Assembly: GCA_964371445.1 (NCBI GenBank)
Contig: CAYJLK010000003.1
Span: forward strand, 1,108 to 65,107
DNA from: an uncultured Candidatus Saccharibacteria bacterium
Lineage (GTDB): Bacteria; Patescibacteriota; Minisyncoccia; Phycocordibacterales; Phycocordibacteraceae
Length of the DNA stretch: 64,000 nt
Direction of reading: 5' to 3'
This document shows, piece after piece, positions 1 through 64,000 of this stretch. The first letter of the stretch is position 1. Each line of letters begins with the position of its first letter. The translations under genes were made by a program, and so were the position numbers. The notes under the pieces were generated by a model that was not told where the DNA came from, ran no database searches, and saw only the letters and a program-made list of their open reading frames with translations.

Positions 1-1599
1 GCTGCTATCGGCTTGTTAAGTGATGCCGGAGATATACGCATCGGTGGTACCGGCGGTTCCTGCACCCTCACTGGTGCGGCAAGTGGCGGCACCTGCTTCT
101 CCGACCAGGCGCTCAAGAGCGTGCAGGGTGACATAACTGGTGTCTTAAACGGCATCTCTTCTATCCAACTCAAAACCTTCTACTGGAATGACCTTGCGCA
201 TCAGACGACCAATGCCTCCACGACCATCTTGAACCGTGGGTTCATTGCGCAGGATGTTGAAAATGTATTCCCTGAACTTGTACGTACTGATGAGAATGGA
301 TATAAGACACTTGATTACGGCTCGCTCGGCCTTTATGCCATTGAGGGGATTAGAGAGCTCGACTCCCGCACCCGCTTCATCGAGAACGCCACCACATCCA
401 CGGTTCTCTCCGTGGATGTCGCAGGGCGCATCGGCATCGGCACCTCGACCCCCAACCACACGCTCGAGGTCGCAGGCGAGATAGGCGCCATCGCCTTCAT
501 CAACACCTCCACAAAGGAGCTCAAGACCGACATCAACTACGCCTCCGCGAGCTCCACGAGCGACATGCTGACCCAGCTCAAGAACCTCAAGGTCGCCACC
601 TACCGCTACAAGATAGAGAGCCAACAGGACCCACTGCGCATCGGCCTCATCGCCGAAGACACCCAGCAAGTCGCCCCCGAGATCCTCTCTATCGACGGCA
701 AGGGCATCGACCTCTACAAGCTCGCCACCTTCACCCTCGCCGGTGTGCAGGCCCTCGCTGACAAGGTGAATGCCCAGGAGACACGCATCACCTCGCTTGA
801 AGAGCGGCTTGCGGCCCTTGAGAGCGGGGCTATCTCTACCGCGACGAGCTCGATGCTCTCGCTCTCGACCAGCTCGCTCGCGAGCGCGATTGAGAGCATC
901 GGGAGTGTGCTCCGCATCGGCAAGCTCGTGAGCGACACCTTCTATGCGGCACAGGGCTGGTTCGACAACCTCACGGCAGGGAACGCGACTGTCGGTACGC
1001 CGACCGCGCCGGCAGGCGTCACGCTCTATGACCAGGTGACGAAGCAGCCGTACTGCTTCTCGATCGCGAACGGCGCGCCGACCACGACGCCGGGCATCTG
1101 CGCCGAATCTACCGAAGACATGAATCCGTTTACCGCATCGACAACCCCCTCGACAGCAGCAACCTCCACGCCCACCATCTCAATCACGGAGGCGCTCACC
1201 GTCACGTTGCTCGGCGACAATCCGCTCCGCCTCCCGGTCGGGGGCACCTTCGTCGAGCCGGGTATCGCGGTGACAAACGGCGCCTCGTACATCACCTTCG
1301 TTGACGGTATCGAACAGCCGGCTGATTCGTCTACGATAACCACGTCGAGCGAGACGACCCACATCATCACCTACCGGGCGATGGACGCGGCGGGGAACAC
1401 CGCGACCGTGACGCGCTCGGTTATCGTCGAGAACGCCGACAGCACAATCTCAATTTCTCCGGACACCACTATGCCGGTAGCCGATACCGCCTCTTCGACC
1501 GACATGACAGCAACAACGACACCGATAACGATAACTGAAATCACGACCGATACAGCAACAACGACAGCAACAACGACAGCAACAACAACTCCGCAATAA
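1..1599 (+). CDS. Large surface/tail-fibre-like protein, 5'-truncated at window edge: two tandem peptidase-S74-like intramolecular-chaperone domains, Ig-like (DUF5011-like) domain, Thr-rich C-terminal repeat
   Basis: The frame of ORF 13..1599 stays open back to nt 1 (the start at 13 is TTG). Motifs GFIAQDVENVFPELV...DYGSLGLYAIEGIRELD and IGLIAEDTQQVAPEIL...DLYKLATFTLAGVQAL are present, with a 12-nt x3 TATTTATTTATTT-encoding repeat at the 3' end. Confidence 0.6.
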   Translation, partial: AAIGLLSDAGDIRIGGTGGSCTLTGAASGGTCFSDQALKSVQGDITGVLNGISSIQLKTFYWNDLAHQTTNASTTILNRGFIAQDVENVFPELVRTDENGYKTLDYGSLGLYAIEGIRELDSRTRFIENATTSTVLSVDVAGRIGIGTSTPNHTLEVAGEIGAIAFINTSTKELKTDINYASASSTSDMLTQLKNLKVATYRYKIESQQDPLRIGLIAEDTQQVAPEILSIDGKGIDLYKLATFTLAGVQALADKVNAQETRITSLEERLAALESGAISTATSSMLSLSTSSLASAIESIGSVLRIGKLVSDTFYAAQGWFDNLTAGNATVGTPTAPAGVTLYDQVTKQPYCFSIANGAPTTTPGICAESTEDMNPFTASTTPSTAATSTPTISITEALTVTLLGDNPLRLPVGGTFVEPGIAVTNGASYITFVDGIEQPADSSTITTSSETTHIITYRAMDAAGNTATVTRSVIVENADSTISISPDTTMPVADTASSTDMTATTTPITITEITTDTATTTATTTATTTPQ

Positions 1600-1615
1600 T
1601 TATCAGAATTGAAAA

Positions 1616-2242
1616 TTATTGGACCTTGCGATTCGTGAGCGCGGCGCGGAGGGTCTCGGCGTCGGAGTATTCGAGTTCACTGCCGGTCGCGAGACCGCGA
1701 CCGAGACTCGAGAGTTTCAAATGGTCTCGATAGGGCTGGAGGAGTTCGCGCACACGATCGGCGGTGTGTTCTCCCTCGCTCGTCGCTGAGAGGGCGAGCA
1801 CCACTTCGCGTAATGTGATGGACACGGAGTGTCCATCAGAAAGACGTTTCTCGACAGTGCGTACGAGTTCTTTCTCACGTATCGCACCTTTGCCGGTGAG
1901 GGTGAGGACGCCGCCGAGGACGAAGTAGCGCCCCTTATAGGTGCCGGCGCGCTCAAGGGCGGCGAGGTCCTGGTCTTTTTCAACAACGAGGAGCTGAGTG
2001 TCGTCGCGTCGGGTATCAGAACAATAATTACAGACGAGTGTTGTCGTACCACCCGGATTGTAGAAGCGCATGCAGTCGGGACACTGGCGGACATCCTTAC
2101 CTAAAGAGACGATAAGCTCAGCGAGCTTCGTGCGCTCGCTCGCGGGAGCAGCGAGCAGGTAGTAGACAAAACGCTTCCCCTGGCGCGGACCGATACCGGG
2201 GAAGCGAGCAAGCGCCGTGGCGAGTTCGTCGATTCTGTCCAT
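1616..2242 (-). CDS. recR: Recombination protein RecR
   Basis: C4 zinc finger CPDCMRF...CNYC followed by a Toprim region; typical length. Confidence 0.9.
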   Translation of the reverse strand: MDRIDELATALARFPGIGPRQGKRFVYYLLAAPASERTKLAELIVSLGKDVRQCPDCMRFYNPGGTTTLVCNYCSDTRRDDTQLLVVEKDQDLAALERAGTYKGRYFVLGGVLTLTGKGAIREKELVRTVEKRLSDGHSVSITLREVVLALSATSEGEHTADRVRELLQPYRDHLKLSSLGRGLATGSELEYSDAETLRAALTNRKVQ

Positions 2243-2244
2243 TT

Positions 2245-3600
2245 TTAAAACTCTGCAGCGAGCTCACCGTAGCCCTTGGTGTCGACCGGCTGGAAGGTGG
2301 CGCGCTTCTCGTCGAAGTAGAGCTCGGTCTTGCCGGTCGGACCGTTGCGGTGCTTCTCGATGAGTATCTCGGCAATGCCGGGACGGTCGCTCTCTTTGTT
2401 TGTTTTGTCATCGCGATGAATGAACATCACGACGTCGGCGTCTTGTTCGATAGAACCTGAATCGCGCAGGTCGCTCAAGCGCGGTTTGCCGCCTCTCTGC
2501 TCGACTGCGCGCGAGAGTTGAGAAAGCGCGATGACCGGTACTTCGAGTTCACGTGCGAGCGACTTGAGTGAACGGGATATTTCAGTAATCTGCTGGACCA
2601 TAGAATCAGAAGCCTTGGTCGAGGTCGGCGCCATGAGTTGGAGGTAATCCACCACGATGAGCCCGATGCCGCGTTCGCGCTTCAGCCGGCGAGCGACCGC
2701 GCGCATCGCGAGAATGTTGTTTCCCGGTTTGTCGTCGATGAAGATAGGCGCTTTAGAAAGTGTCTCGAGCGCGTCGCGGATGCGATTGAAATCCTCTTCC
2801 TCTTTCACCTGTCCCGTACGCAGTTTCCACGAGTTGACGAACGATTCAGCCGAGAGCATGCGGTCGATAAGCTGTTCAGAGCTCATTTCAAGGGAGAAGA
2901 TACCGACCGGGACGTTGTGGCGCACGGCGGCGTTTCGGGCGATGTCGAGTGCGAGCGACGTCTTACCGACCGAGGGGCGCGCGGCGAGAATGATGAGGTC
3001 GGATGGGTGGAATCCCGACAACAGATTGTCGAGCGCGGGGAAGCCGGACGGGACGCCGCGGATGCCGCCCTCCTTATGCGAGAGCGCTTCGATGCGCTCC
3101 CACGCCGCGTGTATCTTGTCGCCGATGGCGGTGAACTTGTGCGCGGCAGAGGCATTGCCGATGGCGTAGATGCTCTTCTCGGCTTCATCGAGGACTTCCA
3201 TCGTTTCGCGCGCCTCATCGTATGCGGATTCGCTGATGCCGTATGCTGCGTCGATAAGAGAGCGCATCAGGAACTTGCGCGAGACGAGTTCGGCATAATG
3301 CGAGAAGTTGCCGGGCGCTGGTGCCGAGCCGGCGAGTTCGGCGAGATAGGACCTGCCGCCGCCGCGCTCGAGCAATCCCTGGTCAGAGAGTCGCGCGGAG
3401 AGCGATAACTGATCAATCGGTTCACCACGGTCAGCGAGCTCGCGCATCGCGTTGAATATGATGCGATGCTTCTCTGCGTAAAAAGAATCGGAGTGAATGA
3501 GATCCGAGACGTCGTGGATGGCGTCGGGCTTCAGGAGCAGAGCACCGAGCAGGGCGCGTTCGGATTCGAGAGATTGAGGAGGAACGCGGTCGGTAGCCAT
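2245..3600 (-). CDS. dnaB: Replicative DNA helicase DnaB
   Basis: N-terminal DnaB domain (SLESERALLGALLL) and Walker A GxxGxGKT (ARPSVGKTSLALDIA), RecA-like C-terminus. The ATG at 3600 (MATDR) is preferred over the upstream ATG at 3639. Confidence 0.9.
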   Translation of the reverse strand: MATDRVPPQSLESERALLGALLLKPDAIHDVSDLIHSDSFYAEKHRIIFNAMRELADRGEPIDQLSLSARLSDQGLLERGGGRSYLAELAGSAPAPGNFSHYAELVSRKFLMRSLIDAAYGISESAYDEARETMEVLDEAEKSIYAIGNASAAHKFTAIGDKIHAAWERIEALSHKEGGIRGVPSGFPALDNLLSGFHPSDLIILAARPSVGKTSLALDIARNAAVRHNVPVGIFSLEMSSEQLIDRMLSAESFVNSWKLRTGQVKEEEDFNRIRDALETLSKAPIFIDDKPGNNILAMRAVARRLKRERGIGLIVVDYLQLMAPTSTKASDSMVQQITEISRSLKSLARELEVPVIALSQLSRAVEQRGGKPRLSDLRDSGSIEQDADVVMFIHRDDKTNKESDRPGIAEILIEKHRNGPTGKTELYFDEKRATFQPVDTKGYGELAAEF

Positions 3601-3745
3601 TGCGCCCAATTGTATCAAACCCGACACACAAAGCGACATTGCAATAGTAATTGCTTTTTATTGCTATTGTTCTCTAGAAACACAACCTGAAGTTTCCAAA
3701 ATATCCTTTATCTACTGCACGATTATGTCGCTCTTGTGTGTCGGG

Positions 3746-5209
3746 TCAAAGAGTCAGCCGAATCAACACCGGTCCGTCCGGCCCGTCATCCACACGATAT
3801 CCACTGCGTTCGATAGTGGCTCGAATACGGTCAGCTTCTTTAAAATCCTTGGAAACACGGGCTACTTCGCGACGGGAGAGCATCTCGCGTATTTCTTCTG
3901 GAATGTCCACCTCCAGAATCACGTCGTTGTCGTGCGGAACGGTAATCGAAAGACCGAGATGTTTTTCGGCGTCTTCAAGAAGACCCCATTTCTCCTCCGG
4001 CGTGTAATCCTCGCTCTTGAGCGAATCCCACAGGATGCCGATCGCCTGCGACGTCGCGAGATCGTCGCGAATGGCCGCGAGGAATCGTTCCCGCGCTTCA
4101 GAGGGCGCGCTCGCATGCTTCGATTCTTCACCGATTTCTCTTCCGAGTCTCCAGAGCCGTTCGAGCGCGCTCGCGGCGCCCGCAAGCGCATCCCACGAGA
4201 AGGAAAGGGGAGTGCGGTAGTGCGCCTGGAGGAAGAAGTAGCGGAGCGCAAGCGGATGGAATCCTTTTTCGACGACGTCGGAGAGATAGACGACGTTTCC
4301 GAGCGATTTTGAGACTTTCTCTCCGCTCATAGTAAGGAAAGCGTTATGCATCCAGTAATGCACGAATGTTCGACCGCTCGCCGCTTCCGACTGGGCGATC
4401 TCATTGTTGTGGTGAATGGTGACGTGCTCTTCGCCGCCGGTGTGGATGTCGATTTCTTGCCCGAGAAGCGACCGGCTCATCGCCGAGCACTCGATGTGCC
4501 AGCCCGGATTGCCGCGACCCCACGGACTGTCCCACTGCTGTAGGTCGTCCGGCTCCGCAGCTCTCCAGAGGACGAAGTCTGCAGGGTGCCGCTTGCCCTT
4601 CACAACGTCGACACGCGCACCGGCCTCGAGGCTCACGCCGGAGAGCCCTCCGAGCTTCCCGTAACTCGGGAATTTCTGCGTATCGAAATAGAGGCCGTCT
4701 GGGAGGCGGTAGGCAAACCCTTTTTCTTCCAGTGTCCGTGCGAGCGCTATCTGCTCTTTAATATAGTCGGTCGCGCGCGGGAAGACGATGTCGTCGGTAT
4801 CGACATTTAGGTCGTTCAGGTCGTCGATGAAAAATTTCGTATACCGGAGCGCAATCTGTTCGGGAGTCGTGTGTTCACGCTCCGCGCCGACGGCCATCTT
4901 ATCTTCACCGCGATCGCCGTCACCGACGAGGTGGCCGACATCCGTGATATTGATGACGCGCCGCACGCGGTACCCGGCGGCGGCGAGGACGCGCGCGAGC
5001 GTATCTGAAAAAATGAATGCGCGCAGATTGCCGATATGAGCGCGATCATAGACGGTCGGTCCGCACGAATACAAGGAGACGATGCCGGGTCGCTGTGCTA
5101 TGAAGAGCTCTTTTGAGCCCGACAGCGTGTTGGTGAGGAAGACTTGCGCGATCCCCGTTTCTTTTGCCGTGCCCGCTCCTCTGCCGAATAGCCGTTGCCA
5201 GATGCTCAT
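3746..5209 (-). CDS. cysS: Cysteinyl-tRNA synthetase
   Basis: Class I aaRS: CGPTVYDRAHIGNLR (HIGH-like) and KVSKSLGN (KMSKS-type); N-terminus aligns with CysRS. The stop lies 4 nt from the corA start. Confidence 0.9.
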   Translation of the reverse strand: MSIWQRLFGRGAGTAKETGIAQVFLTNTLSGSKELFIAQRPGIVSLYSCGPTVYDRAHIGNLRAFIFSDTLARVLAAAGYRVRRVINITDVGHLVGDGDRGEDKMAVGAEREHTTPEQIALRYTKFFIDDLNDLNVDTDDIVFPRATDYIKEQIALARTLEEKGFAYRLPDGLYFDTQKFPSYGKLGGLSGVSLEAGARVDVVKGKRHPADFVLWRAAEPDDLQQWDSPWGRGNPGWHIECSAMSRSLLGQEIDIHTGGEEHVTIHHNNEIAQSEAASGRTFVHYWMHNAFLTMSGEKVSKSLGNVVYLSDVVEKGFHPLALRYFFLQAHYRTPLSFSWDALAGAASALERLWRLGREIGEESKHASAPSEARERFLAAIRDDLATSQAIGILWDSLKSEDYTPEEKWGLLEDAEKHLGLSITVPHDNDVILEVDIPEEIREMLSRREVARVSKDFKEADRIRATIERSGYRVDDGPDGPVLIRLTL

Positions 5210-5212
5210 ACT

Positions 5213-6160
5213 TCAGATCCAGCGCTTGCGGGCGACAAAGAGAGTGAGGAAGGTGCCGACGGTGAACATAATTCCCAGAATAATCCAAAAACCATTTGGG
5301 TCGTTTACAAACGGCATATATGCCGCCTTCATCGCAAATATCTTGGCGATAAGAGCGAGCGGCAAGAAAATAAAGCTGACAACGGTAAGTATCTTGATAA
5401 CCTCGTTCTGACGCGCAGAGAGAAGCGCGTTATTGGTCTCGCGCAATTCGCCTGCGATGGCGCGGTGCGTCCCGACGAGCCGCATGACCTGCGCGCGTTC
5501 GGCGAGGATGCGCCCGGAGCGTTCGGCGAACGAAGGACCGAAGAAGCCGCGCCCAGCAAGTACCTTCATGAAATTCTCAAGCGTTTCTTCTTGATCTGCG
5601 AGCGCCGCTTCAAGGTGGAGGAACTCGCGGCTGATATTGGATATCGAGCGGATCGTCAGACGCTCTTGACCGTCGAACATCTCGCGCTCGACGTGCGAGA
5701 GATTGCTCGCGAGGTGGTTCGCGTGGTCGCGCGTAGACGCATAGAGATGCGCGAAGAGTATTTCAAGCAGGACATCGGTGGCGATCCCGTTGTGCTCGCC
5801 GACGAGCTTCTGCGTCTCGAGTATCTTCTTCAGATGATGAAGCGGCACGATAACGTCATACCGCACCGTGATGATGAACCCGTCGCCGACGACGAGATCC
5901 ACCTCTTGGTTCTTCGTCTCGCTGCCGTCTTCTTGAGGCGAAGGGAAATGGAGCACGAGAAGCGCCCGCAGGTCGTCCTGCACGACAAGCGGCGCCGGGG
6001 TAGGGAAGACCAGTTCGGTCTTGATGCGTTCGCGTATTGAAAATTCGCCCGCGATCTGTTGGATCTCGTCGACGCTCGGTCGTTCGAGGTCTACCCACAC
6101 GCCGCCCGGGTACTCATACCGGAATATCATGCATCTAGAATAGCACAGCGTATTTAGCAT
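5213..6160 (-). CDS. corA: CorA-family divalent cation transporter-like protein, with a variant pore motif
   Basis: CorA architecture with two C-terminal TM helices and an ...IAKIFAMKAAYMPF motif where canonical CorA has YGMNFxxMPEL (GMN replaced by AMK). An alternative start lies at 6130. Confidence 0.7.
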   Translation of the reverse strand: MLNTLCYSRCMIFRYEYPGGVWVDLERPSVDEIQQIAGEFSIRERIKTELVFPTPAPLVVQDDLRALLVLHFPSPQEDGSETKNQEVDLVVGDGFIITVRYDVIVPLHHLKKILETQKLVGEHNGIATDVLLEILFAHLYASTRDHANHLASNLSHVEREMFDGQERLTIRSISNISREFLHLEAALADQEETLENFMKVLAGRGFFGPSFAERSGRILAERAQVMRLVGTHRAIAGELRETNNALLSARQNEVIKILTVVSFIFLPLALIAKIFAMKAAYMPFVNDPNGFWIILGIMFTVGTFLTLFVARKRWI

Positions 6161-6177
6161 GTGCTACACTTTGCAAA

Positions 6178-7422
6178 ATGGAATTTGCGCATCGGACACA
6201 GAGCGTCGTTACTCGCGGGATTTCGTATGCGCTTGTTGCCGCGCTCGCATTTGGCGTCGGACTCTCTTTCGGCACGAACGGCTCCGCGAGCGGCGTCATT
6301 GACCGCATTCCGCTCCTCGGCGACGGTCTCGACGCGACGCCGGATCAGAGCGCCGATCTCGCCGCTTTCTGGAAGGCATGGAACGCGCTGTCGGCAAACT
6401 ACGTCATCACGCATGCTTCTTCCACGCTTCCTACTGCGAAGGAACGCCTCCATGGCGCGATAGGCGGTCTCGCATCTTCCTATGGCGACCCATATACCGT
6501 CTTCTTCCCGCCCGAGGAGGCAAAAGCGTTTGCCGAAAGCATCTCGGGGAGCTTCGCCGGCGTCGGCATGGAAATCGACGTCAAGGACGGCATCCTGACC
6601 GTTATCGCTCCTCTGAAGGGTACGCCCGCGGAGGCGGCGGGCATCAAGGCGGGCGACCTTATCGCCGCTATCGACGGTAAATCGACGGAGGGTCTGTCGA
6701 CTGAAAAGGCAGTAAGCCAGATCCGCGGACCGATTGGGACGACCGTGAGCTTCACCCTCATTCGCGACGGCAGATCGCTTGATATCAAGGTGGTTCGCGA
6801 CACGATCCAAGTGCCCGAGACAGAAGACGGCATCGATGAAGCAAGCGGCGTCTACCATATCGCGCTCTATGAGTTCACTTCGAACTCGGCAGATCTCTTC
6901 GACCAGGCATTCCAGCGATTCAAGAATTCGGGCTCGACAAAGCTCGTCATCGATCTGCGTGGAAACCCTGGAGGCTATCTCGATTCGGCGGTTGATATCG
7001 CAAGCCACTTCCTCCCGGAGGGCGCGACCGTCGTGACGGAGGATTTCGGCGGGAAGGAAAAGAATCAGGTGCACACCAGTCTTGGATATCTCGATATGCC
7101 GGCAGGAGGCGCGATCGCCGTGCTTATCGACGGCGGTTCCGCTTCCGCTTCTGAGATTCTTGCCGGCGCCCTGCAGGACGCCAAAGCCGCGACCGTCATC
7201 GGCGCGCGTTCCTTCGGGAAGGGATCGGTGCAGACGCTGATCGATCTCGACGGCGGGTCGCTGAAGATTACTGTCGCTCGGTGGGTCACGCCCGACGGGC
7301 ATTGGATTATGGGCAACGGCGTCACGCCGGATATCGCCGTAGCATATACGCGCGCCGACGCCGAGGCGAAGAGGGATCCCCAGATGGCCCGCGCGATACA
7401 ATTCCTCACTACCGGGAAATAA
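6178..7422 (+). CDS. ctpA: Carboxyl-terminal processing protease (peptidase S41) with PDZ domain
   Basis: PDZ region (GVGMEIDVKDGILTVIAPLKGTPAEAAGIKAGDLI), S41 catalytic motifs GGSASASE and RSFGKGSVQ, N-terminal TM anchor. Confidence 0.85.
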   Translation: MEFAHRTQSVVTRGISYALVAALAFGVGLSFGTNGSASGVIDRIPLLGDGLDATPDQSADLAAFWKAWNALSANYVITHASSTLPTAKERLHGAIGGLASSYGDPYTVFFPPEEAKAFAESISGSFAGVGMEIDVKDGILTVIAPLKGTPAEAAGIKAGDLIAAIDGKSTEGLSTEKAVSQIRGPIGTTVSFTLIRDGRSLDIKVVRDTIQVPETEDGIDEASGVYHIALYEFTSNSADLFDQAFQRFKNSGSTKLVIDLRGNPGGYLDSAVDIASHFLPEGATVVTEDFGGKEKNQVHTSLGYLDMPAGGAIAVLIDGGSASASEILAGALQDAKAATVIGARSFGKGSVQTLIDLDGGSLKITVARWVTPDGHWIMGNGVTPDIAVAYTRADAEAKRDPQMARAIQFLTTGK

Positions 7423-7454
7423 AGGGCGGGTTCTTTGCTGATATACTTTTAAAA

Positions 7455-8021
7455 ATGAATACTACGCCGAACCGAGCCAAAGGCTTCTTGTTGCACGATA
7501 TATTGATTATCGTCGTGAGCGTCAGCATCGCCGCCACCCTCATACGAACGGGATTTCTCGCGGCGATACTGGCGTCGACGCAAGGATTTCAATTCATCGG
7601 GAGCTTCATCGCGGGGTTATTTTTCACTTCAGTCTTTACGACGGCGCCCGCCATAGTCACGTTCGGCGAGATCGCTCGCGTGAGTGCGATACTGCCGATG
7701 GCCCTCTTTGGAGCGATGGGAGCCGTCGTGGGCGACCTAATTATTTTCCGATTTATCCGGGACAAGTTCTCCGAACATCTGCTCGAGCTGGTACAGCACC
7801 GGCATATAGGGAAGAGGGTGCATACGCTTTTCAAGCTGAGACTCTTCCGCTGGTTGTCGCTCTTCGTGGGAGGTTTGATCATCGCTTCGCCGCTCCCCGA
7901 CGAGCTTGGAATCAGCCTGTTCGGCTTTTCAAAACTGAAGACGTCATGGTTCATTCCGCTTTCATTCACCTTTAACTTCATAGGAATCGTTCTGATAGGT
8001 CTCGTCGCGCGGGCGGTCTGA
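7455..8021 (+). CDS. Hypothetical polytopic membrane protein
   Basis: ATG at 7455 (MNTTPN) lies downstream of the ctpA stop; 5-6 predicted hydrophobic helices; no recognisable catalytic motif. Confidence 0.5.
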   Translation: MNTTPNRAKGFLLHDILIIVVSVSIAATLIRTGFLAAILASTQGFQFIGSFIAGLFFTSVFTTAPAIVTFGEIARVSAILPMALFGAMGAVVGDLIIFRFIRDKFSEHLLELVQHRHIGKRVHTLFKLRLFRWLSLFVGGLIIASPLPDELGISLFGFSKLKTSWFIPLSFTFNFIGIVLIGLVARAV

Positions 8022-8066
8022 GGAATAGTTGCTAAATATAGGAAAGGCAGTTACTCTGGGCGCTAT

Positions 8067-8510
8067 ATGAAAGTAATTTTGACCAAGGATGTGAAGGGCG
8101 TGGGGCGTGCGCATGACACGCTTGTCCTTGCGGACGGGTATGCGCTCAATTTCCTCATTCCGAAGAAGCTGGCGATTGCGGCGACGCCCGTCGCGATACA
8201 GGAGGCGGGATTGCGCCAGAAACAGACGGCCGAGCGTTCAGCGCTCGACACCGCGCTTATCGCGCAAAATATCGCCTCCCTCGCCACTGCACGCATCGTG
8301 CTCAAGGCAAAAGCGAATGAAAAAGGGCATCTCTATGATGCGATCGGGGAGCTGGAGATACTCACCGCATGCAAGGAACAGGCGCACATCGACCTTCCCA
8401 AGGGCGCGATCAGGCTCGGAAAGCCCATCAAGGAACTCGGTACATTTGATATCCCGGTCGCCTCCGGCGAAGTATTCGGGAAGTTTCCCATTACTATTGA
8501 AGCCGAATAG
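8067..8510 (+). CDS. rplI: 50S ribosomal protein L9
   Basis: MKVILTKDVKGVG...YALNFLIPKKLA conserved L9 N-terminus. Confidence 0.9.
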   Translation: MKVILTKDVKGVGRAHDTLVLADGYALNFLIPKKLAIAATPVAIQEAGLRQKQTAERSALDTALIAQNIASLATARIVLKAKANEKGHLYDAIGELEILTACKEQAHIDLPKGAIRLGKPIKELGTFDIPVASGEVFGKFPITIEAE

Positions 8511-8514
8511 TTAT

Positions 8515-8551
8515 TAAAAAAAGCGCCGCCCCGATGGGCGGCGCTTTTTTC
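8515..8551. terminator. Bidirectional rho-independent terminator between convergent rplI and rpmA
   Basis: An A-tract, then GCGCCGCC-CCGATG-GGCGGCGC hairpin, then a TTTTTTC run. Confidence 0.7.
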
Positions 8552-8557
8552 TGTTGA

Positions 8558-8830
8558 TTAGATGACGTCGGCGACTTTCTTCTGCATCACGCGGCCCGTG
8601 AAGCTTACCTTGCGGCGGGTGCGGAAAGCGACCTTGCCTGTGGCGATGGAGAAAAGCGTGTGGTCGCGACCGACACGGACATTTTTTCCCGCTTCGATCT
8701 TCGTTCCGCGCTGGCGGACGATGACCATGCCCGGACGAGCCGCTGCACCGTCGGCAAGCTTCACTCCGAGATATTTCGGATTTGAAGTATTAAGGTTTTT
8801 TGCCGAACCTCCGGCTTTCGTTGATGCCAT
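8558..8830 (-). CDS. rpmA: 50S ribosomal protein L27
   Basis: MASTKAGGSAKNLNTSNPKYLGVK...GRDHTLF signature. Confidence 0.95.
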   Translation of the reverse strand: MASTKAGGSAKNLNTSNPKYLGVKLADGAAARPGMVIVRQRGTKIEAGKNVRVGRDHTLFSIATGKVAFRTRRKVSFTGRVMQKKVADVI

Positions 8831-8858
8831 AGACGAATATTTAGTATAGTGTTACCCG

Positions 8859-9224
8859 ATGACTATAGCAGAGGCGCGGGAAAAATGCAAAGGATTGCTC
8901 GCTAGAATACCCCGGGATGTGCTTGTTATCGGCATCCTCGTTCTCTCTTCTTCGGCGAGCTTCGGTCTCGGATTTCTCGCGGGGCAGGGAAGCGGATCGG
9001 GAGGCGCCGCTCCCTCCTCTACAGAGCCCTCTGTCACCTCCCTGCCTGAGGCGGCACCGGACGCGGCAGGACAGGTCGTCGCATCGAAGAACGGGACGAA
9101 ATATTATCTGCCGGAATGTGCGGGAGCAGACCGCATTGCTCCGGCAAATAAGGTATGGTTTGCGTCTCCCGCCGCCGCACTCGCGGCCGGTTATGCGCCG
9201 GCAGTGAATTGCAAAGGTCTCTAG
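8859..9224 (+). CDS. Small membrane-anchored protein with C-terminal Ada-N-like metal-binding domain
   Basis: N-terminal TM helix, Gly/Ser/Pro-rich linker, C-terminal YYLPECAGADRIAPANKVWFASPAAALAAGYAPAVNC resembling the Ada N-terminal Zn-binding fold. Confidence 0.45.
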   Translation: MTIAEAREKCKGLLARIPRDVLVIGILVLSSSASFGLGFLAGQGSGSGGAAPSSTEPSVTSLPEAAPDAAGQVVASKNGTKYYLPECAGADRIAPANKVWFASPAAALAAGYAPAVNCKGL

Positions 9225-9242
9225 TCTGATATCATAAAGCGA

Positions 9243-10001
9243 ATGAATGACGATCTGACGCGCGACACGGATACTGCACAACCGCCGATTCACGAACACA
9301 CCGAACGGCTTGCGAAAATAATTCATGAAGGAGGGCGGACTCAGCCGAAAGATCGTCCGCTCCTTGTCTGTAAGCCGCGAAAGATAGAGTCGTGGCGCGT
9401 TTTTAAGATCCTGTCTGAATTTATCGAAGGGTTCGATATTATCCGCCGCTACGGTCTCGCCGTATCCTTCTTCGGCAGTGCGCGCGCTACGCTCGGCGAC
9501 GACTCATATCGGCACGCCGAGGAGCTGGCGAGCCGGCTCTCGAAGAAAGGCTTTGCTGTGGTCACCGGCGGCTCCTCCGGCATTATGCAGGCGGCAAATA
9601 AGGGCGCCTTTGAGGCTGGTGGCGCATCCGTCGGGCTCAATATCAATCTGTCGGAGACGCAGAACTACAACCCGTATCTCACCGAGAAATTCGTCTTCGA
9701 CCATTTCTTCGTGCGGAAAGTGATGCTGACCTATTCTTCTGAAGCCTATGTGTATTTCCCGGGCGGTTTCGGAACACTCGATGAATTATTCGAGATTGTG
9801 ACACTCGTGCAGACCAAGAAGATACGCAAGGTCCCGATCGTCCTCTTCGGAAAGGATTATTGGCAGCCGCTCATCGGCTTTATCGAAAAAACGCTCTACG
9901 AGGATCATGCGGCTATCGATAAGGACGATATGACGCTCTACACGCTTGTCGACTCGGTCGATGAGGCATACGAGTACATCACCGCACACGTTACCTGCTA
10001 G
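9243..10001 (+). CDS. LOG-family protein (Rossmann-fold nucleotide-binding / cytokinin riboside 5'-monophosphate phosphoribohydrolase-like)
   Basis: VTGGSSGIMQAANKGA...YFPGGFGTLDELFEIVTLVQT motifs (PGGxGTxxE). Confidence 0.8.
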   Translation: MNDDLTRDTDTAQPPIHEHTERLAKIIHEGGRTQPKDRPLLVCKPRKIESWRVFKILSEFIEGFDIIRRYGLAVSFFGSARATLGDDSYRHAEELASRLSKKGFAVVTGGSSGIMQAANKGAFEAGGASVGLNINLSETQNYNPYLTEKFVFDHFFVRKVMLTYSSEAYVYFPGGFGTLDELFEIVTLVQTKKIRKVPIVLFGKDYWQPLIGFIEKTLYEDHAAIDKDDMTLYTLVDSVDEAYEYITAHVTC

Positions 10002-10278
10002 CAGGGAACAGGGTAGGGGAAAACTCCTTGTACGACATTCTCCCGTGGTATCCTCTTCCCCATGAGCCAAAAATCTCGCCGCGCTGAACGTCTCCAGCTC
10101 TATGCCTTTTGGACAGGATTAACCAGTACAATTATCAGCCTTTCGCACGTCATCATCATCGCCATTAAGAAATAGGGAATAAAGCAAAGACGCCCGACCG
10201 AGCGTCTTTCTTCGTGGGGGAGCGCGGTGGCTATAGTGCGCACATTATATCTTTTGCGAACAATCGCTCGTCAAAGCT

Positions 10279-10560
10279 TCAGAGATTCTCCAGAACAGAC
10301 ATGAATTCCTCCTCACTTATTCCAAGGTTCTGCCATGCCTTTTTTAGATTGGTATCCCAGATTATTTTCTTTCGTTTGTGCCCAACATGTACAACCCATA
10401 TCTCGCAGGGTTCTTTATCACCTTCTTTCTCAAATAAGCGGAATGCTACCGCCGAACCTCTTTTTGACTCAATTTCGCATTTCCCATAACCCCGAGTTGC
10501 CGCGCAAATACGGACAGCTTTTTCGTACTCTTTAAGACCGTATTTTGTGGGTTTCGGCAT
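10279..10560 (-). CDS. HicA(YcfA)-like toxin-family small protein
   Basis: C-terminal ...KKIIWDTNLKKAWQNLGIS resembles the HicA C-terminus. ATG at 10560 (MPKPTKYG). Overlaps the upstream HicB-like gene by 29 nt and sits in a markedly AT-richer patch. Confidence 0.4.
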   Translation of the reverse strand: MPKPTKYGLKEYEKAVRICAATRGYGKCEIESKRGSAVAFRLFEKEGDKEPCEIWVVHVGHKRKKIIWDTNLKKAWQNLGISEEEFMSVLENL

Positions 10561-10888
10561 GATAATTAAGTTGGTCCACAATGCCTTTTTCCTCTATCGC
10601 ATCATCAACTACCCGGGAAAAGATCTGACGATTTTCGAGGTCATCTTGGACTTTGTTTACAAGATGCACTGGGAACCCAAAATTACGAAGCTCATCTTCG
10701 TAGGCTTCAACAAGTTCTTTGAGATTGTCGAGGGTTTCCTTTTTTGTGTTTCCTTCAACAGTTACGTTGTAGGGGTGCGCGAAGCCCTTCCAGTATCCTT
10801 CCTGGGACTTATAAACCACCAATATCGCCGAAAAATCAACGGTTTTAGCGGTTTTTCTTACTGGTCTAAGAGATAGAGATGTAGCCAT
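10532..10888 (-). CDS. HicB-like antitoxin-family protein
   Basis: FSAILVVYKSQEGYWKGFAHPYNVTVEGNTKKETLDNLKELVEAYEDELR matches the HicB (UPF0150) N-terminal fold pattern; low-GC DNA. Confidence 0.45.
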   Translation of the reverse strand: MATSLSLRPVRKTAKTVDFSAILVVYKSQEGYWKGFAHPYNVTVEGNTKKETLDNLKELVEAYEDELRNFGFPVHLVNKVQDDLENRQIFSRVVDDAIEEKGIVDQLNYHAETHKIRS

Positions 10889-10944
10889 AAGGGTATGCTA
10901 GTACAAGTCCAAGAACAAGGCAAGATTTAGGATTTAACAACTTT

Positions 10945-11139
10945 TTATGATAGCGGACGGATCCAATAGGTGGCCCACGTCCAAGCCTCGGTGAGGACAC
11001 TCAGAAGGTAGGTGAGGTTTGCCTGGCCGACTGGAGAGTTGACAATCGCTTGGATAGAAATGCCGAAGAACGACAACGCTAGGAAGAGGACGAGCGTCCA
11101 GAACACCAGACGGACCATCTCATGGATCATGGTGTGCAT
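10945..11139 (-). CDS. Possible small membrane protein (64 aa)
   Basis: A hydrophobic helix is the only evidence. The longest ORF (to 11241) would overlap the divergent glycosylase start, so it is trimmed to the ATG at 11139. Confidence 0.2.
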   Translation of the reverse strand: MHTMIHEMVRLVFWTLVLFLALSFFGISIQAIVNSPVGQANLTYLLSVLTEAWTWATYWIRPLS

Positions 11140-11163
11140 TATATCAAATGATAGAATCTCGGC

Positions 11164-11778
11164 ATGCCGAGAAAGACTTCTGCACTCAAGCATTTCAAGC
11201 GCGTTGACCCGCAGTTCTACACCGCGACACAGGCATACCACACTTCCCTACCAACGCAACTCCCTGAGAAGAAAACACGCGCACAATTATTTGCATCATT
11301 GGTGCGCATTGTTATTTCTCAACAGCTCGGCACCGCCGCCGCCCGAAGCATTTTCCTGCGCACAAAAGAAGCGTGTAAGGGCCGATTGACTCCGGAGTCG
11401 GTCAGCAGGGCCTCTCCGGCGGCCTTGCGCAAGGCCGGTCTCTCAGGCGCGAAGGTGAAGACGCTGAAAGCGATTGCCCGGGCGGTAAAAAATAATTCGC
11501 TCGATCTTCTTTCATTAAAGAAAATTTCTGAAGCGCAAGCCGCAGAGAAATTAATGGCGATATGGGGTCTCGGTCCCTGGTCGGTCGAGATGTTCTTGAT
11601 GAACTCCCTCGGCCGCACCGACGTCTTCTCACCGGGCGACCTCGGCCTCATCCGTGCGATGGAAGTCATCTATGGTCTGCCGAAAAATGCGCCCCACTCT
11701 TCCCTCTTGGCTATCGCCGAAAAATGGTCGCCCTACCGTTCCTACGCTTCCCTCCTCCTCTGGCGCACGCGAGATTAA
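11164..11778 (+). CDS. HhH-GPD base-excision DNA glycosylase (AlkA / 3-methyladenine glycosylase II-like)
   Basis: Helix-hairpin-helix with Gly/Pro-rich loop and catalytic Asp: LMAIWGLGPWSVEMFLMNSLGRTDVFSPGDLGL. Confidence 0.75.
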   Translation: MPRKTSALKHFKRVDPQFYTATQAYHTSLPTQLPEKKTRAQLFASLVRIVISQQLGTAAARSIFLRTKEACKGRLTPESVSRASPAALRKAGLSGAKVKTLKAIARAVKNNSLDLLSLKKISEAQAAEKLMAIWGLGPWSVEMFLMNSLGRTDVFSPGDLGLIRAMEVIYGLPKNAPHSSLLAIAEKWSPYRSYASLLLWRTRD

Positions 11779-13109
11779 AGATACGACAGCGGGTTTAGGT
11801 AGGCGGTCAAAGTGGCGACCGGCATTTTGGCGTTCGCACAGCCAACCGTTGAGCCGCGGAATTGCTTCAGGGTCATGATTTGTGTCCCTTCGGTTGCATA
11901 CACGCCGAAGTGGATGTGCGGTCCGGTCGCGTAGCCCGTCATGCCGGAAAGGCCGACGAGCTGCTTCGTAGACACCTCCTGCCCTTTTGCCACGTCAATG
12001 GAGGAGAGGTGCGAATAGAGCGTGCTGAGCCCGTTGCCGTGGATAACCATCACCCACTTGCCGAAGGAGTAGCACCCGCGCACCAGATCGGTATTGCCAG
12101 TGTCGAGCACCGTCCCCTCGAGTGACGCATAGACGGGCGTGCCGATGGGCGCCGCGATATCGATGGCGTTATGGCCTTTTCCGTTATACACCTGCGGGTT
12201 CGCGGTCGAGAACGGCGTGTTGCCGAAAAATTGTGTGATGCAAAAGAGATTTCCGAATACGCTCTTACGCTGAGTGCAATTGAACATAAAGGCATTGCTA
12301 AACGGCCACGAGAGCACGCCCGAACCGACTTTCGGCAGAAGACCGGGATGCACGATAAGATTCAATTGGCCCTGCAGATTGAGGAGTTCCTGTTCAAACG
12401 CTTTTTCTGCCGCCTGCTTCTGCGCGATGAGCTTCTGGTAATTCGATTCCTGATTTTTTGTATCGGAGAGCAGTTTTTGTTGTGCTGCCTTGTTTGCGTC
12501 GACCGAACGCTTTTGGAGAGTGAGCTCCTTTTGGAGCGACAGGAGCTGGGCTTTTTTTGCAGAAACTTCGTCGCGATTGGTCGCGAGTTCGGTGCGCACG
12601 GCGCGGAGGTCTGCAATATCGTTCCCTAACGCCCGATTGAACTGCACCGCATGATCGACCGCTTGCCACGCCTCGCCGAGCGTGTCTCCAGAGAGAAGTT
12701 GTGTCACGAGCGATGATCGTTCGTCTTGCGCGATACGGCGAAGCGCTTTTGCGATCGCGTCTTTGTCGTCCGCGATTGACTGCTCCTTGTCGCCGATGGA
12801 GCGAGTAAGCTCTTGTATCTGGAGGTTTGCGGAGGCGATCTTGCTCTGTGTCACCTTTATCTGCGAGGCGAGCTGTTTCTGCGAGAGGGTGAGAGCGCTG
12901 ATCGTCGACTGGAGCGTATTTTTCTTCGCACCAAGCACATCAAGCTCTTTCTGGAACGCGGCAATGTCCGCCTCGAGCGATTTGATCTGCGCGCTGTTCG
13001 CATCGATCTGGGCTTGGATGTCAGCGGCCGACTGCGCCGTAGCCGTCGGCGCAGGCAATAGAAAAGAAATTCCCAGGAGGAGGAAGAAGGTGCAACGAGC
13101 GAGACTCAT
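11775..13109 (-). CDS. M23 family metallopeptidase with N-terminal signal peptide and long coiled-coil (EnvC-like)
   Basis: HxxxD (GHNAIDIAAP) and HxH (GPHIHFG) motifs; coiled-coil N-terminal half. The ATG at 13109 overlaps the gltX stop as ATGA. Confidence 0.85.
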   Translation of the reverse strand: MSLARCTFFLLLGISFLLPAPTATAQSAADIQAQIDANSAQIKSLEADIAAFQKELDVLGAKKNTLQSTISALTLSQKQLASQIKVTQSKIASANLQIQELTRSIGDKEQSIADDKDAIAKALRRIAQDERSSLVTQLLSGDTLGEAWQAVDHAVQFNRALGNDIADLRAVRTELATNRDEVSAKKAQLLSLQKELTLQKRSVDANKAAQQKLLSDTKNQESNYQKLIAQKQAAEKAFEQELLNLQGQLNLIVHPGLLPKVGSGVLSWPFSNAFMFNCTQRKSVFGNLFCITQFFGNTPFSTANPQVYNGKGHNAIDIAAPIGTPVYASLEGTVLDTGNTDLVRGCYSFGKWVMVIHGNGLSTLYSHLSSIDVAKGQEVSTKQLVGLSGMTGYATGPHIHFGVYATEGTQIMTLKQFRGSTVGCANAKMPVATLTAYLNPLSYL

Positions 13110-14455
13110 CCTTCGAGTATAGCAATAGCTTTCTGTACGCGCGAAACCGATTCTTCGGGGCCGAGGATCGCTATAAGCGTGAAGGGGTCGGGCGATCGTT
13201 CCTGTCCGGAAAGTGCGTAGCGCAAGGGCCATAGGACGGCGCCGCGACCCCCCTTCCCTTTTGCTTCTTCGGCGTCCGCTACGGGCATAATGACCTCTTT
13301 CACCGACTCGACAGAAACGCCCTCGGGAAGCGATTTTACGGCCTTACAGAGGGTTTCTAGGGCGGTTTTAGCCACTCCAGGGCGGTCAGGGAGCTCCTTG
13401 GCGAGGAGGCCGTCCAGGCTTGGTGCGGGCGCACTGAACAAGCACTTTAGCTCTCCGTCAAGCATCTCGCGCGCCTCGCCAAACGTACGGGCACGCTCTT
13501 TCAGAAGAGGTACAGCCCTACGGAATTTCTCGTCGCCCATGTTGGACGTACTACGTCCAACATGCAAATGTATGAGGAAATCATCGTCGGAGAGCGCGCG
13601 CATCCAATGTTGATTGACCGAGAGGAGTTTTGTCTCGTCAAATACCGCCCCTCCCTTTTGCACGCGAGACAGGTCAAAGGTCTCGATGAGCTCTTCTCGC
13701 GAGAGATACTCGCGGTCGTCGCCCGGATTCCAACCGAGAAGCGCGAGGTAGTTGAGCATAGCCTCCGGCAGTACGCCCATGTCGCGGTATTCGTACAGAG
13801 GCTTCGCGCCGGTACGGGTCGAAAGCTTTGTTCGGTTCGTATTTAGAAGAAGTGGCACGTGCGCGTAGATGGGGTGCGGGAGGCCGAGTGCCTCTTGTAT
13901 CAGAATATGGCGCGGCGTGTTTGAGATATGGTCTTCGCCGCGTATAACGTGCGTCACCTTCATATCGCCGTCGTCCACGACGACGGCGAAGTGATAGAGC
14001 GGGTCATCGATAGCTCGCGCGATGACGAAGTCGCCAAGCTCGGTCGTGTCAAAGGTAATGTCGCCGCGTATCTCATCGTGGAACGTCAGGTTCGTTTTTG
14101 GGTTGCGCAGGCGCACCACGTCAACCATGACGGCGGGGTCATCTTTTTTAGGTTCATGCGAGAGATAGGCTTTGTCTTCGGCAATCAGTTTTTGCAACAG
14201 TTCTTTGTGGCGTTCCATGCGGTCGCTTGAGCGCGTCGGCGGTTCAGACGGCATGAGGTCAAGCCAGGCGAGCGTGTCGAATATGTTTTGTTCGTATTCG
14301 GGTTTAGAACGCGCCTTGTCGGTATCTTCAATCCGCACGAGTGAAGAACCGTTCGTATGCTTTGCAAATAGATAACAAAAAACGGCAGTACGATAATTAC
14401 CGGCGTGTTTGAGGCCGGTCGGCGACGGCGCGAAACGGGTGATAACGGGACTCAT
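13106..14455 (-). CDS. gltX: Glutamyl-tRNA synthetase
   Basis: RFAPSPTGLKHAGN (HIGH region) and KLSTRTG (KMSKS-type) class I motifs. Confidence 0.9.
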   Translation of the reverse strand: MSPVITRFAPSPTGLKHAGNYRTAVFCYLFAKHTNGSSLVRIEDTDKARSKPEYEQNIFDTLAWLDLMPSEPPTRSSDRMERHKELLQKLIAEDKAYLSHEPKKDDPAVMVDVVRLRNPKTNLTFHDEIRGDITFDTTELGDFVIARAIDDPLYHFAVVVDDGDMKVTHVIRGEDHISNTPRHILIQEALGLPHPIYAHVPLLLNTNRTKLSTRTGAKPLYEYRDMGVLPEAMLNYLALLGWNPGDDREYLSREELIETFDLSRVQKGGAVFDETKLLSVNQHWMRALSDDDFLIHLHVGRSTSNMGDEKFRRAVPLLKERARTFGEAREMLDGELKCLFSAPAPSLDGLLAKELPDRPGVAKTALETLCKAVKSLPEGVSVESVKEVIMPVADAEEAKGKGGRGAVLWPLRYALSGQERSPDPFTLIAILGPEESVSRVQKAIAILEG

Positions 14456-15591
14456 GATTCGTGAGAGAGCGCGAGGTCAAGCACTTGTCGAGCGAGGATG
14501 CGCGCGGCGTCCGGATCGGTAAATCCGGATGCGGACTCCCCCATCTTCTTCCCAAGCGCCGGATCGCCCACGATGCGCCGGATCTCCGAGACGAGGAGAT
14601 GCGGAGTGAGATTCTCTTCTTCGATGACGATCGCCGCGCCAGTGCGCGCGTAGGCGTACGCGTTTGTGCGCTGGTCGTGGCTCACCGACTCGGGAATCGG
14701 GATGATGATCGCCGGCTTCTTCCAGAGTCCGATCTCGGCGATGGAGTTTGCGCCCGCTCGCGAGACCACGATATCCGCAACCGCCGCCGCCCTCTGAAGC
14801 GATATCTCGGAGAGATAGTTGATGGGATGATAGCGGCCCGCCTGTTCGGACTTCCCGAGCACGACCTGCGAGACCGCCTGAACATTTTTGAAATGCGCCG
14901 GACCCGTCTGGTGGATGACGTTGGCAAGCGCGACGAGATCCAGCAACGAGGTGAGCACCACTTCGTTTATCCTTGCCGCGCCCTGCGAACCGCCGATGAT
15001 AAGGACGGTTGGAACATCCTTTTCAAGTCCGAGGTATTGCCGCGCGCCTTCGGCCTCAATGCGCGTGAGCGCCTTGCGGATCGGAATGCCGGTGCGGGCG
15101 ATCTTGCTCTGCGCGTTCTTGGGGAAATAGCTCGCTGCGCTTTCAAACGAGATGGCTATCTTCACCGCAAATTTCGCCGCGAGCAGGTTCGCACGGCCCG
15201 GCTTCGCGTCTGATTCGTGGATGACGATGGGGATGCGCAGGAGGCGCGCGGCAAGCACGGTCGGCACGCTGCCGTACCCTCCCTTGCTCATCACGACGTC
15301 CGGATAGAGGCGGTAGAGCGCGAGAGCCGCTCGCACCGTCCCCGCGAGAGTAACGAACAGGTCGGTGACGTTCCGGAGCGACGAGTAGCGCCGCATCTTC
15401 CCCGCCGGTATGCGGATATAGGCGATGCCGTTTTCAAAAAGCGCGTTCTGGTCGAACGGGTCGGGTGCGAGGTAATAGAGCGTCGGCTCGACGAGATGCT
15501 CTTCGCGGACGATGTCCCGCATGGCTTCGGCGATGGCGATGATGGGATAAAAATGCCCTCCTGAACCGGCTCCGGTAAACACGATAGTCAT
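14452..15591 (-). CDS. murG: Undecaprenyldiphospho-muramoylpentapeptide beta-N-acetylglucosaminyltransferase MurG
   Basis: N-terminal TGAGSGGHFYPIIAIAEA and C-terminal GT28 motifs. Confidence 0.9.
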   Translation of the reverse strand: MTIVFTGAGSGGHFYPIIAIAEAMRDIVREEHLVEPTLYYLAPDPFDQNALFENGIAYIRIPAGKMRRYSSLRNVTDLFVTLAGTVRAALALYRLYPDVVMSKGGYGSVPTVLAARLLRIPIVIHESDAKPGRANLLAAKFAVKIAISFESAASYFPKNAQSKIARTGIPIRKALTRIEAEGARQYLGLEKDVPTVLIIGGSQGAARINEVVLTSLLDLVALANVIHQTGPAHFKNVQAVSQVVLGKSEQAGRYHPINYLSEISLQRAAAVADIVVSRAGANSIAEIGLWKKPAIIIPIPESVSHDQRTNAYAYARTGAAIVIEEENLTPHLLVSEIRRIVGDPALGKKMGESASGFTDPDAARILARQVLDLALSHES

Positions 15592-15610
15592 GCGCGGATT
15601 ATATCAGTTT

Positions 15611-16708
15611 TTAACTCCTTGTATGAGCGGCAACATTCAAGATGAACCCGCACATAAGGAGTACGGAGAAGAGCGCGGTCCCGCCGTGGGAGATGAAGGG
15701 CAAGGGTAATCCGGTAAGCGGGATGATGCCGAGCATCGCGCATATATTGATGAGTGCTTGAAAAATGATGAGGAAGGAGAATCCGAATGCGACAAGCCCG
15801 CCGAACATATCCCGTGAGTTCCCCGCTATCACGATGCCGCGCGCCGCAAGAGCGAGAAAAAGCGCAAGGAGGAGCGCCGCGCCGACGAAACCGGTTTCCT
15901 CGGCGAAGACGGCGAACACCGAGTCTCCGGCGGGTTCCGGCAGATAATTGAACTTTTCCACGCTCTGTCCAAACCCTCTTCCGAAGAGCCCTCCAGAGCC
16001 TATCGCGATGAGGGACTGTTGGATCTGGTATCCGCTCCCCAGAGAATTTTCTGAAGGATTGATAAATGTTTTGACGCGCTCGAGTACGTACGGCCGCATA
16101 GAAACAACGATGAGGAGCGTGATGAGAACGCCAATGCCGAGGATGCCGAAGTCGCGCCAGGGCGCTCCCGCGACGAAGTACATGGCGGCGCCAGTGATGA
16201 TGAGGAGGAGCGTGGTCGAGGTGTTCGGCTGAGCGAGCAGGATCGCCGTGGCCGGAATCAAAAGAGCAATGAACGGCAGCAACCCTTTCTTCGGACTCGA
16301 CAGTTGCCGCGCCCGCGGAGTGAGCCACCACGCAAGCACGAGCACGAACCCGATCTTCAGGAACTCAGCCGGCTGGACGGTCGTTACACCGAGATTGATC
16401 CAGCGCGTGGCTCCTCCGGCATGAAATCCTATGCCCGGGACGAAGACGAGTGCGGTAAAGAGAAGGGCGAGGATATAGAGAAGCGGAGCGAAGCGCCGCA
16501 CATGGGTCAAGGGGAGGGCGCGCGCGACGATGAATGCGAGGAATCCGAATCCGAGACCGAGCCCCGCCTGAAGCAAGATATCTTTTGATACCGAACTGCT
16601 TTCGCGCGCGAGGAGCCCGAGCGCCGCTGAAGAGTAGATAGCGAGACCGGCAAGCGCGATTGAGCACACGAGCATGAAGAACATGCGGTCGCCGGAAACG
16701 AGCTTCAT
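15611..16708 (-). CDS. ftsW: SEDS-family peptidoglycan polymerase FtsW/RodA
   Basis: Ten TM helices with SEDS signature regions. The ATG at 16708 overlaps the mraY stop as ATGA. Confidence 0.85.
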   Translation of the reverse strand: MKLVSGDRMFFMLVCSIALAGLAIYSSAALGLLARESSSVSKDILLQAGLGLGFGFLAFIVARALPLTHVRRFAPLLYILALLFTALVFVPGIGFHAGGATRWINLGVTTVQPAEFLKIGFVLVLAWWLTPRARQLSSPKKGLLPFIALLIPATAILLAQPNTSTTLLLIITGAAMYFVAGAPWRDFGILGIGVLITLLIVVSMRPYVLERVKTFINPSENSLGSGYQIQQSLIAIGSGGLFGRGFGQSVEKFNYLPEPAGDSVFAVFAEETGFVGAALLLALFLALAARGIVIAGNSRDMFGGLVAFGFSFLIIFQALINICAMLGIIPLTGLPLPFISHGGTALFSVLLMCGFILNVAAHTRS

Positions 16709-17787
16709 ACCGGCTTCAGCAGAGCGACCGTCATGCCGACGATGGCGCAGATGATGGAGATGATCCAATACCGCATGGTCACTTTATATGAAGGCCACCC
16801 GATTGCCTCGAAATGATGGTGGAGCGGTGCGATGCGGAACACTTTTTTCCCGCGGAATTTCTTTGAGGCGACTTGAATGATGTTCGAGAGGACAGTGATT
16901 ACGAGCGGGAACGCGATAATAGGAAGTGCCGCGATGCCGTAGCCGTTGCCGGGCGTGTCGGTCATGAAGGCGATGACCGCAAGCGTCATGGTGAGCCCCA
17001 TCGTGCCGGTCTCGGTCATCCAGAACCGCGCCGGCGGAATATTGAACCACAGGAAGGCGAGTATCGCGCCGGTGAGGGTTGCGGAGAAGGCTGCTAGATT
17101 GATCTGATTTTGGAAATAGGCGATGCCGGCATACGCCATGAATGCGGTACTGAAGACGCCTCCAGCGAGCCCATCGATGCCGTCGATAACGCCGCCCGCG
17201 TAGAGCCCGAGCGTGATGACTATGAAGAGCGGAATGATAAGTGCTCCGACGAACAGCGTTCCGTCGCCCGGTATGCCAATCGTGTCGACGCCAAGTTTCA
17301 GGTAGAACCACCAGCCGATAAATCCCGACACGAGCGTAACGAAGATGAGCCGCGTGCGCAGGCGGACACCCCGTTCGCCCGAAGGATGTATATCGAGCAT
17401 GTCATTGACGAATCCCATAAGGGCGCCGGCGAGAAGCGCAAAAAGCGGTATCCATGTCTGGCTGCGGCTGAGGAAGTCGAGCTTCTCGAACAGCGGCACG
17501 GGAATGAATCGCGCGAGGAGCCATGCGCCGAGTGTGACTATCGTGACGCTCGCCCAGATAAGGATGCCGCCCATGCGCGGCGTCGACGTCTCGGTATCGG
17601 TGTGCATAGTCGTGCGGATCTTCTCGAATTCGATCGCCGGCGTGCCGTCGAGTGCGGTCTTCGTCACTACCTTCTTCCACACGCGATACTTATAGAGATA
17701 GTGGGTGAGGAGCGGAGCGAACAGGATACCGACCACGAATGCGCCGGTCGCGGGAATGAATACCTTGATGATATTTGAAGTAATCAT
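16705..17787 (-). CDS. mraY: Phospho-N-acetylmuramoyl-pentapeptide transferase MraY
   Basis: Polytopic membrane protein with MraY conserved D/H motifs (APLHHHFE). Confidence 0.9.
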   Translation of the reverse strand: MITSNIIKVFIPATGAFVVGILFAPLLTHYLYKYRVWKKVVTKTALDGTPAIEFEKIRTTMHTDTETSTPRMGGILIWASVTIVTLGAWLLARFIPVPLFEKLDFLSRSQTWIPLFALLAGALMGFVNDMLDIHPSGERGVRLRTRLIFVTLVSGFIGWWFYLKLGVDTIGIPGDGTLFVGALIIPLFIVITLGLYAGGVIDGIDGLAGGVFSTAFMAYAGIAYFQNQINLAAFSATLTGAILAFLWFNIPPARFWMTETGTMGLTMTLAVIAFMTDTPGNGYGIAALPIIAFPLVITVLSNIIQVASKKFRGKKVFRIAPLHHHFEAIGWPSYKVTMRYWIISIICAIVGMTVALLKPV

Positions 17788-18737
17788 GGCGAAGAGAGCG
17801 AGGCGACGCCTGCAAAGTGCGCGAGTGTCGCGGATATGAGTGCCGAGCCGTCGCTGAAGCGGCCTGTCTTGGAGGAACCGAGAACGACGACCGCGATCGG
17901 GTGCTGTATGCCGCTATCGAATACCAGGACGAGATTGCCTCCGGCAAGATCGGTAAACCCGGTCTTTGAGAGAAGGAGGCGCGGGATGACACCCACCATC
18001 GGATCGGTATTTTTCACATTGAAAACGGTCCCGCCCGCCGACGTAGCCTGCGCGGACTCTCTCGTCGTAGCCGCCGCAACTGCCGGAGCCTGTTCGACAA
18101 GGGCGCCCGCGAGGCGGGCAAGGTCTCGGGCGGATCCGTATCCGCCCGAGATCGTGGCGCTCACATCAAGACCGCTCCCGTTGACCGCATAGGTCTGCGA
18201 GAGGTCGAGCGCCGCCGCCGCTCCCGCAAGCGCCTCGTTCTGGGTACTGTTCTGCCGCGCGGCGGTCGCGGAAGCGATCGCGGCGGCGCCGTCGTTGAGC
18301 GAGGCGGTGAGCGTGAGGCGTGCGAGGTCAGAGAGTGAAAAGGTTTGTCCTTCGTTGAAGGCGCGCGGCGCGTCAACGCGGAGCGCTTCCGCGGGGATGG
18401 TGATTGGCGTGTCCGACGGTAATTTCGAAAATGCCGCATAGACCGTGAGCAGTTTTGTAAGCGATGCGAGCGGGAGTTGTGCATCGGCGTTTTTGTCATA
18501 CAAGATTTCACCGGTCGCGAGGTCGTATACGATGGCCGCCCGTGCCGCAAGCGGGATCCCCGCAAAGGCGTCCGGTGCGGGAGAAGTCTCCGCGATGAGT
18601 ATCGCGGGCGGTTGTTTCGGTCCGAAGGGGACATACAGAGATACGGCGAGGACGAGAGACGCGATGATGAGTGCATACCCGCTCTCGCGCATGGAGCGAG
18701 TGCGTTCGGCGAGTTTCTGAAGATCAGCGGAATCCAT
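17784..18737 (-). CDS. D-alanyl-D-alanine carboxypeptidase (peptidase S11, PBP5-like)
   Basis: SxxK (ASLTK), SxN (SLND) and KTG motifs; signal/anchor. Confidence 0.8.
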   Translation of the reverse strand: MDSADLQKLAERTRSMRESGYALIIASLVLAVSLYVPFGPKQPPAILIAETSPAPDAFAGIPLAARAAIVYDLATGEILYDKNADAQLPLASLTKLLTVYAAFSKLPSDTPITIPAEALRVDAPRAFNEGQTFSLSDLARLTLTASLNDGAAAIASATAARQNSTQNEALAGAAAALDLSQTYAVNGSGLDVSATISGGYGSARDLARLAGALVEQAPAVAAATTRESAQATSAGGTVFNVKNTDPMVGVIPRLLLSKTGFTDLAGGNLVLVFDSGIQHPIAVVVLGSSKTGRFSDGSALISATLAHFAGVASLSSP

Positions 18738-18740
18738 GGT

Positions 18741-19298
18741 CTATGCGGGGACGCTCTCGGCTTCTTCTTTAATAACGTCAGCGGCGGCGGCTCGGAGCTC
18801 TTCGGCGCGCGGGAGCTCCTCGACACTCCTCACACCCAGATGCGCAAGCGCTTCGGTCGTCACGCTGTAACGGATACGGCGCTTGTCAGACGGGTCTTCC
18901 CTGCCCTCGATGAGTCCGCGCATAAGCAGAGTACGCAGAGAGGTGGAGGAGTTCACGCCGCGCACCCAATCAATCTCGCCGCGCGTTGCGCCAGTCTGGT
19001 AGGCGACGGCGGCAAGCGTCTCGAGACTCGCTTTCCCAAGGTCGCGCGCGAGCTCGCTCTCCCGGAGCTTTTTCACCAGAATAGCGGCTTCTGGAGCGGT
19101 GCGGAGCTCTACGTCGGTGTCAGTCTCTATGAGCGCGACGCCGCTCCCCCTCAGCAGACCGTCCAGCGCTTTGAGCACCACGACAAGCTCGGTGTCCTTC
19201 ATATCAAGAAGCTTCGCAAGCTGCTTCTTTGGGAGCGGTTCGCCGGAGGCGAAGAGGAGGGCGTGGGCGGCGGCAGGCGGCGTGAGCATTACGCCCAT
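18741..19298 (-). CDS. scpB: Segregation and condensation protein B
   Basis: Winged-helix tandem; LLFASGEPLPKKQLAKLL start typical of ScpB. Confidence 0.8.
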   Translation of the reverse strand: MGVMLTPPAAAHALLFASGEPLPKKQLAKLLDMKDTELVVVLKALDGLLRGSGVALIETDTDVELRTAPEAAILVKKLRESELARDLGKASLETLAAVAYQTGATRGEIDWVRGVNSSTSLRTLLMRGLIEGREDPSDKRRIRYSVTTEALAHLGVRSVEELPRAEELRAAAADVIKEEAESVPA

Positions 19299-19377
19299 TG
19301 TAGCTGTGGAGACCGGTCACGGCAACGTCCGCGCTTGGGGATGATTGCTCCAAACGGGCGTATGCGGACTTTGGCCG

Positions 19378-19776
19378 TTATGGAGAGAAGAAATCGCGGT
19401 GGCGACGGCGGTACGCGAGCCAGCCAGAGATGTTCGTGAACAGATAGAGCGCGAAGATAGCTGTCGCGACGACAAGCAGATCTTCGTTTTGGAACGAGTA
19501 CGTGCGCAGCACATAGGAGGTGAGGACATAAGCACAAATCGGCAGGATAACGTCGAGCAAACTGTTCTGGACGGTTTCTTTAATGTCGACGAACTTTTCA
19601 TACATCTCCCATGCAAGAGCGAGTATGAGTGTCAGCGCGAGTGCCGCGAGAAGCGACATGCCGGTGAAGGGTGGGAGAAACGCCATAAGCACGCCGAAGA
19701 GGAAATGTGGAATCGACCAGAGGTCGAACGCCTTTCCCTTCTGCCACCAGTCGCGTTTTATTTTTTTCTCGTTCAT
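19378..19776 (-). CDS. Hypothetical membrane protein
   Basis: Four hydrophobic helices; start at ATG 19776 (MNEKK). Confidence 0.45.
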   Translation of the reverse strand: MNEKKIKRDWWQKGKAFDLWSIPHFLFGVLMAFLPPFTGMSLLAALALTLILALAWEMYEKFVDIKETVQNSLLDVILPICAYVLTSYVLRTYSFQNEDLLVVATAIFALYLFTNISGWLAYRRRHRDFFSP

Positions 19777-19861
19777 ACGGTTATTAACGAAAGAGGTCGT
19801 CGTTTTTATGTTTGGAGACTCGCGCATATGCCTTTCTAACTGTCAATACATTGTCACTACG

Positions 19862-20560
19862 TTAAGGCAGGACAAACGTTTCTACACGTACCCGGTCGTT
19901 ATGAGGTGCTTCAGGATTGTCTTTGAATATTGAAACGGAAACGGTTCCCTTAGAATCGTCGATTGCACCCTCAAGAAGTGGGCCATTAAAGAGGTCGGCG
20001 TCCTGTTGTGCATATGTTTCGGAACTAATCAGCTTAGATCCTTCAATGGGTTGAAAATCGTCCGCGCCTTTCTTATACACGACGAGTTGTTCCTCTCCGG
20101 TCGATTCAGCTCCCGGGTATGTCAAGACAGGTTCCATAGCCACGATATAGGTCTCGTTCTGAATATAATTACCAGCCTGCATATACATATCAGCGTATGT
20201 ATTTCTTGTAGACAAGGTATCTACATCCGCAATATCAAGATTGTAACCCTGAGTTAGTGGAAACTCATAGAGTACAACATTATCATCGTAATAACGGAGT
20301 GCCGGTACTACATTTGCATATACTCCTCCAGCGTACTGAGAGCGTAATTTTTGTTGCAATCGGTCCAGGAGGTCTTTTTCGTATGGTGTTTGCGGCTGGT
20401 ATCCATGTGGAAGGATTTCCCCGAGACCAGAAATGTCGCCCCCCGATGGGTGATTTGCTGGTTGTGGTTGAACGTACAGATACATCCCGCCGCCAATGAG
20501 GAGAACGGCAGTGAGAATGAGGAGCAGAGGTGCAATGAATCCTTTTTGTGATGTGTTCAT
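19862..20560 (-). CDS. Hypothetical exported/anchored protein in an AT-richer patch
   Basis: N-terminal TM or signal (FIAPLLLILTAVLLIGGGMYLY); no homology recognised. Local GC is clearly lower than the flanks. Confidence 0.5.
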   Translation of the reverse strand: MNTSQKGFIAPLLLILTAVLLIGGGMYLYVQPQPANHPSGGDISGLGEILPHGYQPQTPYEKDLLDRLQQKLRSQYAGGVYANVVPALRYYDDNVVLYEFPLTQGYNLDIADVDTLSTRNTYADMYMQAGNYIQNETYIVAMEPVLTYPGAESTGEEQLVVYKKGADDFQPIEGSKLISSETYAQQDADLFNGPLLEGAIDDSKGTVSVSIFKDNPEAPHNDRVRVETFVLP

Positions 20561-20573
20561 TAACAGAAGTATA

Positions 20574-21296
20574 TCACCCGTAGTGCGGGACGGCGGCAGA
20601 GGCGGTGTGGCTGATGCGGATGTCGCCGTGCCGGTCGAACTGCTCGGCCGCGACGGCGCCCTGCTTCACGAGCTCGAGGAGCGCGAGGAAGGAGACGATG
20701 ACTTCTATCTTTTCTCTCGTGCCGCCATGGAAGTCTTTAAAGGAGAGCGTCATCGCGCTTTGGACGCGCTTCGCGAGCTGGTCCATCATCTCTTCTATCG
20801 TGACCAAGGGCTTCACGCGGGCTTCAGGAAGCTCTTCTACCTCTTCGCGGGCGGCAAGCACGCGCGCCATTGCTTCAGCAAGTGCGGTAGCGGAGAGGTC
20901 GCGCGACGGAGCGAACACGACTTCGGGCGCACGCTCCCCCGCTGGCACCATGACCGTCCGCCCATAGAGGCGTGAGAGTTCGCGTGCGGCGTCGCGCACC
21001 TTTTCATATGCCGCGAGCCGCCGTTTCAGATCTTCGACATCCGCTGTTTCTTCTTCGGAGAGCGTGAGGTCGGGGATGAGCGATTTCGACTTGATGAGAA
21101 GCAGGGTCGCCGCTATCTGGATGAACTGCGCCGTCTCTTCGACCGGGAAGGCGGTCTGAGCGCGCACATGCTGGATGAAATCTTCGGTGATGTTCGCGAG
21201 CGTGAGGTCGTTGACGAGAAGCTTCCGCGCTTCGATAAGGTCGAGGAGTACTTCGAACGGCCCTTCATATGAATCTGTTTTTATAGAAAACGTCAT
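20574..21296 (-). CDS. scpA: Segregation and condensation protein A
   Basis: FEGPFEVLLDLIEARKL N-terminus typical of ScpA. Confidence 0.8.
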   Translation of the reverse strand: MTFSIKTDSYEGPFEVLLDLIEARKLLVNDLTLANITEDFIQHVRAQTAFPVEETAQFIQIAATLLLIKSKSLIPDLTLSEEETADVEDLKRRLAAYEKVRDAARELSRLYGRTVMVPAGERAPEVVFAPSRDLSATALAEAMARVLAAREEVEELPEARVKPLVTIEEMMDQLAKRVQSAMTLSFKDFHGGTREKIEVIVSFLALLELVKQGAVAAEQFDRHGDIRISHTASAAVPHYG

Positions 21297-21321
21297 GGTT
21301 TTTTACCCCGTAGCCAAAACG

Positions 21322-22749
21322 TCATCGTTTTGTGGTATGGGGCCATTGTTCGATGAAGCGCAGGAGGAGCCGCACCGGCGTTCCTGCCGCACCCTTTGCG
21401 AGCTCGTCGCCAGGCGCCGAAGTCATCCGAGGAGCGATGTCGAGATGCGCCCACGGGCAGTCGAGCTCCTTGGCGAACTGCCAGAGGAACATGCCCCCGT
21501 CTATCGCACCGCCGAGACGACTCGTTGAACCGCCCGGTACGTTCTTAAGGTCGGCAAAGGTACCCTTTACCCGAGTCTCGTATTCGTCCCAGAGCGGGAG
21601 TCGCCAGGCGTAGTCGCCCGAGGCTTCCGCATCGCGAGAAATCCTCTCGGCAAGCGCGTCGTCGCGAGTGAGGACGGCGCTCGCATGCTCACCGAGCGCA
21701 ACCATCGCCGCGCCGGTCAAGGTCGCGATGTCGATGACCACTGCGGGCTTAAAGCGTTTCGCATAGGTGAGCGCGTCGGCGAGAATGAGGCGACCTTCCG
21801 CGTCGGTGTCGAGCACCTCGATGGTCTTTCCGGAAAGCGATTTCAGTATGTCGCCGGGGCGGAGCGCATTGTTGCCGGGCATATTCTCAACTGCGGGTAT
21901 GAGGCCGACAACCGGAGTCTTCAGCTTCAAGCGCGCGGCAAGCGCCACTGCGTGGATGACCGCAGAGGCGCCCGACATATCCATATGCATCTCGTAGATG
22001 CCGCTCGAGGGTTTGAGATTGAGCCCGCCGCTGTCGAAGGTGACGCCCTTCCCGGCAAGGACAATTGGCTTTCCTCCCTTCCCTTTGTACTCGAGGATAG
22101 TAAACGTCGGCGCCTCGCTCGAACCTTTCGCCACACCGAGAAGCGCGCCCATGCCAAGTTTCTTTATTTCTCTTGCACCGAGCACTGTCACCTTTACCGG
22201 CAGACCTTTCACCGCAGACTTCGCCGCGGCGGCGAGAAGTGTCGGGGTCATATCGCCTCCGGGCGTGTTCGCGAGCGTGCGGCACGCATTCACCGCCTGC
22301 CCTATCAGTTGGCCTTTCCGCACGGCTTTTTCTCGTGCAGGAGAAGATGCTCCGCAGAGCAGTATGTCTTCGACGGCATCCCATCCCTCTTTCGGTTTCG
22401 TCTTGAAATGGTTGAATTCGAAGTTCGCCATCTCGAAGTTCTCTGTAACGAGCTGTGAGAGTTCCTCTGGACTGATACCCTGCAAGTTTTTAAAAAGTCC
22501 CAATATCGAATCGAGCGGGAGCGCGATCTTCTTGCAGGTGTTCACCTTTGCTGCCGCGACGATAGCACGGCACAGCACACGGAACTTCCGCAGATTCATT
22601 TCCTCCGATGTGCCGACACCGAGCTCGAGTGTCTCGATGCCTTTTTCCTTCACGAAACGTTTTGTACCTTTCTTTTTCGATGTCAGACTGATGCGCACAT
22701 ACTCCTTTGATGCTTGGGTGACGTCTCCTTTTTTGAAAGTGATGTTCAT
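21322..22749 (-). CDS. pepA: Leucyl aminopeptidase (M17)
   Basis: NTDAEGRL signature plus metal ligands. Confidence 0.9.
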   Translation of the reverse strand: MNITFKKGDVTQASKEYVRISLTSKKKGTKRFVKEKGIETLELGVGTSEEMNLRKFRVLCRAIVAAAKVNTCKKIALPLDSILGLFKNLQGISPEELSQLVTENFEMANFEFNHFKTKPKEGWDAVEDILLCGASSPAREKAVRKGQLIGQAVNACRTLANTPGGDMTPTLLAAAAKSAVKGLPVKVTVLGAREIKKLGMGALLGVAKGSSEAPTFTILEYKGKGGKPIVLAGKGVTFDSGGLNLKPSSGIYEMHMDMSGASAVIHAVALAARLKLKTPVVGLIPAVENMPGNNALRPGDILKSLSGKTIEVLDTDAEGRLILADALTYAKRFKPAVVIDIATLTGAAMVALGEHASAVLTRDDALAERISRDAEASGDYAWRLPLWDEYETRVKGTFADLKNVPGGSTSRLGGAIDGGMFLWQFAKELDCPWAHLDIAPRMTSAPGDELAKGAAGTPVRLLLRFIEQWPHTTKR

Positions 22750-22752
22750 CGC

Positions 22753-24141
22753 TTATTTTTTGTCGATTTTGAGACCAAGTTCTTTGAGCTGTTTGTCGGT
22801 CAAAGGTTTCGGCGCATTCATCACCGCAGTCTGTCCACCGCGTGTCATGGGAAATGCCTGCACCTCCCGAAGCATCGTCTCGCCGGTGAGATTCATAATA
22901 TTGCGCTCTACGCCGAGCGCGATGCCGCCGTGCGGCGGCGTGCCGTGGCGAAATGCTTTCAGCATATGGCCGATGCGTTCCTCAAGGTCTTCCTGCGAGA
23001 ATCCCATAACGCGATACACCGCTTCAAGAATTTCTGGTTTGTGGGCGCGAATGGAACCGCCCCCTGATTCAAACCCGTTGCAGACGAGGTCGTACTGCGT
23101 GGTAAGGATTTCATCAATATGTTCGCCTTTCAGGAGCCATTCCAGGTGTTCGGGAATCGGCATCGAGAACGGATTGTGGGTAAAGGTCCAACCGCCCTCG
23201 TCTGTCTTTTCGAAGAATGGGAAATTCACCACCCACGCATAGGCGAGAACACCCTTCTCTTTATCCTCGTCGGTACGCATGTCGAATTTATCGGCCCCGT
23301 ATTTCTCCATTGCTTCTTTGTAGGAGATGCGCGGAAATGGCTTTTGCTTAATGGTGTGCCCCATCGCTTCTACGACGGTCGTCACCATGTCTTCGACAGC
23401 CGCCATCACCTCTTCCATAGTCACGAATGACATTTCAATGTCGACCTGTGTGTGCTCGAAGCCGCGGTCGGCACGAAGGTCTTCGTCGCGCACCGCGCGC
23501 GCGATCTGGAAATAGCGTTCAAAGCCGGCAGTCATGAGAAGCTGTTTGTACTGCTGAGGTGACTGCGGAAGCGCGTAAAACTTTCCCGGGTTGAGACGTG
23601 ACGGTACGACGAAATCACGCGAACCTTCGGGCGTTGATTCGGTGAGGAGTGGCGTTTCGATTTCGGTAAAATCGTGTGAAAAAAGGTATTCGCGGCATCG
23701 GCGGATGAATTCACTCCTGACCTTCATATTCTTCTGCATACGCGTGGAGCGAAGGTCGAGATAGCGGTACTCGGCGCGAACGCTCTCGTCGATGCCGCTT
23801 GTATCATTGCTAATATCGAACGGCAGTGCGTCTGACGGATTCAAAATCTCCAGAGCTTTTACTTCCAGCTCGATATCGCCATTTTGACGGTCGGCCTGGG
23901 CGTTTTTCTCTGGTCGCTTGTTCACGATACCTTCCGCACGAACGACATATTCATTCCGAATATCTTTTGCAATGTCCATTGCGAGACTCCCCGGGAGCAC
24001 AACGCCCTGCACGAGTCCGGAACGGTCGCGGAAATCAAAAAAGACCATTTTCCCTTGGTCGCGACGGACATCCACCCAGCCGGATATAGAAACTGTCTCG
24101 CCTACGTGTTTGCCTAGCTCCCCGATAAGCGTTCGCTCCAT
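22753..24141 (-). CDS. aspS: Aspartyl-tRNA synthetase, short form without GAD insertion domain
   Basis: OB-fold N-terminus; class II motif 2 FQIARAVRDEDLRADRGFEHTQ. 462 aa from ATG 24141; the upstream ATG at 24189 would include the terminator hairpin. Confidence 0.85.
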   Translation of the reverse strand: MERTLIGELGKHVGETVSISGWVDVRRDQGKMVFFDFRDRSGLVQGVVLPGSLAMDIAKDIRNEYVVRAEGIVNKRPEKNAQADRQNGDIELEVKALEILNPSDALPFDISNDTSGIDESVRAEYRYLDLRSTRMQKNMKVRSEFIRRCREYLFSHDFTEIETPLLTESTPEGSRDFVVPSRLNPGKFYALPQSPQQYKQLLMTAGFERYFQIARAVRDEDLRADRGFEHTQVDIEMSFVTMEEVMAAVEDMVTTVVEAMGHTIKQKPFPRISYKEAMEKYGADKFDMRTDEDKEKGVLAYAWVVNFPFFEKTDEGGWTFTHNPFSMPIPEHLEWLLKGEHIDEILTTQYDLVCNGFESGGGSIRAHKPEILEAVYRVMGFSQEDLEERIGHMLKAFRHGTPPHGGIALGVERNIMNLTGETMLREVQAFPMTRGGQTAVMNAPKPLTDKQLKELGLKIDKK

Positions 24142-24160
24142 ATACCCTATAAAATACCAC

Positions 24161-24186
24161 ACCCCGCGACAAAAATCGTCGCGGGG
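24161..24186 (-). terminator. Hairpin terminator after dipeptidase gene
   Basis: CCCCGCGAC-N7-GTCGCGGGG followed on the minus strand by a TGTGGTATTTTA T-rich tract. Confidence 0.4.
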
Positions 24187-24210
24187 CATTTGTTACTGTC
24201 TGCAGGCCTT

Positions 24211-25239
24211 CTATACCTGCGGTAAAGAACGGGAAAGGAACTCTTTGAAGTTTTGACCGAGGATGTTCGGGTCGAGCACAAGCGTATTGCCCTTTTGGAG
24301 TTTCGACTTGATGACCGGGAACATCGTGCTGCCGTGCTCGATAAGGTCTTGCGGTCGGTCGGGAAAGTATTCCCCGAACGAACCATCGGTTTTGAGCATC
24401 CGGGTCATGCTGACGTAATGCTCCTTCGCTTGCTCCATCGTCATGTCGAGATGATTGCAGTCCGACCCGATGCCGACCTTCCCCTTGCCCATCACGCTAA
24501 GCGCGTGAGTGACGTGTCGGGAAAACTCGATAAAAGGGACGGAATCCTTTCGGCCAAGAAAGAACGTAATGAGCGGTATACCGCAATACCCGTCCAGCTC
24601 CGCAACGTCCTTCAAGAGGTCGTTCGGCACGTTGCGCGGATGCTCGTATATCGAGAAGCATCCCGAGTGACTCAGCATCGGCTTCATCGGCAGACGTTCC
24701 TGCGCGATAAAACGTAGCGCGCCGCGGGCAGTCGAGTGTCCGGCGTGCGAGAGGTCGAGAATAATGCCGATTTTGGCCATCCACTCGATCAGACGTTCGC
24801 CGCGACCCTTCAGCCTGCCGCCGCTCTTGAAGCCGCCCCCGTACTCGGTATCACCGTCATAGGCAATCGCCATCGTGCGAACTCCCGCCGTAAATAGCGT
24901 GTGGAGATCCGCATAGGTGATAGCTGCGGGAGTGCGTTGCAGACCGAACAGCAGACCCATGTGGACGGTGCTAATCCCGTCCAGGTCTCCTGCGTTTAGA
25001 ATTGCCTTCACGTTCGGATTCGAAAGCGCGACTCGGGTAAAGATTTCATGCGCCTGAATCGCACCTTTGAAGTCCTTGATGAATGGCGGGACGCTCGTGA
25101 GATGCGCGAGCGCGAGCCTGGGTCGCGGGAGCCAGTTTTCTTGAGACTGGCTCTGGAGCTCCCCAAACTGCGGAAGCTGACCCTGTAGGCCGACAAAGGC
25201 CATTGAGTCAGCAAAAAATCCTTCCTTTGGAATGTTCAA
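24211..25239 (-). CDS. Membrane dipeptidase (peptidase M19)
   Basis: Renal-dipeptidase family metal-binding motifs (GKVGIGSDCNHL, HxD regions). Confidence 0.8.
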   Translation of the reverse strand: MNIPKEGFFADSMAFVGLQGQLPQFGELQSQSQENWLPRPRLALAHLTSVPPFIKDFKGAIQAHEIFTRVALSNPNVKAILNAGDLDGISTVHMGLLFGLQRTPAAITYADLHTLFTAGVRTMAIAYDGDTEYGGGFKSGGRLKGRGERLIEWMAKIGIILDLSHAGHSTARGALRFIAQERLPMKPMLSHSGCFSIYEHPRNVPNDLLKDVAELDGYCGIPLITFFLGRKDSVPFIEFSRHVTHALSVMGKGKVGIGSDCNHLDMTMEQAKEHYVSMTRMLKTDGSFGEYFPDRPQDLIEHGSTMFPVIKSKLQKGNTLVLDPNILGQNFKEFLSRSLPQV

Positions 25240-25318
25240 TTCAAACCTCCTTTGATGCGTTTGAGATCCCGGAAACCGGGCTAACCACTAGAGTAGCAGA
25301 TTATTATGAAAAGTCAAT

Positions 25319-26278
25319 CTATGCAACGCCGATAGCGGCGCGTACCTGCTCCATCTTCGCTTCGCTTATGGCGCGAGCTTCCTGTTTCCCCCGCACGAGG
25401 ATGTCGTCCACGATACTTGAGTCGCTCTTGAGCTCTTCATATTTTGTGCGCATCGGCGCGAGGTAGCGGTCGAGGTCCTCGATGAGCGTCTCCTTGAGCG
25501 CCTTATAGTTGCCGCGGTGTTCCTCATAGAGCGCGTTCAAGGTCACTTCGCTCCGGAAGAGCCGATGGATGCGGAAGACATTCTCGGGACGATCACCTGA
25601 AGAATCAGTGACGATGCTCATCACCGCCTTCGCGAGTTCTTCGCGCGTGCCGAAGAGCGGGATGACATTGCCGTAGCTCTTGCTCATCTTCTGTCCGTCG
25701 GTGCCGGGGACCACCGCAACCTCCGGCATAATGAAGGGCTCTGGGAGGTTGAACACCGCAGTCTTGAAGACACGGTTGAACTTCTCTGCAGTATCGCGCG
25801 CTATCTCGATATGCTGTTTCTGGTCAGCGCCAACCGGCACAATGGCGGCGTCGTAGAGCAAGATGTCGGCGGACATTAGCATCGGGTAGTTGAAGGTCCC
25901 GACGTTTATCTCTTTATTCTTCGCTTCTGCGTCTTTGAAGGCGTGTGCGCGCTGGAGGTACGGCATCGTGGTGATAGTGTCGAATATCCATGCAAGCTCG
26001 GTGTGGGAGGGCACGTCTGACTGTTTGAAGAAGACGACATCGTCTGGATTGAGGCCGATGGCGAGATACGCCATGACAATCTCGCGGATGCGCCGTTTCA
26101 TCTCCTCGGCGTCCTGCATCGTATTAAGAGCGTGGTAGTCGGCGACGAAGATGAAGGGACGGTACTTCCCTTCTTTGGTGAGCTCCACAAATTGACGCAT
26201 CGCGCCGAAGTAGTTGCCGATATGCAGGTCGCCGGTCGGCTTCACGCCGGAGACAAGGACAGGTTTCAAGTCAGTCAT
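25319..26278 (-). CDS. trpS: Tryptophanyl-tRNA synthetase
   Basis: VSGVKPTGDLHIGNYFGA and KMSKSYGN. Confidence 0.9.
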   Translation of the reverse strand: MTDLKPVLVSGVKPTGDLHIGNYFGAMRQFVELTKEGKYRPFIFVADYHALNTMQDAEEMKRRIREIVMAYLAIGLNPDDVVFFKQSDVPSHTELAWIFDTITTMPYLQRAHAFKDAEAKNKEINVGTFNYPMLMSADILLYDAAIVPVGADQKQHIEIARDTAEKFNRVFKTAVFNLPEPFIMPEVAVVPGTDGQKMSKSYGNVIPLFGTREELAKAVMSIVTDSSGDRPENVFRIHRLFRSEVTLNALYEEHRGNYKALKETLIEDLDRYLAPMRTKYEELKSDSSIVDDILVRGKQEARAISEAKMEQVRAAIGVA

Positions 26279-26290
26279 AAAGCTACGATA

Positions 26291-27349
26291 TCATGCGCCG
26301 CGCTCTTTGGCATATCGCTCGCAGATTTTGCGCACCAGGCCAGGACCCTCGAAGACCATCCCCGAGACGAGCTGGACGAGGTCGGCGCCGGCGGCAAACT
26401 TCGCCATCGCCTGGTCGGGAGTGAAGATGCCTCCCGTACCGATAATCGTGAACCGCTTCCCATACTTCGCCCGGGTCTTCTTGATAAGCTCGTTCCCGAG
26501 TGCGAAGGTGGGTGCGCCCGAGAGCCCGCCGCGGAACTCTTTCGGCGCATCTTCGGGGTAGGTTAAGTCATCGTAATTCTTATTCAAATTACCGATGATG
26601 ACGCCTTGTATCTTGTTCGTATCGGCGATATCGAGCATCTTTTCAAATTGTTCCCACGGGACGTTGATGGGCATCTTGAGATAGACCGGCTTTGTACAGG
26701 GTATCTCGCGCAGGCGCGGCAGAAGCTTCGCGAGGAGCTCGGGGTTGGTAAACGTCTCGCCGGTAAATGAGTTTGGGCAGGAAATGTTGATGGTGTAGTA
26801 GTCGCCGATGCCCTTCGCATTCAGCTTCTGGAATGATTCAACATAGTCGAAGATGCCGGCTTCAGTGTCAGCCGATGCGCTCTGTATATTGGTGCGCGCT
26901 ATCGAGATGCCAAGCACGAAATTTTGGACACGGCGTGTCCTAGATAGTTTTTTGATGAGCGCATTGACGCCACGGTTGCGGAGCCCTTTGTACACGACGA
27001 GGCTTTTATTGCGGATGAGGCGCGTCATCCGCGGGAGCGGATTGCCCTCGCAGGGGTGGGCGGTGACCGAACCGATTTCCTCTCCGCCGAAGGCGAGCGC
27101 GGGCAGTATCCGCGTGAGCCGTCCGTCCGCGTCGAAGCCGGCGGAGAGCAGGACGGGCGTGCGATACGTGATGCCGTCTACGGTTTTACTGATGTCGGGA
27201 CCTCGGTAGTTATATAAAAAGCTGAAGATTTTCCGCTTCAGCGCAAATCGTCCAGCTAGCTCGCCAAGCGTTATGAAGATCTCGTGCACCGTGTCCGGAC
27301 TCATCCTGAAGAGTATCGGCTTCAGTGCGCGACGATACAAAAAGTCCAT
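26291..27349 (-). CDS. pyrD: Dihydroorotate dehydrogenase (class 2, quinone)
   Basis: N-terminal membrane-association helix, FMN-binding TIM-barrel motifs, active-site Ser region. Confidence 0.9.
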   Translation of the reverse strand: MDFLYRRALKPILFRMSPDTVHEIFITLGELAGRFALKRKIFSFLYNYRGPDISKTVDGITYRTPVLLSAGFDADGRLTRILPALAFGGEEIGSVTAHPCEGNPLPRMTRLIRNKSLVVYKGLRNRGVNALIKKLSRTRRVQNFVLGISIARTNIQSASADTEAGIFDYVESFQKLNAKGIGDYYTINISCPNSFTGETFTNPELLAKLLPRLREIPCTKPVYLKMPINVPWEQFEKMLDIADTNKIQGVIIGNLNKNYDDLTYPEDAPKEFRGGLSGAPTFALGNELIKKTRAKYGKRFTIIGTGGIFTPDQAMAKFAAGADLVQLVSGMVFEGPGLVRKICERYAKERGA

Positions 27350-27392
27350 TGGCTGTACGATAACACGCGAAACTGATATAATCGCGCGTATT

Positions 27393-27479
27393 GCGTCGGT
27401 GGCGGAGTGGTCAATCGCAACAGGCTGTAAACCTGTCGGGCATAGCCCTACGAAGGTTCGAATCCTTCCCGGCGCACCA
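27393..27479 (+). tRNA. tRNA-Tyr (anticodon GTA), class II long variable arm, CCA encoded
   Basis: Hand-folded: 7-bp acceptor stem GCGTCGG/CCGGCGC, D arm GCGG..TCGC, anticodon stem ACAGG/CCTGT with loop CTGTAAA, 15-nt variable arm, T arm GAAGG-TTCGAAT-CCTTC, A73 then CCA. Confidence 0.85.
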
Positions 27480-27482
27480 AAC

Positions 27483-28736
27483 TTATTTCAAAACAAGAAC
27501 GAGGACGCCCTGCTTCCCTTTTCTGACGAGCGCATAACCGCCCGCGAGGTCGCCGTTATACACCTTCTGATCCGGATCGGTAATCGTCTGTCCGGAGAGG
27601 GTAATCCCCTTCCCGAGGATGAGGCGCCGCGCGTCACTCTTGCTTGAAGCGAGGCCGCCCGCGACGAGCGCCTCGGCGAGCGGAGAGCCGTCTGCGACAT
27701 CCTTCTTAGTAAGCGCGACCGACGGCGCTTCGGCGAGCGCGACCTGGAGCGCTTCGCGCGAAAGCTCGTGGAACGGTGTGTCGCCAAAAAGTGCGTCGGT
27801 CGCGGCGGCAGCCTGCGCGGTCGCGGCGGGGCCGTGGACTATCTCGGTCACGAGCCGCGCGAGCGTCTCCTGCGCTTGACGCTCGTCCGGTCTCTGTTTG
27901 TGCAGTTCGATAAGCACGCGTATCTCGGCAAGCGAGAGGAAGGTATAGACCTTCAGGTACTTCTCAATGCCGGCATCCGGCAGATTGATCCAGAACTGAT
28001 AGAAACGGAAGGGCGATGTCTTCTTCGGGTCAAGCCATAGTGCATTGCCCTCCGACTTGCCGAACTTCTTGCCGGACGTGTCGGTGACGAGCGGCATGCC
28101 GAGCGCATAGACCTGCTTTCCAGTGCGCTTGCGGATAAGGTCAACGCCCGAGAGGATGTTTGTCCACTGGTCGCTTCCGCCGATCTGGAGGTCTGCACCG
28201 TACTTCTCATTGAGCGTGAAGTAATCAAGACCTTGGAGGAGCGCATAGGTAAATTCCGTATAGGAGATGCTTTCGTCCGGAGTATCGAGGCGCTTCTTGA
28301 TGATGTCGCGCTTTATTAAATCATTGACCGTGAAGTGCTTGCCCACATCGCGGAGAAACGGGAGCAGCTTTACCTTTGTGAGCCAGTCAGCGTTGTCCAC
28401 CATTTTAAACGACGAGTGCCCGAGGATTCCTTTCAACTGCGACTTGAGCGCGCGCGTGTTCCGCGCGACCGTCTTCTCGTCGAGCATCACACGCTCCCCT
28501 TTCTCCTTCGGGTCGCCAATCATTCCCGTACCACCGCCGACGAGGAAGACGAGCTTGTGGCCGGCGTCGCCGAGCCGCTTCATAAACAGCACGACGGCGA
28601 GATTCCCGACTTGGATAGAGTCGGAGGTCGGGTCGATGCCGAGGTAGGCGGTGCGCGGCGCAGAGAGTACCTTCTCCGGTTCGGCAGAAGAGTATTCGAT
28701 AAGCCCGCGCGCTTTCAGTTCTTCGGCGAGATTCAT
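27483..28736 (-). CDS. tyrS: Tyrosyl-tRNA synthetase with C-terminal S4-like domain
   Basis: GIDPTSDSIQVGN (HIGH region) and KFGKS (KMSKS). The true start is ATG 28736 (MNLAEELK); the longer ORF to 29027 is a spurious extension. Confidence 0.9.
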   Translation of the reverse strand: MNLAEELKARGLIEYSSAEPEKVLSAPRTAYLGIDPTSDSIQVGNLAVVLFMKRLGDAGHKLVFLVGGGTGMIGDPKEKGERVMLDEKTVARNTRALKSQLKGILGHSSFKMVDNADWLTKVKLLPFLRDVGKHFTVNDLIKRDIIKKRLDTPDESISYTEFTYALLQGLDYFTLNEKYGADLQIGGSDQWTNILSGVDLIRKRTGKQVYALGMPLVTDTSGKKFGKSEGNALWLDPKKTSPFRFYQFWINLPDAGIEKYLKVYTFLSLAEIRVLIELHKQRPDERQAQETLARLVTEIVHGPAATAQAAAATDALFGDTPFHELSREALQVALAEAPSVALTKKDVADGSPLAEALVAGGLASSKSDARRLILGKGITLSGQTITDPDQKVYNGDLAGGYALVRKGKQGVLVLVLK

Positions 28737-28752
28737 GCGAAAACTATAGCAC

Positions 28753-29274
28753 TTAACGCGCCAGGAAGAAGAGGCCGACGGCGGGAGCGACGAACCACCA
28801 CCAGAAGTAGGCCTTCGGCGCGAAGAGGAGGTCGATGGCGGGCGTGAAGCGGTAGACGTCGGCGACCGGGAATACGTGATATGCAAGCGCGATAAGGAAC
28901 GCGGCGGCAAGGAACGAGAGCGCGATAAGACCGAAGATGCCGATATAAAGGAAGTCAGAGACGACCACGCGGCGCAGGATAATGAAAAAGAGGAAGGAGA
29001 GGCCCAGGTAGAGGCCCGCCTGCGCAAGAAGCGCAGTCATCGCTGGAGCGGTCGGGAGGGCGGACATATATGGGAACATCAGATAGAGCGCATAGGCGCA
29101 GTAGAACGCGAGGAGCACCGAGACGAGCTGCCCGCGCCCGATGTACCACGCGTAGAGGAAGAAGACCGCGACCATTACGAGAATGATGAAGAAGTCGCTC
29201 ATACCGTTCCAGACGGTAAACGCGTACTGCGTCGCGAGCGTGTTTACCTGAGCGATCCCGTCGGTAGCGGACAT
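28753..29274 (-). CDS. Hypothetical integral membrane protein
   Basis: Five hydrophobic helices, no motifs. Confidence 0.5.
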   Translation of the reverse strand: MSATDGIAQVNTLATQYAFTVWNGMSDFFIILVMVAVFFLYAWYIGRGQLVSVLLAFYCAYALYLMFPYMSALPTAPAMTALLAQAGLYLGLSFLFFIILRRVVVSDFLYIGIFGLIALSFLAAAFLIALAYHVFPVADVYRFTPAIDLLFAPKAYFWWWFVAPAVGLFFLAR

Positions 29275-29331
29275 GACTAAAGTATATAGTATTTAGTATA
29301 GAGTATATAAGGAATCCCCTTATACTGGAGC

Positions 29332-30423
29332 TTAAAGTCCCTCGGTTTTCAGCTCTTCAAGCGCCTTTTTCGCCTTGCCAGAGAGCTTGTGCGGGAGGGC
29401 CACTTCGAGACGGATGATGAGGTCGCCACGGCCCCCTTGTTCGGGAATGCCCTTGCCGGCGACGCGCAGAAGTTCTTCGGCGCGTTTCATCACAGGGATC
29501 TTCACTTCGAGCGTCTTCCCTTCGAGCGTCTCAATCGAGACCGTTGTGCCGAGCAGGGCGTCGGTGAGCTTGACCGGCAAGTCCATAACAAGGTTCACAC
29601 CGTCGCGACGGAACGTCGTGTGCGGCTTCACGTGCACTTTTACATACAAATCGCCCGCAGTTCCCGCCTTGATTGCCTCGCCCGCCCCGGGCATGCGAAT
29701 CATCTCGCCGTTATCGATGCCGGCGGGTATGTTGATCTTTACCTCCTCCTGCTTGCGGTGCACGCCGTGGCCTTTGCACTCCGGACACTTCTCCTTGGGA
29801 ATCTTACCGGTGCCTTCGCACGCGGCGCAGGTGCGTACGCTCGTGAACTGACCGAGAATGGAATTGCGCGTTTCGTGCACGCGTCCGCTCCCGTTACAGG
29901 TCGTGCATTTCTCCAGCTCGGTGCCCGGCTTTGCACCATTGCCCTTACAGAGGGTGCAGGTCGAGACTTTACCGATAAGTACGGTGCGTGTCGTACCAAA
30001 AACCGCGTCCTTAAACGGAACTTCCAGGTCAATGGAGATGTCGCGCCCGCGTGGCGTACGCGACTGTTGCCGGCCGCCGCCGAACACGTCGCCGAAGATA
30101 TCACTGAAATCGAAATCGACGCCGCCTTGTCCGAACCCCTGCTGGAACTGTGAGAAATCAAATCCGCCGAACGGATTCCCACCGGCGCCTCCTGACTGCC
30201 CTGGATGCCCTCCAGGGAATGCCTGGCCGTAAGTGTCGTACTCGCGGCGCTTTTTATCGTCGGAGAGCACCGAGTAGGCCTCGGTGATTTCCTTGAACTT
30301 GGACTCGTCGGTGCCGCCCTTGTCGGGGTGGTACTTATGCGCGAGCTTCCTAAACGCCTTCTTAATGTCGTCTGGGCTCGCCCGTCTGTCGACGCCCAGT
30401 ACGTTGTAATAATCCTTTGCCAT
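29332..30423 (-). CDS. dnaJ: Chaperone DnaJ
   Basis: J domain with HPD (KYHPDK), G/F region, four CxxCxGxG zinc-finger repeats. Confidence 0.95.
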
Positions 30424-30432
30424 GATTTTGTC

Positions 30433-30461
30433 AGTATACGCTCTACTGTTTTTCTATGCAA
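30433..30461 (-). promoter_or_regulatory. Putative sigma70-type promoter for dnaJ (TTGCAT-17-TATACT)
   Basis: Read on the minus strand; ~9 nt leader to the dnaJ ATG. Confidence 0.35.
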
Positions 30462-30491
30462 AAACAAACCGCGCTTGCGCGCGGTTTGTTT
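30462..30491 (-). terminator. Hairpin terminator/attenuator between dnaK and dnaJ
   Basis: AAACAAACCGCGC-GCAA-GCGCGGTTTGTTT perfect 13-bp stem with T-rich 3' side directly after the dnaK stop. Confidence 0.45.
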
Positions 30492-30492
30492 T

Positions 30493-32412
30493 TTACGGTT
30501 TCTCTTTGAACTCGGCGTCGGTTGCCGGAGGGGCATCGGGTGGGGGCGTCTGACCTCCCTGCTCGCCGCCCGCTGCGGGCGGCGTAGTCTGCTTCGCCAT
30601 TGCTTCGCCAATTTTCGAGAGCGCGGCCGAGAGCGTCTCGGTCGCCGACTTGATAGTGCCCGCGTCTTCGCCCGCTCGCGCGGTCTTGAGCGCATCGATC
30701 TTGTCCTGTACCTCCTTCACTACTTCTGCCCCAGCCTTCTCGCCGAAGTCCTTGATCGCCTTCTCGCCGAAGTCCTTGATCGCCTTCTCGCCCGCGTAGA
30801 CCGCCTGGTCGGCGATGTTCCGCGCCTCGACGAGCTCTTTGCGCTTCTCGTCATCAGCGGCATGCGCCTCGGCGTCTGCCTGCATCTTCGCGATGTCATC
30901 TTTAGAAAGTCCCGTGGAGCCCTCGATGCGGATCGACTGCTCCTTGCTGGTCGTCTTCTCCTTCGCCTTGACCGTGAGGATGCCGGAGGCGTCCACATCA
31001 AAGGTGACTTCCACCTGCGGCATGCCGCGTGGCGCGGGCGGGATCCCGTCGAGCATAAACTTGCCCAAGGACTTGTTGTCGGCACTCATCGCGCGCTCGC
31101 CCTGGGTAATATGAATCTCGACCGACGGCTGATTGTCGGCAGCGGTCGAGAAGGTTTGCGAGCGAGAAGTAGGGATTGCCGTGTTGCGCTCGATAATCTT
31201 GGTCGCGACGCCTCCCATCGTCTCGATCGAGAGCGAGAGCGGGATGACATCAACAAGCAATATGTCCTTCACGTCCCCTTGCAGGATGCCCGCCTGAATC
31301 GCCGCACCGATGGCGACAACTTCGTCCGGGTTCACGCTCATGTTCGGCTTCTTACCGAAGAATTTCTCTACAGCCGCTTGGAGCGCGGGCATGCGCGTCT
31401 GACCGCCGACGAGAATGACCTCGTGTATGTCGGGGATTTTGAAGGGCGATGCCTCCATCGCGCGCTTCGTAATATCCATCGCGCGTTCTATGAACTCGTT
31501 TGAAAGCTCTTCCAGCTTCGCGCGGCTCATCTTGATAAGCAGGTGGCGCGGACCGGAGGCGTCGCTGGTGAGGAACGGAATGTTGATTTCTGTCTCCATC
31601 GCGCTCGAGAGTTCTATCTTCGCCTTCTCGGCGGCCTCGTCGAGGCGCTGGCGCGCGAGCGCATCGGTGCGCACATCAATGCCGCTCTCCTTCTTAAACT
31701 CGTCCGCGAGCCAGTTGATAATTTTCTGATCGATGTCCTTGCCGCCGAGGTGCGCGTCGCCGTCGGTCGACTTCACCTCGATCACGTCGCCGCCCACTTC
31801 GAGCACGGAGATGTCAAACGTGCCGCCGCCGAAGTCAAAGACGGCGATCTTCTCATCTTTCTTTTTATTAAATCCGTATGCGAGCGCAGCAGCGGTCGGC
31901 TCGTTGATGATGCGAAGCACTTCGAGGCCGGCGATCTGCCCCGCCGCCTTGGTCGCACTGCGCTGGTCGTCGTTAAAGTAGGCGGGGACGGTGATGACCG
32001 CCTGTGTCACCTTCTCGCCGAGCTTCGTTTCGGCGTCGGCCTTCATCTTGCCGAGGATCATCGCAGAGATCTCTTCAGAGCGGTACCACTTCTCGGTCAT
32101 CTTGACCTCGATACCGCCGTTCTCCGCCTTCCGCATCTCAAAAGGGACGACCGCCTTATCCTTCTGCACCTCCGGCTCGTCAAACGTGTGGCCGATGAAG
32201 CGCTTGATCTGGAAGATGGTGTTGAGCGGGTTGGTCACCGACTGGCGCTTGGCCAAGGTGCCGACGATGCGCTCGCCATTCTTCCCCACTGCCACGATAG
32301 ACGGGGTCGTGCGCGCACCCTCGGCGTTCTCGAGAACGCGCGGTTCGCCGCCCTCCACGACAGCCATCGCGGAATTCGTGGTGCCCAAATCAATACCGAG
32401 TATTTTTGCCAT
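30493..32412 (-). CDS. dnaK: Chaperone DnaK (Hsp70)
   Basis: [14 protein letters not shown] start at ATG 32412, full Hsp70 signature set. The C-terminal tail contains an in-frame 24-nt tandem duplication (KAIKDFGE x2). Confidence 0.95.
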
Positions 32413-32425
32413 AATGATAAATGAA

Positions 32426-32962
32426 TTAAACTTTGTGTCCGACACGCACTTTTGCCGGTCGAATAACGGTGTCGCCCACTCTCCAGCCCTTCTCAAGTAT
32501 GGATGTAATCATATCATTTTCTTTTTCTGATTCAACTTTGTCTTGACCCAATGCTTCGTGATAGACCGGATTAAATGCTTCGCCCACCTTGCCCACTTCC
32601 TCAAGCCCGAGCGCCGCGAAGGCGCCTTCCAATTGCTTCGCGATGGCGAGGAATCCTTCGGGGATTTCACCATGCTCTTTCGCGCGTTCGAGCGCGTCAA
32701 ACGCCGGCAGAAGCGTCTCTACCGCCCCTACCTTACCCTTTAACTGTGCGGCCGTGCCGTCGGTTTCTATGCGCTTCAAAAGGTTCACATAATCGGCCTT
32801 CGACCTCTGCCAGCCATCAAGATATTCCTGCTTGTCCTTGCGGCAGGCGCTGAGCTCCTCGCGAACCTTCGCAATTTTCGCCTCGGCGCGCTCCTCTCCG
32901 GCCTCGTCCCCCTCCGGTTCCACGACGCTGTTCTGGTCTATGTCATCGCCTTTCCATTCCAT
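32426..32962 (-). CDS. grpE: Nucleotide exchange factor GrpE
   Basis: Coiled-coil plus C-terminal beta domain. Start set at ATG 32962 (MEWKG), preceded by a TTGACC-17-CATAGT promoter-like element; longer in-frame extensions are possible. Confidence 0.75.
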
Positions 32963-33029
32963 ACGCTCACTATGCCCGAAATTTCTTACGGGGTCAATAA
33001 AACGAACGCCGCTCCGATTTTGGAGCGGC

Positions 33030-33212
33030 TCACGAGACATCGTCTTGTGGTTTTGGATTGGGTACAAACTCTGCATCCCACGTCCACCACTTGTCGTCTC
33101 TTTCGTGGAGCTCTTTACCGCAGTGGATGCAGTTTGTTGTCCCGCGAGCACCCTGCATCGCTTCGCATCGTCCCCTAATTTCGCAAATGGGGTTACCTTC
33201 TTCGTCTAACAT
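33030..33212 (-). CDS. Possible small zinc-ribbon protein (60 aa)
   Basis: CEIRGRC...CIHC four-Cys spacing. The stop abuts the hairpin GCCGCTCC-GATTTT-GGAGCGGC (33008-33029), which is followed by a T-rich tract. Confidence 0.3.
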   Translation of the reverse strand: MLDEEGNPICEIRGRCEAMQGARGTTNCIHCGKELHERDDKWWTWDAEFVPNPKPQDDVS

Positions 33213-33300
33213 GACGTTCTCCTCAAGATTGCCTGCAGAGACTCTATGTTCCTATCATGTTCAAGTCAAACCCGCCCCGCCGCCCCGAGCCGGAATCAAT

Positions 33301-33350
33301 TTAGGACATGACATGTCCTAAATGGGTTCAAGGAAGGACTGGGGGTGGTG
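33301..33350. repeat. Left copy of ~50-bp direct repeat containing 21-bp perfect palindrome TTAGGACATGACATGTCCTAA
   Basis: Matches 35579-35628 at 41 of the first 43 positions; the two copies differ at the palindrome centre (A vs T). Confidence 0.8.
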
Positions 33351-33391
33351 GAAAAATGAAATATCCTTTTCGCAAAGTCGAACCTTGCGAA

Positions 33392-33438
33392 GTCAAATAA
33401 AAAACGGCACAGAAGTTTTCGAGCTTCCTGCGCCGTTT
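33392..33438 (-). terminator. Intrinsic terminator for islet genes
   Basis: AAACGGCGCAGGAAG-loop-CTTCTGTGCCGTTT hairpin followed on the minus strand by TTTTTTATTTG. Confidence 0.45.
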
Positions 33439-33455
33439 CCGGAACTCCCGATGCA

Positions 33456-33590
33456 TCATTCCCATCCTTCGAACGAGCCCGGTTCGTTCGGTTGGACCAA
33501 CTGTTGCGGGGTCATCCCAGCATCCGGGACACCATCGTCGTTAAACCACTCCACCAACGTTCTCCACATGCGCTTGAGCAATTCCATCAT
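33456..33590 (-). CDS. Small ORF (44 aa) with canonical Shine-Dalgarno
   Basis: GGCGGAGGTA then ATGATG; the 44-aa form MELLKRMWRTLVEWFNDDGVPDAGMTPQQLVQPNEPGSFEGWE starts at the second ATG (33587), while the coordinate 33590 is the first ATG, 3 nt upstream. The terminator hairpin follows. Not in the ORF track because it is under 60 aa. Confidence 0.4.
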   Translation of the reverse strand: MMELLKRMWRTLVEWFNDDGVPDAGMTPQQLVQPNEPGSFEGWE

Positions 33591-33700
33591 TACCTCCGCC
33601 TATGTTGTGTGACTGGGAACAGTTTAAACCAAGTACAACGTAGCACCTTTCGGAATACACGATTCTTCCGTCGTTGGGATTCTCTCCAACGACGCCGCGA

Positions 33701-34018
33701 CTAGTGCATGAAGGCAATGGGAATGTTCTGGTCGCGCAGCGCTCGTGCGAGAGCGGTCCTTGTCGTCTGTATGTCCGAACAATAGATCCGCAGTTCCTGT
33801 ACCGAGCTTGATTGCCTCACCGTCAGGAGCAGGAACCCTTGCATGTCGCAGAATTTGACCTTTTGAGTCCCACCAGACGACCCAGTTCCATTCTGCAGCA
33901 GACCGAGCGAAATCCCTTTTACTTCTGCCAGTCGCGCAGCGATGTCTGCTACTTTGCCAGCCAAATCAGTGCATGTAGTGTGTGTACCTCTGAACTTCCC
34001 GCCATTACGATGCGGCAT
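33701..34018 (-). CDS. Hypothetical protein (105 aa), islet gene
   Basis: Has its own TTGACA-17-TATATA promoter and an AAGGGGG Shine-Dalgarno 4 nt upstream; no recognisable domain. Confidence 0.5.
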   Translation of the reverse strand: MPHRNGGKFRGTHTTCTDLAGKVADIAARLAEVKGISLGLLQNGTGSSGGTQKVKFCDMQGFLLLTVRQSSSVQELRIYCSDIQTTRTALARALRDQNIPIAFMH

Positions 34019-34061
34019 GATGCCCCCTTTGTTTAGATAGTTAGAATGTTCAGCTATTTCT

Positions 34062-34090
34062 TATATAACACGACACATTCATTATGTCAA
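34062..34090 (-). promoter_or_regulatory. Near-consensus sigma70 promoter TTGACA-17-TATATA for the 105-aa islet gene
   Basis: Exact -35, 17-nt spacer, TATATA -10, read on the minus strand. Confidence 0.5.
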
Positions 34091-34121
34091 ACCCTCACCG
34101 TTTTTTCAGGGTGGAAGATGG

Positions 34122-34157
34122 TGGAGTGAAAAGAAGACCGCCCTCAGGGAGGGCGGT
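34122..34157 (-). terminator. Intrinsic terminator after the 179-aa islet gene
   Basis: Perfect 9-bp stem ACCGCCCTC-AGG-GAGGGCGGT followed by CTTCTTTTCACT on the minus strand. Confidence 0.5.
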
Positions 34158-34182
34158 ACTACGAAAACTACAGAACCGACGG

Positions 34183-34722
34183 CTAGCTAACGAGACTCAG
34201 CTGTCCGCGCTTCGGGAACGGGCAGAGCAATGTCCGCCGTGGCAGGATGATTGAATCGTGTCCGTGGTGGGTATGGTTGATCCAATAATTCAGACCGAAC
34301 GAATTCACCCGAACCTGTTGGTGCTCGAGGAGCGTGATGCCCACCCAGAGTATCCCTTTGCTCACCGCGTTGCCCCAGTTCTTCTTCCCAGACCACGCGA
34401 GAACGAACTCGCTGCTGAAGGAGTCGAACTTGAACGGGTCGGCTGACTTGGGGTCCGGACATGCGGCGAACCAGCTGATATGGTCCAACGCAAAGTCACC
34501 GAGGAAATGCTTCGGATGTCGATATTCGATTACCTCACCACTCCGCTGGTGCCCGACCATTGCAATCGGTTCTGGCGTTGAAGCTGGTATATCGAACAAC
34601 GAGACCGTCCTGAGGGGCCTCTCGTACACGTAATCGTACTTGGTGCCCATGCGGATCTCGTAGAGGACGTCCAAAAGCGTTGCGACCTTCGGCATTACTT
34701 CAATGTGCTTCTTTCCAAACAT
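34183..34722 (-). CDS. Hypothetical protein (179 aa), islet gene
   Basis: AGGTGA Shine-Dalgarno 5 nt upstream of the ATG; His-rich C-terminal segment (NHTHHGHD); no recognisable family. Confidence 0.55.
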   Translation of the reverse strand: MFGKKHIEVMPKVATLLDVLYEIRMGTKYDYVYERPLRTVSLFDIPASTPEPIAMVGHQRSGEVIEYRHPKHFLGDFALDHISWFAACPDPKSADPFKFDSFSSEFVLAWSGKKNWGNAVSKGILWVGITLLEHQQVRVNSFGLNYWINHTHHGHDSIILPRRTLLCPFPKRGQLSLVS

Positions 34723-34856
34723 TTTATCACCTCGCTAGGAGAATGATTGCACTCGGAGGGCTAGCCTCACAAAGCGACGTCTCAGGATTGAGAACGTTTA
34801 ATTACACTACAATAAGTATTATCCGCCGTCCATACCTCTCCGAACCGGAAGTGATG

Positions 34857-34902
34857 GGGTAAAAAGTGAACCGCCTCCCAACGGTTCAGGTTGGTGGCGG
34901 TT
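34857..34902 (-). terminator. Intrinsic terminator after the HExxH gene
   Basis: AACCGCCTCCCAAC-loop-GTTGGTGGCGGTT stem followed by CACTTTTTACC. Confidence 0.5.
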
Positions 34903-34911
34903 TTAATCGAG

Positions 34912-35493
34912 CTAACGGAAGGTCATGTACGTGGCCGCATAGCTGACCTCGTCGAAAGTCAGGTAACCCTGAGTTCGCACTTCGCGAACACTGAGTCCCT
35001 CCATGGCATCTTTCTGCGAACTCACGTTGCGTATCGTGCGGCATCCGGTTATATAGAAATCCCGGAATCCCATCAGCATAGCGGCCAGGTCGACGGCTTC
35101 TTCTTGTTTGTGCAGCGGATGTCTGACGGAGTCGAGTAGGATGTGGCACAACTCATGCGCAATCGCACACGCCACCTCCTCAAAGCAACCTTCCGTCACG
35201 AATGACTTCCGGAGATACATCGTGATAAGGGTTTGCCTGAATTCCAGAGTTCCGAGCATGGGTATGCGTCTCGGGACGACTACCCATGCCGGCGCCCTTT
35301 CTCCGCCACCGTTGACCAACCCAAGGAGAACCCGCATGTCCAAGTGTAGGGCGCCCCTGATGTAATTGACCATCGCCGCGTAGTCCTGTCTGTTGTATTC
35401 GTGCCGCAACCGATCTTCTTCAATTGGCGGTCTGAGCGGGCCAAACGAAAGCCGCAGACTGTCGATGTAAGACTCGAGCATATTCTTTCTCAC
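34912..35493 (-). CDS. HExxH zinc-metallopeptidase-like protein (ImmA/IrrE- or SprT-like), islet gene
   Basis: AIAHELCHILLDS motif with downstream acidic residues. GTG start at 35493 with a GGGGGG Shine-Dalgarno; its own near-consensus promoter. Confidence 0.55.
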   Translation of the reverse strand: MRKNMLESYIDSLRLSFGPLRPPIEEDRLRHEYNRQDYAAMVNYIRGALHLDMRVLLGLVNGGGERAPAWVVVPRRIPMLGTLEFRQTLITMYLRKSFVTEGCFEEVACAIAHELCHILLDSVRHPLHKQEEAVDLAAMLMGFRDFYITGCRTIRNVSSQKDAMEGLSVREVRTQGYLTFDEVSYAATYMTFR

Positions 35494-35548
35494 AATATTC
35501 CCCCCGATTGTAATGTTCGAATTGAGTCTCTCGACTCGGCCAAGCTTT

Positions 35549-35577
35549 TATATATCACGCAAATACTGTTCTGTCAA
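35549..35577 (-). promoter_or_regulatory. Near-consensus sigma70 promoter TTGACA-17-TATATA for the HExxH gene; its -35 abuts the right palindrome
   Basis: The palindrome TTAGGACATGTCATGTCCTAA lies immediately upstream of the -35 on the minus strand. Confidence 0.5.
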
Positions 35578-35578
35578 C

Positions 35579-35628
35579 TTAGGACATGTCATGTCCTAAA
35601 TGGGTTCAAGGAAGGATTGTGGTGGGGC
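35579..35628. repeat. Right copy of ~50-bp direct repeat with 21-bp palindrome TTAGGACATGTCATGTCCTAA
   Basis: See 33301-33350; located just before the rpsI terminator. Confidence 0.8.
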
Positions 35629-35635
35629 AAAAACA

Positions 35636-35674
35636 AAAGAACGCCCGAGGTTATCGAGCGTTCTTTTTGTTTTA
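35636..35674. terminator. Intrinsic terminator of the rplM-rpsI operon (bidirectional hairpin)
   Basis: GAACGC-N13-GCGTTC flanked by T-rich tracts on both strands, directly after the rpsI stop. Confidence 0.55.
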
Positions 35675-36073
35675 TTAGCGTTTGCTCCACTGTGGGGCCT
35701 TGCGGGCTTTCTTGAGGCCTGGCTTCTTGCGCTCCTTGGCGCGCGGGTCGCGCTTGAGGAAGGTCGCAGCCTTCAAGACCTTGCGGGTGTTCGGCTCCGC
35801 CTTGATAATGGCGCGGCTGATCGCGTGGCGCACGGCGTCTGCCTGCGCGGCGATACCGCCGCCCGAGACGTGGGCCGTGACGGCGTAGTGCTCGGCACTC
35901 TCAGCCTTGGCGAACGCTTCTTCGGCAATGTGGGCGCGCAGGTCAGTCTTGAAATAGTCCTTCGCGGTTTTGCCGTTGACCGTGAGGCTCGACTTCGCAG
36001 CTTTCGCCATGCGGACGCTCGCGATAGCGGTCTTGCGGCGTCCGACGGCAGTGATGAAATTTTTTAATGCCAT
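35675..36073 (-). CDS. rpsI: 30S ribosomal protein S9
   Basis: C-terminal ...KKARKAPQWSKR and GGGIAAQADAVRHAISRA signature. Confidence 0.95.
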   Translation of the reverse strand: MALKNFITAVGRRKTAIASVRMAKAAKSSLTVNGKTAKDYFKTDLRAHIAEEAFAKAESAEHYAVTAHVSGGGIAAQADAVRHAISRAIIKAEPNTRKVLKAATFLKRDPRAKERKKPGLKKARKAPQWSKR

Positions 36074-36190
36074 ACCCCAAATGATTACCTTGCGCGGTTG
36101 CGCGTGCTGATAAAAGTTGCGGCAGCCACTCGCGTGGACTTGAACTCGGTGGACATACGGCTCTGGTGAGTAATCATACGGGGCAAGTTA

Positions 36191-36565
36191 TTATGCGTTG
36201 ACGACGAGATTTTTCATCCGCGGCGCACGCAGCTTGTTGCGCGGAATCATCCCGTCAACTGTCTTCTTGACCACCTCGGCGATACCCTTCTTGTCGATCA
36301 TCACGTCCATGCGCACCTCACGCAAACCGCCCGGGTAGCCGGTGTAGTGCGTGTAGACCTTCCCTTTTGCACGGCGGTCGGTGATATGGAGCTTGCTCGC
36401 ATTGTTGATAGTGACGGTCATCGGGAGCGCCTGATTCTTAGCGAAGTGTACCGACTTCTTGCCCAAGAGTGCGCTCGCCGCCTCGCTACACACGCGACCG
36501 AGCGTGCGGTCGGTCGCGTCGATGATGTAGGTTGTGGGTGCCGGTTTGGTGTTGGAAGTTGCCAT
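36191..36565 (-). CDS. rplM: 50S ribosomal protein L13
   Basis: YIIDATDRTLGRVCSEAASALLGK aligns to the L13 N-terminus; ATG at 36565. Confidence 0.9.
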   Translation of the reverse strand: MATSNTKPAPTTYIIDATDRTLGRVCSEAASALLGKKSVHFAKNQALPMTVTINNASKLHITDRRAKGKVYTHYTGYPGGLREVRMDVMIDKKGIAEVVKKTVDGMIPRNKLRAPRMKNLVVNA

Positions 36566-36581
36566 GGATGAGATATGAATA

Positions 36582-36935
36582 CTAGACAAATGCTATATAC
36601 GCAAGCTTGCGCGCGTCATTTGAGCCGCGGAGCGTGCGTTTTGTGATGCGGGTGTAGCCACCTTTGCGGTCGGCATAGCGCGGGCCGATAGTGCCGAAGA
36701 GCTTCTTCACCGCCTCCTTGTCGTGGATGCGCTGGATGGCGAGCCGACGACTGGCGAGCGTGTTCGACTTCGCATAGGTGACGAGCCGTTCAATAAACGG
36801 ACGGAGCGCCTTTGCCTTGGCTTCGGTCGTCGAGATGCGCTCTTCGAGGACGAGGGAGCGAGCGAGCGAGCGGATCAACGCCGCGCGCTGTCCGGTCTCG
36901 CGATGGAAGGTCTGTGCTTTTTTAGTAAATGCCAT
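36582..36935 (-). CDS. rplQ: 50S ribosomal protein L17
   Basis: L17 signature KAKALRPFIERLVTYAK...GGYTRI. Confidence 0.9.
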   Translation of the reverse strand: MAFTKKAQTFHRETGQRAALIRSLARSLVLEERISTTEAKAKALRPFIERLVTYAKSNTLASRRLAIQRIHDKEAVKKLFGTIGPRYADRKGGYTRITKRTLRGSNDARKLAYIAFV

Positions 36936-36940
36936 ATGTC

Positions 36941-37891
36941 TTATTCACCTTTCAGGGTGAGGCCGAAGCCGGCGAGAGATTCAGAAATCTCTTCAACCGC
37001 CTTCTCGCCGATGCCGTCGAGCTCTTTAAGTTGGGTCGCCGACTTGCGTGCGAGACCGGCAGCACTCTTGATGCCGGCGCCTTCAAGCGAGGAAACGATG
37101 CGTGCGGAGAGGCCCATATCGGCGACCTTCACCTTCGTCGCCTCAGTGGTGCCCTCGGCAGACGCCTTCGCTGTGGAACCGCCTCCTGTCGACACCGGCT
37201 CGTTCTCCTGGAAGCCGATCACGGCGCGGAGCTGGTGAATCATCGTCTCGATGGACTGCTCAAGCGCCTCACGCGGCGCGATGGTGCCGTTGGTCTCGAT
37301 AAGGATGCGCAGGCGATTGAAATCGGTGCGGTCGCCGACGCGCATGTTCTCCACCTCATAGTTCACACGGCGGATCGGCGTGAAGGTCGCATCAAGTGCG
37401 ATAGTGCCGATGTCGACCTTATCTTTCGTGAGCACCTCGCGCGCGACGTAGCCCAAACCGCGCTCGATAGTCGCTTCGAGCTCGAGGACCGCCTTACCCG
37501 AGAGGTCAGCGATGTGCTGTTCGGGATTCTTAATCTCGACCTGGCTTGGCAGGTTAAAATCTTTTGCCGTAATCTCGCCGGTACCCTTCGCGACGAGTGA
37601 AATGGTCTGCGGCTCGTCGCCATGAAGCACGAAATGCACACGCTTGAGGTTCAAGAGGATCTCCATGACCGTCTCGCGCGCACCGTCGATAGTGGCGAAC
37701 TCGTGCGGAACGCCCTCGATCTTCACCTGCGTCACCGCTGCGCCGGGGAGCGATGAGAGGATGATGCGGCGAAGCGAGTTGCCGAGCGTGTGACCGTAGC
37801 CCGGATAGAGTGAATCTATTTCATAGACGCCCTGCAGTCCTTCTTCAGAGACGATGCGCGGCTTGCTGGGAAGTGTAATGTGGTATTCCAT
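36941..37891 (-). CDS. rpoA: DNA-directed RNA polymerase subunit alpha
   Basis: Alpha N-terminal dimerisation domain (GHTLGNSLRRILLSS-like) and C-terminal domain. Confidence 0.95.
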   Translation of the reverse strand: MEYHITLPSKPRIVSEEGLQGVYEIDSLYPGYGHTLGNSLRRIILSSLPGAAVTQVKIEGVPHEFATIDGARETVMEILLNLKRVHFVLHGDEPQTISLVAKGTGEITAKDFNLPSQVEIKNPEQHIADLSGKAVLELEATIERGLGYVAREVLTKDKVDIGTIALDATFTPIRRVNYEVENMRVGDRTDFNRLRILIETNGTIAPREALEQSIETMIHQLRAVIGFQENEPVSTGGGSTAKASAEGTTEATKVKVADMGLSARIVSSLEGAGIKSAAGLARKSATQLKELDGIGEKAVEEISESLAGFGLTLKGE

Positions 37892-37924
37892 AACTCAATC
37901 GTAATTACCGGTAAATAATAAAAA

Positions 37925-38536
37925 CTAACGCGTGTAGAACGAGAGCACTGCGGCCAAGTCGCCCGCCGGATCCGCCGATGCGGCGGTCGGACGCTCCGAA
38001 ACCGCACCTTCCATCTTCTTCGCGTCCCACCGAAGCCACGACGGGAGCGGACGCTCCGCAAACTTCTCCGCGAAGCCGACGAGAACGCCGTGCTCCTTGG
38101 AGCCCTCGCGCACAGCGATGACGTCGCCGACGCCGAGCGCCTGCGACGGCACGCGGCTCTTCTTGCCGCCGACCATCACGTGACCGTGCGCGACCATCTG
38201 GCGCGCGCCGCGTCGCGTCGAGGCGAGGCCGAGGCGCCACACGACGTTGTCGAGACGGAGCTCGAGAAGCTCGTGGAGGCGATCCTTCGGCTGGGCGCTG
38301 TGCACTGCGAGCGCCTTGCGCACATAGTTGCGGAACTGGCGCTCGGTAAGCCCATAGGTCACGCGCACCTTCTGCTTCTCGAGCATCTGCTTGCCGTATT
38401 CGCTTTGGCGCCCGCGCCCGCGGCGCTTATTCTTAGCAGAGCGCTCGGCAGAAATCGCAAACTTCTGCGTTTGCGCTTTCTCGAAGACGGTCGCGCCGAG
38501 GCGCTTCGCTATTTTATATCGTGGTCCGGTAATCAT
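37925..38536 (-). CDS. rpsD: 30S ribosomal protein S4
   Basis: MITGPRYKIAKRLG N-terminus, S4 RNA-binding domain. Confidence 0.95.
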   Translation of the reverse strand: MITGPRYKIAKRLGATVFEKAQTQKFAISAERSAKNKRRGRGRQSEYGKQMLEKQKVRVTYGLTERQFRNYVRKALAVHSAQPKDRLHELLELRLDNVVWRLGLASTRRGARQMVAHGHVMVGGKKSRVPSQALGVGDVIAVREGSKEHGVLVGFAEKFAERPLPSWLRWDAKKMEGAVSERPTAASADPAGDLAAVLSFYTR

Positions 38537-38551
38537 GGTGCAGGTAAAAGG

Positions 38552-38986
38552 TTATACGCGACGAGGCTTCGGCGGACGCGGACCGTTATGCGGCACCGGT
38601 GTCACATCCTTGATGGACTTGATCTGCACGCCCTTGCCCGAGAAGGCGCGAAGCACCGACTCGCGACCGGCACCGACACCGCGGATGATGACCGTCGCTT
38701 CCTTGAGTCCGATCATCATACCCTTCTCGCCGAGAAATTCGCCGACCTTCGCCGCCGCATACGGCGTCGACTTACGCGCGCCGGAGAACCCGAGCGCGCC
38801 GGCAGAAGACGAGACGACGGCGTTGCCCTTTTCGTCGGTAAGGATGGCCTTGGTGTTATTGAAAGTCGCTTCGATGTGCAAGATGCCTTTCTCGAGATGA
38901 CGCTTGGTAACCTTCGACATGGCGCGCTCCTTCCGCCCGGCATCCATGCCTCTCCCGCTCTTCTTGATGATGCGTTTCTTTCCCAT
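38552..38986 (-). CDS. rpsK: 30S ribosomal protein S11
   Basis: GILHIEATFNNT...SSAGALGFSG S11 signature. Confidence 0.95.
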   Translation of the reverse strand: MGKKRIIKKSGRGMDAGRKERAMSKVTKRHLEKGILHIEATFNNTKAILTDEKGNAVVSSSAGALGFSGARKSTPYAAAKVGEFLGEKGMMIGLKEATVIIRGVGAGRESVLRAFSGKGVQIKSIKDVTPVPHNGPRPPKPRRV

Positions 38987-38988
38987 AT

Positions 38989-39369
38989 TTAGGTCTTTTC
39001 GAGCGTACGACGGCCGGAGGTCATCGTCTTACGGACGTTGCCGCGACGCGTGCGCGAGTTTGTCTTCGTGCGCTGGCCGCGCACTGGCATCCCGCGCGTG
39101 TGGCGCTCGCCGCGCGCCGAACGGATATCCTTCAGGCGCTTGATGTTCTGTCCGATCTCGCGGCGCAGCTCGCCTTCGATCGTGAAGCCTTCGGCAAGCA
39201 GGCGGATCTTCTGCTCCTCATCGGCAGTGAGGTCGCTCCCCTTCTTTGTCGCAGCAATGCCGACCTGCTTCAGGATGTCGCGCGCGCGCGTCGGTCCGAT
39301 GCCGAAGATAAGCGGCAATGAATACGCGAGCTGCTTGTTATCGGGGAGTGTGACGCCGGCTATACGCAT
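38989..39369 (-). CDS. rpsM: 30S ribosomal protein S13
   Basis: MRIAGVTLPDNKQLAYSLPLIFGIG signature. Confidence 0.95.
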   Translation of the reverse strand: MRIAGVTLPDNKQLAYSLPLIFGIGPTRARDILKQVGIAATKKGSDLTADEEQKIRLLAEGFTIEGELRREIGQNIKRLKDIRSARGERHTRGMPVRGQRTKTNSRTRRGNVRKTMTSGRRTLEKT

Positions 39370-39405
39370 ACGAATAAATTTAAAAGTTTAAATATGTAAA
39401 TATCT

Positions 39406-39522
39406 TTAACCCTGACGTGCCTTGCGGCGCGGATTCTTCTTATTGATACGGTACAGACGCCCGCCGCGGCGGACGAGCTGGTCTCCTGATTGCTGGACTT
39501 TGATAGACGCACGGACTTTCAT
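39406..39522 (-). CDS. rpmJ: 50S ribosomal protein L36, zinc-independent (Cys-less) type
   Basis: Translated by hand: [38 protein letters not shown] (38 aa). Canonical alpha-operon position between infA and rpsM. Under 60 aa, so absent from the ORF track. Confidence 0.8.
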
Positions 39523-39541
39523 CTTGAAAATTAAAAGTGAA

Positions 39542-39781
39542 TTACGTTAATCGGCGCACGATCCTCGCGCGACCCCCATACGGGTCAAGCACCATATCCA
39601 CCTGGTCGCCGACCAGAACGCGGATACGATGCAGACGCATCTTCCCTGCAAGGTAGGCGAGCTTCAACTCCCCTTCTCCCCCCTCCTCCGCGGCGGGCAG
39701 GCGAACGCGAAAAAGCGAGTTCGGCAACACTTCTTCAACGGTCCCTACCGTTGTTGATTTTGTTTCGTCGCCGTCACTCAT
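39542..39781 (-). CDS. infA: Translation initiation factor IF-1
   Basis: S1-like OB fold: [14 protein letters not shown]...[16 protein letters not shown]...IVRRL, with a short acidic insertion. Confidence 0.9.
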
Positions 39782-39848
39782 TTAAGCTTCCTTCATGCAG
39801 GTACTCCAATAATCTAGCAGGTATCTGAAAAACCGTCAACAACCGCCT

Positions 39849-41054
39849 CTACGGATTCGCCACGACGACCGAAATAGAGGCCGGATCCTGGGGAAAGGTC
39901 TGCCGCCAGAAGGGGCGCAGGATGATGACTGCCCGCTTGACCTCGGGGTAATTTGTGAGCGCTACCTCGGCGGCGGCTCTCGTCTTCCCGCTTACGGCGG
40001 CACTGATGCGGGTCGAATCGACGGTGTAGATAAGCGACGCCGTACCGCTCATCTTGAAGGCAAATGACTTTGCTTCCGGCGTAGGCATATCGGTTTCCGG
40101 AGCGAGCTCGAGCTTGCTTGCCGGAGCGAGCGTCAACGCCTCGCCTTGATAGCCAAGCCCGGTCACCGATTCGGCAACTGCCTTTGCGAGCGCGGCATTC
40201 GGAAAGATGACCGCGGTAATCGTCGCCTGTTCTCTCACTTCGACCATGCCGGTCGTCGACGAAGGAGCCGAGTCGAGCGCCTCGTAGGTCGTCGCCGACG
40301 CACCCGGAAGAAGCACGTAGCCGGGAGGAACCTTCGCGTCGAGGCTCGACGCGAGGTCCGGCGCAAGCGCCTTGATAAGCGCATCCCTCGCCTCTGCCTC
40401 CAGAGTCGCATCGACGACCGGGACACTCCCCGAGGCGCCGCCCGTCATCTGATTCGTCGAGCGCGCGTAGACTTGGGTCGCTTGGGGCGTTCCGGCAAAT
40501 CCGGGAATAGTGAAGGAGGTCGGGGCGATATTGTAGGTACTGCCTGCCTGATCCGCATAGACCTTCGCGACGACACTCCCGGGATTTGCAGCGGTACCGC
40601 CTGGAATGGTTATTGCGGTACGAATGCGGAAGATAAGCCCCGCAGAAGTTGCAAAACGGGTGGTCGCGATAAGTTTCTGGGACTTCGCTTGCGTGTTGTA
40701 GACGGTGATATTTCCGGAAGCAAAAGAGTTCACGGTCTTAGTGCCGTTCCCTTTGACGCTCTGCGACGCTATCTTCTGCGCGGTGATGATCTCAAACGGC
40801 AGGTCGCCGGAACTCTGGGTCGCGATAAAGGAGCTCTGGACCGCCGCGGAGACGGTATTCGGCGTCACCTCGACTTTAGCGCTGGAGAAATAGAGGAGCG
40901 CACCGAGAGACACTGCGATGACGAAGATAATGGCGAGGAGCGTCGCATACGGGAAGCGGGACCTCCCCGTTCGACCCGAGGCGACAGACTTGCTTAACGG
41001 TTCTACTTCCCTACTACGGCGAGACGGCGGAGTGATGTCGTTGAGTGTGCGCAT
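39849..41054 (-). CDS. Hypothetical membrane-anchored extracytoplasmic protein (401 aa)
   Basis: Single N-terminal TM helix, Ala/Thr/Ser-rich beta-rich body, no motif recognised. Confidence 0.5.
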   Translation of the reverse strand: MRTLNDITPPSRRSREVEPLSKSVASGRTGRSRFPYATLLAIIFVIAVSLGALLYFSSAKVEVTPNTVSAAVQSSFIATQSSGDLPFEIITAQKIASQSVKGNGTKTVNSFASGNITVYNTQAKSQKLIATTRFATSAGLIFRIRTAITIPGGTAANPGSVVAKVYADQAGSTYNIAPTSFTIPGFAGTPQATQVYARSTNQMTGGASGSVPVVDATLEAEARDALIKALAPDLASSLDAKVPPGYVLLPGASATTYEALDSAPSSTTGMVEVREQATITAVIFPNAALAKAVAESVTGLGYQGEALTLAPASKLELAPETDMPTPEAKSFAFKMSGTASLIYTVDSTRISAAVSGKTRAAAEVALTNYPEVKRAVIILRPFWRQTFPQDPASISVVVANP

Positions 41055-41100
41055 ATAAGACTCAGTATACCAGTTTTATAGGTCGAGGTCAGTCTATCCA

Positions 41101-42150
41101 CTACAGCTCCCGCTCATGTCTCGCTTGGTAGTAGATGGCGATAAGGAGGAGCAAGAGGTCGGGGGTAGCCGCCGCAGACTGGCGCACGAGCCCGGTGATA
41201 TGACTCGCAAGCACCGAGATTATTTTCGGCGGGTTATCCGAGAGCCAGAGCTCTCCCAGGCTTGCCGAATCGAGCGCTTCGCGCAGGTCGGACACTTCCG
41301 GTTCGCGAGCAAGCAGAAATATCGTCCGCGGCAGGGGGAAATGTTTCGCGAGTTCGGCGAGTTCGTCTCCAATATGCCCGACCCAGGAGCCGATAGTATC
41401 CGCATCCGACACCTTGACTTCAGTTATCGAAACAAACAAGCCTTTCCGTATAAGCGCGATAGAGGTGAGCGGCCCTGTCGCGTCGAGAATGAGCGCATCG
41501 CGCTCGTGCGGAAACGCCTTCTGCATCGCCTGATAGCGGAGCGAACTTCCCGCGATAGTGAGGATATCGGTGGTGTGATAGATACTCTGTAGAGTCTTCG
41601 CGACACTCTCCGCGACTTTCGCATCAATGAGCGACGTCAAAACAATAACGGCGGCCCGATGCACCTCCTTCCCGTACGGATCACGCGACTCGTAGCCATT
41701 GAGAATCGTACCGATGATACTCTCGTCGGCAAGCGTCTTCCCGGGCGTGGTTACCCTCGTTCTTTCCAGCGTCTCGGCGACAAGATTTTTGGTGAAGATA
41801 AACGACTCTCCTTGCTCGAACATTTCGGTACGTATCGAAGTCTCCTGCCATGGTGCATCGATGGAAACGAGGATTGCATCGGCATTTCCGCTTCCGGTCG
41901 TTCGAGCGAGGATCGGCGCGCCTTCGCGAACGAGCGTATTGCCGAGCGTGATGAGCGCACGCGTCATAGCCTCTTCTCGCGGCTCGTCCGCGCGGACTTC
42001 GATGGGGAAACGCCGTGTATAGAGGAGTGCGGGCGGCTCACCCTCCGCATATCGCGCGTACGCTCCCGCGACCGAGGTTATGCCGATATCAATAAGTACA
42101 ACCGACGTGCCCTTTTTCTTACCGCTAAAAAGATCAGCTATGAAACTCAT
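41101..42150 (-). CDS. Actin-like ATPase-fold protein (possible PilM/FtsA-like)
   Basis: N-terminal VVLIDIGITSVAGAY resembles the phosphate-1 motif of the PilM/FtsA/Hsp70 superfamily; hydrophobic C-terminal helix. Confidence 0.3.
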   Translation of the reverse strand: MSFIADLFSGKKKGTSVVLIDIGITSVAGAYARYAEGEPPALLYTRRFPIEVRADEPREEAMTRALITLGNTLVREGAPILARTTGSGNADAILVSIDAPWQETSIRTEMFEQGESFIFTKNLVAETLERTRVTTPGKTLADESIIGTILNGYESRDPYGKEVHRAAVIVLTSLIDAKVAESVAKTLQSIYHTTDILTIAGSSLRYQAMQKAFPHERDALILDATGPLTSIALIRKGLFVSITEVKVSDADTIGSWVGHIGDELAELAKHFPLPRTIFLLAREPEVSDLREALDSASLGELWLSDNPPKIISVLASHITGLVRQSAAATPDLLLLLIAIYYQARHEREL

Positions 42151-42154
42151 CAGC

Positions 42155-44017
42155 TCATTCTAACACCGCCTTGATGCGACGGATGCCGGCGGACGACGCT
42201 TCTTCTTTCAAAATTTTAAATGTCCCCTTGAGCTCGCTTGTGTTGGAGACGTGCGGACCGCCGCAGAATTCTATTGAAAACGCGCTGTCCAAGGGTCCGA
42301 CCGAGTACACCGAGACCGTGTCCGGGTACGTCGCACCGAACTCGTGTTCAGCACCAAGCTTCTCCGCTTCCTCCTTTTTCATATCGGTACGAATGACGGG
42401 AATCGCTTCGGCTATCTTCTCGTTCACGATTCTTTCCACCTCTGCCTTCTGCTCCGGCGTCATCTTGGCACCGTAGGAGAAGTCGATGCGCAAGCGTTCG
42501 CTCGTGATGTTGCTCCCCCGCTGATGCACTTCGCTCCCGAGCACCATCTGGAGAGCCTTCAAGAGGAGGTGGTGTGCCGTGTGATAACGGACCGTCTGTT
42601 CTGCGTGGTCGGCGAGCCCGCCCGCGAACTTCTGCGCCGCGCCCGCACGCGAGAGCGCCTGGTGCTCTTCCATTTTCGCCTTCACCGCGTCCATAGGGAG
42701 CGCGATGCCGCGCTCCCTTGCAATCTCTTCGGTGAGCTCTATCGGAAAACCGTAGGTTGTGAAGAGCATGAAGGCATCGATAGAGCTCCCCATCTTCTCA
42801 AGCTCGCGCTGACCTTGTGTGAGCGTCTTACGGAACTGCGCTTCTTCTTTCACCAACTCTTCTTTAATCTGCGAGGCACTTTCATATATGAAAGTGTACT
42901 GGTCTCGGTATGCTTGACCGAATCCCTCGGCAACCTCTGCAAGCACGGCGTCCTTGATGCCGAGCTTGTCAGCTTCGCGGATAGAGCGGCGGATAAGCCG
43001 TCGCAGAACGTACCCTTGCTCAGAATTCCCCGGTCGGATGCCGGAAGCGATGAAGAACGATGCCGCGCGCATGTGGTCGAGGATGATACGGAACGAACGG
43101 GTTGCGTCGACATCGCCATATGACCTCCCCGAGCGCTTCTCGATAACCGCGCGTGCAGCGTTGAACACATCAATCATAAAAATATCCGGGTTCCCTATCG
43201 ACGCGAAGGCAAGCCGCTCGAGCCCGCCGCCGAAGTCTACATTGCGCTTCGGCAACTCGGTAAACGAGCCGTCAGCCTGCTTTACGTACTGCATGAAAAC
43301 TGAATTCGCGATTTCGACGAAGCGGCCGCAGTCGCAATTCACATGACATTCCTTTCCCCATTTCGGGTCGTGCGGAGTGCCGAAGTCGTAGAACACTTCT
43401 GAATCCGGACCGCCCGGCTCACCGGGCGGCATTTTAGCCGGTACGCCCGAGCGACTCCACCAATTTTTCTTCGCTCCGTAGGAGAAGATGCGGCCGCCCT
43501 GCATGCCCTTCTCGTATCCAGCCTCCTCGGTGCCGATACGGACAAGCTCGGCAGGCATCCCTTTTGCGGCGAAATTCTTCTTCCAGATTTCAACCGCTTC
43601 AGTATCAAGGTCCATCCCCGTACTTTCGTCGCCGTCGAAGACGGTTACATAGAGCTTGGCGGGATCGAAACCGAGACCCTCTTCTGTAGAGGTAAGGAAT
43701 TCAAATACCCACGGGAGTTGCTCCTGCTTGAAGTAGTCTCCCAAACTCCAGTTTCCCAGCATTTCAAAAAAAGTTGTGTGGCGATTGTCACCCACCTCTT
43801 CAATGTCTTCAGCACGAAATGACATCTGAGAATCGGTCAAGCGATTACCTTCTGGATGCGGCTGGCCCAAGAGGTACGGGACAAGCGGTTGCATCCCACT
43901 GCTGGTGAAAAGCGTGGTGGGGTCATTCTCGGGCACGATAGGCGCCGAGGGGATGACTGCATGTCCCCGCTTGGCAAAAAACTCTAAGTAGCGCTTGCGT
44001 ACGTCTGCGACGTTCAT
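42155..44017 (-). CDS. alaS: Alanyl-tRNA synthetase, truncated form lacking the C-Ala/DHHA1 domain
   Basis: Class II catalytic core plus editing domain (HxxxH ...TAHHLL..., CGGPHV). Ends after the editing domain at 621 aa from ATG 44017. Confidence 0.85.
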   Translation of the reverse strand: MNVADVRKRYLEFFAKRGHAVIPSAPIVPENDPTTLFTSSGMQPLVPYLLGQPHPEGNRLTDSQMSFRAEDIEEVGDNRHTTFFEMLGNWSLGDYFKQEQLPWVFEFLTSTEEGLGFDPAKLYVTVFDGDESTGMDLDTEAVEIWKKNFAAKGMPAELVRIGTEEAGYEKGMQGGRIFSYGAKKNWWSRSGVPAKMPPGEPGGPDSEVFYDFGTPHDPKWGKECHVNCDCGRFVEIANSVFMQYVKQADGSFTELPKRNVDFGGGLERLAFASIGNPDIFMIDVFNAARAVIEKRSGRSYGDVDATRSFRIILDHMRAASFFIASGIRPGNSEQGYVLRRLIRRSIREADKLGIKDAVLAEVAEGFGQAYRDQYTFIYESASQIKEELVKEEAQFRKTLTQGQRELEKMGSSIDAFMLFTTYGFPIELTEEIARERGIALPMDAVKAKMEEHQALSRAGAAQKFAGGLADHAEQTVRYHTAHHLLLKALQMVLGSEVHQRGSNITSERLRIDFSYGAKMTPEQKAEVERIVNEKIAEAIPVIRTDMKKEEAEKLGAEHEFGATYPDTVSVYSVGPLDSAFSIEFCGGPHVSNTSELKGTFKILKEEASSAGIRRIKAVLE

Positions 44018-44063
44018 GAGGAAAAAGATAGCATGAGATACAGGATTCATATACTATGCGTCT

Positions 44064-46028
44064 ATGAAAAAAGATTGGGGATTCGATGCACGAGATATTG
44101 ATGCTAAGGTCCGGCCTCAGGACGATTTTTATCTCTACGCGAACGGCGGTTGGCTCGCGAAGAATCCGGTGCCGCCCCACGAATCGCGATGGGGCTCCTT
44201 CATGATTTTGCGCTATGACACCGAGAAGAAGCTCCGCACTCTGGTGACAAAGGTGCAGCAGATGAAGCATCTTGCGGCCGGGAGCCCAGAACAGATGGTG
44301 CGCGACTTGTATCGTTCGGCACTCGACATGAAGACTCGTAATGCATTGGGGATAAAACCGCTCAAAACATGGCTCGAGCGCATCGCGAACATCAAAGACA
44401 TCCGATCGCTTGTCGAAACCTTCGCCCATCTCGAGACAATAGGCGGCGGCGGCCCGTGGGGGCTCATGGTCGATCAGGATATGCAGGACAGCGAGACCTA
44501 CATCGTCTATCTGCATCAGAGCGGTCTTGGGATGCCCGACCGCGACTACTACTTGAAGAATGATGCCGAGTCGAAGCGCGTACGTTCTGCCTACGAGAAG
44601 CATCTTGAAGCGATATCCGCCCTCATGGGCAAACCGAGGGGAGAGGCAAAGCGCGATCGAGAAACAGTGATGCGCCTTGAAACCGCCATCGCGAAAGCTT
44701 CGATGACGAAAGAGGACCTGCGTGATGTGGACAAGACCTACCACAAGATGCGGACGACCGCGCTCGCACGCCTCGCTCATTCGGTCGACTGGAAGGCATA
44801 CTTCCGCATCACCGGCGCCGGCGCTGTGCGCGAGGTCGTCGTAATGCAGCCGAAATTTCTCGAAGCGATTAATGCCCTTATTGCAAAGGAGCCGCTTGCG
44901 GATTGGAAGACGTATCTCACGTGGCATCTCGTCGGCGGCTCCGCAGGCTATCTCTCAGCCAAATTTGAGAAGCAGAACTTCGCCTTCTACGGGACAGTGC
45001 TCTCTGGAGTGAAGGTGATGAAGCCCTTGTGGCGGCGCGCCTTGGGCGGGGTGAACGGCAATATCGGCGAAGTGCTCGGCAAGCTGTATGTGAAAGAATA
45101 TTTCGGCCCCGGGGCGAAGCACAAGATAAAGACCGTCGTCGCTGACCTCTTCGAGGCTTATGCAGCGCGTATCAAGCATCTCGACTGGATGAGTCCCGCG
45201 ACTAAAAAGAAAGCGCTTAAGAAGCTCGGCGAGATAACCCGCAAGCTTGGGTATCCTGACAAGTGGAAGAGCTATCGCGGTCTCGTCATCAAGCCAGATG
45301 ACTACTTCGGCAATGCGGTTCGCGCAATTCTCTTTGAACACAAGCGCGTCATGAACCGATTGAAGAAGCCGGTCGACCGCACCGAGTGGTTTATGACGCC
45401 GCAGACCGTGAATGCGTATTGCAGTTTCGGTATGAATGATGTCGTCTTCCCCGCCGCCATCCTGCAGCCGCCATTCTTTGACGCGAGCGCCGACGATGCG
45501 GTCAATTATGGCTCGATCGGCTCGGTTATCGGCCACGAGATAACGCATGCATTTGACGACCAAGGATCCAAGTTCGACGGCAAGGGCAACCGCAAGACGT
45601 GGTGGACGGCAGCTGACCAGGCGCGCTTCAACAAAAAGGCGAACGTGCTCGTGAAGCAGTTTAACGAATACACCGTTGCTGGCGGACTCAACGTGAACGG
45701 CCAGCTGACACTTGGCGAGAACATCGCTGACCTCGGTGGCGCCTCGATCGCCTTCGACGCCTATCAGCTCCGCTTGGCGAAGACAGGACGAAAGGATATA
45801 GCTGGCCTCACGCCTGAACAGCGCTTCTTCCTCTCTTTTGCGCTCTTCGATCGCGAGAATCGCCGCCCGGAGTCGGAGAAAACAGCGGTGCTCACTGATC
45901 CGCACTCGCCCGGCCAATTTCGCATCAACGGCCCAGCCTCGAACCTCCCCGAGTTCTACGAAGCGTTTGGCGTCAAAAAAGGCGACGAGCTCTACCGTGC
46001 TCCCAAAGATCGCGCGAAGATTTGGTAA
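44064..46028 (+). CDS. pepO: M13 family metallopeptidase (neprilysin/PepO-like)
   Basis: HEITHAFDDQG (HExxH), NAYY-type and GENIADLGG motifs. Confidence 0.85.
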   Translation: MKKDWGFDARDIDAKVRPQDDFYLYANGGWLAKNPVPPHESRWGSFMILRYDTEKKLRTLVTKVQQMKHLAAGSPEQMVRDLYRSALDMKTRNALGIKPLKTWLERIANIKDIRSLVETFAHLETIGGGGPWGLMVDQDMQDSETYIVYLHQSGLGMPDRDYYLKNDAESKRVRSAYEKHLEAISALMGKPRGEAKRDRETVMRLETAIAKASMTKEDLRDVDKTYHKMRTTALARLAHSVDWKAYFRITGAGAVREVVVMQPKFLEAINALIAKEPLADWKTYLTWHLVGGSAGYLSAKFEKQNFAFYGTVLSGVKVMKPLWRRALGGVNGNIGEVLGKLYVKEYFGPGAKHKIKTVVADLFEAYAARIKHLDWMSPATKKKALKKLGEITRKLGYPDKWKSYRGLVIKPDDYFGNAVRAILFEHKRVMNRLKKPVDRTEWFMTPQTVNAYCSFGMNDVVFPAAILQPPFFDASADDAVNYGSIGSVIGHEITHAFDDQGSKFDGKGNRKTWWTAADQARFNKKANVLVKQFNEYTVAGGLNVNGQLTLGENIADLGGASIAFDAYQLRLAKTGRKDIAGLTPEQRFFLSFALFDRENRRPESEKTAVLTDPHSPGQFRINGPASNLPEFYEAFGVKKGDELYRAPKDRAKIW

Positions 46029-46038
46029 CATAGCTACA

Positions 46039-46410
46039 ATGAATACTTCCCAACCAAAAATTATCGCCTTCGACTTCGACGGAGTACTCGCTACCTACAA
46101 CGGATTCATCTCGAAAGAGGATATTCAGGCGCCCAATCCTGAGGTGGTGAAGGCGATTACTCTGCTCAAAGAACAAGGATACAAGATCCTCATTCACTCC
46201 ACGCGCGGAGACGAGTTTTTAGAGAAATACTGCAAGCAATTTTCCATACCGGTTGATTACATAAATCGGCATATGCACCGCGAGGGAGACAATCCGGGCA
46301 AGCCCATCGCCTTCGTCTACGTGGACGATCGCGCCATCTGTTACAGGGGAGAAAACGCTGAATCACTCGTCTCTGAAATTATCAGTTTCAAACCGCACTG
46401 GCAGAAATAA
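46039..46410 (+). CDS. Small HAD-superfamily hydrolase-like protein (123 aa)
   Basis: Motif I IIAFDFDGVLA (DxDGV); ATG at 46039 lies 8 nt after the pepO stop. Confidence 0.55.
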   Translation: MNTSQPKIIAFDFDGVLATYNGFISKEDIQAPNPEVVKAITLLKEQGYKILIHSTRGDEFLEKYCKQFSIPVDYINRHMHREGDNPGKPIAFVYVDDRAICYRGENAESLVSEIISFKPHWQK

Positions 46411-46411
46411 T

Positions 46412-46445
46412 AAAAACACCGCGGAGTTTCCTCCGCGGGTTTTCA
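46412..46445. terminator. Bidirectional intrinsic terminator between convergent genes
   Basis: An A-tract, then CCGCGGAG-TTTC-CTCCGCGG, then GTTTTC. Confidence 0.65.
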
Positions 46446-46458
46446 AGTGGTGTGCTGA

Positions 46459-47229
46459 TCAGGCAACAGCGACCTTCGAGTACTTGTTGATGATGATGAT
46501 CTCTGATGGACCATTCTTTGGAATGAACTTGACCGCGAGCGACACACGGTTGTCAGCGTTCAGTGCATCCCAGTACGTCCCCGCAATGAAGTTGGCATCG
46601 CCGCCGAGTGGCATGAGGTACGGCTCGCCCTGGAATGCCGGTAACGGCTCGTCGTCGCCGGAGTAGGTGTGGAAGCAGTAGCCGAAGCCCTTCCCCAGAC
46701 CATTTATTTCGTACAGATGGCGGTCGCATGCGTCATCCCACAGCGACTTCCGTTGGATTGCCATTTCGACACGCGCCGTACCATTCACCCACGAGGAAAC
46801 GGCCGTGATGCGGGGCGTGAAGTTCGGCCTGTCTGGTTCATACTGGAAATGGCGCGTTGCCTTTCCGAGCGATTCGCCGTTGAAGTACGCAAGTTTGACG
46901 ATGTCGGTCTGGTGGCCGTTACTGACCACACTCACGGCAATGTCGTCGGGTGACAACGTCTCGTCCATCGCGTTATAGATGATGAGCGACGAGTCCTTGA
47001 CCTTCGACTGGTCGGCCGCCTCAGTAAACAGGCGACTGCCTTCGCTCCCGAAAATGCGATTCCGGCTGTTCTCGCTTCGGCCCATAATCCAATACACCTG
47101 GACCAAGGACTGTCCCGAATCATTCAGTCCGACGACGATGCCGCGGCCGGGATAGGGATTCTTCGTGAGTGCTTCGAGATTTGATGCGGCCGCGCGCAAT
47201 ATGCTGGCCAGGACGACGGATTCTTTCAT
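46459..47229 (-). CDS. purO: Archaeal-type IMP cyclohydrolase PurO-like protein
   Basis: YPGRGIVVGLNDSGQSLVQVYWIMGRSENSRNR, VVSNGHQTD and FTPRITAV align with M. jannaschii PurO blocks (YLGRILAVGRN...YRVSSRSFPNR, VVSNGSHTD, NTPRIAA). Confidence 0.55.
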   Translation of the reverse strand: MKESVVLASILRAAASNLEALTKNPYPGRGIVVGLNDSGQSLVQVYWIMGRSENSRNRIFGSEGSRLFTEAADQSKVKDSSLIIYNAMDETLSPDDIAVSVVSNGHQTDIVKLAYFNGESLGKATRHFQYEPDRPNFTPRITAVSSWVNGTARVEMAIQRKSLWDDACDRHLYEINGLGKGFGYCFHTYSGDDEPLPAFQGEPYLMPLGGDANFIAGTYWDALNADNRVSLAVKFIPKNGPSEIIIINKYSKVAVA

Positions 47230-47316
47230 GTTCAGATCCCCTCTATGAGAACTTCGATGGAAACAACAATGGATTGACTCCGTCGGGACTCTACGCTTCT
47301 TCCCGTTTCTGGTCAA

Positions 47317-47985
47317 CTATAGCCAGTCGATGGGGGGTTCGTTGTGGGAAATGAGGTAGTCATTTGCTTTAGAGAAGTGCTTACAGCCGAAGAAGCCTGA
47401 GGCGGCAGAGAATGGTGAGGGGTGTGGGGCTTCCAATACTAAATGTTTTGTGCGGTCTATGTGCGCGCCCTTCACCTTCGCATAGTTGCCCCAGAGCATG
47501 AAGACGAGATGCTCACCTTCCTCGGAGAGTACCTTGATAACCGCATCGGTAAATTGCTCCCACCCCCTCTCCTGGTGCGAGCCGGCAGTGTGCGCACGCA
47601 CCGTGAGTGTCGCGTTGAGGAGAAGTACACCCTGCTCTGCCCACCGTGTTAAATCGCCGTCGGTGTGCACAAGCGGTTTGCCAAAGTCGCTCGCTATCTC
47701 TTTAAACATGTTCTGGAGCGAGGGTGGAACACGTGTCTCTGCATCAACGGCGAATGCAAGACCGTTCGCCTGCCCTACCCCGTGATACGGATCCTGCCCC
47801 AGGATGACGACCTTTACCTTCTCAAACGGACACAGATCGAAGGCACGGAAGATGTTCTTGGGCGCCGGGTACACTGCGCCGTTTTTATATTCATCCTTCA
47901 CGAATGCCGAAAGCTCTGCAAAATACGGCTTTTCAAACTCGCCCGTAAGATGCTTCTTCCACGACGGATCAATTTTCACTTCCAT
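47317..47985 (-). CDS. ung: Uracil-DNA glycosylase (family 1)
   Basis: GQDPYHG water-activating motif and HPSPFS C-terminal motif. Confidence 0.9.
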   Translation of the reverse strand: MEVKIDPSWKKHLTGEFEKPYFAELSAFVKDEYKNGAVYPAPKNIFRAFDLCPFEKVKVVILGQDPYHGVGQANGLAFAVDAETRVPPSLQNMFKEIASDFGKPLVHTDGDLTRWAEQGVLLLNATLTVRAHTAGSHQERGWEQFTDAVIKVLSEEGEHLVFMLWGNYAKVKGAHIDRTKHLVLEAPHPSPFSAASGFFGCKHFSKANDYLISHNEPPIDWL

Positions 47986-48596
47986 ACCTTGGTGATAAGC
48001 GGCACGAATGCAAAACCTTCATGACGGGTAATTTTGATGCCGCCGCCCGCGCGGTCCACGACACAAATAGCTTCCTGTACCGGGATGACCATCCGACCGC
48101 CGTCTTTCAATTGCCGCACGAGCGCGTCCGGTATCTCGTCGGCGGCCGCCGAAACGAGAATGCGGTCAAAGGGCGCTGCGTCAGGCTTGCCGAGCTCGGA
48201 CCCCGCCTGTTCAATGCGGGCGTTCTCAAATGAGTACGTCCCGAGATTTTTGGAGCCGGACGCGACAAGCTCGGGAATGCGCTCAACGCCGATGACCGAG
48301 CCTTCGGGGCCAACCATATGTGCGAGGAGCGCGGTCGTCCAGCCCGAACCGCTCCCCACATCCAGCACACGGTCACCCGGGCGCGCCGCGAGCCATTCAA
48401 GGCAGTACGCGACCACGGTCGGCTGAGAAATAGTCTGCTCCGCGCCTATCGGCAGAGCCGTGTCCTCGTACGCCTCCGCCTGCAGCGGTTCCGGCACGAA
48501 CCGCGCGCGATCAATGGCGTGGAAAGCATCCTCGACCGTCGTCGTCGTAATTGCTCCGGAATCTTTTAGAGAGGCGATGAGCGTTGCGTTCGTCAT
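47976..48596 (-). CDS. pcm: Protein-L-isoaspartate O-methyltransferase
   Basis: SAM-binding VLDVGSGSGWTTALLA and PCMT pre/post motifs. Confidence 0.85.
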   Translation of the reverse strand: MTNATLIASLKDSGAITTTTVEDAFHAIDRARFVPEPLQAEAYEDTALPIGAEQTISQPTVVAYCLEWLAARPGDRVLDVGSGSGWTTALLAHMVGPEGSVIGVERIPELVASGSKNLGTYSFENARIEQAGSELGKPDAAPFDRILVSAAADEIPDALVRQLKDGGRMVIPVQEAICVVDRAGGGIKITRHEGFAFVPLITKVWK

Positions 48597-48865
48597 AGCG
48601 CGCCTTCTTTTTCGAGTAACCGCCTCTTCGCGCGCTCCCCGCCGCGATTGTAATCACCTACCCTTCCGTCGGCGCGCACGACTCGATGACACGGCACCGC
48701 CGGATCATAATTATTCTTCATGACGGTGCCGACCGCGCGCGCGGCGCCCGGATAGCCGATCGCCTGCGCGACCGCTCCGTAGCTCTTTGTTTCTCCTCTC
48801 GGTATCTGTCGCACGGCGTCTCGAACGCGGTCGGCAAATGAGCTATTTTTTCTTATTTTTCGCAT
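48593..48865 (-). CDS. ogt: Methylated-DNA-protein-cysteine methyltransferase (C-terminal domain only)
   Basis: Active-site PCHRVV and HTH; 90 aa from ATG 48865. Has a 4-nt overlap with pcm. Confidence 0.8.
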   Translation of the reverse strand: MRKIRKNSSFADRVRDAVRQIPRGETKSYGAVAQAIGYPGAARAVGTVMKNNYDPAVPCHRVVRADGRVGDYNRGGERAKRRLLEKEGAL

Positions 48866-49643
48866 GAAGCTCTTGGAGAATCTTGCCGGCGCTCTCACGA
48901 TACGTACAGTAATCGCACGGTCCGCCGCCGAAGGCCGTACCGATGGGCGGAATCTCGTCGCTCATCAACATCTTTTTCAGATCAAAGATTGCCGGCTCCA
49001 CCCACGTGTCGCTGCCGGTGTACGGGATGAGCTCTATGTCGAATTCGAGCCTGCCGTCAAAGGCTTCCGCATCTGACTTTCCGTTCACGTAGACGAAATA
49101 GACGGTCGGCGAGACGGCAAAACCGTTTTTACGGAACAGCCACTGGTAGATCTCGAGCTGCCGCTTGTAGGAGTCGTAGAGATCGTCTTCGGTGCTCGGC
49201 CCTATCTTCTTGCTCGTCGCCTTATAGTCGACGATGATAAGCTCGCCCAAGGGATTCACCCATACGTCGTCGACGCCGCCGCGTATAAGAAGATTCGTCG
49301 GTTCGTGAAGAAACGCGATGCCGCGCCGGAGCGCGTCGCGCCACTCCTCCATCCGCTCGTCGACGAGCGGTACCGCATCGAGACCGTACTTCTCCACCAG
49401 AGGATGCTTGCTCCCCTTCGCGCGATGAATATCGAACTCGCGCTTCAGAAGCTCGTCGACCGCGTTATTGAGCGTGAACGCGGGCATCGAGGGACGCTTC
49501 ACGCCGAGCCGCAGATCGAGATAGGCGCAGCGCGGACACTCGGAGAACAGATCGATCTTCGAGCGGCTTACCTTAAAGGGCTCCGGCGAGGCAGGATCGA
49601 ACGGTCCGCGAGTATACTTTCCTTTTGCATTGCTCGCCGCCAT
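48843..49643 (-). CDS. PD-(D/E)XK nuclease superfamily protein (Cas4/RecB-nuclease-domain-like) with C-terminal Cys cluster
   Basis: IIVDYKATSK (D..EVK/DYK core) plus CPRC...C...CDYC cysteines; start at ATG 49643. Confidence 0.6.
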   Translation of the reverse strand: MAASNAKGKYTRGPFDPASPEPFKVSRSKIDLFSECPRCAYLDLRLGVKRPSMPAFTLNNAVDELLKREFDIHRAKGSKHPLVEKYGLDAVPLVDERMEEWRDALRRGIAFLHEPTNLLIRGGVDDVWVNPLGELIIVDYKATSKKIGPSTEDDLYDSYKRQLEIYQWLFRKNGFAVSPTVYFVYVNGKSDAEAFDGRLEFDIELIPYTGSDTWVEPAIFDLKKMLMSDEIPPIGTAFGGGPCDYCTYRESAGKILQELHAKNKKK

Positions 49644-49644
49644 A

Positions 49645-50121
49645 TCAGTCGGTGGTCGAGAAGTATGCGACGACGCGCGCACCGGTATCAAAGTCGACAT
49701 ACACGCTATTGACCGCAGGGTCGAAGATTCCGCCGCCGTCATCGCGGTACAGCTGTACCGCATAGGAACGGCCCGCTTCGGTCGCGCGCAAAAGCGAGAC
49801 GGGGAAATTGCTCCTTGGTCCTCCGACGCGCGCGGCGCCGAGCACATTCCCAAGATCGCCACCATTCACTTCGCGCACGGCGATCCAGATACCCGGCGGC
49901 GGCACGGTCACCGATTCGACGATAACCGTGTCGCCGGAAAGCTGGTCGGCAACGGAAATGGCTCCGCTTTTTTGCCTCAGGCTTTCGGTGTTCGTCGCGA
50001 GATTCGATGGAGACCGCAGCGAGACAAATAGGGAATCATTGCCGAGGAACCACGCACCCGCGAGCAACACGCCGAACATAACGCCGGTGATGAAAGAATT
50101 CATGGAAAAGTTTTTTGTCAT
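49645..50121 (-). CDS. Hypothetical exported protein
   Basis: Signal/anchor helix; no motif. Confidence 0.4.
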   Translation of the reverse strand: MTKNFSMNSFITGVMFGVLLAGAWFLGNDSLFVSLRSPSNLATNTESLRQKSGAISVADQLSGDTVIVESVTVPPPGIWIAVREVNGGDLGNVLGAARVGGPRSNFPVSLLRATEAGRSYAVQLYRDDGGGIFDPAVNSVYVDFDTGARVVAYFSTTD

Positions 50122-50987
50122 AAAGGGGCGCGGTGATGCGGCATTTCCGGAAGATCGAGCAGGCCTTCAGCTTCTGCGAGAAGCTCGCCGACGCGCGAGC
50201 TCGAGAGGTGCAGCGCGTCGAGCTGGCGGCGGTCTTTCACAATCTCGTCGACGGCGATGATACCACGCTCGATAAGGAGCCGCTTCTCGGCGCGCGCGAG
50301 CCCAGTCAAGGCGGTTACCGGATACACCGCCGTGCGGCTCATGCGCATAAAAAGACTGTCATGCACCGGATAGCTCCATCCGAGAAGTTCGACACCGGCG
50401 CACTCAGCATAGGCAATCGCCTCTGAAGTAAATTTGGTATTGGTAACCAAGAGGCCGCGATTAATCGGGCACATGCGTACCGACGGATCGCATGCGAAGA
50501 TATCGTCGAAACGGCTCTTCACATAGAGTGCCACCTTCAGATCGGTCTTATATCCCGGATCATTATGATATTTCAGCTCTGCGGCGAGAAAATCTCCTTG
50601 TCCCGCATGCGACGCATAGAAGTCGACCTCGTGCGAGACGCACTTCCCTCGTATCATCTTGCGTGTCTCGACTTGCCATCCTTCTGTACGGAAAAGGTGC
50701 GAGATAAAATCTTCAAACGGGTGTCCGGTAGGGCCGAGTTCAAGCAGAGCGCGGCGCAATGCATAGCGCGCGGCGACAGGACGCGCCTCTTTCCGCAGGA
50801 GACCGAACGCGCGCGCGTAAATCTCTTTCGAGGAGATGCCCGGTATAATCGTATTCGTAATAGATTCGGCTATGCGTTGCGCCGTGTGCGGGCCCGCGCC
50901 CGCCCTCTCGAGAGAGAAGATCAGCCGCACTGGATCGAATATCTCGTTTGAACCGTCGGCTTTGGTGATGATTGGTAGCGTCGTCAT
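50118..50987 (-). CDS. ATP-cone domain fused to restriction-endonuclease-like (Mrr-cat type) domain
   Basis: N-terminal ATP-cone (LPIITKADGSNEIFDPVRLIFSLERAG...). Central FEDFISHLFRTEGWQVETRKM...GKCVSHEVDFYA...AAELKYHN matches the Mrr/type IV REase catalytic core (D-x-EVK-like). Confidence 0.55.
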   Translation of the reverse strand: MTTLPIITKADGSNEIFDPVRLIFSLERAGAGPHTAQRIAESITNTIIPGISSKEIYARAFGLLRKEARPVAARYALRRALLELGPTGHPFEDFISHLFRTEGWQVETRKMIRGKCVSHEVDFYASHAGQGDFLAAELKYHNDPGYKTDLKVALYVKSRFDDIFACDPSVRMCPINRGLLVTNTKFTSEAIAYAECAGVELLGWSYPVHDSLFMRMSRTAVYPVTALTGLARAEKRLLIERGIIAVDEIVKDRRQLDALHLSSSRVGELLAEAEGLLDLPEMPHHRAPL

Positions 50988-51394
50988 AACACGCTTGAAG
51001 TCGCCGTCGAACCGTTGACCATCACTGTAAACGGGAGACGCGCAGGTGCGGTGATTGTCGTCTCAAACGCCGCACGCGTCGGCAACTGAAGGCACACGCC
51101 TGTGTCAGTCGGTAAAGTAATATTTACCAGGATGCTTTGCGTTGTTGACGCGTCGCCCTGGAGCATGGCTTCCGCCGAGGCAAAGGTGCAGGCATTCGGC
51201 GCTTCAACCGAGCCGGTAATGGTGTGGACGCCTTTTTTGAACACATCGCGCAGCGTGACGGTCGGTATGTTCGCTGCCGCGCCTTCCGGCGCCGCCTCTC
51301 TTACATCGCGCGTATGCGGTACCGACAGGACAAATCCGATGAGAATGACAATTGCGATAATAGTCGCAGAAATCCAAAGGCGCTTGTGGTTCAT
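50984..51394 (-). CDS. Hypothetical exported protein
   Basis: N-terminal TM/signal, Thr/Ala-rich. Confidence 0.4.
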   Translation of the reverse strand: MNHKRLWISATIIAIVILIGFVLSVPHTRDVREAAPEGAAANIPTVTLRDVFKKGVHTITGSVEAPNACTFASAEAMLQGDASTTQSILVNITLPTDTGVCLQLPTRAAFETTITAPARLPFTVMVNGSTATSSVL

Positions 51395-51450
51395 GCGGTA
51401 ATACTACCACCCCATTGGACAAAAAATCAGTCCAACGGGGCATGCCACCT

Positions 51451-52368
51451 CTACAAAATAATGCCTCCCCCAATTAGCTCTCCATCGCGATAGAAGACGA
51501 CTGACTGTCCGGGAGCGGGGATCTCGGGAAGCGGCTCGGTGCTTAGAAAGCAATCATGCTCGATACGTCCAGCGATGCACCGACCGCGATAACGGTACTG
51601 TGCCTCGGTAGCCGAGGAGGGTGCGGCAAGCCAGTTTGCATCGGTAAACCGGATCTCGTGCGAGCCCCCGACGCGTGCCTTTGAAACAGTGATTTCTTTC
51701 TTTTCCACGTCCTTCCCGATGACATATCCGCCGCGAGCTCGCTCGCCGATAGTGTACAGAAGAGCCGGATTATCGGTTCCGAACTCATGTGCTAGAAACT
51801 CTTTCACGGAAACTGCTCCGAGAAAGCAGATGCCTTGGCTGTCTTTCTTCTCCGCCACTGGCAGGCCGAAGTGCTTCGCAAGCGCGCGCACATCGTCCTT
51901 ATTCATCTTCCCTATCGGGAACAGCGCTGCCTCCAGAATGTCTTTCGGCACCGCCCACAGGAAGTAACTTTGATCTTTCTCGCCGGCGCGATAATGTCCG
52001 GTCGCGATAGCGTCGGCTCCGTGGGCCTTCGCGAAACGATGAAACGCGCCGAATTTCACTTCCCGATTGCACATGACGTCCGGATTCGGCGTCCGCCCCG
52101 CGCGATATTCGGCAAGCAGGTAGTCGATAACGCTTTTTTTGTATTCGACGCTCGCGTCGAGTGTGAGAAACGGGATGTGGAGGCGAGCCGCCACCCGCAT
52201 CGCGTCGCGGCGCTCATTCGCCCAGGTGCAGGGCATCCCTGGCGGATACCAGCCTTTGATGAATACGCCGGTCACCTGCGCCCCCGCTTCCTTCAGCAAT
52301 GCCGCCGACACGGCGCTGTCCACGCCGCCAGAAAGCCCGACGAATATTTTCTTCCCTTTCACGTCCAT
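51451..52368 (-). CDS. mnmA: tRNA-specific 2-thiouridylase MnmA
   Basis: PP-loop SGGVDS at the N-terminus, catalytic Cys region. Confidence 0.9.
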   Translation of the reverse strand: MDVKGKKIFVGLSGGVDSAVSAALLKEAGAQVTGVFIKGWYPPGMPCTWANERRDAMRVAARLHIPFLTLDASVEYKKSVIDYLLAEYRAGRTPNPDVMCNREVKFGAFHRFAKAHGADAIATGHYRAGEKDQSYFLWAVPKDILEAALFPIGKMNKDDVRALAKHFGLPVAEKKDSQGICFLGAVSVKEFLAHEFGTDNPALLYTIGERARGGYVIGKDVEKKEITVSKARVGGSHEIRFTDANWLAAPSSATEAQYRYRGRCIAGRIEHDCFLSTEPLPEIPAPGQSVVFYRDGELIGGGIIL

Positions 52369-52422
52369 GGGTGCAGTCTACTGGAATCGGCCATTCATTC
52401 CCAGTCGCTGTAAGGCGAGGCT

Positions 52423-53379
52423 TTACTTCAAATACTTCCGTTGGTTTGCCTGGTGGCCGGCGTAGGTGGCGGCGTAATGCATCACGCCGTCCTTGTCGGT
52501 GAGGTAATACAAGTAATCCGTTTCTGCAGGATGGAGCGCCGCATCGAAAGAATCGAGCCCGGGATTGCCGATCGCGCCGGGAGGCAAGCCGGTGTGCGTG
52601 TAAGTGTTATACGGCGAGTTCACTTTTAAATCGGCGTATGACGGCGAATAGGTATCGCGTTCAAAAATATACCCGAACACCGCATCAACCTGGAGCGGCA
52701 TGCCGCGCGCGAGACGATTCCACAAGATACCGCTTACCATGCGTCTGACTGCAGCAGTGCGCGCCTCTTTCTCAAGGAGCGAGGCCATGATGACGATGTC
52801 GGAGAGCGAATGTTCCGAAGCGCGTATCTCGTCTAGAAGCGAGGTGGTTTTCGCATCAAAATTTGTACGCATCGCCGCGACAACAGATGCCGCATCTGAA
52901 GCCGGAGAGAAGAGGTAGGTGTCCGGGAACAGATAACCTTCGCGCGGCTTCGCTTCCGTAATGAAATCTCCCGCTGTGATTTCCGGAAATGCGATCTCTA
53001 TGTGTGTCGCCATCTCGCGCACGGTCGTCCCCTCGGGAAACGTGAGCCGTACCGGCGGGAAGCCGTAATCGCCCGCCACGAGACGAAAAGCGACCGCAAA
53101 CACGTTTTGGGGTGCGGTAAAGCGATAGGCGCCCGCGTGTATACTGCCGCTCGTGCCCGAAAGGCGCAGGATAGAGCGCAGAACAAACGGATTCGCGACG
53201 ATGTGCGCATCGGCGAGCAGCTCGGCTGCAGCCGGCGCCGATGATCCTTTTGAGATACTCACGATACTCTCCGCGGGAAAATCCGCAGGCGCAGAAAACA
53301 AAAGGCGGTATCCGACGACGATACTCACTGCAAGCGCGAATGCCACCACCCACCCGGCCTGCCGTTTGAGAAAATCCAT
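52423..53379 (-). CDS. mltG: Endolytic murein transglycosylase MltG (YceG family)
   Basis: N-terminal TM; EGYLFPDTY and NTYTHTGLPPGAIGNPG motifs. Confidence 0.85.
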   Translation of the reverse strand: MDFLKRQAGWVVAFALAVSIVVGYRLLFSAPADFPAESIVSISKGSSAPAAAELLADAHIVANPFVLRSILRLSGTSGSIHAGAYRFTAPQNVFAVAFRLVAGDYGFPPVRLTFPEGTTVREMATHIEIAFPEITAGDFITEAKPREGYLFPDTYLFSPASDAASVVAAMRTNFDAKTTSLLDEIRASEHSLSDIVIMASLLEKEARTAAVRRMVSGILWNRLARGMPLQVDAVFGYIFERDTYSPSYADLKVNSPYNTYTHTGLPPGAIGNPGLDSFDAALHPAETDYLYYLTDKDGVMHYAATYAGHQANQRKYLK

Positions 53380-53384
53380 ATACC

Positions 53385-54797
53385 CTAGGTCGGGAGGTTA
53401 GAAGGAGCTTCGCCGGTAGCCGAGTGGATGCGCTCGAGACCCGGCGCCTGGACTCCTTGCGAAGGAATATGGAAGACCGTCGCGAGTTCCTCGGTACTCA
53501 TCACCATCGCGTCATGTCCGTGCTTACCGCCTTCGAAGAACGGGTCATAGAAGAACTGCCGGCGGCGATACGCTTCGACCATATCGCGGCGGAAATGATT
53601 CTTCCTCTTCTCGACGTTTATTTCCCAAGGATAATCGTCAAACGTTTTCATCCACGCCGTTGAGTTGATGCCGTTCCATCCTTCCGTGCTGAACGGCTTG
53701 AAGAGTCCGATCAAGTGGCTGATCATCGGACCGTTGAAATGCTCAGGCCTCGCGAGATAGATGCCGCGCGCGCCGACATCAAACGCGAGCTTCGAAGTAT
53801 TGCGCTCCATAGCGGCCATCTTCTCCATCTGACCCTTGGTCGGATTCGGGAATCCTGGCCGCTCTTCGCCGGTGAATATGTCAATATAGGAATCGCGCGT
53901 CGCCCTACGGATCTCCTCCACCATCTCCTTCGCTTCGTCCTGCCAGGTATAGGGCTTGCCTTCCTTGTTCAGCCGACTGCTCTTGTTGCCTGCGGGCGTG
54001 GTCCCGTATTTCTCGCCTTTGTGGACACGGATAACGAACTGAAGCCAGAGATACTCGCCTTTCCCGATGGAACCCATAAATTCAATGAGGTTTGCGAGCG
54101 GATCGACCTGTTCAGGCTCCTTCTGTACTTTATCGAGCCCGTATTCGATATACGTCTTTATCGGGAGCGGATCCTTGGCGGTATGCACGAAATCGCAGCC
54201 CCAGATGCCCCACTCTTCGGGCGTCGCGGAGATGAGACGCGTGTAATCGAGCGCCTCGACTATCTGCACGCCCGGGTACTGCGCATACATCTGGGATTCG
54301 ATGAGCCGACGGAGGGCCGCTCGCGTCCATATGAAAAAATGTATCTGACCTTCCATCGAAACTAATTCGAGCGACCAGAACGGACGGATGCCTCCCTTGA
54401 AACGCGCATACCAGGTCGCTTCGCCGCCCGAGAGATGAATGCTCGAGAGGAATGCCTCCATCGCGAGCGGCGTCTTCACCAGATTGCGCGGCGGCTTTAT
54501 CTCCAAGAGGACATATTTCTGAGAGGCGATAAACTCGGAACGCTGGAGGATAATCCACACTCTCCACGCGCCGTCGATAAGAAGGATCGGCAGCCATATC
54601 GGCGCGAGGAAGAGCGCGATAGAGAGCGCGAGCGAGACCGCATCCGGCATGAGCATGAACGATACGGCGAGCAGGGCGAGACCAATGATGAAAATCGGCC
54701 ACTGTTCGAAGCGGATGCCGAGATTGTTGGTAATCTTCTTGCTGTATGCCTCAAGATCGTGAAGAAACGGTACCATAGGGTGCACAAAGTATAGCAA
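53385..54797 (-). CDS. Hypothetical large membrane protein (470 aa)
   Basis: Four N-terminal TM helices plus a large soluble domain; no family recognised. Confidence 0.5.
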   Translation of the reverse strand: MLYFVHPMVPFLHDLEAYSKKITNNLGIRFEQWPIFIIGLALLAVSFMLMPDAVSLALSIALFLAPIWLPILLIDGAWRVWIILQRSEFIASQKYVLLEIKPPRNLVKTPLAMEAFLSSIHLSGGEATWYARFKGGIRPFWSLELVSMEGQIHFFIWTRAALRRLIESQMYAQYPGVQIVEALDYTRLISATPEEWGIWGCDFVHTAKDPLPIKTYIEYGLDKVQKEPEQVDPLANLIEFMGSIGKGEYLWLQFVIRVHKGEKYGTTPAGNKSSRLNKEGKPYTWQDEAKEMVEEIRRATRDSYIDIFTGEERPGFPNPTKGQMEKMAAMERNTSKLAFDVGARGIYLARPEHFNGPMISHLIGLFKPFSTEGWNGINSTAWMKTFDDYPWEINVEKRKNHFRRDMVEAYRRRQFFYDPFFEGGKHGHDAMVMSTEELATVFHIPSQGVQAPGLERIHSATGEAPSNLPT

Positions 54798-54841
54798 TAA
54801 AAAGAGGCGGCGCCGTAGAGCGCCGCCTCTTTTTGTGTGTA

Positions 54842-55921
54842 TTAGACAGCTGCGTAGCGGCCGTCCTTGAGGCGCTTGAAGTAGCGGGGGTCGTTTAGAT
54901 TTACCAAAATAGTGTTGTCCTTCACGAAGCGCGCCTTCTTCACGTGCTTGATGATCTCGTCCTTCTTCAGGGGACCCGTCTGTTCAAGCGTCTCACGAAT
55001 AACGTCGCGTACGACACCCGGCTTGTATCCCCACTCGGTAAGTGCATAGAGTCCGCGGCCGACCAGGACGAAGCGCGGGTCTTTGATGAGCTCGTTGTGC
55101 GTCGTCGCGATGTGCGCCTTCTTCGAGAAAAGCGTGCCGATGGTCTTCGCGACGGTCGAGAAGTGCATCGGTTCGCCATGGCGCTTGATAGCAAGATACG
55201 CATAGTCGCGGATGCCCTTGATGCGGATAGCAGGAGCGCTCATGCGACCCCACTCGGCGAGCGGATTGCTCCCGATATGTTTTGAAAGGGAGAGCCATCG
55301 CTTCAAGACCTCCTCGTTCTTATAGGCATCATTGACACTCTTCAGCTCGTCGAGGAACCGGTCGAGTAGTTCAGCTTCGGTAAGCACTTCATCATCGGAA
55401 AGCGACGTGTAGAGTTTGGAAAGCGCGTCATGGATGTTCTTCGCCGTCGCGCTGTCGATATGCCAGCGTGCGAGGAAATCGTTCGTCTCGCGCTCGCGGA
55501 AGAACGCCGAATCGAGTACGAGAAAGAAGCGGAATCGGTTGCGGCTCTTTTCATCTTTGCCGAGTGCGGCAAGAAGCGTCTCTTCGGGTACGATTGCGCC
55601 GAGAGAATCGATGTAGCGCGCAATCTCTTCAAACGCGGCACCTGATTCTTTGAAAACCTTGCTGGCGCGGATGGCGTCAAGCCCGGCGGCCTCGATCTGT
55701 CGGACGCGCTCGCGGGTGATGCTTGAACGATCGCCGATCGCTTCGAGCGTCTCTCGTGCGGGATTCGCACCCAACCCGAAACGCCGGATAAGAACCTCGC
55801 GAGCGCGCTCTGGCGCCGCGGAGAGGAGCCGTTTTACGAGCAGTGCACTGTCAAAAGAAAAGGATGCGCTCGGAGCGCTTTTCGCCTTGGAATGCTTTGC
55901 CGTCTGGCTCGCCTTGGTCAT
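54842..55921 (-). CDS. DNA-binding protein with sigma-70 region-4-like HTH and C-terminal HARE-HTH domain
   Basis: LIRRFGLGANPARETLEAIGDRSSITRERVRQIEAAGLDAIR (sigma r4 pattern) and PMHFSTVAKTIG...DPRFVLVGRGLYALTEWGY (HARE-HTH pattern). Confidence 0.55.
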   Translation of the reverse strand: MTKASQTAKHSKAKSAPSASFSFDSALLVKRLLSAAPERAREVLIRRFGLGANPARETLEAIGDRSSITRERVRQIEAAGLDAIRASKVFKESGAAFEEIARYIDSLGAIVPEETLLAALGKDEKSRNRFRFFLVLDSAFFRERETNDFLARWHIDSATAKNIHDALSKLYTSLSDDEVLTEAELLDRFLDELKSVNDAYKNEEVLKRWLSLSKHIGSNPLAEWGRMSAPAIRIKGIRDYAYLAIKRHGEPMHFSTVAKTIGTLFSKKAHIATTHNELIKDPRFVLVGRGLYALTEWGYKPGVVRDVIRETLEQTGPLKKDEIIKHVKKARFVKDNTILVNLNDPRYFKRLKDGRYAAV

Positions 55922-56046
55922 GTGGTCTAATTTATAGCAAATACCTTATAAAGAGTCAATAGGCGCGATTATACCACCCCGTTAGAGACTAGGCTAGGTA
56001 GACAATTACACATCAAAGACCCCTAATTTATCTCGAAAAGGGGTCT

Positions 56047-59000
56047 CTAACGGGGTACCACAAGATTGAGGATTTTCCCCGGTACATAAATAACCCTCTT
56101 TGGCTCATGTTCGCCGAGCGCGGTGGTCACGGGCGGGAGTTTGAGCGCTTGTGCAACGGCATCTTCTTCAGAGGCATCGACAGCGAGCGTAATCGAGCCA
56201 CGACGTTTGCCGTTCACCTGTACAACAACTTCTTTCTCGGTCGCGATGGCGATGTCAGCTGTCGGCCATGCGTGCGCGTGCACACTCCCCTCTTCGCCGA
56301 GTGTCTCCCAGAGGTGCTCGGCGAGATGCGGCGCAAACGGCGCGAGCATGACGATGAGTTGCGCGAGCGCGGCCTTCGGCACGGACGGCGCCGCTTCGAG
56401 CTCGTTCACGAGTATCATAAGCGCTGCAACTGCGGTATTAAGTTTAAACCGATCTCCGTCTCCGGATACTTTCACGCTTGCCGTCGCGAGCGCCTGCTTA
56501 ATATCTTCTGGAGTATCCTCAGGCATGGATGTCGTAAGTCCATATTTCTCAACAAGACGGGTGATGCGCTCAAGGAACTTGCGCATCGATGCGACGCCAT
56601 CCAGATTCCACGGGTAGCTCCCCGGCTCGTTGTAGGGGCCGATAAAGGCGAGGTAGATGCGCACCGCGTCTGCGCCATATTTCTGCACGAACTCGTCGGG
56701 GTTCACGACATTCCCTTTCGACTTACTCATCTTCTGCCCGTCGGGGCCCATGATGAGTCCGCGGTTGAAGCGCTCGGCAAAGGGTTCGTCGAAGGGCACG
56801 AGTGCGAGGTCGTAGAGCGCCTTCATAAAGAACCGCGCGTAGAGCACGTGCATGGTGGTGTGTTCGCTCCCGCCGGAGTAGCGATTAATCGGTAGCCACT
56901 TCTTCATCATCGCCGCATCAGAAAAGTTGTGTGCGTCCTGCGGATTCAGATAACGCAGGAAGTACCACGAGGAATCTACGAATGTATCCAGCGTGTCATA
57001 CTCCGGCGTCCAGCCTTCGCCGAAGATGCGTATAACACGTTCTTTCAGCTCTTGTGAAGACGCAAGTGGCGCCTTACCCGTGGGAGTGAAGTCAACGTCG
57101 GTCGGCAAAAGCCAGGGCAGATGTTCGGCAGGTATCGCGTGCGGCTTCCCTTCGGGATCGTAGACGATAGGTATCGGACAGCCCCAGTAGCGCTGGCGGG
57201 AGACCAGCCAATCGCGGAGCCGATACATCGTCGCCTTCTCGCCGCCGACCGCCTGCACGATGTCCCATATCGCTTCTTCGTTATCCCGACCATCGAATGT
57301 ACCGGAATTGATAAGGTAACCATTTTCAACCAGTGCTTCTTCTTTTTCTAATAATTGCCAGACCTGTTTCTGATGATCGGGAGTAAGACGAGAAAGGACC
57401 TCATTCTCTTCGGTCCAGACAAGTGTATGTTTCTTCTGTTCTGAAGTATGGATTACACCCTGTTCAGCAAGACTTTCTACTTCTGCGATGAAAGCATACG
57501 TATGAGCACAGCGATTCTCTTTTTTATGAGATGCACAGTATTTCGCAGATGTTATCCAGCGAAGTCTTTTGACGATACGGACATTCTTAAGTGCAGCTTC
57601 TTCACGAATTTCGGTCAATGCAGCCTCTTCCGGAGTTTGTCCCGACTCGACACCGCCCATGATGGCAGTAGTAATTCCTTCGAGTGTCTCGTGCCAATTG
57701 AGGAGCGCGAACTTGCCGGTTGATTTATCACGTAAATGAACGATAACCGTATCACGTTTAACCTCCTCGAACCCATCTTGAGGAGGATTTTTAGAGTCGT
57801 TAGCGCACGGTACCACTACTTGCTTTATTGGTAACTGCATTTTCTGCGCGAACTCAAAGTCGCGTTCGTCGTGCGCGGGGACCGCCATTACCGCGCCCGT
57901 GCCATAGGACGCGAGGACATAATCGGCGATAAAAATAGGAATTTCTTCTTTCGTCGCTGGGTTAATCGCAGAAACACCCTCCAGCCTCACGCCGGTCTTC
58001 TCCTTGTTCTCGCTTCGCTCGCGCTCGGTCTTCTGCGCCGTCTTCTGTATGTATTCTCGCACCTCCACCGTGTTATTGATGGACTTCGTAAATCCATCAT
58101 CTGAAAGGAACGAGTGTTCGGGTGCAAGCACGACATAGGTGGCACCAAACACCGTGTCCGGCCGTGTCGTGAATACTTTAATCTTCGTGTCTCGCCCAGA
58201 AACAGATATATTGAGACTTTCCAAAACGTCGGGCTCTTCTTTGTCTGTGTAATGCTCTCTTTTTGATGTTCCCGTAACGAGCTCTGCGTCGAGGTTTGCG
58301 GCCATCTTCTCCAAATAGACAATCCGGTCTTCTTCTTTGAGATCCGAAAGTATCAGGCGTTTAGGCGCTAACTTTTTAAGTGTTTCGAAATCAAATTCCC
58401 ATGAGAACGTAGTATGGAAGTTTTTATCTTCATTACTGTGTTTCGGATCCTTCGCTGCAGCGACGAGTACGAGTTCGCGAATAGGCTTACCGTGTTTTAC
58501 CAGCGCTTTCATCGCCACTATCGCACCTAGACTATGCCCGATGAGAACAGTGTTCTTATCCATCCGGCAGTTTTCCAACACATAAGCCACTTGATCCTTC
58601 TCCGTTGGATGGTCGGTATCCGGCATTTGCGGTGCCTGCACTTCATAACCCTTATTTTCTAGTTCTGTCTTTAGCCACGGGATGAAGTTTTTGTCTGCGC
58701 GGCCAGTCCATCCGTGCAGGATGATGAAGTTTGGTTTGTCATTATTGGCAATTGAGAACTCGAGATACGCGCCTTCCGACTTTCCTATCCACGCCCGTTG
58801 CGCCGTCTTAATCTCTTCGCGCCACGGGAGCGCATCGAGACCGGTCAAAAGCCGCTCAGCATAGTCGGTAATCTTGAAGAACCACTGCGTGAGCCGCTTC
58901 TCCTCAACTTCCGTACCGCACCGCTCGCAGTGCCCGTCGATGACCTGCTCGTTGGCGAGCACGGTCTGGTCCTTGGGACACCACTTCACCGCCGCCTCCC

Positions 59001-59451
59001 GATGTTCGGCAAGCTTGTGCTCAAAGAGCTTCGTGAAGAGCCACTGCGTCCACTGGTAGTAGCCCGGGTCGCAGGCCACCACCTCCTTACTCCAATCGAA
59101 CGACGCGCCCATGCTCTTGAGCTGGGTACGCATCCGCTCCATGTTCTGGTAGGTCCACTCCTTGGGGTCGACACCGTGCTTGATCGCCGCGTTCTCAGCC
59201 GGTAATCCGAATGCGTCGAATCCTATCGGGAACAGCACATTCTTCCCGCGCATGCGCAGCAGACGCGCGTAGATGTCGGTCACAGCAAAGGCGTACCAGT
59301 GGCCGATATGCAGGTCGCCGGAGGGATAGGGAAACTCGACGAGAAGGTAATACCCCTCTTTGGACTCGTCTTTGAGATCAGTGCGGTAGAGATCGAGACT
59401 TGCCCACTTCTCTTGGGCCTTCTTCTCTATCTCGCGGTGATCATACGCCAT
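56047..59451 (-). CDS. leuS: Leucyl-tRNA synthetase carrying two extra in-frame inserted domains (alpha/beta serine hydrolase and Nudix-like), 1134 aa
   Basis: HIGH (PSGDLHIGHWYAF) and KMSKS (KMSKSKGN) present, with a CP1 Thr-rich start TTRPDTVFGATYVVLAPEH. Two ~185- and ~150-aa insertions of lower GC lie relative to the bacterial LeuRS landmarks. Confidence 0.9.
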   Translation of the reverse strand: MAYDHREIEKKAQEKWASLDLYRTDLKDESKEGYYLLVEFPYPSGDLHIGHWYAFAVTDIYARLLRMRGKNVLFPIGFDAFGLPAENAAIKHGVDPKEWTYQNMERMRTQLKSMGASFDWSKEVVACDPGYYQWTQWLFTKLFEHKLAEHREAAVKWCPKDQTVLANEQVIDGHCERCGTEVEEKRLTQWFFKITDYAERLLTGLDALPWREEIKTAQRAWIGKSEGAYLEFSIANNDKPNFIILHGWTGRADKNFIPWLKTELENKGYEVQAPQMPDTDHPTEKDQVAYVLENCRMDKNTVLIGHSLGAIVAMKALVKHGKPIRELVLVAAAKDPKHSNEDKNFHTTFSWEFDFETLKKLAPKRLILSDLKEEDRIVYLEKMAANLDAELVTGTSKREHYTDKEEPDVLESLNISVSGRDTKIKVFTTRPDTVFGATYVVLAPEHSFLSDDGFTKSINNTVEVREYIQKTAQKTERERSENKEKTGVRLEGVSAINPATKEEIPIFIADYVLASYGTGAVMAVPAHDERDFEFAQKMQLPIKQVVVPCANDSKNPPQDGFEEVKRDTVIVHLRDKSTGKFALLNWHETLEGITTAIMGGVESGQTPEEAALTEIREEAALKNVRIVKRLRWITSAKYCASHKKENRCAHTYAFIAEVESLAEQGVIHTSEQKKHTLVWTEENEVLSRLTPDHQKQVWQLLEKEEALVENGYLINSGTFDGRDNEEAIWDIVQAVGGEKATMYRLRDWLVSRQRYWGCPIPIVYDPEGKPHAIPAEHLPWLLPTDVDFTPTGKAPLASSQELKERVIRIFGEGWTPEYDTLDTFVDSSWYFLRYLNPQDAHNFSDAAMMKKWLPINRYSGGSEHTTMHVLYARFFMKALYDLALVPFDEPFAERFNRGLIMGPDGQKMSKSKGNVVNPDEFVQKYGADAVRIYLAFIGPYNEPGSYPWNLDGVASMRKFLERITRLVEKYGLTTSMPEDTPEDIKQALATASVKVSGDGDRFKLNTAVAALMILVNELEAAPSVPKAALAQLIVMLAPFAPHLAEHLWETLGEEGSVHAHAWPTADIAIATEKEVVVQVNGKRRGSITLAVDASEEDAVAQALKLPPVTTALGEHEPKRVIYVPGKILNLVVPR

Positions 59452-59457
59452 GTGCTA

Positions 59458-59497
59458 AAGGTTCAACCTTGGGAATCCGGGGTTAAGGTTGAACCTT
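59458..59497. repeat. Inverted repeat AAGGTTCAACCTT-N14-AAGGTTGAACCTT between the upstream membrane-protein gene and the leuS start
   Basis: 13-bp perfect arms; the stop codon of gene 59483.. lies inside the right arm, and the leuS ATG is 7 nt from the left arm. Confidence 0.7.
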
Positions 59498-60457
59498 GTT
59501 GATCGGTGGATAGAAGGCGGGGTCAATAATGCGTTCGAAGCATATCTGCCCTGTGCCGTGTTGCCAGTTGTCTGCTTGCATCATGATATCCTTGCCGCCG
59601 ACACCTACTGGGACCGGTTCAACGGGACGGGTTTCGGTGAGAGTGCTTGGATTGGGGCGGCTCACTGTGTTGAAGTCTGCACAGAGCTTGAACGAGAGCC
59701 CTTCGCCCGGCTGGTACACGTACGACTCCCCCGTCTGCGGGTCGACCGGCACAGGACCGTAATTGAGCGAGTTGTTGAGATCAGTGATTTTCCCCGGCAA
59801 CTTCTGTTTTGCCTGCCAGAAATAGATGATCTGTGACTGTATGACCTGCAAGTCACTTACCTTCTGCGCGTCGAAGCGCGCGAGGCGCGCCTCAGCCGGC
59901 GTGCCGACGATGAAGAACCCTGAGATAACCGTACCGACGGCGATAACGGCTACGCCGATGCGCACCATATTCCGCCGCTTGGGGAACATATCCCAGTATC
60001 CTCTGAAGTCAGCGATGAAGTGCATAAACACGCCGCCCGCGACGAGGAAGATGATGAGCACCTTCAGAAGGAAGGCGACCGTGAGCGCTTCACCGTTGAG
60101 GAAGGTAGTAAGAAGCGTGATGAGGTCGACCGCCATCGCGATGCCCGCAACGAAGAGGGTTAGGATGAGCGCCCATCGCCGGACCCAGATCTCATTGCGC
60201 GAAGGGTCGCGGACGGCGTCCTTATGTATGAACCGCATGAGGAGCAGATAGATGGGAAAGAGCACGATGATTGAGGCCATCTCGTAGCTGATACCGCTCT
60301 GGTACGGGTCGGCCGGATAGTAGCTCAGCACGTTTGGGAACGTGTAGTTGATGTAATCGAACGTGAGGAGAATAAACGCGATAACACTCCAATAAAACGT
60401 GACCATCGCCCCTGCCCACAAGAAGAAGTCCTTTGGTGTTGTTTTTGGTTTGTCCAT
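59483..60457 (-). CDS. Hypothetical membrane protein (6 TM plus C-terminal extracytoplasmic domain)
   Basis: ATG at 60457 (MDKPK) lies 8 nt downstream of the extended -10 TGGTATAAT (60466-60474), suggesting a leaderless mRNA; an alternative ATG lies at 60463. Confidence 0.55.
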   Translation of the reverse strand: MDKPKTTPKDFFLWAGAMVTFYWSVIAFILLTFDYINYTFPNVLSYYPADPYQSGISYEMASIIVLFPIYLLLMRFIHKDAVRDPSRNEIWVRRWALILTLFVAGIAMAVDLITLLTTFLNGEALTVAFLLKVLIIFLVAGGVFMHFIADFRGYWDMFPKRRNMVRIGVAVIAVGTVISGFFIVGTPAEARLARFDAQKVSDLQVIQSQIIYFWQAKQKLPGKITDLNNSLNYGPVPVDPQTGESYVYQPGEGLSFKLCADFNTVSRPNPSTLTETRPVEPVPVGVGGKDIMMQADNWQHGTGQICFERIIDPAFYPPINKVQP

Positions 60458-60536
60458 AAGCATGCATTATACCACAAATAAGGTGTGCTATCGGCTTCCT
60501 ACACTATCAGCCGCTCGACTTAAATGCCTATTTCAG

Positions 60537-60582
60537 CCGTGGAGGAAGACCATCACATCATCGGTATAAAAAGAGTCCCCGC
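60537..60582. repeat. Copy 1 of duplicated ychF 3'-end segment (encodes ..DVMVFLHG-stop on the minus strand) plus shared terminator half-stem
   Basis: Identical 46-mer to 61251-61296; shares the core CCGTGGAGGAAGACCAT with the authentic ychF end. Confidence 0.85.
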
Positions 60583-60620
60583 GCGAGCGCAGGGACTGAG
60601 GATGGACAAGGGGTGGATCG

Positions 60621-61142
60621 TTAGTTTGGCGCAGGAATTGGTGCGGGTTTGAGTTGGTCGTTCAACCACGTGAGTCCTCTTTCGTACCACTCCCGTGCCT
60701 TACTCTTACTCGGCGGCCGAGGAACACAGGCGCAGATGTACAGCCATATGGAAAGCGAGATCATTCCGTAGGACATCCATTGACCGCCTTTGCTTGATGG
60801 CAGTAGCCACATTAAAAATCCCATGCAACCAATAGTCATAGCGAGAACGAACCGCAGAGAAGCGTCACTCCAAGGAACGGCAAACAGTTTACCGTTCGCC
60901 AAGAATTCACTCTCTTCTTTTTCTGTACGACGAACGATACTCATCATAGAAAAAGTGTTAATGGACAACAATGCAAACATGGCGGGATCGAAATAAGATA
61001 CATTTCCTCCCCAGAAAAATACCGTGGAAGTTATCAACGTCCATTTCTGTAGTCTAAACTTCGTCAGTCCGGTGAATTGCTGGAACTTGTCGCAGAACTT
61101 CTGTGCTACAGACAGTAGCAAACTATCGAGTAATTCGACCAT
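60621..61142 (-). CDS. Hypothetical small membrane protein (174 aa), cassette B cargo
   Basis: AGAGGGAGG Shine-Dalgarno 7 nt upstream of ATG 61142; 3-4 TM helices; followed by a hairpin plus CTCTTTTTATACC terminator. Confidence 0.55.
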   Translation of the reverse strand: MVELLDSLLLSVAQKFCDKFQQFTGLTKFRLQKWTLITSTVFFWGGNVSYFDPAMFALLSINTFSMMSIVRRTEKEESEFLANGKLFAVPWSDASLRFVLAMTIGCMGFLMWLLPSSKGGQWMSYGMISLSIWLYICACVPRPPSKSKAREWYERGLTWLNDQLKPAPIPAPN

Positions 61143-61217
61143 GATCGTACCTCCCTCTCTTTTGGTTGCGTAAGGGGATATATTCCCCACCTTTATGTCT
61201 CAACGTGCTCTAAAACT

Positions 61218-61245
61218 AATATACTGAAATTTACTACTTCGTCAA
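61218..61245 (-). promoter_or_regulatory. Promoter-like element TTGACG-16-TATATT directly after the ychF-tail copy 2
   Basis: The -35 begins right after the pseudo stop codon; this is a paralogous position to the TTGACA element after the authentic ychF stop. Confidence 0.45.
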
Positions 61246-61250
61246 GTCAT

Positions 61251-61296
61251 CCGTGGAGGAAGACCATCACATCATCGGTATAAAAAGAGTCCCCGC
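61251..61296. repeat. Copy 2 of duplicated ychF 3'-end segment (encodes ..TDDVMVFLHG-stop on the minus strand)
   Basis: See 60537-60582. Confidence 0.85.
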
Positions 61297-61330
61297 CGGA
61301 GCGGGGATGAGTCGGGATGCGGCGAAACAT

Positions 61331-61747
61331 TCAGGGCATGACGAAGATGAACTCGTCATTCGGTTCGAACAAGTCGTCACCAGAACAGCTGGCGCTCCCG
61401 CTCGAAATGGTGCTCTCGCCTCTCGTAAATCGCATGATGTAGGGCGACTCTGTGCCGGGTTTGTACGGCTCCATGGCGAGATTCAATACATCACCCGGTT
61501 GCGTGTCCTTGCCGTTGCGGAGCTCGTTCATCAAGAAAAAGTGCAGCCCCCTCGGCGCATGTACGAGTCCGAGTACTGCGGCCGCCGCAACAATTGCGCT
61601 GTACGGTGCCGGTTCGTTGAAGCCGAGATCGGTCACTTTGGTCCTCGTCAGATAGTGCGGACTGCCTTCGAACCTCACACTCATCCAGATGTTGAATGCA
61701 CGCTTAACCCTCGTTTGCGGAACCTTCTGTCCTGATTGAGCTGTCAT
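61331..61747 (-). CDS. Hypothetical protein (138 aa), cassette A cargo
   Basis: AAGGGGAG Shine-Dalgarno 7 nt upstream of ATG 61747; followed by a CCCCGC-TCCG-GCGGGG hairpin plus T-run; no family recognised. Confidence 0.55.
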   Translation of the reverse strand: MTAQSGQKVPQTRVKRAFNIWMSVRFEGSPHYLTRTKVTDLGFNEPAPYSAIVAAAAVLGLVHAPRGLHFFLMNELRNGKDTQPGDVLNLAMEPYKPGTESPYIMRFTRGESTISSGSASCSGDDLFEPNDEFIFVMP

Positions 61748-61788
61748 CGAACTACTCCCCTTGTGTGATGTATCGGATACCCTCGCTC

Positions 61789-61817
61789 AAGCTAGATAGA
61801 ATCCACTATATTGTCAA
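61789..61817 (-). promoter_or_regulatory. Promoter-like element TTGACA-17-TAGCTT immediately after the ychF stop
   Basis: An exact -35 hexamer sits 1 nt after the TAA; the -10 is weak. Confidence 0.35.
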
Positions 61818-61818
61818 G

Positions 61819-62916
61819 TTACCCGTGGAGGAAGACCATTACGTCGCCGTCCTTGACGATGTACTCCTTGCCTTCCGTGCGGACCTTTGCCGCCTCGCGC
61901 GCGGCGGCGTAGCCGCCAGCGGCGATAAGGTCGTCATATGAAACGACTTCGGCGCGGATAAATTTATTCAAAAAGTCATTATGGATTGCCGCGCCCGCAA
62001 CGGGCGCTGTACTTCCCTCTTTAATCGTCCACGCGCGCGTCTCGTCGGTGCCGGTAGTAAAAAATGAAATGAGTCCGAGTGTGTCGTACGCATTTCTGAT
62101 GAGACCGGCGAGTCCGTCTTCGGACACACCGAGCTCCTGACGGAAGCTCTGGCGGTCATCATCAGCGACATCATTCAATTCGCGCTCCGTTGCGGCATCG
62201 AGGAATATGTACCGCCCGCCAAGCGCTTCGATGAGCTCATACGCGCGCTCGGCGCGACCGTCATTGACCTCGTCGAGGTTGTGTCCGCCGCTCTTCCTAT
62301 TAAGCGCGTAGAGGATCGGCTTCATCGTGAGAAGGTTCAGGTGTGCAACAAGTTTTTTCTCATCGTCGGTGAGCTCGGCATGGAGCGCGAGTTTCCCCAG
62401 GGTTATGCCTTGCATAAGCTTGGCGAGAGCCGCGTCCTCGGCGACAAACTCCTTTCGTCCCGCCTTGATATCGCCCGCGATCTTGTCGCGCCGCTTCCGC
62501 ACCTGCTCGCCGTCGGCAAGCACGAGCTCCATGTTAATGATCTCAATGTCCTTGTACGGCTCGATAGTGGTATCGACGTGCGTAATATTCGTATCGTCGA
62601 AGAAGCGCACCAACTGGAGGACGGCATCGGTCTCGCGGATATTCGCGAGAAATTGGTTGCCGAGACCTTCACCCTCTGCCGCGCCCTTCACAAGCCCGGC
62701 GATATCGACGAATTCTATCGCCGCCGGGATAATCTTCTCGCTCTTTGAAAGTTCTGCGAGCGCGCCGAGACGTGCGTCGGGAACGCCGACCACACCCACC
62801 GACGGATCGATAGTGCAGAACGGATAATTCTCTGCCGGCACCGAGGTCTTCGTGAGTGCATTAAAAAGCGTGGACTTCCCCACGTTCGGCAGACCAACAA
62901 TGCCTATCTTCAACAT
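61819..62916 (-). CDS. ychF: Ribosome-binding ATPase YchF (Obg-family GTPase)
   Basis: G1 MLKIGIVGLPNVGKSTLFNALT, TGS C-terminal domain ending ...KDGDVMVFLHG. Confidence 0.9.
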   Translation of the reverse strand: MLKIGIVGLPNVGKSTLFNALTKTSVPAENYPFCTIDPSVGVVGVPDARLGALAELSKSEKIIPAAIEFVDIAGLVKGAAEGEGLGNQFLANIRETDAVLQLVRFFDDTNITHVDTTIEPYKDIEIINMELVLADGEQVRKRRDKIAGDIKAGRKEFVAEDAALAKLMQGITLGKLALHAELTDDEKKLVAHLNLLTMKPILYALNRKSGGHNLDEVNDGRAERAYELIEALGGRYIFLDAATERELNDVADDDRQSFRQELGVSEDGLAGLIRNAYDTLGLISFFTTGTDETRAWTIKEGSTAPVAGAAIHNDFLNKFIRAEVVSYDDLIAAGGYAAAREAAKVRTEGKEYIVKDGDVMVFLHG

Positions 62917-62956
62917 ATATGCACCCTACGACTTCATCACTTTTTACGCAAGGCAG

Positions 62957-63463
62957 TTAGCCTCGTTTCGGCACGAGGAGGAACCGCATATACTGAAGCA
63001 GTGCATAGAAAATGGCGGTCGCGACGACGAAGAATGCAACAGCAGAACCGAAGGACAAGGGCGGTATCTCTCCGAGCGTGAGGAAGACGAGGAACCACCA
63101 CCCTGTAAAGGCGATTGCGCTGCCAAAGGCAAACGAGATGCGCTGCCGCGAGAGAGCCCACGAGACGGTAATGATTAAAAGTGCGAGCGCAATAAGAGTC
63201 CAGTAGCTCGAAGAGAGTGCCGACTGTTCTGAAGTGTGCTGTAGATACGCGATGCTGACGAGACCAAATGACGAGAGTAAGAGAAGCGACATGCCGAAAC
63301 GTAATCCGCGGGCGATTGCGTGGAGGTGCGCACGTTCGGCGCTATCTATCTTCCCGTCCCGCATAGAGCGGACATACGCAAGTTCGCCCCACACCGCCGA
63401 GAGCGCCCCTAGTGCGGCGCCGAGCGCTTGACAGAGAACGAGCGCCGGGACGAGTGTGTTCAT
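62957..63463 (-). CDS. Hypothetical membrane protein
   Basis: Five hydrophobic helices. Confidence 0.5.
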   Translation of the reverse strand: MNTLVPALVLCQALGAALGALSAVWGELAYVRSMRDGKIDSAERAHLHAIARGLRFGMSLLLLSSFGLVSIAYLQHTSEQSALSSSYWTLIALALLIITVSWALSRQRISFAFGSAIAFTGWWFLVFLTLGEIPPLSFGSAVAFFVVATAIFYALLQYMRFLLVPKRG

Positions 63464-63488
63464 ACGTGTGGTGAGTTTGTCGAATCCA

Positions 63489-63719
63489 TTACTTCTGCAT
63501 CAACACGGAAAGCTCAGAACGATATTTCTTCATCACCTCCATCGCCGCCTTTATCTCGCTTTCACCGCCCTTCTTGCGGCGTTCGATCTCTTCGCCGATC
63601 TTCTTAAAGAGTTGGGGATCCTTCGTCACGAGCGCCGTCATCTGTTCGCGCTGCGCGGGCGGCACGTCCTTCAGCTTCCATTTCGCGTATTGATTGAGGA
63701 GAAAACTCTGGAGAGACAT
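63489..63719 (-). CDS. Hypothetical small protein (76 aa)
   Basis: ATG at 63719 lies 6 nt after the TGGTATTAT -10-like hexamer (leaderless candidate); charged helical protein. Confidence 0.45.
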   Translation of the reverse strand: MSLQSFLLNQYAKWKLKDVPPAQREQMTALVTKDPQLFKKIGEEIERRKKGGESEIKAAMEVMKKYRSELSVLMQK

Positions 63720-63739
63720 AGTGAAATAATACCACAAAA

Positions 63740-63783
63740 CCAAGGTTCGACCTTACATCCGAACCCCCAAGGTCGAACCTTGG
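63740..63783 (-). terminator. Inverted repeat CCAAGGTTCGACCTT-N14-AAGGTCGAACCTTGG acting as a terminator of the upstream partial gene
   Basis: 15-bp arms, followed on the minus strand by GTTTTGTGG and then the -10 of the next gene. Confidence 0.55.
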
Positions 63784-63785
63784 TT

Positions 63786-64000
63786 TTAATGACTCGGTCG
63801 AAGATGGAAGCCGCGGATGGTCCGCGTGGTGAAATAGAGTGCCACGAGCGCTATGAGCGCTAGCGCCTCAATATAGATGAATGAAGGGTCGAAGATGCTC
63901 GTGCCGGCGCGATAGTGACTAACGGCGCTCGTGCCGAACAAAAACGTCCCGTATATCGCGACGAGTTCGTTGAACCAATGGATCCATCCTTGCGCCGGAT
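63786..64000 (-). CDS. 3' end of a CDS continuing beyond the window (C-terminal TM helix)
   Basis: Open frame from the window edge ending ...IYIEALALIALVALYFTTRTIRGFHLRPSH-TAA at 63786-63788. Not in the ORF track because no start codon lies inside the window. Confidence 0.45.
   Translation of the reverse strand, partial: PAQGWIHWFNELVAIYGTFLFGTSAVSHYRAGTSIFDPSFIYIEALALIALVALYFTTRTIRGFHLRPSH

Follow-up and report, generated by a model that had tools for sequence, protein, structure and literature searches.

Islands that target tRNA genes insert at the 3' end of the gene and carry a replacement for that end, and remnants without an integrase are known, for example the Prochlorococcus tycheposons. 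Intergenic palindromic repeats of the REP and MITE type and 'mobile promoters' are a known class for comparison, and the Xer/dif site, located at the replication terminus or on plasmids, consists of two 11-bp arms around a non-palindromic spacer of 6-8 bp. In Neisseria, minimal mobile elements occupy hotspots where differing whole-gene cassettes lie between the same flanks and are exchanged by homologous recombination after transformation (PMC3787668, PMC1797815). The locus described here is the interval between rpsI and grpE in the window, the whole 64-kb stretch of DNA that was analysed. It resembles the Neisseria elements in the differing small gene sets between conserved rpsI and grpE flanks in five genomes, in having no mobility genes inside and in sharing some cassettes at an identity above that of the core genes. 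It differs from them in its repeated joint module of C-rich and G-rich boxes with a palindrome, and in the duplicated 3' ends of core genes (ychF and rpsI), which are not a product of simple exchange through flanking homology.

The locus also has similarities to integron arrays and CALINs (attC clusters without an integrase): the cassettes are short, mostly single-gene and in one orientation, each joint has an imperfectly palindromic repeat, toxin-antitoxin cassettes are present and, as in CALINs, no integrase is adjacent. Unlike in integrons, where cassettes are mostly promoterless, the cassettes here have their own promoter and terminator, the joint includes the promoter, and the arrays lie at core-gene 3' ends. 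Neither the tested window ORFs nor the Pfam lists for loci L019-L025 contained an IntI or a tyrosine recombinase, and the attC core sites (R'' RYYYAAC and R' GTTRRRY), judged by eye, are not conserved at the joints, as YYYAAC occurs in about half of them with no consistent GTTRRRY partner. With elements that target gene 3' ends the locus shares direct repeats flanking an insert, and a synonymous copy of the target 3' end is carried by an array at ychF and, in the relatives L019 and L025, at rpsI. In contrast to such elements, the repeat studied here contains no gene end, and the inserts (0.6-2.3 kb) have no integrase, excisionase or replication genes. A small island with demonstrated excision, described in one species, likewise lacks its own recombinase and has direct repeats some tens of bp long, but here there is no excision evidence and the repeats are members of a module family found across the lineage.

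The host is a Kaiserbacteria-like bacterium of the Paceibacterota, in the ultra-small (CPR) group. The features of the islet and its borders are the following, in the direction of the genes.

35635..35667, minus strand: rpsI terminator; no conserved feature stands between it and the variable interval.
35574..35633, minus strand: repeat copy 2, which is joint J1 (sequence, repeat search, partial nhmmer match with E=0.01); in gene sense, T-run of the rpsI terminator, C-rich box GCCCCACCAC (35628-35619), TCCTTCCTTGAACCCAT, palindrome, TTGA.
35579..35599, no strand: 21-bp perfect palindrome TTAGGACATGTCATGTCCTAA.
35549..35577, minus strand: predicted peptidase promoter TTGACA-17-TATATA, read from the sequence.
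34912..35481, minus strand: gene of an HExxH zinc metallopeptidase, 189 aa, with an alternative GTG start at 35493.
34867..34888, minus strand: intrinsic terminator of the peptidase gene.
34838..34865, minus strand: joint J2, a short module of T-run and C-rich box ACCCCATCAC abutting TTCCGGTTCGGAG, without palindrome.
34183..34722, minus strand: 179-aa gene with no assigned function.
34137..34157, minus strand: intrinsic terminator of the 179-aa gene.
34129-34120, minus strand: joint J3, a degenerate C-rich box CTCCACCATC directly after the 179-aa terminator.
34062..34090, minus strand: predicted promoter of the 105-aa gene, TTGACA-17-TATATA, read from the sequence.
33701..34018, minus strand: 105-aa DUF2103 gene, predicted metal-binding (E=1.2e-5, above the gathering score).
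33456..33590, minus strand: 44-aa gene; its terminator lies at about 33395-33436, and there is another hairpin at about 33370-33390.
33296..33355, minus strand: repeat copy 1, the 5' part of joint J4 (sequence, repeat search, nhmmer); T-run, C-rich box CCACCACCCC (33351-33342), TCCTTCCTTGAACCCAT, palindrome, ATTGA.
33299..33323, no strand: perfect 12-1-12 palindrome ATTTAGGACATGACATGTCCTAAAT, with the 21-bp core at 33301-33321.
33271..33295, minus strand: G-rich box TTCCGGCTCGGGGCGGCGGGGCGGG of joint J4.
33241..33269, minus strand: promoter-like site TTGACT-17-TAGAGT of the 60-aa gene.
33030..33212, minus strand: 60-aa Cys-rich (zinc-ribbon-like) accessory gene.
33008..33029, minus strand: terminator of the 60-aa gene.

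An earlier note on this DNA had described four minus-strand ORFs, which are present (189/193, 179, 105 and 44 aa), each with a private near-consensus promoter and a hairpin/T-run terminator. TTGACA-17-TATATA indeed occurs twice, and the peptidase and 179-aa genes have intrinsic terminators, but the 179-aa gene has a weaker promoter, the 44-aa gene has no clear one of its own and the 3' hairpin of the 105-aa gene is without a T-run. There are probably three transcription units in the islet instead of four. The repeats enclose approximately 2.2 kb of compositionally deviant DNA with small minus-strand genes. Its GC content is 52.3%, versus 56.3% in the window, which puts it only at the 7th percentile, with still lower values in other stretches. 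Its tetranucleotide usage, however, is at the 98.7th percentile of deviation in the window, and the GC3 of the islet genes is lower than that of rpsI, dnaK and rplM. Between copy 1 and grpE there is also a fifth small gene of 60 aa, overlooked in the earlier note, that has a promoter and a terminator to itself.

The peptidase belongs to a family of which 29 members were found, the few with a source name being from Paceibacterota/Pacebacteria. The residues H109, E110, H113, H121, E127, E128 and D131 are invariant, and the nearest folds, both weak matches, are minigluzincins (selecase) and SprT-like proteins. Upstream of a homologue in L012 is TTGACAGA...TATATAAT, which resembles the peptidase promoter. 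The 179-aa family is tiny, with 8 representative clusters among 1.8 billion, and the 44-aa protein is 51% identical to that of a 43-aa gene directly after rpsI in L021. For the 60-aa gene, only three homologues were found, all on short contigs in unrelated contexts and none (0/3) with the palindrome, and the gene was not found at the rpsI-grpE locus of the relatives. Its promoter-like site is homologous to L025 6848-6890, the promoter module of a non-homologous (64-aa) gene.

The direct repeats with a 21-bp perfect palindrome in each, on which the earlier note was built, were borne out. A repeat search of the window gave a direct-repeat family of 60 nt, 85% identical (33296-33355 and 35574-35633) and spaced by 2278 nt. 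The divergence between the copies is clustered in the C-rich box, and a 43-nt core (33296-33338 and 35574-35616) is nearly unchanged, with two mismatches, a T/C before the palindrome and the central A/T. Both copies are in the same orientation in the same islet and contain TTAGGACATG(A/T)CATGTCCTAA, with perfect dyad symmetry of 10-1-10 in both and 12-1-12 in copy 1, where it extends imperfectly to 18-1-18 at 33293-33329 (18-nt arms occur in copy 1 only). The centre is the single asymmetric base of the palindrome, and it is not the same in the two copies. Identity continues 17 nt past the palindrome, on one side only (TCCTTCCTTGAACCCAT), and in copy 2 the palindrome stops just upstream (by 1 nt) of TTGACA, the -35 element of the peptidase promoter. 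The sequence TTAGGACATGNCATGTCCTAA has exactly two matches in the window, still two when 3 mismatches are permitted, against none in 100 shuffles and none expected by chance. A search for further copies, as the earlier note had proposed, added no third site within the 64 kb in which copies could be counted; the whole genome measures at least 0.72 Mb, given that the longest contig with an identical GrpE is 723 kb. A Xer/dif site (IMEX, pdif) was considered and rejected, as the palindrome is continuous to its 1-nt centre and does not resemble the dif consensus. Nearly all likely genes of the window are minus-strand genes, and the GC-skew profile of 28-41 kb shows no clear switch.

Perfect 10-1-10 symmetry is also what would be expected if a dimeric transcription factor bound the palindrome and co-regulated the peptidase and 60-aa genes, for example in a stress response, perhaps controlling grpE-dnaK as well through read-through. 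Both copies are upstream of predicted sigma-70-type promoters on the gene strand, with centres at about -46 and -77, that is about 31 bp or about three helical turns apart in promoter-relative position, and the locus adjoins the chaperone operon. No hrcA precedes grpE here, while it does so in the organism with the peptidase homologue P0015. Variant palindromes are found upstream of several unrelated cassettes in the relatives, a pattern that the earlier note said would favour operators. However, the one-sided identity beyond the palindrome does not fit an operator, and the promoter distances, counted from predicted promoters, vary from about -46 and -77 here to about -87 and -92 in L019. Module 2 of L025 precedes the terminator of a convergent gene, with no promoter and no downstream gene, homologues of both downstream genes occur elsewhere without such a palindrome, and short-form modules (J2, and modules 5 and 6 of L025) work without it. 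Neither the islet nor the tested window ORFs yielded a regulator gene, and within 64 kb a third site was not found at up to 3 mismatches. The claim of paired operator sites is weak, and we regard it as unlikely. A recombination or insertion origin is a better fit to the repeats than convergent operator evolution, because the identity runs 17 nt past the palindrome, the flanks differ in parentage and the target was duplicated at ychF.

The repeats are part of a module. In gene direction it begins with the T-run of a terminator and a C-rich box ACCCCACCACCCC, may then have a palindrome, and continues with a G-rich box (TTCCGGYTCGGGG-AGGCGGGGAGGG) and a promoter. A C-rich box following a T-run was found at 14 cassette joints in four genomes and, in the window, in the islet only. 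In the short form (J2; modules 5 and 6 of L025) it abuts a TTCCGG box, and in the long form a palindromic insert of 30-43 nt sits exactly at this junction, its palindrome AT-rich, odd-centred and about 21-29 bp long. L025 has a 91-nt module in three direct copies, spaced by 994 and 1620 nt, with the palindrome TTAGAAATC-W-GAYTCCTAA, and in L019 the module occurs once, its palindrome being perfect (11-1-11) and identically placed within the module. The dyad symmetry is kept across the genomes, and the sequence differs. An nhmmer profile built from the long modules matched only the rpsI-grpE intervals of the window (33356-33268, E=5.6e-16; 35631-35584, E=0.01) and of the relatives. Joint J4, which precedes the 60-aa gene, has all the parts of the long module. 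Its C-rich box TTTCATTTTTCCACCACCCCCAG matches the 3' flank TTTCATTTTTAACCCCATCACCCCAG of the orthologous 43-aa gene in L021, and its right flank is the TTCCGG box upstream of the 179-aa gene in L019, equal over the first 13 nt of the G-rich box. Joint J1 is a truncated module without the G-rich box, fused on its right flank to the peptidase promoter, and this promoter is like that of a homologue at an unrelated locus. Covariation support for an RNA or ssDNA structure was absent (0 compensatory pairs in four sequences), and Rfam gave no match at E<=1 in window positions 32000-37000 and only chance-level matches, well below gathering scores and none on a module, in L025 4000-9000. The family seems to be undescribed.

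The difference between short and long forms looks like an insertion or deletion, and it could be that a mobile palindromic repeat of about 40 nt (MITE or REP-like) was inserted independently beside two C-rich boxes, the similarity of the flanks being the ordinary likeness among all such boxes. The C-rich boxes of copies 1 and 2 do not resemble each other more closely than any other pair of such boxes. As in REP sequences and mobile promoters, the palindromes are intergenic and species-specific (that of this species gave only chance matches in GTDB species representatives, JGI metagenomes and IMG/VR), and near-identical promoter modules precede non-homologous genes. Unlike in REP/MITE families, the copy number seen is very low, two in 64 kb and both in one islet, restricted to accessory intervals, and all 14 of the 14 joints and all palindromic inserts point the same way with respect to the genes. 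A terminal inverted repeat together with a target duplication is not clearly present (TTCC flanks J4 but is missing at J1), the tested window ORFs gave neither a RAYT nor a transposase, and the repeated unit in L025 is the entire 91-nt module, not the insert alone. We therefore consider independent insertion distinctly unlikely.

The locus was compared with that of four relatives (L019, L020, L021 and L025; GrpE 74-80% identical). In all of them rpsM...rpsI and grpE-dnaK-dnaJ are kept, and the interval between holds differing sets of small genes over 2.1-5 kb, toxin-antitoxin pairs included, so that the five genomes have five different contents between the same flanking genes. In the window the variable region extends from 33017 to 35666, as homology to the relatives restarts at about 33017, just downstream of the 60-aa terminator, and continues from the grpE promoter onwards. 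Copy 1 is therefore inside the variable region. The 179-aa cassette (34841-34119) is 88% identical in DNA and 91% in protein to L019 6204-6928, where the flanking core genes are about 80% identical, and it occurs there without the rest of the islet, as does the 44-aa gene in L021. Homologues of the peptidase and 60-aa genes are found elsewhere, at unrelated loci without the palindrome. These comparisons show that in this Kaiserbacteria-like lineage the interval from the rpsI terminator to the grpE promoter is a hotspot, whose small accessory genes, each transcribed on its own, change from genome to genome.

The earlier note had suggested attL and attR of an integrated element, that is, a single foreign 2.3-kb island that an integrase, since lost, had inserted at an att site in the rpsI-grpE interval. 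Part of this stands, since non-chance direct repeats bracket compositionally deviant accessory DNA and point to a recombination origin, and target-duplicating integration is clear in the lineage, at ychF and rpsI. One discrete element with a single-repeat empty site does not. All 23 of 23 same-species contigs carry the islet, 10 of them compared base by base being 99.9-100% identical over the covered parts with no excision product or polymorphism seen, and neither these contigs nor the four relatives, which have other cassettes and no repeat copy at rpsI-grpE, contain the empty site that the note had proposed to look for. The islet is not a unit, given the 179-aa cassette and the 44-aa gene that occur alone, the internal joints J2 and J3 bear the same module boxes, a further accessory gene lies beyond copy 1, and the repeat is the local form of a module also seen at many other boundaries between cassettes in the relatives. 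The target is neither a tRNA gene nor a restored gene 3' end, as the repeat begins after the rpsI terminator. No recombinase domain or integrase remnant was found in the five islet proteins (Pfam, NCBIfam, PHROGs, PADLOC), nor a recombinase or integrase among the other window ORFs tested, which were a part of the total. Known integrase-borne elements are also far larger than 2.3 kb. A classical integrated element is thus very unlikely.

A restored gene 3' end is found at a separate array in the same genome. Downstream of ychF are two single-gene cassettes of 572 and 714 bp, each ending in a relic ychF 3' end that still encodes DVMVFLHG-stop with synonymous differences, and the two relics are 95% identical over 57 nt. 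Because the cassettes are bracketed by these relic ends, insertion with duplication of the junction occurs in this lineage. Relic rpsI 3' ends encoding APQWSKR-stop are present in L019 and L025, with a decayed one in L020. A gene ending in the possible relic peptide ...SFLEPI-stop was not found in any locus.

We consider that the two repeats are copies of the cassette-joint module made by recombination, and not the ends of a self-contained integrated element, with a probability of roughly one half. They look like recombination scars because they are the species version of the joint that separates accessory genes at a variable spot. Based on the four relatives, at no more than 80% GrpE identity, a block of approximately 2.28 kb with the peptidase, 179-aa, DUF2103 and 44-aa genes may have ended in its own module and joined a resident module behind rpsI through a single crossover. 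The crossover would have taken place inside the near-identical core (TCCTTCCTTGAACCCAT plus palindrome), by a recombinase acting in trans or by RecA on 40-60 bp of shared sequence, leaving one hybrid copy on each side, formally attL/attR-like. J1 holds the 5' portion of the species-specific variant seen in J4; it sits directly behind the rpsI terminator and is joined to the peptidase gene's native promoter. We infer that the palindrome is the element recognised in recombination, as a hairpin or by a dimeric protein, and the whole module may also give stop and start signals to the neighbouring cassettes. Against recombination at the joints count the lack of a recombinase gene in the islet and among the window ORFs tested, the lack of an empty site, excision product or polymorphism in the genomes compared, and the differing central base, the only asymmetric one; directional site-specific recombinases do not usually act on perfectly symmetric sites. 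In addition, the module contains a promoter, and therefore transcriptional conservation alone could explain much of it.

It is possible, although rather unlikely, that the locus belongs to an undescribed cassette system in Kaiserbacteria-like Paceibacterota. If so, single-gene or toxin-antitoxin cassettes would pile up at fixed hotspots downstream of rpsI, dnaK and ychF, with borders formed either by a structured joint, some 80-90 nt long and made up of the C-rich box, a perfect AT-rich palindrome and the G-rich box, or by a synonymous mimic of the 3' end of the target gene. The cassettes would enter singly via a recombinase encoded elsewhere, and the two repeats would be two recombination sites of this system. 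By function it would be an integron-like platform for gene capture in these bacteria, with promoters carried by the cassettes and no linked integrase.

The direct repeats that the earlier note had described, each holding a 21-bp perfect palindrome, were borne out, as a repeat search gave a single two-copy family of 60 nt (33296-33355 and 35574-35633; 85% identical, 2278 nt apart) with the palindrome TTAGGACATG(A/T)CATGTCCTAA in both copies. The repeat core (33296-33338 and 35574-35616, 43 nt) has only two differing positions. In copy 1 the palindrome is perfect as 12-1-12 and imperfect as 18-1-18, and perfect palindromes with arms of at least 10 are rare (0.05 expected per shuffled window). 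The search for more copies that the note had proposed was run on the 64 kb: with three mismatches allowed, the pattern has exactly two matches, both in the islet, and none in 100 shuffles. Exact scans for TAGGACATGNCATGTCCTA gave one unrelated chance match in the GTDB representative genomes (an Alteromonadaceae MAG), three chance matches in the JGI metagenomes (two look eukaryotic and one is very AT-rich) and none in IMG/VR, where the non-palindromic repeat flank had no match either. Two other palindromes of the window lie inside genes. The 27-bp perfect palindrome CATGTTGGACGTA-C-TACGTCCAACATG (13538-13564) is within the glutamyl-tRNA synthetase coding sequence (13106-14455, minus strand), and TTTGGACACGGCGTGTCCTAG (26923-26943), a symmetric four-mismatch relative of the islet palindrome (perfect 7-1-7, GGACACG-G-CGTGTCC), is inside the dihydroorotate dehydrogenase gene and probably arose by chance.

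The islet, that is, the accessory DNA between the rpsI terminator and the grpE promoter, consists of cassettes with joints J1 to J4, and is read in gene direction as follows; promoters and transcription starts are predictions throughout.

35667-35635, minus strand: rpsI stop, then terminator
Copy 2 (J1), minus strand: C-rich box GCCCCACCAC, TCCTTCCTTGAACCCAT, palindrome, in this order
35577-35549, minus strand: peptidase promoter TTGACA-17-TATATA, 1 base past the copy 2 palindrome
After this promoter, minus strand: 189-aa HExxH gene with its own terminator
Between the HExxH and 179-aa genes, minus strand: joint J2, TTTTTACCCCATCAC fused straight to TTCCGGTTCGGAG
Next, minus strand: 179-aa gene and terminator, then a degenerate C-rich box (joint J3)
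34090-34062, minus strand: TTGACA-17-TATATA, preceding the 105-aa DUF2103 gene
Next, minus strand: 105-aa DUF2103 gene, with a hairpin without T-run at its 3' side
Next, minus strand: 44-aa gene, its terminator and a second hairpin
Copy 1 (J4), minus strand: TTTTTCCACCACCCCC, shared core, palindrome, then TTCCGGCTCGGGGCGGCGGGGCGGG
Downstream of TTCCGGCTCGGGGCGGCGGGGCGGG and before the 60-aa gene, minus strand: TTGACT-17-TAGAGT
33212-33030, minus strand: 60-aa Cys-rich gene and terminator, with the grpE promoter next

All four minus-strand genes of the earlier note are thus present, together with a fifth, the 60-aa gene, which it had overlooked. It had also given every gene a private promoter and a hairpin/T-run terminator, which over-counts (the 105-aa hairpin has no T-run), and the twofold TTGACA-17-TATATA stands. 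As to its AT-richer islet, the GC shift of the enclosed DNA is modest (52.3% vs 56.3% for the window, 7th percentile), and its tetranucleotide deviation is at the 98.7th percentile in the window. The HExxH family is small (29 proteins found, the few source-named ones from Paceibacterota/Pacebacteria), with H109, E110, H113, H121, E127, E128 and D131 invariant; its structural model is confident (pLDDT 93), and the structural neighbours, minigluzincins (selecase) and SprT/Spartan-type proteases, are weak (E ~0.03). For the 179-aa protein, 8 representative relatives came up among 1.8 billion. That the cargo came from phages or defence systems was rejected, with nothing meaningful in PHROGs or PADLOC.

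GrpE relatives indicate that the window is Kaiserbacteria-like Paceibacterota. A 723-kb NCBI contig has GrpE and the 60-aa protein in identical form. In four related genomes (rpsI-grpE loci L019, L020, L021 and L025; GrpE 74-80% identical to that of the window) both infA-rpsM-rpsK-rpsD-rpoA-rplQ-rplM-rpsI and grpE-dnaK-dnaJ are kept, and the interval between rpsI and grpE holds a distinct 2.1-5 kb set of small genes in each, of which three are listed here.

L019 interval: PIG-L deacetylase, HicAB-like pair (as read), 179-aa gene, 62-aa zinc-ribbon gene
L021 interval: 43-aa gene (homologue of the window's 44-aa gene), PEMT/ICMT-family gene
L025 interval: NYN, DUF2283 gene (an uncalled ORF in front is read as its toxin partner), PemK, others

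DNA homology between window and relatives ends at the rpsI terminator (~35666) and returns at ~33017, and therefore the 60-aa gene and copy 1 lie inside the variable region. Window and L019 share 88% identity over the 179-aa cassette, promoter and terminator included, and ~80% over the flanking core genes. A second hotspot is the interval between dnaK and dnaJ, which holds three to five small genes in L019 (10484-12077) and L025 (11456-14446) and whose joints there combine a GC-rich hairpin with a TTGACG -35 box fused to it; in the window this interval is empty (69 nt). Close by, the 3' region of dnaK (30725-30786) has a tandem 24-nt duplication giving a repeated peptide near the C-terminus, which may vary in copy number among contigs, because DnaK is 631 aa in some same-species contigs vs 639 aa.

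The joints themselves are shared among these genomes. A T-run with ACCCCAYCAC lies 3' of the cassettes at three to four window joints and is absent in that form from the rest of the window, and joints of this kind occur also in L019, L021 and L025 (14 altogether). The repeat search found in L025 a 91-nt unit, TTTT-ACCCCACCACCCC-[TTAGAAATC-W-GAYTCCTAA]-CGGGGCAYGCT-TTCCGGYTCGGGG-AGGCGGGGAGGG, in three direct copies (79% and 63% identity to the reference, spacing 994 and 1620 nt). In L019 a single module copy, whose palindrome CGTTAGAAATCAGATTTCTAACG is a perfect 11-1-11, directly precedes TTCCGGCTCGGGGAGG and the 179-aa gene. J4 has the same box order as these modules, the first 13 nt of its TTCCGG box match L019 exactly, and its palindrome, of its own sequence, has the TTAG...CTAA ends in common and an equivalent position. 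In the short-form modules (J2 and L025 joints 5 and 6) the palindrome is missing and the C-rich box lies directly against the G-rich TTCCGG box. An nhmmer profile built from five long modules matched in hotspot intervals only: three times in L025, once in L019, and in the window at 33356-33268 (E=5.6e-16) and, partially, at 35631-35584. Promoter parts are also common to non-homologous genes, such as a 51-nt unit in L025 (90% identity), and GGTTTGACTTGAA...CATAGAGTCT precedes both the 60-aa gene of the window and an unrelated 64-aa gene of L025. The palindrome is the core of the long module, conserved in form and variable in sequence, and it may have a role in recombination or transcription. 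It is absent upstream of the peptidase homologues and of three 60-aa homologues, which all lie at unrelated loci and have promoters of their own; it is thus not inherited with its downstream genes.

The relatives' module palindrome and the C-rich box gave only chance matches in IMG/VR, none with a module, no Rfam family matched the module or the repeat, and we found no description of such modules in CPR bacteria in the literature, which is not proof of novelty. A conserved RNA or ssDNA structure of the module gained no support from covariation: both strands have plausible folds, yet the four sequences hold 0 compensatory pairs. Other long AT-rich perfect palindromes in the hotspots are GTATTGAAGTCTGACTTCAATAC in L019 (11112-11134; 11-1-11, with a 13-nt tandem copy of the right arm after it) and the conserved AATTTTYGTCCTA|TAGGAYGAAAWTT of L025 (13268-13311; perfect 22-0-22) and L021 (6259-6296), whose central hexamers GTCCTA/TAGGAC recur, with their order permuted, as the arms of the islet palindrome. 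Most of the other palindromes in the lists for the relatives' loci are GC-rich hairpins resembling terminators.

It could be argued that a MITE or REP element was built around the palindrome, as the palindrome is species-specific and separates long from short modules, but with two copies in 64 kb, uniform orientation and, in L025, repetition of the whole module, we find this distinctly unlikely. The alternative offered in the earlier note, in which the palindromes are paired operators of a dimeric regulator, would agree with their dyad symmetry and their position upstream of genes. However, their distance to the promoter varies, the identity runs on for 17 nt on one side only, L025 has an orphan module, and homologous genes elsewhere have no palindrome upstream. 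In addition, scans of the islet proteins and ~40 other window ORFs turned up no obvious regulator, and the 64 kb gave no third site, so that the operator explanation did not hold up well and is doubtful. The palindrome also does not resemble the heat-shock operators (CIRCE, HAIR, CtsR box), and the 173-aa protein encoded after dnaJ, which has no Pfam match, belongs to the membrane and is not an HspR-like regulator.

The origin of the repeats can be approached from their flanks. At J4 the left flank corresponds to the sequence 3' of the orthologous 43-aa gene in L021 and the right flank is the TTCCGG and promoter module known from L019 and L025, and at J1 the left flank is the rpsI terminator and the right flank the peptidase's own promoter, similar to that of a homologue at another locus (L012). 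A near-identical core with outer flanks of differing parentage fits a single crossover, and we therefore read the repeats, with a probability of roughly 0.5, as duplicated cassette joints, attL/attR-like in form, within a lineage-wide cassette hotspot. An incoming block would have carried a module at its end, and a single crossover of it with a module resident behind rpsI, by a dedicated recombinase or by general recombination, would have left a repeat on each side. This reading draws on 64 kb of the genome and on nearest relatives that are distant (GrpE at most 80% identical).

The attL/attR of an integrated element now lacking its integrase, as the earlier note had suggested, survives only as a formal likeness of the repeats to att sites. 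Against a classical island are the internal joints, the separate occurrence of the cassettes in relatives, the position of copy 1 within the variable region and the lack of both integrase and empty site, and we regard it as very improbable; no recombinase came up in the islet proteins or the ~40 other window ORFs scanned. The empty site was looked for in same-species contigs: 31 indexed blocks have the identical RpsI, and the 23 contigs read, all from one ENA study or sequencing runs of that study, represent 10 distinct places. The source samples correspond to the ERZ136929xx assemblies, with runs such as ERR4863014. Every contig of sufficient length carries the same islet in one orientation, and identity among the 10 loci fetched is 99.9-100% across the covered parts of the stretch; therefore, neither an empty site nor population polymorphism was seen among them. 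Three of these contigs (L005, L008 and L009) stop 30-75 nt past a repeat copy (window 33221, 33259 and 35545), which may come from low coverage or a poor assembly at the palindrome and not from biology; the longest exactly shared stretch has only 27 nt. A 4316-nt JGI contig of a slightly divergent strain, with variant GrpE and variant 60-aa protein (cluster members P0162 and P0164), was not returned by the JGI palindrome scan and may be without copy 1 or have a variant of it.

Several further candidates for the repeat were rejected. An invertible segment, dif/Xer, parS, a DNA-uptake sequence and CRISPR were ruled out by architecture or copy number; all contigs have one orientation. No gene in any locus ends as a relic gene end would need (...PQSFLEPI-stop, two synonymous differences), and for a tRNA fragment (T-loop-like GGTTCAAGG) the stem is unpaired and Rfam blank.

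Duplicated junctions occur also elsewhere. Downstream of ychF (61819-62916) the window has a second array (60514-61845, minus strand) of two cassettes (572 and 714 bp), each with one gene.

61331-61747, minus strand: gene for 138 aa
60621-61190, minus strand: gene for 189 aa, no Pfam match, hydrophobic by eye

Both cassettes begin CTTGAC right after the stop codon and end with a near-identical terminator and GAT GTG ATG GTC TTC CTC CAC GGN TGA, which repeats the ychF end DVMVFLHG-stop with synonymous changes; the relic copies (60533-60589 and 61247-61303) are 95% identical. This array is a textbook target duplication without integrase. Similarly, relic rpsI ends encoding APQWSKR-stop lie 100-800 nt 3' of the true rpsI end in L019 (4499-4569 and 5320-5396, flanking the PIG-L deacetylase gene on both sides), L025 (4184-4207) and, decayed, L020 (3873-3896). 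The L019 relic differs from the L025 relic at 1 nt, and each has 6 nt of difference from the rpsI end of its own genome. Insertion with junction duplication is thus habitual in these genomes, as the ychF and rpsI relics show. On the same strand as the ychF array, the leucyl-tRNA synthetase (56047-59451, 1134 aa) has two Pfam matches inserted among its synthetase domains, Ser_hydrolase (alpha/beta-hydrolase, residues 243-392) and NUDIX (residues 567-695).

CPR/Patescibacteria have tiny genomes that are thought to be poor in mobile elements, and their gain and loss of accessory genes is poorly understood. Here the accessory genes (a lineage-restricted zinc peptidase, toxin-antitoxin pairs and orphan small proteins) cluster in fixed intervals behind core genes, as individually transcribed cassettes with a conserved repeated joint. 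Should the joints be transcriptional punctuation only, this would be an ordinary variable islet. If they are recombination substrates, the module profile, the AT-rich perfect palindromes and the relic core-gene 3' ends would provide a concrete, searchable signature of gene flux, which could be used to find the responsible enzyme.

Follow-up and report, generated by a model that had tools for sequence, protein, structure and literature searches.

The leuS gene of an uncultured Candidatus Saccharibacteria bacterium (assembly GCA_964371445.1, contig CAYJLK010000003.1) encodes a complete leucyl-tRNA synthetase (LeuRS), and nested in frame within the CP1 editing domain of this enzyme is a complete RBBP9/YdeN-type alpha/beta serine hydrolase with a catalytic site that is predicted to be intact. 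The hydrolases linked to LeuRS form a distinct PF06821 subfamily; among CPR bacteria and bins labelled as DPANN, nearly all of its members either lie nested within LeuRS or IleRS or are encoded by a separate gene adjoining leuS. A literature search returned no description of a hydrolase nested in an aminoacyl-tRNA synthetase. The gene was analysed within a window of 64,000 nucleotides, and its features are listed in Table 1.

Table 1. Features of the leuS gene and of its two nested modules (positions in the window).
Feature	Position	Strand	Basis or remark
leuS ORF, 1134 aa, complete bacterial-type LeuRS with two nested domains	56047..59451	-	ORF call, TIGR00396, full-length model
LeuRS N-terminal catalytic part, aa 1-235	58747..59451	-	PF00133 at aa 12-215; HIGH; strand into CP1
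HIGH motif, aa 48-51	59299-59310	-	H48, G50 and H51 invariant
Nested RBBP9/YdeN-type (PF06821) serine hydrolase, aa 236-418 (183 aa), in frame	58198..58746	-	Pfam, phmmer, allele alignment, AF2/Foldseek
Oxyanion-hole His246-Gly247 (ILHGW)	58711..58716	-	His kept in 63/63 and 132/144 nested domains
Nucleophile elbow G305-H-S307-L-G309 (Ser307 codon 58531-58533)	58525..58539	-	Ser kept in 63/63 and 144/144 nested domains
Candidate triad acid Asp375 (LSDLKEEDRIV)	58327..58329	-	Alternatives E373/E374 and D370
Triad His400 (REHY)	58252..58254	-	Kept in 63/63 and 143/144 nested domains
CP1 editing domain, main part, aa 419-556	57784..58197	-	PF13603; editing motifs intact
TTRPDT (Thr-rich) motif of CP1, aa 428-433	58153-58170	-	Intact
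PAHDERD motif of CP1 with conserved Asp, aa 525-531	57859-57879	-	Intact
NUDIX domain, aa 557-704	57340..57783	-	PF00293 at aa 567-695, E 1.6e-7, 31.9 bits, cutoff 21.1
Nudix box, aa 599-621	57589-57657	-	Divergent
LeuRS remainder, aa 705-1134: end of CP1, second catalytic half, anticodon-binding and C-terminal domains	56047..57339	-	
KMSKS motif, aa 907-911	56719-56733	-	

The reading frame is free of internal stops, and its product scored 881.5 bits against the curated equivalog model TIGR00396 (leuS_bact, cutoff 548.4), in a match that is broken into three stretches by the hydrolase and by a second insert, a NUDIX domain. Pfam assigned tRNA-synt_1 (PF00133) to the N-terminal part and the editing domain PF13603 to aa 413-554, corresponding to profile positions 12-148 of 185. 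Full-length structure prediction, suggested in the first-pass annotation of this DNA, gave an AF2 model (pLDDT 85.5, pTM 0.68) that matched E. coli LeuRS (5omw, 4aq7 and 4arc) with a TM of 0.82 normalised to the target, and its secondary structure places a beta-strand at aa 224-236 that leads into CP1. No other leuS is present in the conserved locus. Several samples yielded the identical 1134-aa protein with the same neighbours, at least 16 contigs in all; the gene is therefore not an assembly artefact, and the frameshift or assembly chimera that the first-pass annotation had kept in view was ruled out.

When aligned to the DNA of an allele that lacks the insert (L008), the hydrolase module was delimited to nt 706-1254 of the gene. 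The first-pass annotation had proposed an alpha/beta serine hydrolase of about 185 residues at 58177-58731, just before CP1, pointing to the motifs FIILHGWTG and GHSLGA and to a resemblance to the YdeN/RBBP9 family. Both motifs are indeed present and the fold and family are borne out, but the limits were about 15-20 nt off, and the module sits within CP1, not strictly before the domain, at the tip of its first beta-hairpin, which leads into TTRPDT, ten residues ahead of that motif. The Pfam model Ser_hydrolase (PF06821) matched aa 243-392 with an E-value of 1.3e-10 and 41.9 bits against a gathering threshold of 22, and a phmmer search of PDB sequences retrieved RBBP9 (E 4e-8) and YdeN (E 2.5e-5). 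The AF2 model of the module (pLDDT 86.7) was superimposed by Foldseek on RBBP9 with a TM of 0.82-0.83 (rmsd 2.6-2.9) and on YdeN with a TM of 0.78; in the full-length model, the linker at aa 416-419 had low confidence. Human RBBP9 and B. subtilis YdeN, both of PF06821 (DUF1234), have in common with the module a minimal alpha/beta-hydrolase fold with a length of about 180 aa, the HG oxyanion motif, the GHSxG elbow and the His. It is, however, only 22-23% identical to them, and it is nested in another enzyme whereas they are free-standing.

Conservation of the predicted catalytic residues was scored on two sets of nested domains, one of 63 and one of 144 (Table 1). Asp or Glu fills the column of the triad acid in 52/63 and 122/144 of these domains. 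In the PF06821 family the catalytic Asp follows strand beta-6 in an N/D-D-P motif, for which this subgroup has LSDLKEEDR, and the invariant Asp of free-standing relatives was aligned to D375 in one alignment and to E373 in another, so that Asp375 is given as a candidate. The equivalent of Glu108, which anchors the alpha-amine in RBBP9, is poorly kept (Glu in 14/63 nested domains) and was dropped as a clue to the substrate; the subfamily has motifs of its own, namely FFPWLK and, following the His, an (E)EPxVL helix.

The 183 aa of the hydrolase make up only about half of the excess length of this LeuRS, and the NUDIX domain, which the first-pass annotation had missed, makes up the rest. Its Nudix box departs from the canonical GX5EX7REUXEEXGU by replacement of E with Q and of R with T, A or M (type A), with the three Glu of REUxEE retained, whereas type B NUDIX modules of sister LeuRS carry a canonical box. 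The GC3 of the NUDIX insert is 0.38.

The hydrolase insert has a GC of 0.46 and a GC3 of 0.50, compared to 0.57-0.58 and 0.66-0.77 in the flanking parts of leuS, and this AT-rich composition is systematic for the module. It is under strong purifying selection, with a dN/dS of 0.032 at a dS of 1.27 against L009, which is lower than that of the LeuRS backbone (0.07-0.11). The L008 allele is 96% identical in DNA and lacks both the hydrolase and the NUDIX insert; thus, the module is an accessory cassette that one allele may have and a near-identical one may lack. The carriers are scattered over an NJ tree of LeuRS backbones, itself weakly resolved, on which at least 8 changes of state are required to explain 9 carriers. 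Insert identity drops to 33-55% between backbones that are 70-80% identical, and nested and free hydrolases interleave in the domain tree. One ancient insertion followed by vertical inheritance is unsupported by these results. The higher AT content and the acquisition of a foreign module had both been put forward from the sequence alone, and the composition, the absence from a 96% identical allele and the scattered distribution support the view that the insert behaves like an acquired module.

Pfam detected no Hint, intein, LAGLIDADG or HNH/endonuclease domain in the LeuRS protein, the DNA alignment with the insert-free allele showed that the junctions lack direct repeats as well as microhomology, and the junctions themselves (IA|NN...VS|GR) have neither Cys, Ser nor Thr directly after the insert. 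An intein or a mobile element with a recognisable insertion mechanism was ruled out by the lack of Hint and endonuclease domains and of junction repeats.

In order to trace the subfamily elsewhere, an exhaustive search was required, since no nested protein was among the matches when the insert alone was used in a word-index search, which gave only 18 proteins, all free-standing. For a collection scan a 5-sequence alignment was used, a 14-sequence alignment of stand-alone proteins being too diverse. Species-level genomes gave 172 hits in CPR bacteria and DPANN-labelled bins, and all 80 of the loci examined among them were nested. LeuRS was the host in about 62 of these and an IleRS-type ORF in about 18, the latter comprising one confirmed ileS, one ORF with an IleRS-type domain set, and others assigned by similarity. 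In the metagenome collection, 60/71 loci were nested in LeuRS, and the other 11 were stand-alone and distant (at most 33% identity), with leuS not nearby. Taken together, 140/151 loci from both collections lie in LeuRS or IleRS. The IleRS copies of Saccharibacteria have the module in the equivalent hairpin, where it feeds into the Thr-rich editing motif, and the IleRS-nested module was found in bins of oral Saccharibacteria, a group that includes cultivable strains. NCBI labels some of the hydrolase-bearing LeuRS as 'alpha/beta fold hydrolase'.

Stand-alone members of the subfamily also keep company with leuS, six of seven lying at or near it in bacterial-type and archaeal-type contexts. Four independent copies precede leuS on its own strand at a distance of 3-36 nt, and a fifth is about 1.3 kb upstream. 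The sixth is part of a string of overlapping genes (L099) that encodes two hydrolases, a YbaK-like tRNA_edit protein, a Ham1-like protein and an archaeal LeuRS. The LeuRS next to stand-alone hydrolases have no nested copy, and a distant PF06821 control had no aminoacyl-tRNA synthetase as neighbour. The link between hydrolase and LeuRS is well supported, because the module is nested in LeuRS or IleRS in 80 of 80 species loci and 6 of the 7 stand-alone copies are found near leuS.

We propose that the hydrolase works jointly with the synthetase, in cis when nested and in trans when encoded by a separate gene. Its substrate would most probably be an aminoacyl ester or thioester with a free alpha-amine that is made or held by LeuRS. 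The leading candidate would be the 3'-aminoacyl ester of mischarged tRNA-Leu, and a non-cognate aminoacyl-adenylate or homocysteine thiolactone could also serve. Working through Ser, His and an acid, the module would form a second clean-up site next to that of CP1, which is intact. RBBP9, the closest characterised relative, is acylated by single Leu/Ile, Met, Phe, Tyr or Trp residues, provided that their alpha-amine is free, and the bonds it cleaves may be amides, esters or thioesters (PMC8866121). It is also cited as an enzyme that activates valacyclovir, the valyl ester of a nucleoside analogue. An additional hydrolase of aminoacyl esters with a role in editing had been raised speculatively in the first-pass annotation; this idea, still a conjecture, is better founded now, because stand-alone homologues occur directly upstream of leuS, once alongside a YbaK-like deacylase gene, and because RBBP9 cleaves aminoacyl-X bonds. 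We give roughly an even chance to cooperation of the hydrolase with LeuRS in hydrolysing an aminoacyl ester or thioester that comes from this enzyme, chiefly mischarged tRNA-Leu.

Several observations count against this proposal. LeuRS with the hydrolase keep the CP1 motifs TTR[PVIA]DT and PAHDxRD intact, just as those without the insert do, which rules out compensation for a dead CP1 and leaves no obvious need for a second deacylase. A LeuRS that is 96% identical in DNA copes without the module, and CP1 loops may merely tolerate insertions, given the unrelated enzymes found there.

The CP1 domain of LeuRS, IleRS and ValRS is itself a hydrolytic module within the synthetase body that deacylates mischarged tRNA, but its fold is unrelated to that of the hydrolase and it has no serine nucleophile; the module is an additional, dispensable layer nested in an intact CP1, beside the Thr-rich motif. 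YbaK/ProX/EbsC (PF04073), AlaX and DTD are accessory aminoacyl-tRNA hydrolases that are separate from or fused to synthetases, and a YbaK-like gene shares the L099 string with two copies of the hydrolase and LeuRS. However, these families have no sequence or fold kinship with the module, and no Pfam or NCBIfam match to YbaK/ProX, AlaX or DTD was obtained in the LeuRS protein. We know of no alpha/beta serine hydrolase described as a tRNA deacylase. A precedent for a small enzyme domain inserted in a class Ia synthetase is the GNAT-containing IleRS (NF040702), although the inserted fold differs and no function is reported for it. In a broader and more tentative form of our proposal, the subfamily could be an unrecognised class of translational proofreading enzyme, a serine-hydrolase (acyl-enzyme) deacylase of mischarged tRNA-Leu and tRNA-Ile or of their aminoacyl-adenylates. 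It would act in cis when nested in CP1 or in trans as an operon partner, in DPANN archaea and in episymbiotic CPR bacteria, the Saccharibacteria of the human mouth among them. It would then be one of a set of exchangeable cassettes for quality control (hydrolase, Nudix, Ham1-like, YbaK-like and GNAT) in class Ia synthetases; we consider this possible, at less than an even chance.

The module could alternatively be an independent small esterase or aminopeptidase, chemically unlinked to tRNA charging, that has settled in insertion-tolerant loops of large proteins essential to these reduced genomes, a reading which we regard as unlikely. It would gain constitutive expression there, and adjacency to leuS would reflect only where the cassette enters or exits. 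Rare copies in SecA, UvrA and TsaD, and at positions outside CP1 in ValRS, AlaRS and LeuRS, would fit such a passenger, as would the unrelated small enzymes that occupy CP1 loops elsewhere (NUDIX, HAD, GNAT, LMW phosphatase and a Ham1-like module, a GNAT module also occurring together with this hydrolase in P0223). The presence or absence of the module between alleles 96% identical in DNA, its patchy distribution and its systematic AT-richness point the same way. However, the host bias is extreme, the same hairpin is used in LeuRS and IleRS, the stand-alone copies cluster at leuS, once with a YbaK-like deacylase, and selection on the module is stronger than on the host gene. The unrelated moonlighting that had been suggested as an alternative from the sequence alone is made less likely by the leuS neighbourhood, although the rare copies in SecA, UvrA and TsaD still speak for it.

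Another alternative is by-product detoxification, in which the module would hydrolyse homocysteine thiolactone, or else a reactive ester or thioester of that kind, set free when the synthetase edits homocysteine; this is quite unlikely in our view. LeuRS, IleRS, ValRS and MetRS edit homocysteine according to PMC5370406, and the first three are all among the hosts of the module. RBBP9, the other hydrolase cited as activating valacyclovir, may cleave thioesters of hydrophobic amino acids (PMC8866121). The human valacyclovir hydrolase BPHL, an alpha/beta serine hydrolase for amino-acid esters of nucleoside analogues, is described in PMC4198189 as a highly efficient homocysteine thiolactonase, and is in this sense a functional analogue. 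BPHL, however, belongs to another alpha/beta-hydrolase family, is larger and lidded, and was absent from the sequence and fold matches of the module. Furthermore, MetRS, a major producer of thiolactone, is absent among the hosts.

An on-target immunity function, by which the module, like the GNAT and NUDIX domains of sister enzymes, would destroy aminoacyl-nucleotide or aminoacyl-ester antibiotics directed against LeuRS or IleRS, is very unlikely. Accessory or resistance functions typically show such a strain-variable, horizontally exchanged and AT-rich pattern, and GNAT-bearing IleRS is recognised as an exception model in NCBIfam. Natural leucyl-adenylate mimics hit LeuRS, and complexes of LeuRS with the toxic moiety of agrocin 84 and a self-immunity LeuRS were among the PDB matches (3zgz, 5ah5). 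MccF and MccE, which detoxify aminoacyl-nucleotides, offer an analogy, but no similarity of the module to MccF was found, hosts such as SecA, UvrA and TsaD are at odds with this reading, and an operon with YbaK-like and Ham1-like genes resembles housekeeping quality control. Finally, the readings of the insert as a non-catalytic spacer (structural or tRNA-binding), as an assembly chimera or as an intein-like selfish element are extremely unlikely and largely refuted: the insert is discrete and one linker is of low confidence, but nearly every one of about 200 nested copies keeps Ser and His, dN/dS is 0.03, the protein recurs unchanged on at least 16 contigs, and Pfam and the junctions gave no intein, endonuclease or flanking repeat.

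The occurrence of the hydrolase within LeuRS or immediately upstream of leuS suggests that tRNA charging is assisted by an activity not yet described. To our knowledge, all described proofreading of aminoacyl-tRNA uses a few folds, namely CP1, INS/YbaK, AlaX and ThrRS N2, and DTD. If the proposed function is true, a serine hydrolase in the editing domain of LeuRS and IleRS, spread over at least 172 species-level genomes, would add a layer to the quality control of translation that is new or, alternatively, a means to clean up by-products or inhibitors of the synthetase. Its weight would be greatest in organisms with minimal genomes that rely on scavenged amino acids. The three natural configurations of the module, nested, adjacent to leuS and absent, would make its function directly testable. 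Whatever that function, the module is a clear case of domain-level cassette exchange within an essential gene, which matters for phylogenomics based on aminoacyl-tRNA synthetase markers and for annotation.

The leuS gene is a single uninterrupted ORF, and its product is a genuine bacterial LeuRS, scoring 881.5 bits against TIGR00396 (cutoff, 548.4) with the match split over three stretches. The first-pass annotation had explained the unusual length of this enzyme by one serine hydrolase domain and had overlooked a NUDIX domain; the protein contains two nested domains, not one. Since a plain LeuRS has about 800 aa, the excess is explained by the 183-aa hydrolase insert together with the 148-aa NUDIX insert. 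The hydrolase insert follows ...LEFSIA, precedes the continuation of LeuRS (15 protein letters not shown), and sits at the tip of a beta-hairpin whose second strand leads directly into the Thr-rich editing motif. The ILHGW and GHSLGA motifs reported earlier were found in it, the latter with Ser307. We regard this anatomy of a hydrolase nested in LeuRS as practically certain.

Features of leuS and of two nearby ORFs in the window
Feature	Residues (aa)	Window position	Strand	Remarks
leuS		56047-59451	-	1134 aa
tRNA-synt_1	12-215		-	Pfam
Hydrolase insert	236-418	58198-58746	-	Bounds from nucleotide alignment with insert-free allele
PF06821 Ser_hydrolase	243-392		-	Pfam, E 1.3e-10, above gathering score
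PF13603 LeuRS editing domain	413-554		-	Pfam, profile positions 12-148 of 185
NUDIX insert	557-704	57340-57783	-	Another CP1 loop; PF00293 above cutoff
PF00293 NUDIX	567-695		-	Pfam, above gathering score
Remaining catalytic domain, then Anticodon_1	C-terminal to NUDIX		-	Pfam
ORF		60621-61190	-	189 aa, predicted membrane protein, low-GC patch (0.42-0.46)
ORF		61331-61747	-	138 aa

The likeness to YdeN and RBBP9 noticed at first pass was borne out by both sequence and structure. The closest solved proteins by sequence were human RBBP9 (E 4e-8) and B. subtilis YdeN (E 2.5e-5). The insert alone gave a confident AlphaFold2 model (pLDDT 86.7, pTM 0.87), for which the top Foldseek match was RBBP9 (TM 0.82-0.83, rmsd 2.6-2.9 Å, about 180 columns), followed by YdeN (TM 0.78), with other alpha/beta hydrolases far behind. 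In the full-length model (pLDDT 85.5, pTM 0.68), the module forms a discrete globule (aa 241-412, pLDDT mostly 84-97) hung from strands 224-236 and 423-428, with low model confidence in the linker at its C-terminal end (aa 416-419). The rest of the model matched E. coli LeuRS-tRNA complexes with a TM of 0.82, normalised to the target, and none of the solved LeuRS among its structure matches carried a hydrolase or NUDIX insert.

A frameshift or an assembly chimera, which the first-pass annotation had named as what would overturn its claim, is not what we found: the identical protein occurs on 16 or more contigs, up to 723 kb long, which come from several ENA samples and have constant neighbours. 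The gene order YchF, DUF5671, leuS, Sigma70_r4/HARE-HTH protein, DUF8128 and YceG is common, as far as the contigs reach, to the window (both inserts) and to three comparison loci, L008 (no insert), L009 (hydrolase only) and L010 (NUDIX only), and these leuS loci are orthologous. Two small ORFs without a Pfam match lie between the DUF5671 gene and ychF in the window; both are absent from L008 and L010, where ychF adjoins the DUF5671 gene. The leuS DNA of L008, which has neither module, is 96% identical to that of the window in the N-terminal part and 92-99% identical over most of the gene, including both flanks of the hydrolase site.

Comparison of the insert with that of L009 gave dS of 1.27, dN of 0.041 and dN/dS of 0.032, below the 0.07-0.11 of the LeuRS backbone. 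Among 63 nested copies in our protein library, the catalytic Ser, the His and the oxyanion His were each retained in all 63, and the acid position was Asp or Glu in 52. Similarly, of 144 nested copies at loci of genomes and metagenomes, 144 retained Ser and 143 His, and 122 had Asp or Glu at the acid position; in the subgroup of the window the acid residue is D375 or E373/E374, depending on the alignment. Because of this residue conservation, the low dN/dS and the insert-free L008, the module appears to be a working enzyme held under selection, and LeuRS can function without it.

Presence of the inserts varies widely among LeuRS relatives. Of the best 120, 94 had NUDIX only, 17 no insert, 7 both inserts and 2 hydrolase only. 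In a weakly resolved NJ tree of the backbone alone, the 9 carriers require at least 8 changes of hydrolase state, and sister pairs at branch lengths of 0.02-0.08 differed in hydrolase presence. The hydrolase inserts fall into at least 5 lineages with 33-55% mutual identity, although the LeuRS backbones that carry them share 70-80%; within the lineage of the window, the insert is conserved equally to or above the backbone. The AT-richness noted earlier was confirmed (insert GC 0.46 and GC3 0.50, against 0.57-0.58 and 0.66-0.77 in flanking leuS). GC3 was lower in the module than in the host gene at 117 of 129 nested loci (L012-L091 and L104-L174; means 0.39 and 0.47; Wilcoxon p = 7e-20), so this composition is systematic and not the mark of one recent transfer. 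GC3 of the NUDIX insert (0.38) is below that of the hydrolase insert. Its Nudix box (aa 599-621) is divergent, with E replaced by Q and R by T, and keeps all three Glu of REUxEE. The NUDIX inserts fall into two distinct types, A and B, that share less than 40% identity, and type is uncorrelated with LeuRS backbone similarity. Identity to L008 falls to 0.65-0.84 only around the NUDIX site (window about 57100-57910, aa about 514-785), which suggests that a recombination tract replaced this part of CP1.

Searching 1.84 billion representative proteins exhaustively with phmmer gave 1489 matches, of which 263 had E <= 1e-10; the best lay mostly inside large proteins. LeuRS made up about 50 of the top 150, with the module at the site seen in the window, in the loop occupied there by NUDIX, in a catalytic-body loop near the equivalent of window aa 765-772, or in tandem with NUDIX or GNAT. 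Single cases were found in AlaRS (between its catalytic and editing regions), in ValRS (within the catalytic body), in UvrA, SecA and TsaD, and as one free-standing NUDIX-hydrolase fusion protein (P0186, P0195, P0202, P0161, P0212 and P0280). A scan of species-representative genomes showed relatives in 172 genomes, nested in all 80 loci kept. About 62 of these were bacterial-type LeuRS from bins of Minisyncoccia, Paceibacterota, Doudna-, Taylor-, Kaiser-, Uhr- and Curtissbacteria, and also Pace-, Woese- and Nanoarchaeota. The DPANN-binned contigs (L050, L058, L065-L068, L072, L073, L076, L081, L084 and L088) encode bacterial-type LeuRS with a nested hydrolase, whose N-terminal part shares 44-50% identity with that of the CPR LeuRS. 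Their presence reflects either gene transfer from CPR to DPANN or mis-binning.

The other 18 or so loci were Saccharibacteria ORFs (L039-L064 and L075 series), including Ca. Nanosynbacter (e.g. L040) and human oral MAGs (e.g. L056), that look like IleRS. L056 reached 714 bits on TIGR00392, above the cutoff of 621, and L040 shows an IleRS-type domain set; the remainder were assigned by similarity only. In these enzymes the module directly precedes the WTTTPWTLP editing motif, in the IleRS CP1 hairpin that corresponds to the insertion site in LeuRS, and frequent companions are NUDIX, a second hydrolase copy downstream and LMW phosphatase. Small enzymes of several kinds are found in the CP1 loops of class Ia synthetases from CPR: HAD lies at a third CP1 site in P0076, GNAT accompanies the hydrolase in P0223, three NUDIX domains do so in L027 (1558 aa), LMW phosphatase, NUDIX and two hydrolase copies share L054 (1759 aa), and L070 combines the hydrolase with a Ham1-like module.

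The subfamily also has genuine stand-alone members, which are 175-190 aa long and have the motifs FFPWLK and EPxVL in common. Among seven whose neighbourhoods were inspected, P0185, P0154, P0162 and P0163 are encoded 3, 6, 24 and 36 nt upstream of leuS on the same strand (L101, L092, L096 and L098), and P0173 about 1.3 kb upstream (L100). P0160 is the first gene of an overlapping co-directional string (L099, 5001-9882) of hydrolase, hydrolase, PF04073 YbaK-like tRNA_edit, Ham1-like protein and archaeal-type LeuRS (TIGR00395, 784 bits; cutoff, 648.5), in effect an unfused version of the nested architectures; the module beside the hydrolase in L070 LeuRS is weakly similar to this Ham1-like protein (27% identity, pairwise E 1e-5). 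P0159 lies on short contigs (L094 and L095, 3.1 and 1.7 kb) with no aaRS in view. LeuRS beside a stand-alone copy has no nested copy, and a distant PF06821 control had no aaRS neighbour. On metagenome contigs, all relatives above about 34% identity (60 of 71 loci) were nested in LeuRS, and leuS was not found near the 11 stand-alone matches, all distant relatives. Fusion and gene neighbourhood thus agree, and we consider it very probable that the subfamily is functionally coupled to LeuRS. At some metagenome loci (L122, L129, L137, L138, L143-L145, L157 and L174), the gene directly upstream of the hydrolase-bearing leuS encodes a class I synthetase paralogue with about 25% identity to LeuRS and is probably metG.

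Single Leu/Ile, Met, Phe, Tyr or Trp residues become trapped on the catalytic Ser of RBBP9, which requires a free alpha-amine; the authors of that work concluded that RBBP9 cleaves hydrophobic amino acids from amide, ester or thioester linkages (PMC8866121). RBBP9 is also cited as a valacyclovir-activating enzyme that hydrolyses the valyl ester of a nucleoside analogue, the same chemistry as for the aminoacyl-A76 ester. This chemistry, and a tether one beta-strand from the Thr-rich editing motif in LeuRS and IleRS alike, favour an accessory enzyme that would hydrolyse the aminoacyl ester of the synthetase product, most likely mischarged tRNA. We give about an even chance that the module acts on an aminoacyl-(thio)ester of a LeuRS-linked substrate. 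Several points weigh against this reading: an intact CP1 leaves no evident need for another editing site, rare hosts are not aaRS, the same loops accept unrelated enzymes, and the equivalent of RBBP9 Glu108 is not conserved. One variant would make homocysteine thiolactone the substrate, in line with reports that LeuRS, IleRS and ValRS edit homocysteine (PMC5370406) and that the valacyclovirase BPHL is a thiolactonase (PMC4198189); another would have antibiotic mimics of leucyl-adenylate as substrate.

Such proteins are publicly annotated as 'class I tRNA ligase family protein' or even 'alpha/beta fold hydrolase'. Full-text literature searches turned up no account of a hydrolase within the editing domain of an aaRS, nor of the CPR architectures seen here. 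A survey of domain insertions published in 2026 considers the editing domain of LeuRS as an insert only, never as a host (PMC13114784). The nested hydrolase is a new form of a known kind, the aaRS with an accessory hydrolytic module, and if the proofreading reading is true, it would represent a new class of editing enzyme.

Follow-up and report, generated by a model that had tools for sequence, protein, structure and literature searches.

A Nudix domain inserted in frame in the editing domain of a patescibacterial leucyl-tRNA synthetase

The leucyl-tRNA synthetase (LeuRS) gene in the 64,000-nucleotide stretch of DNA analyzed here (the window), from an uncultured Candidatus Saccharibacteria bacterium, carries a Nudix domain in frame, within a loop on the surface of the CP1 editing domain. 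The most probable reading, to which we assign a probability of roughly 60%, is that this domain is an optional, active ApnA/RppH-like pyrophosphohydrolase with a predicted substrate, belongs to a Nudix subfamily associated with aminoacyl-tRNA synthetases (aaRSs), and was imported into the gene by recombination. The host gene, its two inserts and the editing-site motifs between which they fall are as follows.

56047..59451, minus strand: leuS, an open reading frame encoding a 1134-aa bacterial-type LeuRS and hosting both inserts.
58198..58746, minus strand: first insert (residues 236-418), placed between the catalytic core and CP1; it is a serine hydrolase of the alpha/beta type and has a GHSLG elbow.
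58153..58170, minus strand: editing-site threonine-rich motif TTRPDT (residues 428-433), with T428, T429, R430 and T433 invariant in an 81-sequence LeuRS alignment.
57859..57873, minus strand: editing-site HDERD motif (residues 527-531), with H527, D528 and D531 invariant; the Nudix cassette starts 16 residues downstream.
57334..57813, minus strand: Nudix cassette (residues 547-706), consisting of an N-terminal beta extension and the Nudix fold and spanning the full length of free-standing homologues.

The motifs of the synthetic and editing sites are intact despite the inserts. The 1134-aa protein scored 881.5 bits against the TIGR00396 leuS_bact equivalog model (cut-off 548.4); HIGH (H48-G50-H51) and KMSKS (K907-S911) were invariant in the 81-sequence alignment, the TTRPDT region aligned with CP1 of Thermus thermophilus LeuRS, and the CP1 segment (residues 419-760) matched the T. 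thermophilus enzyme with 170.7 bits. The locus is orthologous to, and not an extra paralogue of, the leuS locus of a syntenic strain, L001, which has the same gene order and flanking DNA of 98-99.5% nucleotide identity and lacks both inserts, its LeuRS being 797 aa long. Core, CP1 and the motifs HIGH, KMSKS, TTRPDT and HDxRD are thus common to the window protein and canonical bacterial LeuRS (E. coli, 4AQ7/4ARC; T. thermophilus, 1H3N/2BYT), but the window enzyme is 1134 aa long as against ~800-880 aa, has a 183-residue alpha/beta hydrolase ahead of CP1, and has a 160-residue Nudix domain in place of the short loop at ~365-380 of T. thermophilus LeuRS.

The initial annotation had pointed to a long extra segment relative to E. 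coli and to a Nudix-like domain within it, and both observations held. The net insertion over the near-identical insert-less ortholog of L001 was 456 nt, or 152 codons. Residues 553-706 alone (57334-57795) matched PF00293 (NUDIX) with 38.1 bits (E = 1.8e-9), well above the gathering score of 21.1, over profile positions 3-129 of 134, and the same profile was matched by all 32 inserts sampled. The AlphaFold2 model of the isolated domain had a pLDDT of 92.4 and that of the full-length LeuRS 86.4, and the insert adopted the alpha/beta/alpha Nudix fold. The segment is a complete, autonomously folding domain of a distinct Nudix subfamily. The presence of two hydrolase-fold modules in one LeuRS, also proposed at the outset, was borne out by the first insert, which matched PF06821 with 45 bits and PF00561 with 36.8 bits.

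Comparison with L001 located the cassette within a longer tract of divergent sequence.

57022..57891, minus strand: recombination tract with the Nudix cassette (codons ~521-810), 62-87% identical to L001.

The Nudix module is an optional accessory that is present or absent at the level of strains. Nucleotide identity to L001 was 97-100% outside codons ~521-810, and within the tract codons 751-810 encoded identical protein from DNA only 80-87% identical. Third-position GC (GC3) was 0.37 in the Nudix insert and 0.66-0.78 in the LeuRS core (0.49 in the first insert); consistent with the earlier statement that this ~480-bp stretch is the most AT-rich of the gene, the lowest GC, 0.41, fell at 57300-57599. 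Genomes bearing the window's Nudix subtype had 32-49% GC. The drop in identity and the low GC3 of the insert together indicate recent arrival of the cassette within a ~870-nt foreign, lower-GC leuS tract, presumably by homologous recombination. Inserts and cores were also discordant among relatives: the core of P0119 was 53-59% identical to that of the window and its insert 79% identical, while the cores of P0004 and P0005 were 71-91% identical and their inserts only 33%. Insert type was likewise incongruent with the core tree, a poorly resolved neighbor-joining tree.

A foreign base composition, strain-level presence or absence, and multiple copies and insertion sites in relatives might equally be expected of an assembly chimera or of a self-propagating element of the intein or transposon kind. 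Assembly error can be set aside because 16 contigs, drawn from several samples, yield one and the same 1134-aa protein; homologues, moreover, number in the hundreds. Against a selfish element stand the preserved reading frame and fold, and strong purifying selection (pN 0.18 versus pS 0.83 for the window insert and its closest same-type inserts, where synonymous sites are saturated, with pS 0.75-0.87, so that the comparison supports only pN << pS). The full protein had no Pfam match to a Hint, intein, homing-endonuclease or transposase domain, and no meaningful direct or inverted repeats, terminal repeats or target-site duplications were found at the insert junctions. With PADLOC defense models also giving no match, the transposon, intein and defense readings were dropped, and we consider an artefact or selfish element close to excluded. 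Scans of the window with Rfam and for tRNAs yielded nothing relevant. Taken as a whole, the pattern makes recombination between homologous but divergent leuS alleles a more probable route than transposition.

The catalytic features of the domain lie at three places.

57589..57657, minus strand: variant Nudix box (G599-L621), translation GGVESGQTPEEAALTEIREEAAL, with E605Q, R613T and G620A relative to the consensus.
57523..57540, minus strand: X-loop segment (Y638-K643), which opens with a conserved aromatic at +17 from the box and closes with an invariant Lys.
57439..57441, minus strand: E671, a Glu outside the box conserved in 100 of 100 sequences, which may serve as a further metal ligand or as the catalytic base.

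The box begins at G599 and has no deletion (G-x5-Q-x7-T-E-I-R-E-E-A-A-L), so the alignment to MutT offered in the initial annotation was out of register by one residue. Relative to GX5EX7REUXEEXGU, which the consensus of 100 insert-bearing LeuRS reproduced perfectly, the window copy keeps six of the nine specified positions (G599, E614, I615, E617, E618 and L621). The question of whether the catalytic Glu residues are intact thus has a divided answer: E614, E617 and E618 survive, whereas Q605, T613 and A620 stand in for the first Glu, the Arg and the Gly. Across the same 100 proteins, which form at least 12 deeply diverged clusters, the Glu triad, E671 and K643 were conserved family-wide, with G599, E614, E618 and K643 found in every sequence and E617 in 99. 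Column 638, 17 residues past L621, was Tyr in 64 sequences and Phe in 36. Human NUDT2 Y82 and K87 would correspond to Y638 and K643 on a profile alignment, which serves as a lead only. [quoted passage not shown]

The three substitutions raise the possibility of reduced or altered catalysis in the window copy, or of none, the fold having been retained to bind a nucleotide, tRNA or protein for the editing domain. Nudix domains with no enzyme activity are known (PMC5389931), and in the 32-member cluster to which the window insert belongs (cluster 0) the changes at 605 and 613 are fixed in nearly all members, alongside extra conserved residues (C549, C639, H642, C648 and H650) not seen in other clusters. 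Nevertheless, no member of cluster 0 departs from the metal-binding triad E614/E617/E618, from E671 or from K643, and one member, P0018, keeps both the Glu and the Arg. Positions 605 and 613, furthermore, change as a pair, co-varying as (E,R), (Q,A/M/T) or (M/L..,K), and because of this co-change and the existence of a (M/L,K) cluster also devoid of the Glu, the first box Glu appears not to be essential in the subfamily. The variant box probably reflects loss of a Glu-Arg pair and not of a metal ligand, and a pseudoenzyme is in our view distinctly improbable. Within cluster 0, the inserts had a mean identity of 71% and the cores of 68%, the window's subtype being conserved to the same degree as the LeuRS core.

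On the basis of the Glu triad, E671 and K643, invariant across diverged clusters, the domain is probably an active pyrophosphohydrolase of the ApnA/RppH-like branch. It would be metal-dependent and would act in cis on LeuRS, and its likeliest substrates would be dinucleoside polyphosphates (Ap4A, for example) or related nucleotides that are cap-like or bear a 5'-polyphosphate. Ap4A is a known side product of the reaction of enzyme-bound aminoacyl-adenylate with ATP, and such a module would destroy this by-product of the synthetase at its source. Among NCBIfam models RppH had the best affinity for 31 of 32 members, at scores never near threshold (19.3 bits for the window insert, or 18.9 for a slightly longer query, against a cut-off of 116). 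In the PDB, the sequences that matched the window insert best were AvrM14 and lupin Ap4A hydrolase, and its best structural match was 2azw, whose protein is uncharacterized.

The ApnA/RppH/NudH-type enzymes NUDT2 (human), Rv2985 (M. tuberculosis), Ndx1 (T. thermophilus), AvrM14 (flax rust) and RppH (E. coli) have, as here, the Glu triad in their Nudix helix. They also share with the window domain the X-loop aromatic ~17 residues past the box (PMC5389931). They are, however, free-standing proteins, whereas the window domain lies inside a synthetase; identity to them was 13-21%, all curated family cut-offs were missed widely, and in the window copy, unlike in them, three box residues (first Glu, Arg and Gly) are missing.

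The Nudix domain was found at the same site in 100 of the 120 closest LeuRS, and relatives' LeuRS carried one to three Nudix copies at three sites. Of 152 proteins analyzed from a search with the Nudix profile (its 150 best representatives, with two members of clusters added), 114 were LeuRS. A word-indexed search with the insert alone recovered two fragments only, a limit of sensitivity and not a sign of rarity, since full-length and exhaustive profile searches found hundreds of homologues. The arrangement, described at first as highly unusual, is so across life as a whole but not in its own lineage. It had also been called undescribed, and our literature search likewise found no paper on a Nudix insert in LeuRS; the cassette is common in Patescibacteria, with no description in the papers found.

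Members of the same subfamily were inserted in five distinct prolyl-tRNA synthetase (ProRS) proteins of DPANN-like archaea. Of the free-standing members, P0152 ends 1 nt ahead of a leuS start, P0158 lies within a MetRS...LeuRS gene cluster, P0195 adjoins Fpg, a repair enzyme for oxidized guanine, and others occur in unrelated gene contexts. JGI names the standalone members 'MutT'. A further Nudix gene, immediately ahead of leuS in L027, was considered as a link to the subfamily and rejected, as it belongs to a different one (15 bits). The subfamily is, in sum, repeatedly associated with aaRSs in ultra-small prokaryotes.

These same surroundings bear on whether the domain has any mechanistic tie to leucylation at all. 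It might be a general sanitizer of the nucleotide pool, MutT-like or an NTP/dNTP pyrophosphatase, hitch-hiking in a constitutive, essential gene whose product offers permissive surface loops, which would spare a minimal genome the cost of a promoter and a gene. The near-identical L001 does without the insert, and LeuRS of relatives carry other hydrolases as well, a Ham1/ITPase insert in P0162 and a HAD insert in P0078, which, with the alpha/beta hydrolase of the window, fit a non-specific 'carrier' role of LeuRS. The unrelated contexts of other free-standing members and the JGI name agree with this account, and the proximity of P0195 to Fpg points to oxidized-guanine nucleotides instead of ApnA. 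Random hitch-hiking, however, does not predict that one subfamily should recur in class I LeuRS, in class II ProRS and beside leuS; the window insert scored only 12.9 bits against the TIGR00586 MutT 8-oxo-dGTPase model (cut-off 97.9), and the X-loop Tyr and the structural neighbors favor ApnA/DIPP/RppH types. We regard hitch-hiking as possible though unlikely, and favor the ApnA/RppH-like pyrophosphohydrolase tied to aaRSs.

Several known systems resemble this arrangement in part. The bacterial ProRS INS editing domain and its free-standing relatives YbaK/ProXp are one hydrolytic module that occurs inserted or separate, sometimes as a neighboring protein, with a patchy distribution among related lineages, as does the Nudix subfamily; INS, however, has a YbaK-like fold, hydrolyzes aminoacyl-tRNA esters and has a demonstrated proofreading role, whereas the window insert has a Nudix fold, a predicted pyrophosphate-cleaving activity and a putative role. 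An essential class I synthetase is likewise joined to an unrelated catalytic domain in the IleRS-GNAT fusion (NCBIfam NF040702); the LeuRS partner differs from it in kind, is internal to CP1, can be present in more than one copy and at more than one site, and is polymorphic between strains. In the animal LysRS-Ap4A-NUDT2/HINT axis a synthetase makes Ap4A and a Nudix enzyme removes it, but that is a regulatory pathway of separate proteins, whereas LeuRS and Nudix are covalently joined and their link to Ap4A is a predicted one.

The occurrence of one subfamily in LeuRS, in ProRS and in a gene abutting leuS suggests a tie between Nudix domains and synthetase side reactions that is unexamined in prokaryotes. 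It is rather doubtful that the subfamily amounts to a new cis clean-up module for adenylate by-products, an exchangeable leuS cassette reaching as far as DPANN ProRS; if it did, the cassette would be a trait common to both ultra-small symbiont groups and passed between domains of life. The architecture itself, undescribed but widespread in Patescibacteria, is that of an essential translation enzyme whose inserts are enzyme folds and not linkers, and whole catalytic domains can apparently enter and leave an essential gene via homologous recombination through conserved flanks. Two strains 98-99.5% identical in DNA that differ in both inserts offer a natural experiment on aminoacylation, editing and Ap4A metabolism. 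Among matches named by NCBI, insert-less LeuRS were annotated as 'leucine--tRNA ligase' and insert-bearing LeuRS as 'class I tRNA ligase family protein' or 'alpha/beta fold hydrolase', so that automated metabolic reconstructions could wrongly call leuS missing.

The single ORF that holds the Nudix insert encodes a bacterial leucyl-tRNA synthetase (LeuRS), as its score against TIGR00396 indicated (881 bits; cut-off, 548), and its HIGH, KMSKS, TTRPDT, and HDERD motifs were intact and invariant among relatives. As the initial annotation had proposed, two hydrolase-fold modules interrupt the gene:

Features of leuS in the window
56047-59451, minus strand: leuS, bacterial leucyl-tRNA synthetase (single ORF, 1134 aa; TIGR00396)
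57334-57795, minus strand: Nudix insert, residues 553-706 (Pfam NUDIX match to this segment alone)
57589-57657, minus strand: Nudix box peptide, starting at G599
58198-58746, minus strand: first insert, alpha/beta serine hydrolase, residues 236-418 (183 residues; PF06821/PF00561, GHSLG elbow)

The first module lies between the catalytic core and CP1, and the Nudix insert replaces, by alignment, the CP1 loop at approximately residues 365-380 of T. thermophilus LeuRS. Residues 553-706 alone matched Pfam NUDIX at 38.1 bits (E = 1.8e-9; gathering score, 21.1 bits) over nearly the entire profile. AlphaFold2, supplied with 32 diverse homologous inserts, modeled residues 545-712 with a pLDDT of 92.4, a pTM of 0.87, and the strand-helix-strand order expected for Nudix; a Foldseek search of the PDB returned 507 matches at E <= 0.001, and all matches listed were Nudix structures. 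Both inserted modules were confidently folded in a full-length LeuRS model (pLDDT, 86.4). The CP1 insert is real and has a Nudix fold, in agreement with the initial proposal. Misassembly, which had been a concern, is excluded because exactly the same 1134-aa protein was encoded on 16 contigs from several ENA samples (longest contig, 723 kb), and an artefact or selfish element is essentially excluded as an explanation. Neither junction repeats (repeat search) nor mobility genes (Pfam scan of the protein) were present.

The architecture had been judged highly unusual, which holds across life but not within this lineage: a Nudix domain sat at the same site in 100 of the 120 nearest LeuRS from a collection of 5.8 billion proteins, and where sources were named these were Patescibacteria (Paceibacterota/Minisyncoccia, Kaiserbacteria, and similar). 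Five architectures were found:

LeuRS architectures by insert content
Insert-less: ~790-830 aa
Nudix only: ~940-970 aa
Alpha/beta hydrolase only: 974-1042 aa
Alpha/beta hydrolase with Nudix: 1124-1134 aa
HAD plus Nudix: 1188 aa

When 1.84 billion representatives were searched exhaustively with a profile, 168 proteins were recovered at E <= 1e-30; the analysis covered the top-scoring 150 together with two cluster members. LeuRS accounted for 114 of the 152, with one Nudix copy in 101, two in 11, and three in 2, spread over three different sites. The other 38 were non-LeuRS by sequence test; a few mid-length proteins with an editing-domain remnant resembled LeuRS fragments, and most were complete free-standing proteins of ~150-200 aa. 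Free-standing homologues aligned across the entire cassette, N-terminal extension included, so the cassette amounts to the product of an entire Nudix gene. Patescibacterial LeuRS is a hotspot of module insertion: relatives (P0162, P0078, P0129, P0130, P0140, P0159) also showed a HAD domain, as many as three Nudix copies, or, in P0162, a Ham1/ITPase domain between the catalytic and anticodon-binding domains. An unidentified insert of ~230 residues occupied a third site (P0013, positions ~464/482), and in relatives one or two Nudix copies can take the place of the first insert at its site.

A strain with the gene order of the window (L001, a JGI metagenome locus) was 98-99.5% identical in the DNA around leuS, yet its 797-aa LeuRS lacked both inserts. 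DNA identity between the two fell to 62-87% over codons ~521 to 810 and then returned to 97-100%; the divergent stretch includes codons 751-810, which encode identical protein from DNA only 80-87% identical. Such a pattern marks an imported allele rather than a local insertion event. The GC minimum of leuS (0.41) falls in the Nudix insert region, earlier noted as the most AT-rich part of the gene, and GC3 was 0.37 in the insert versus 0.66-0.78 in the LeuRS core. This foreign base composition, which extends to the left flank, together with the lower GC of genomes bearing the same subtype (32-49%; window, 56%), polarizes the event: it was the window's lineage that made the gain. Nudix inserts formed at least 12 clusters, the larger only 24-31% identical to each other while their LeuRS cores were 70-78% identical, and insert types were interspersed on the core tree. 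The homolog P0119 shared 53-59% identity with the window in the core but 79% in the Nudix insert; for P0004 and P0005, the core was 71-91%, the alpha/beta-hydrolase insert 84-86%, and the Nudix insert only 33% identical. These comparisons mark the Nudix cassette as exchangeable and as recently gained in the window's lineage. The first insert, likewise missing from L001, also had a foreign composition (GC3, 0.49).

Across 100 insert-bearing LeuRS the consensus is a textbook Nudix box, with G599, E614, E618, K643, and E671 invariant and E617 (99/100), W679 (99/100), and W586 (98/100) nearly so. The sole correction to the initial annotation concerns the register against MutT: the window's box begins at G599, reads G-x5-Q-x7-T-E-I-R-E-E-A-A-L, and has no deletion. 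The catalytic residues E614, E617, and E618 are kept, but Q605, T613, and A620 deviate, and the window's subtype (32 sequences) shares Q605 with A/T/M613 and often A/S620. This degenerate box and the subtype's Cys and His residues could indicate a pseudoenzyme or binding module, an improbable reading given the invariant Glu triad. Positions 605 and 613 co-vary [(E,R), n = 44; (Q,A/M/T/Q), n = 36; (M/L/S..,K), n = 19], which suggests a lost interacting pair rather than a lost metal ligand. Within the subtype, the insert was conserved to the same degree as the LeuRS core (mean identity, 71% versus 68%), and pN was 0.18 with pS saturated in the Nudix insert comparison. Conserved in this subtype alone were C549, C639, H642, C648, and H650 (about 57502-57807, minus strand; motif YCASHKxxNRCAH plus VVVPC), which could form a metal site or disulfide.

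With regard to substrate, the residue 17 positions past the box is a conserved aromatic, Y638; at this X-loop position, Tyr marks diadenosine-polyphosphate hydrolases (PMC5389931). The nearest characterized structures were Rv2985 diadenosine polyphosphatase, the decapping enzyme AvrM14, DIPP1, and the Ap6A hydrolase Ndx1; a PDB profile search placed AvrM14 and lupin Ap4A hydrolase at the top, and RppH models were the best NCBIfam match for 31 of 32 inserts, all sub-threshold. Synthetases make Ap4A from enzyme-bound aminoacyl-adenylate and ATP. With this chemistry and the specificity evidence combined, the most economical mechanism is that the Nudix domain would act in cis as a hydrolase of synthetase by-products such as Ap4A, or of related polyphosphate or cap-like nucleotides. 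We assign the overall picture a probability of roughly 0.6, with the specific substrate class (ApnA-like by-products, or polyphosphate or cap-like nucleotides) a tentative and rather doubtful element of it.

Free-standing members also occurred beside synthetase genes. P0152, whose locus shares synteny with the window, ends 1 nt ahead of where a Nudix-bearing leuS begins, and MetRS and LeuRS belong to the co-directional cluster in which P0158 sits; other members were neighbors of Fpg or had unrelated contexts.

Loci with free-standing members
L027, 482-8549: MetRS, TatD, Nudix (the subfamily member), YfbR-like HD, a second, unrelated Nudix, and LeuRS, co-directional
L029, 3016-4513: Fpg DNA glycosylase gene, followed 4 nt later by the subfamily member

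The Fpg neighbor, like the Ham1, HAD, and alpha/beta-hydrolase inserts in LeuRS, would fit a generic nucleotide-sanitizing enzyme hitch-hiking in a permissive LeuRS loop, but this is unlikely, as the same subfamily recurs in two unrelated synthetases. The second is prolyl-tRNA synthetase (P0272), with the domain between its anticodon-binding and C-terminal domains; five distinct archaeal-type ProRS from different sources carried it (P0272, P0281-P0284). Their insert-less relatives bear the names Nanoarchaeota or Woesearchaeota, a pattern suggestive of exchange of the subfamily between CPR bacteria and DPANN archaea.

LeuRS and Nudix are each well known, and synthetases bearing accessory domains are a familiar theme. 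In the full text searched, which leaves out most subscription journals so that absence is not proof, no Nudix-in-synthetase architecture was described (LeuRS or other synthetases; Patescibacteria, CPR, DPANN), in keeping with the initial view that it was undescribed, and a comprehensive Nudix review (PMC5389931) makes no mention of tRNA synthetases. New here are the internal placement of a Nudix domain, the occurrence of this architecture at several sites, in several copies, and in several hosts, and its behavior as a cassette that differs between strains.

Beyond the two insert tracts leuS itself appears mosaic: codons ~70-207 (window 58750-59300) were just ~93-97% identical in DNA to L001 with nearly identical proteins, and the DNA immediately upstream of leuS was 99.5-100% identical. 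A stretch of ~1.3 kb between the DUF5671 and YchF genes (~60500-61800; e.g., ORF 60621-61190, minus strand), whose two small ORFs (189 and 138 aa) had no Pfam match, has no L001 counterpart and constitutes a second strain-level indel near leuS. Among the LeuRS search hits with NCBI names, insert-bearing LeuRS appeared as 'class I tRNA ligase family protein' (one, 'alpha/beta fold hydrolase') and insert-less relatives as 'leucine--tRNA ligase', a split that looks like a systematic annotation weakness.
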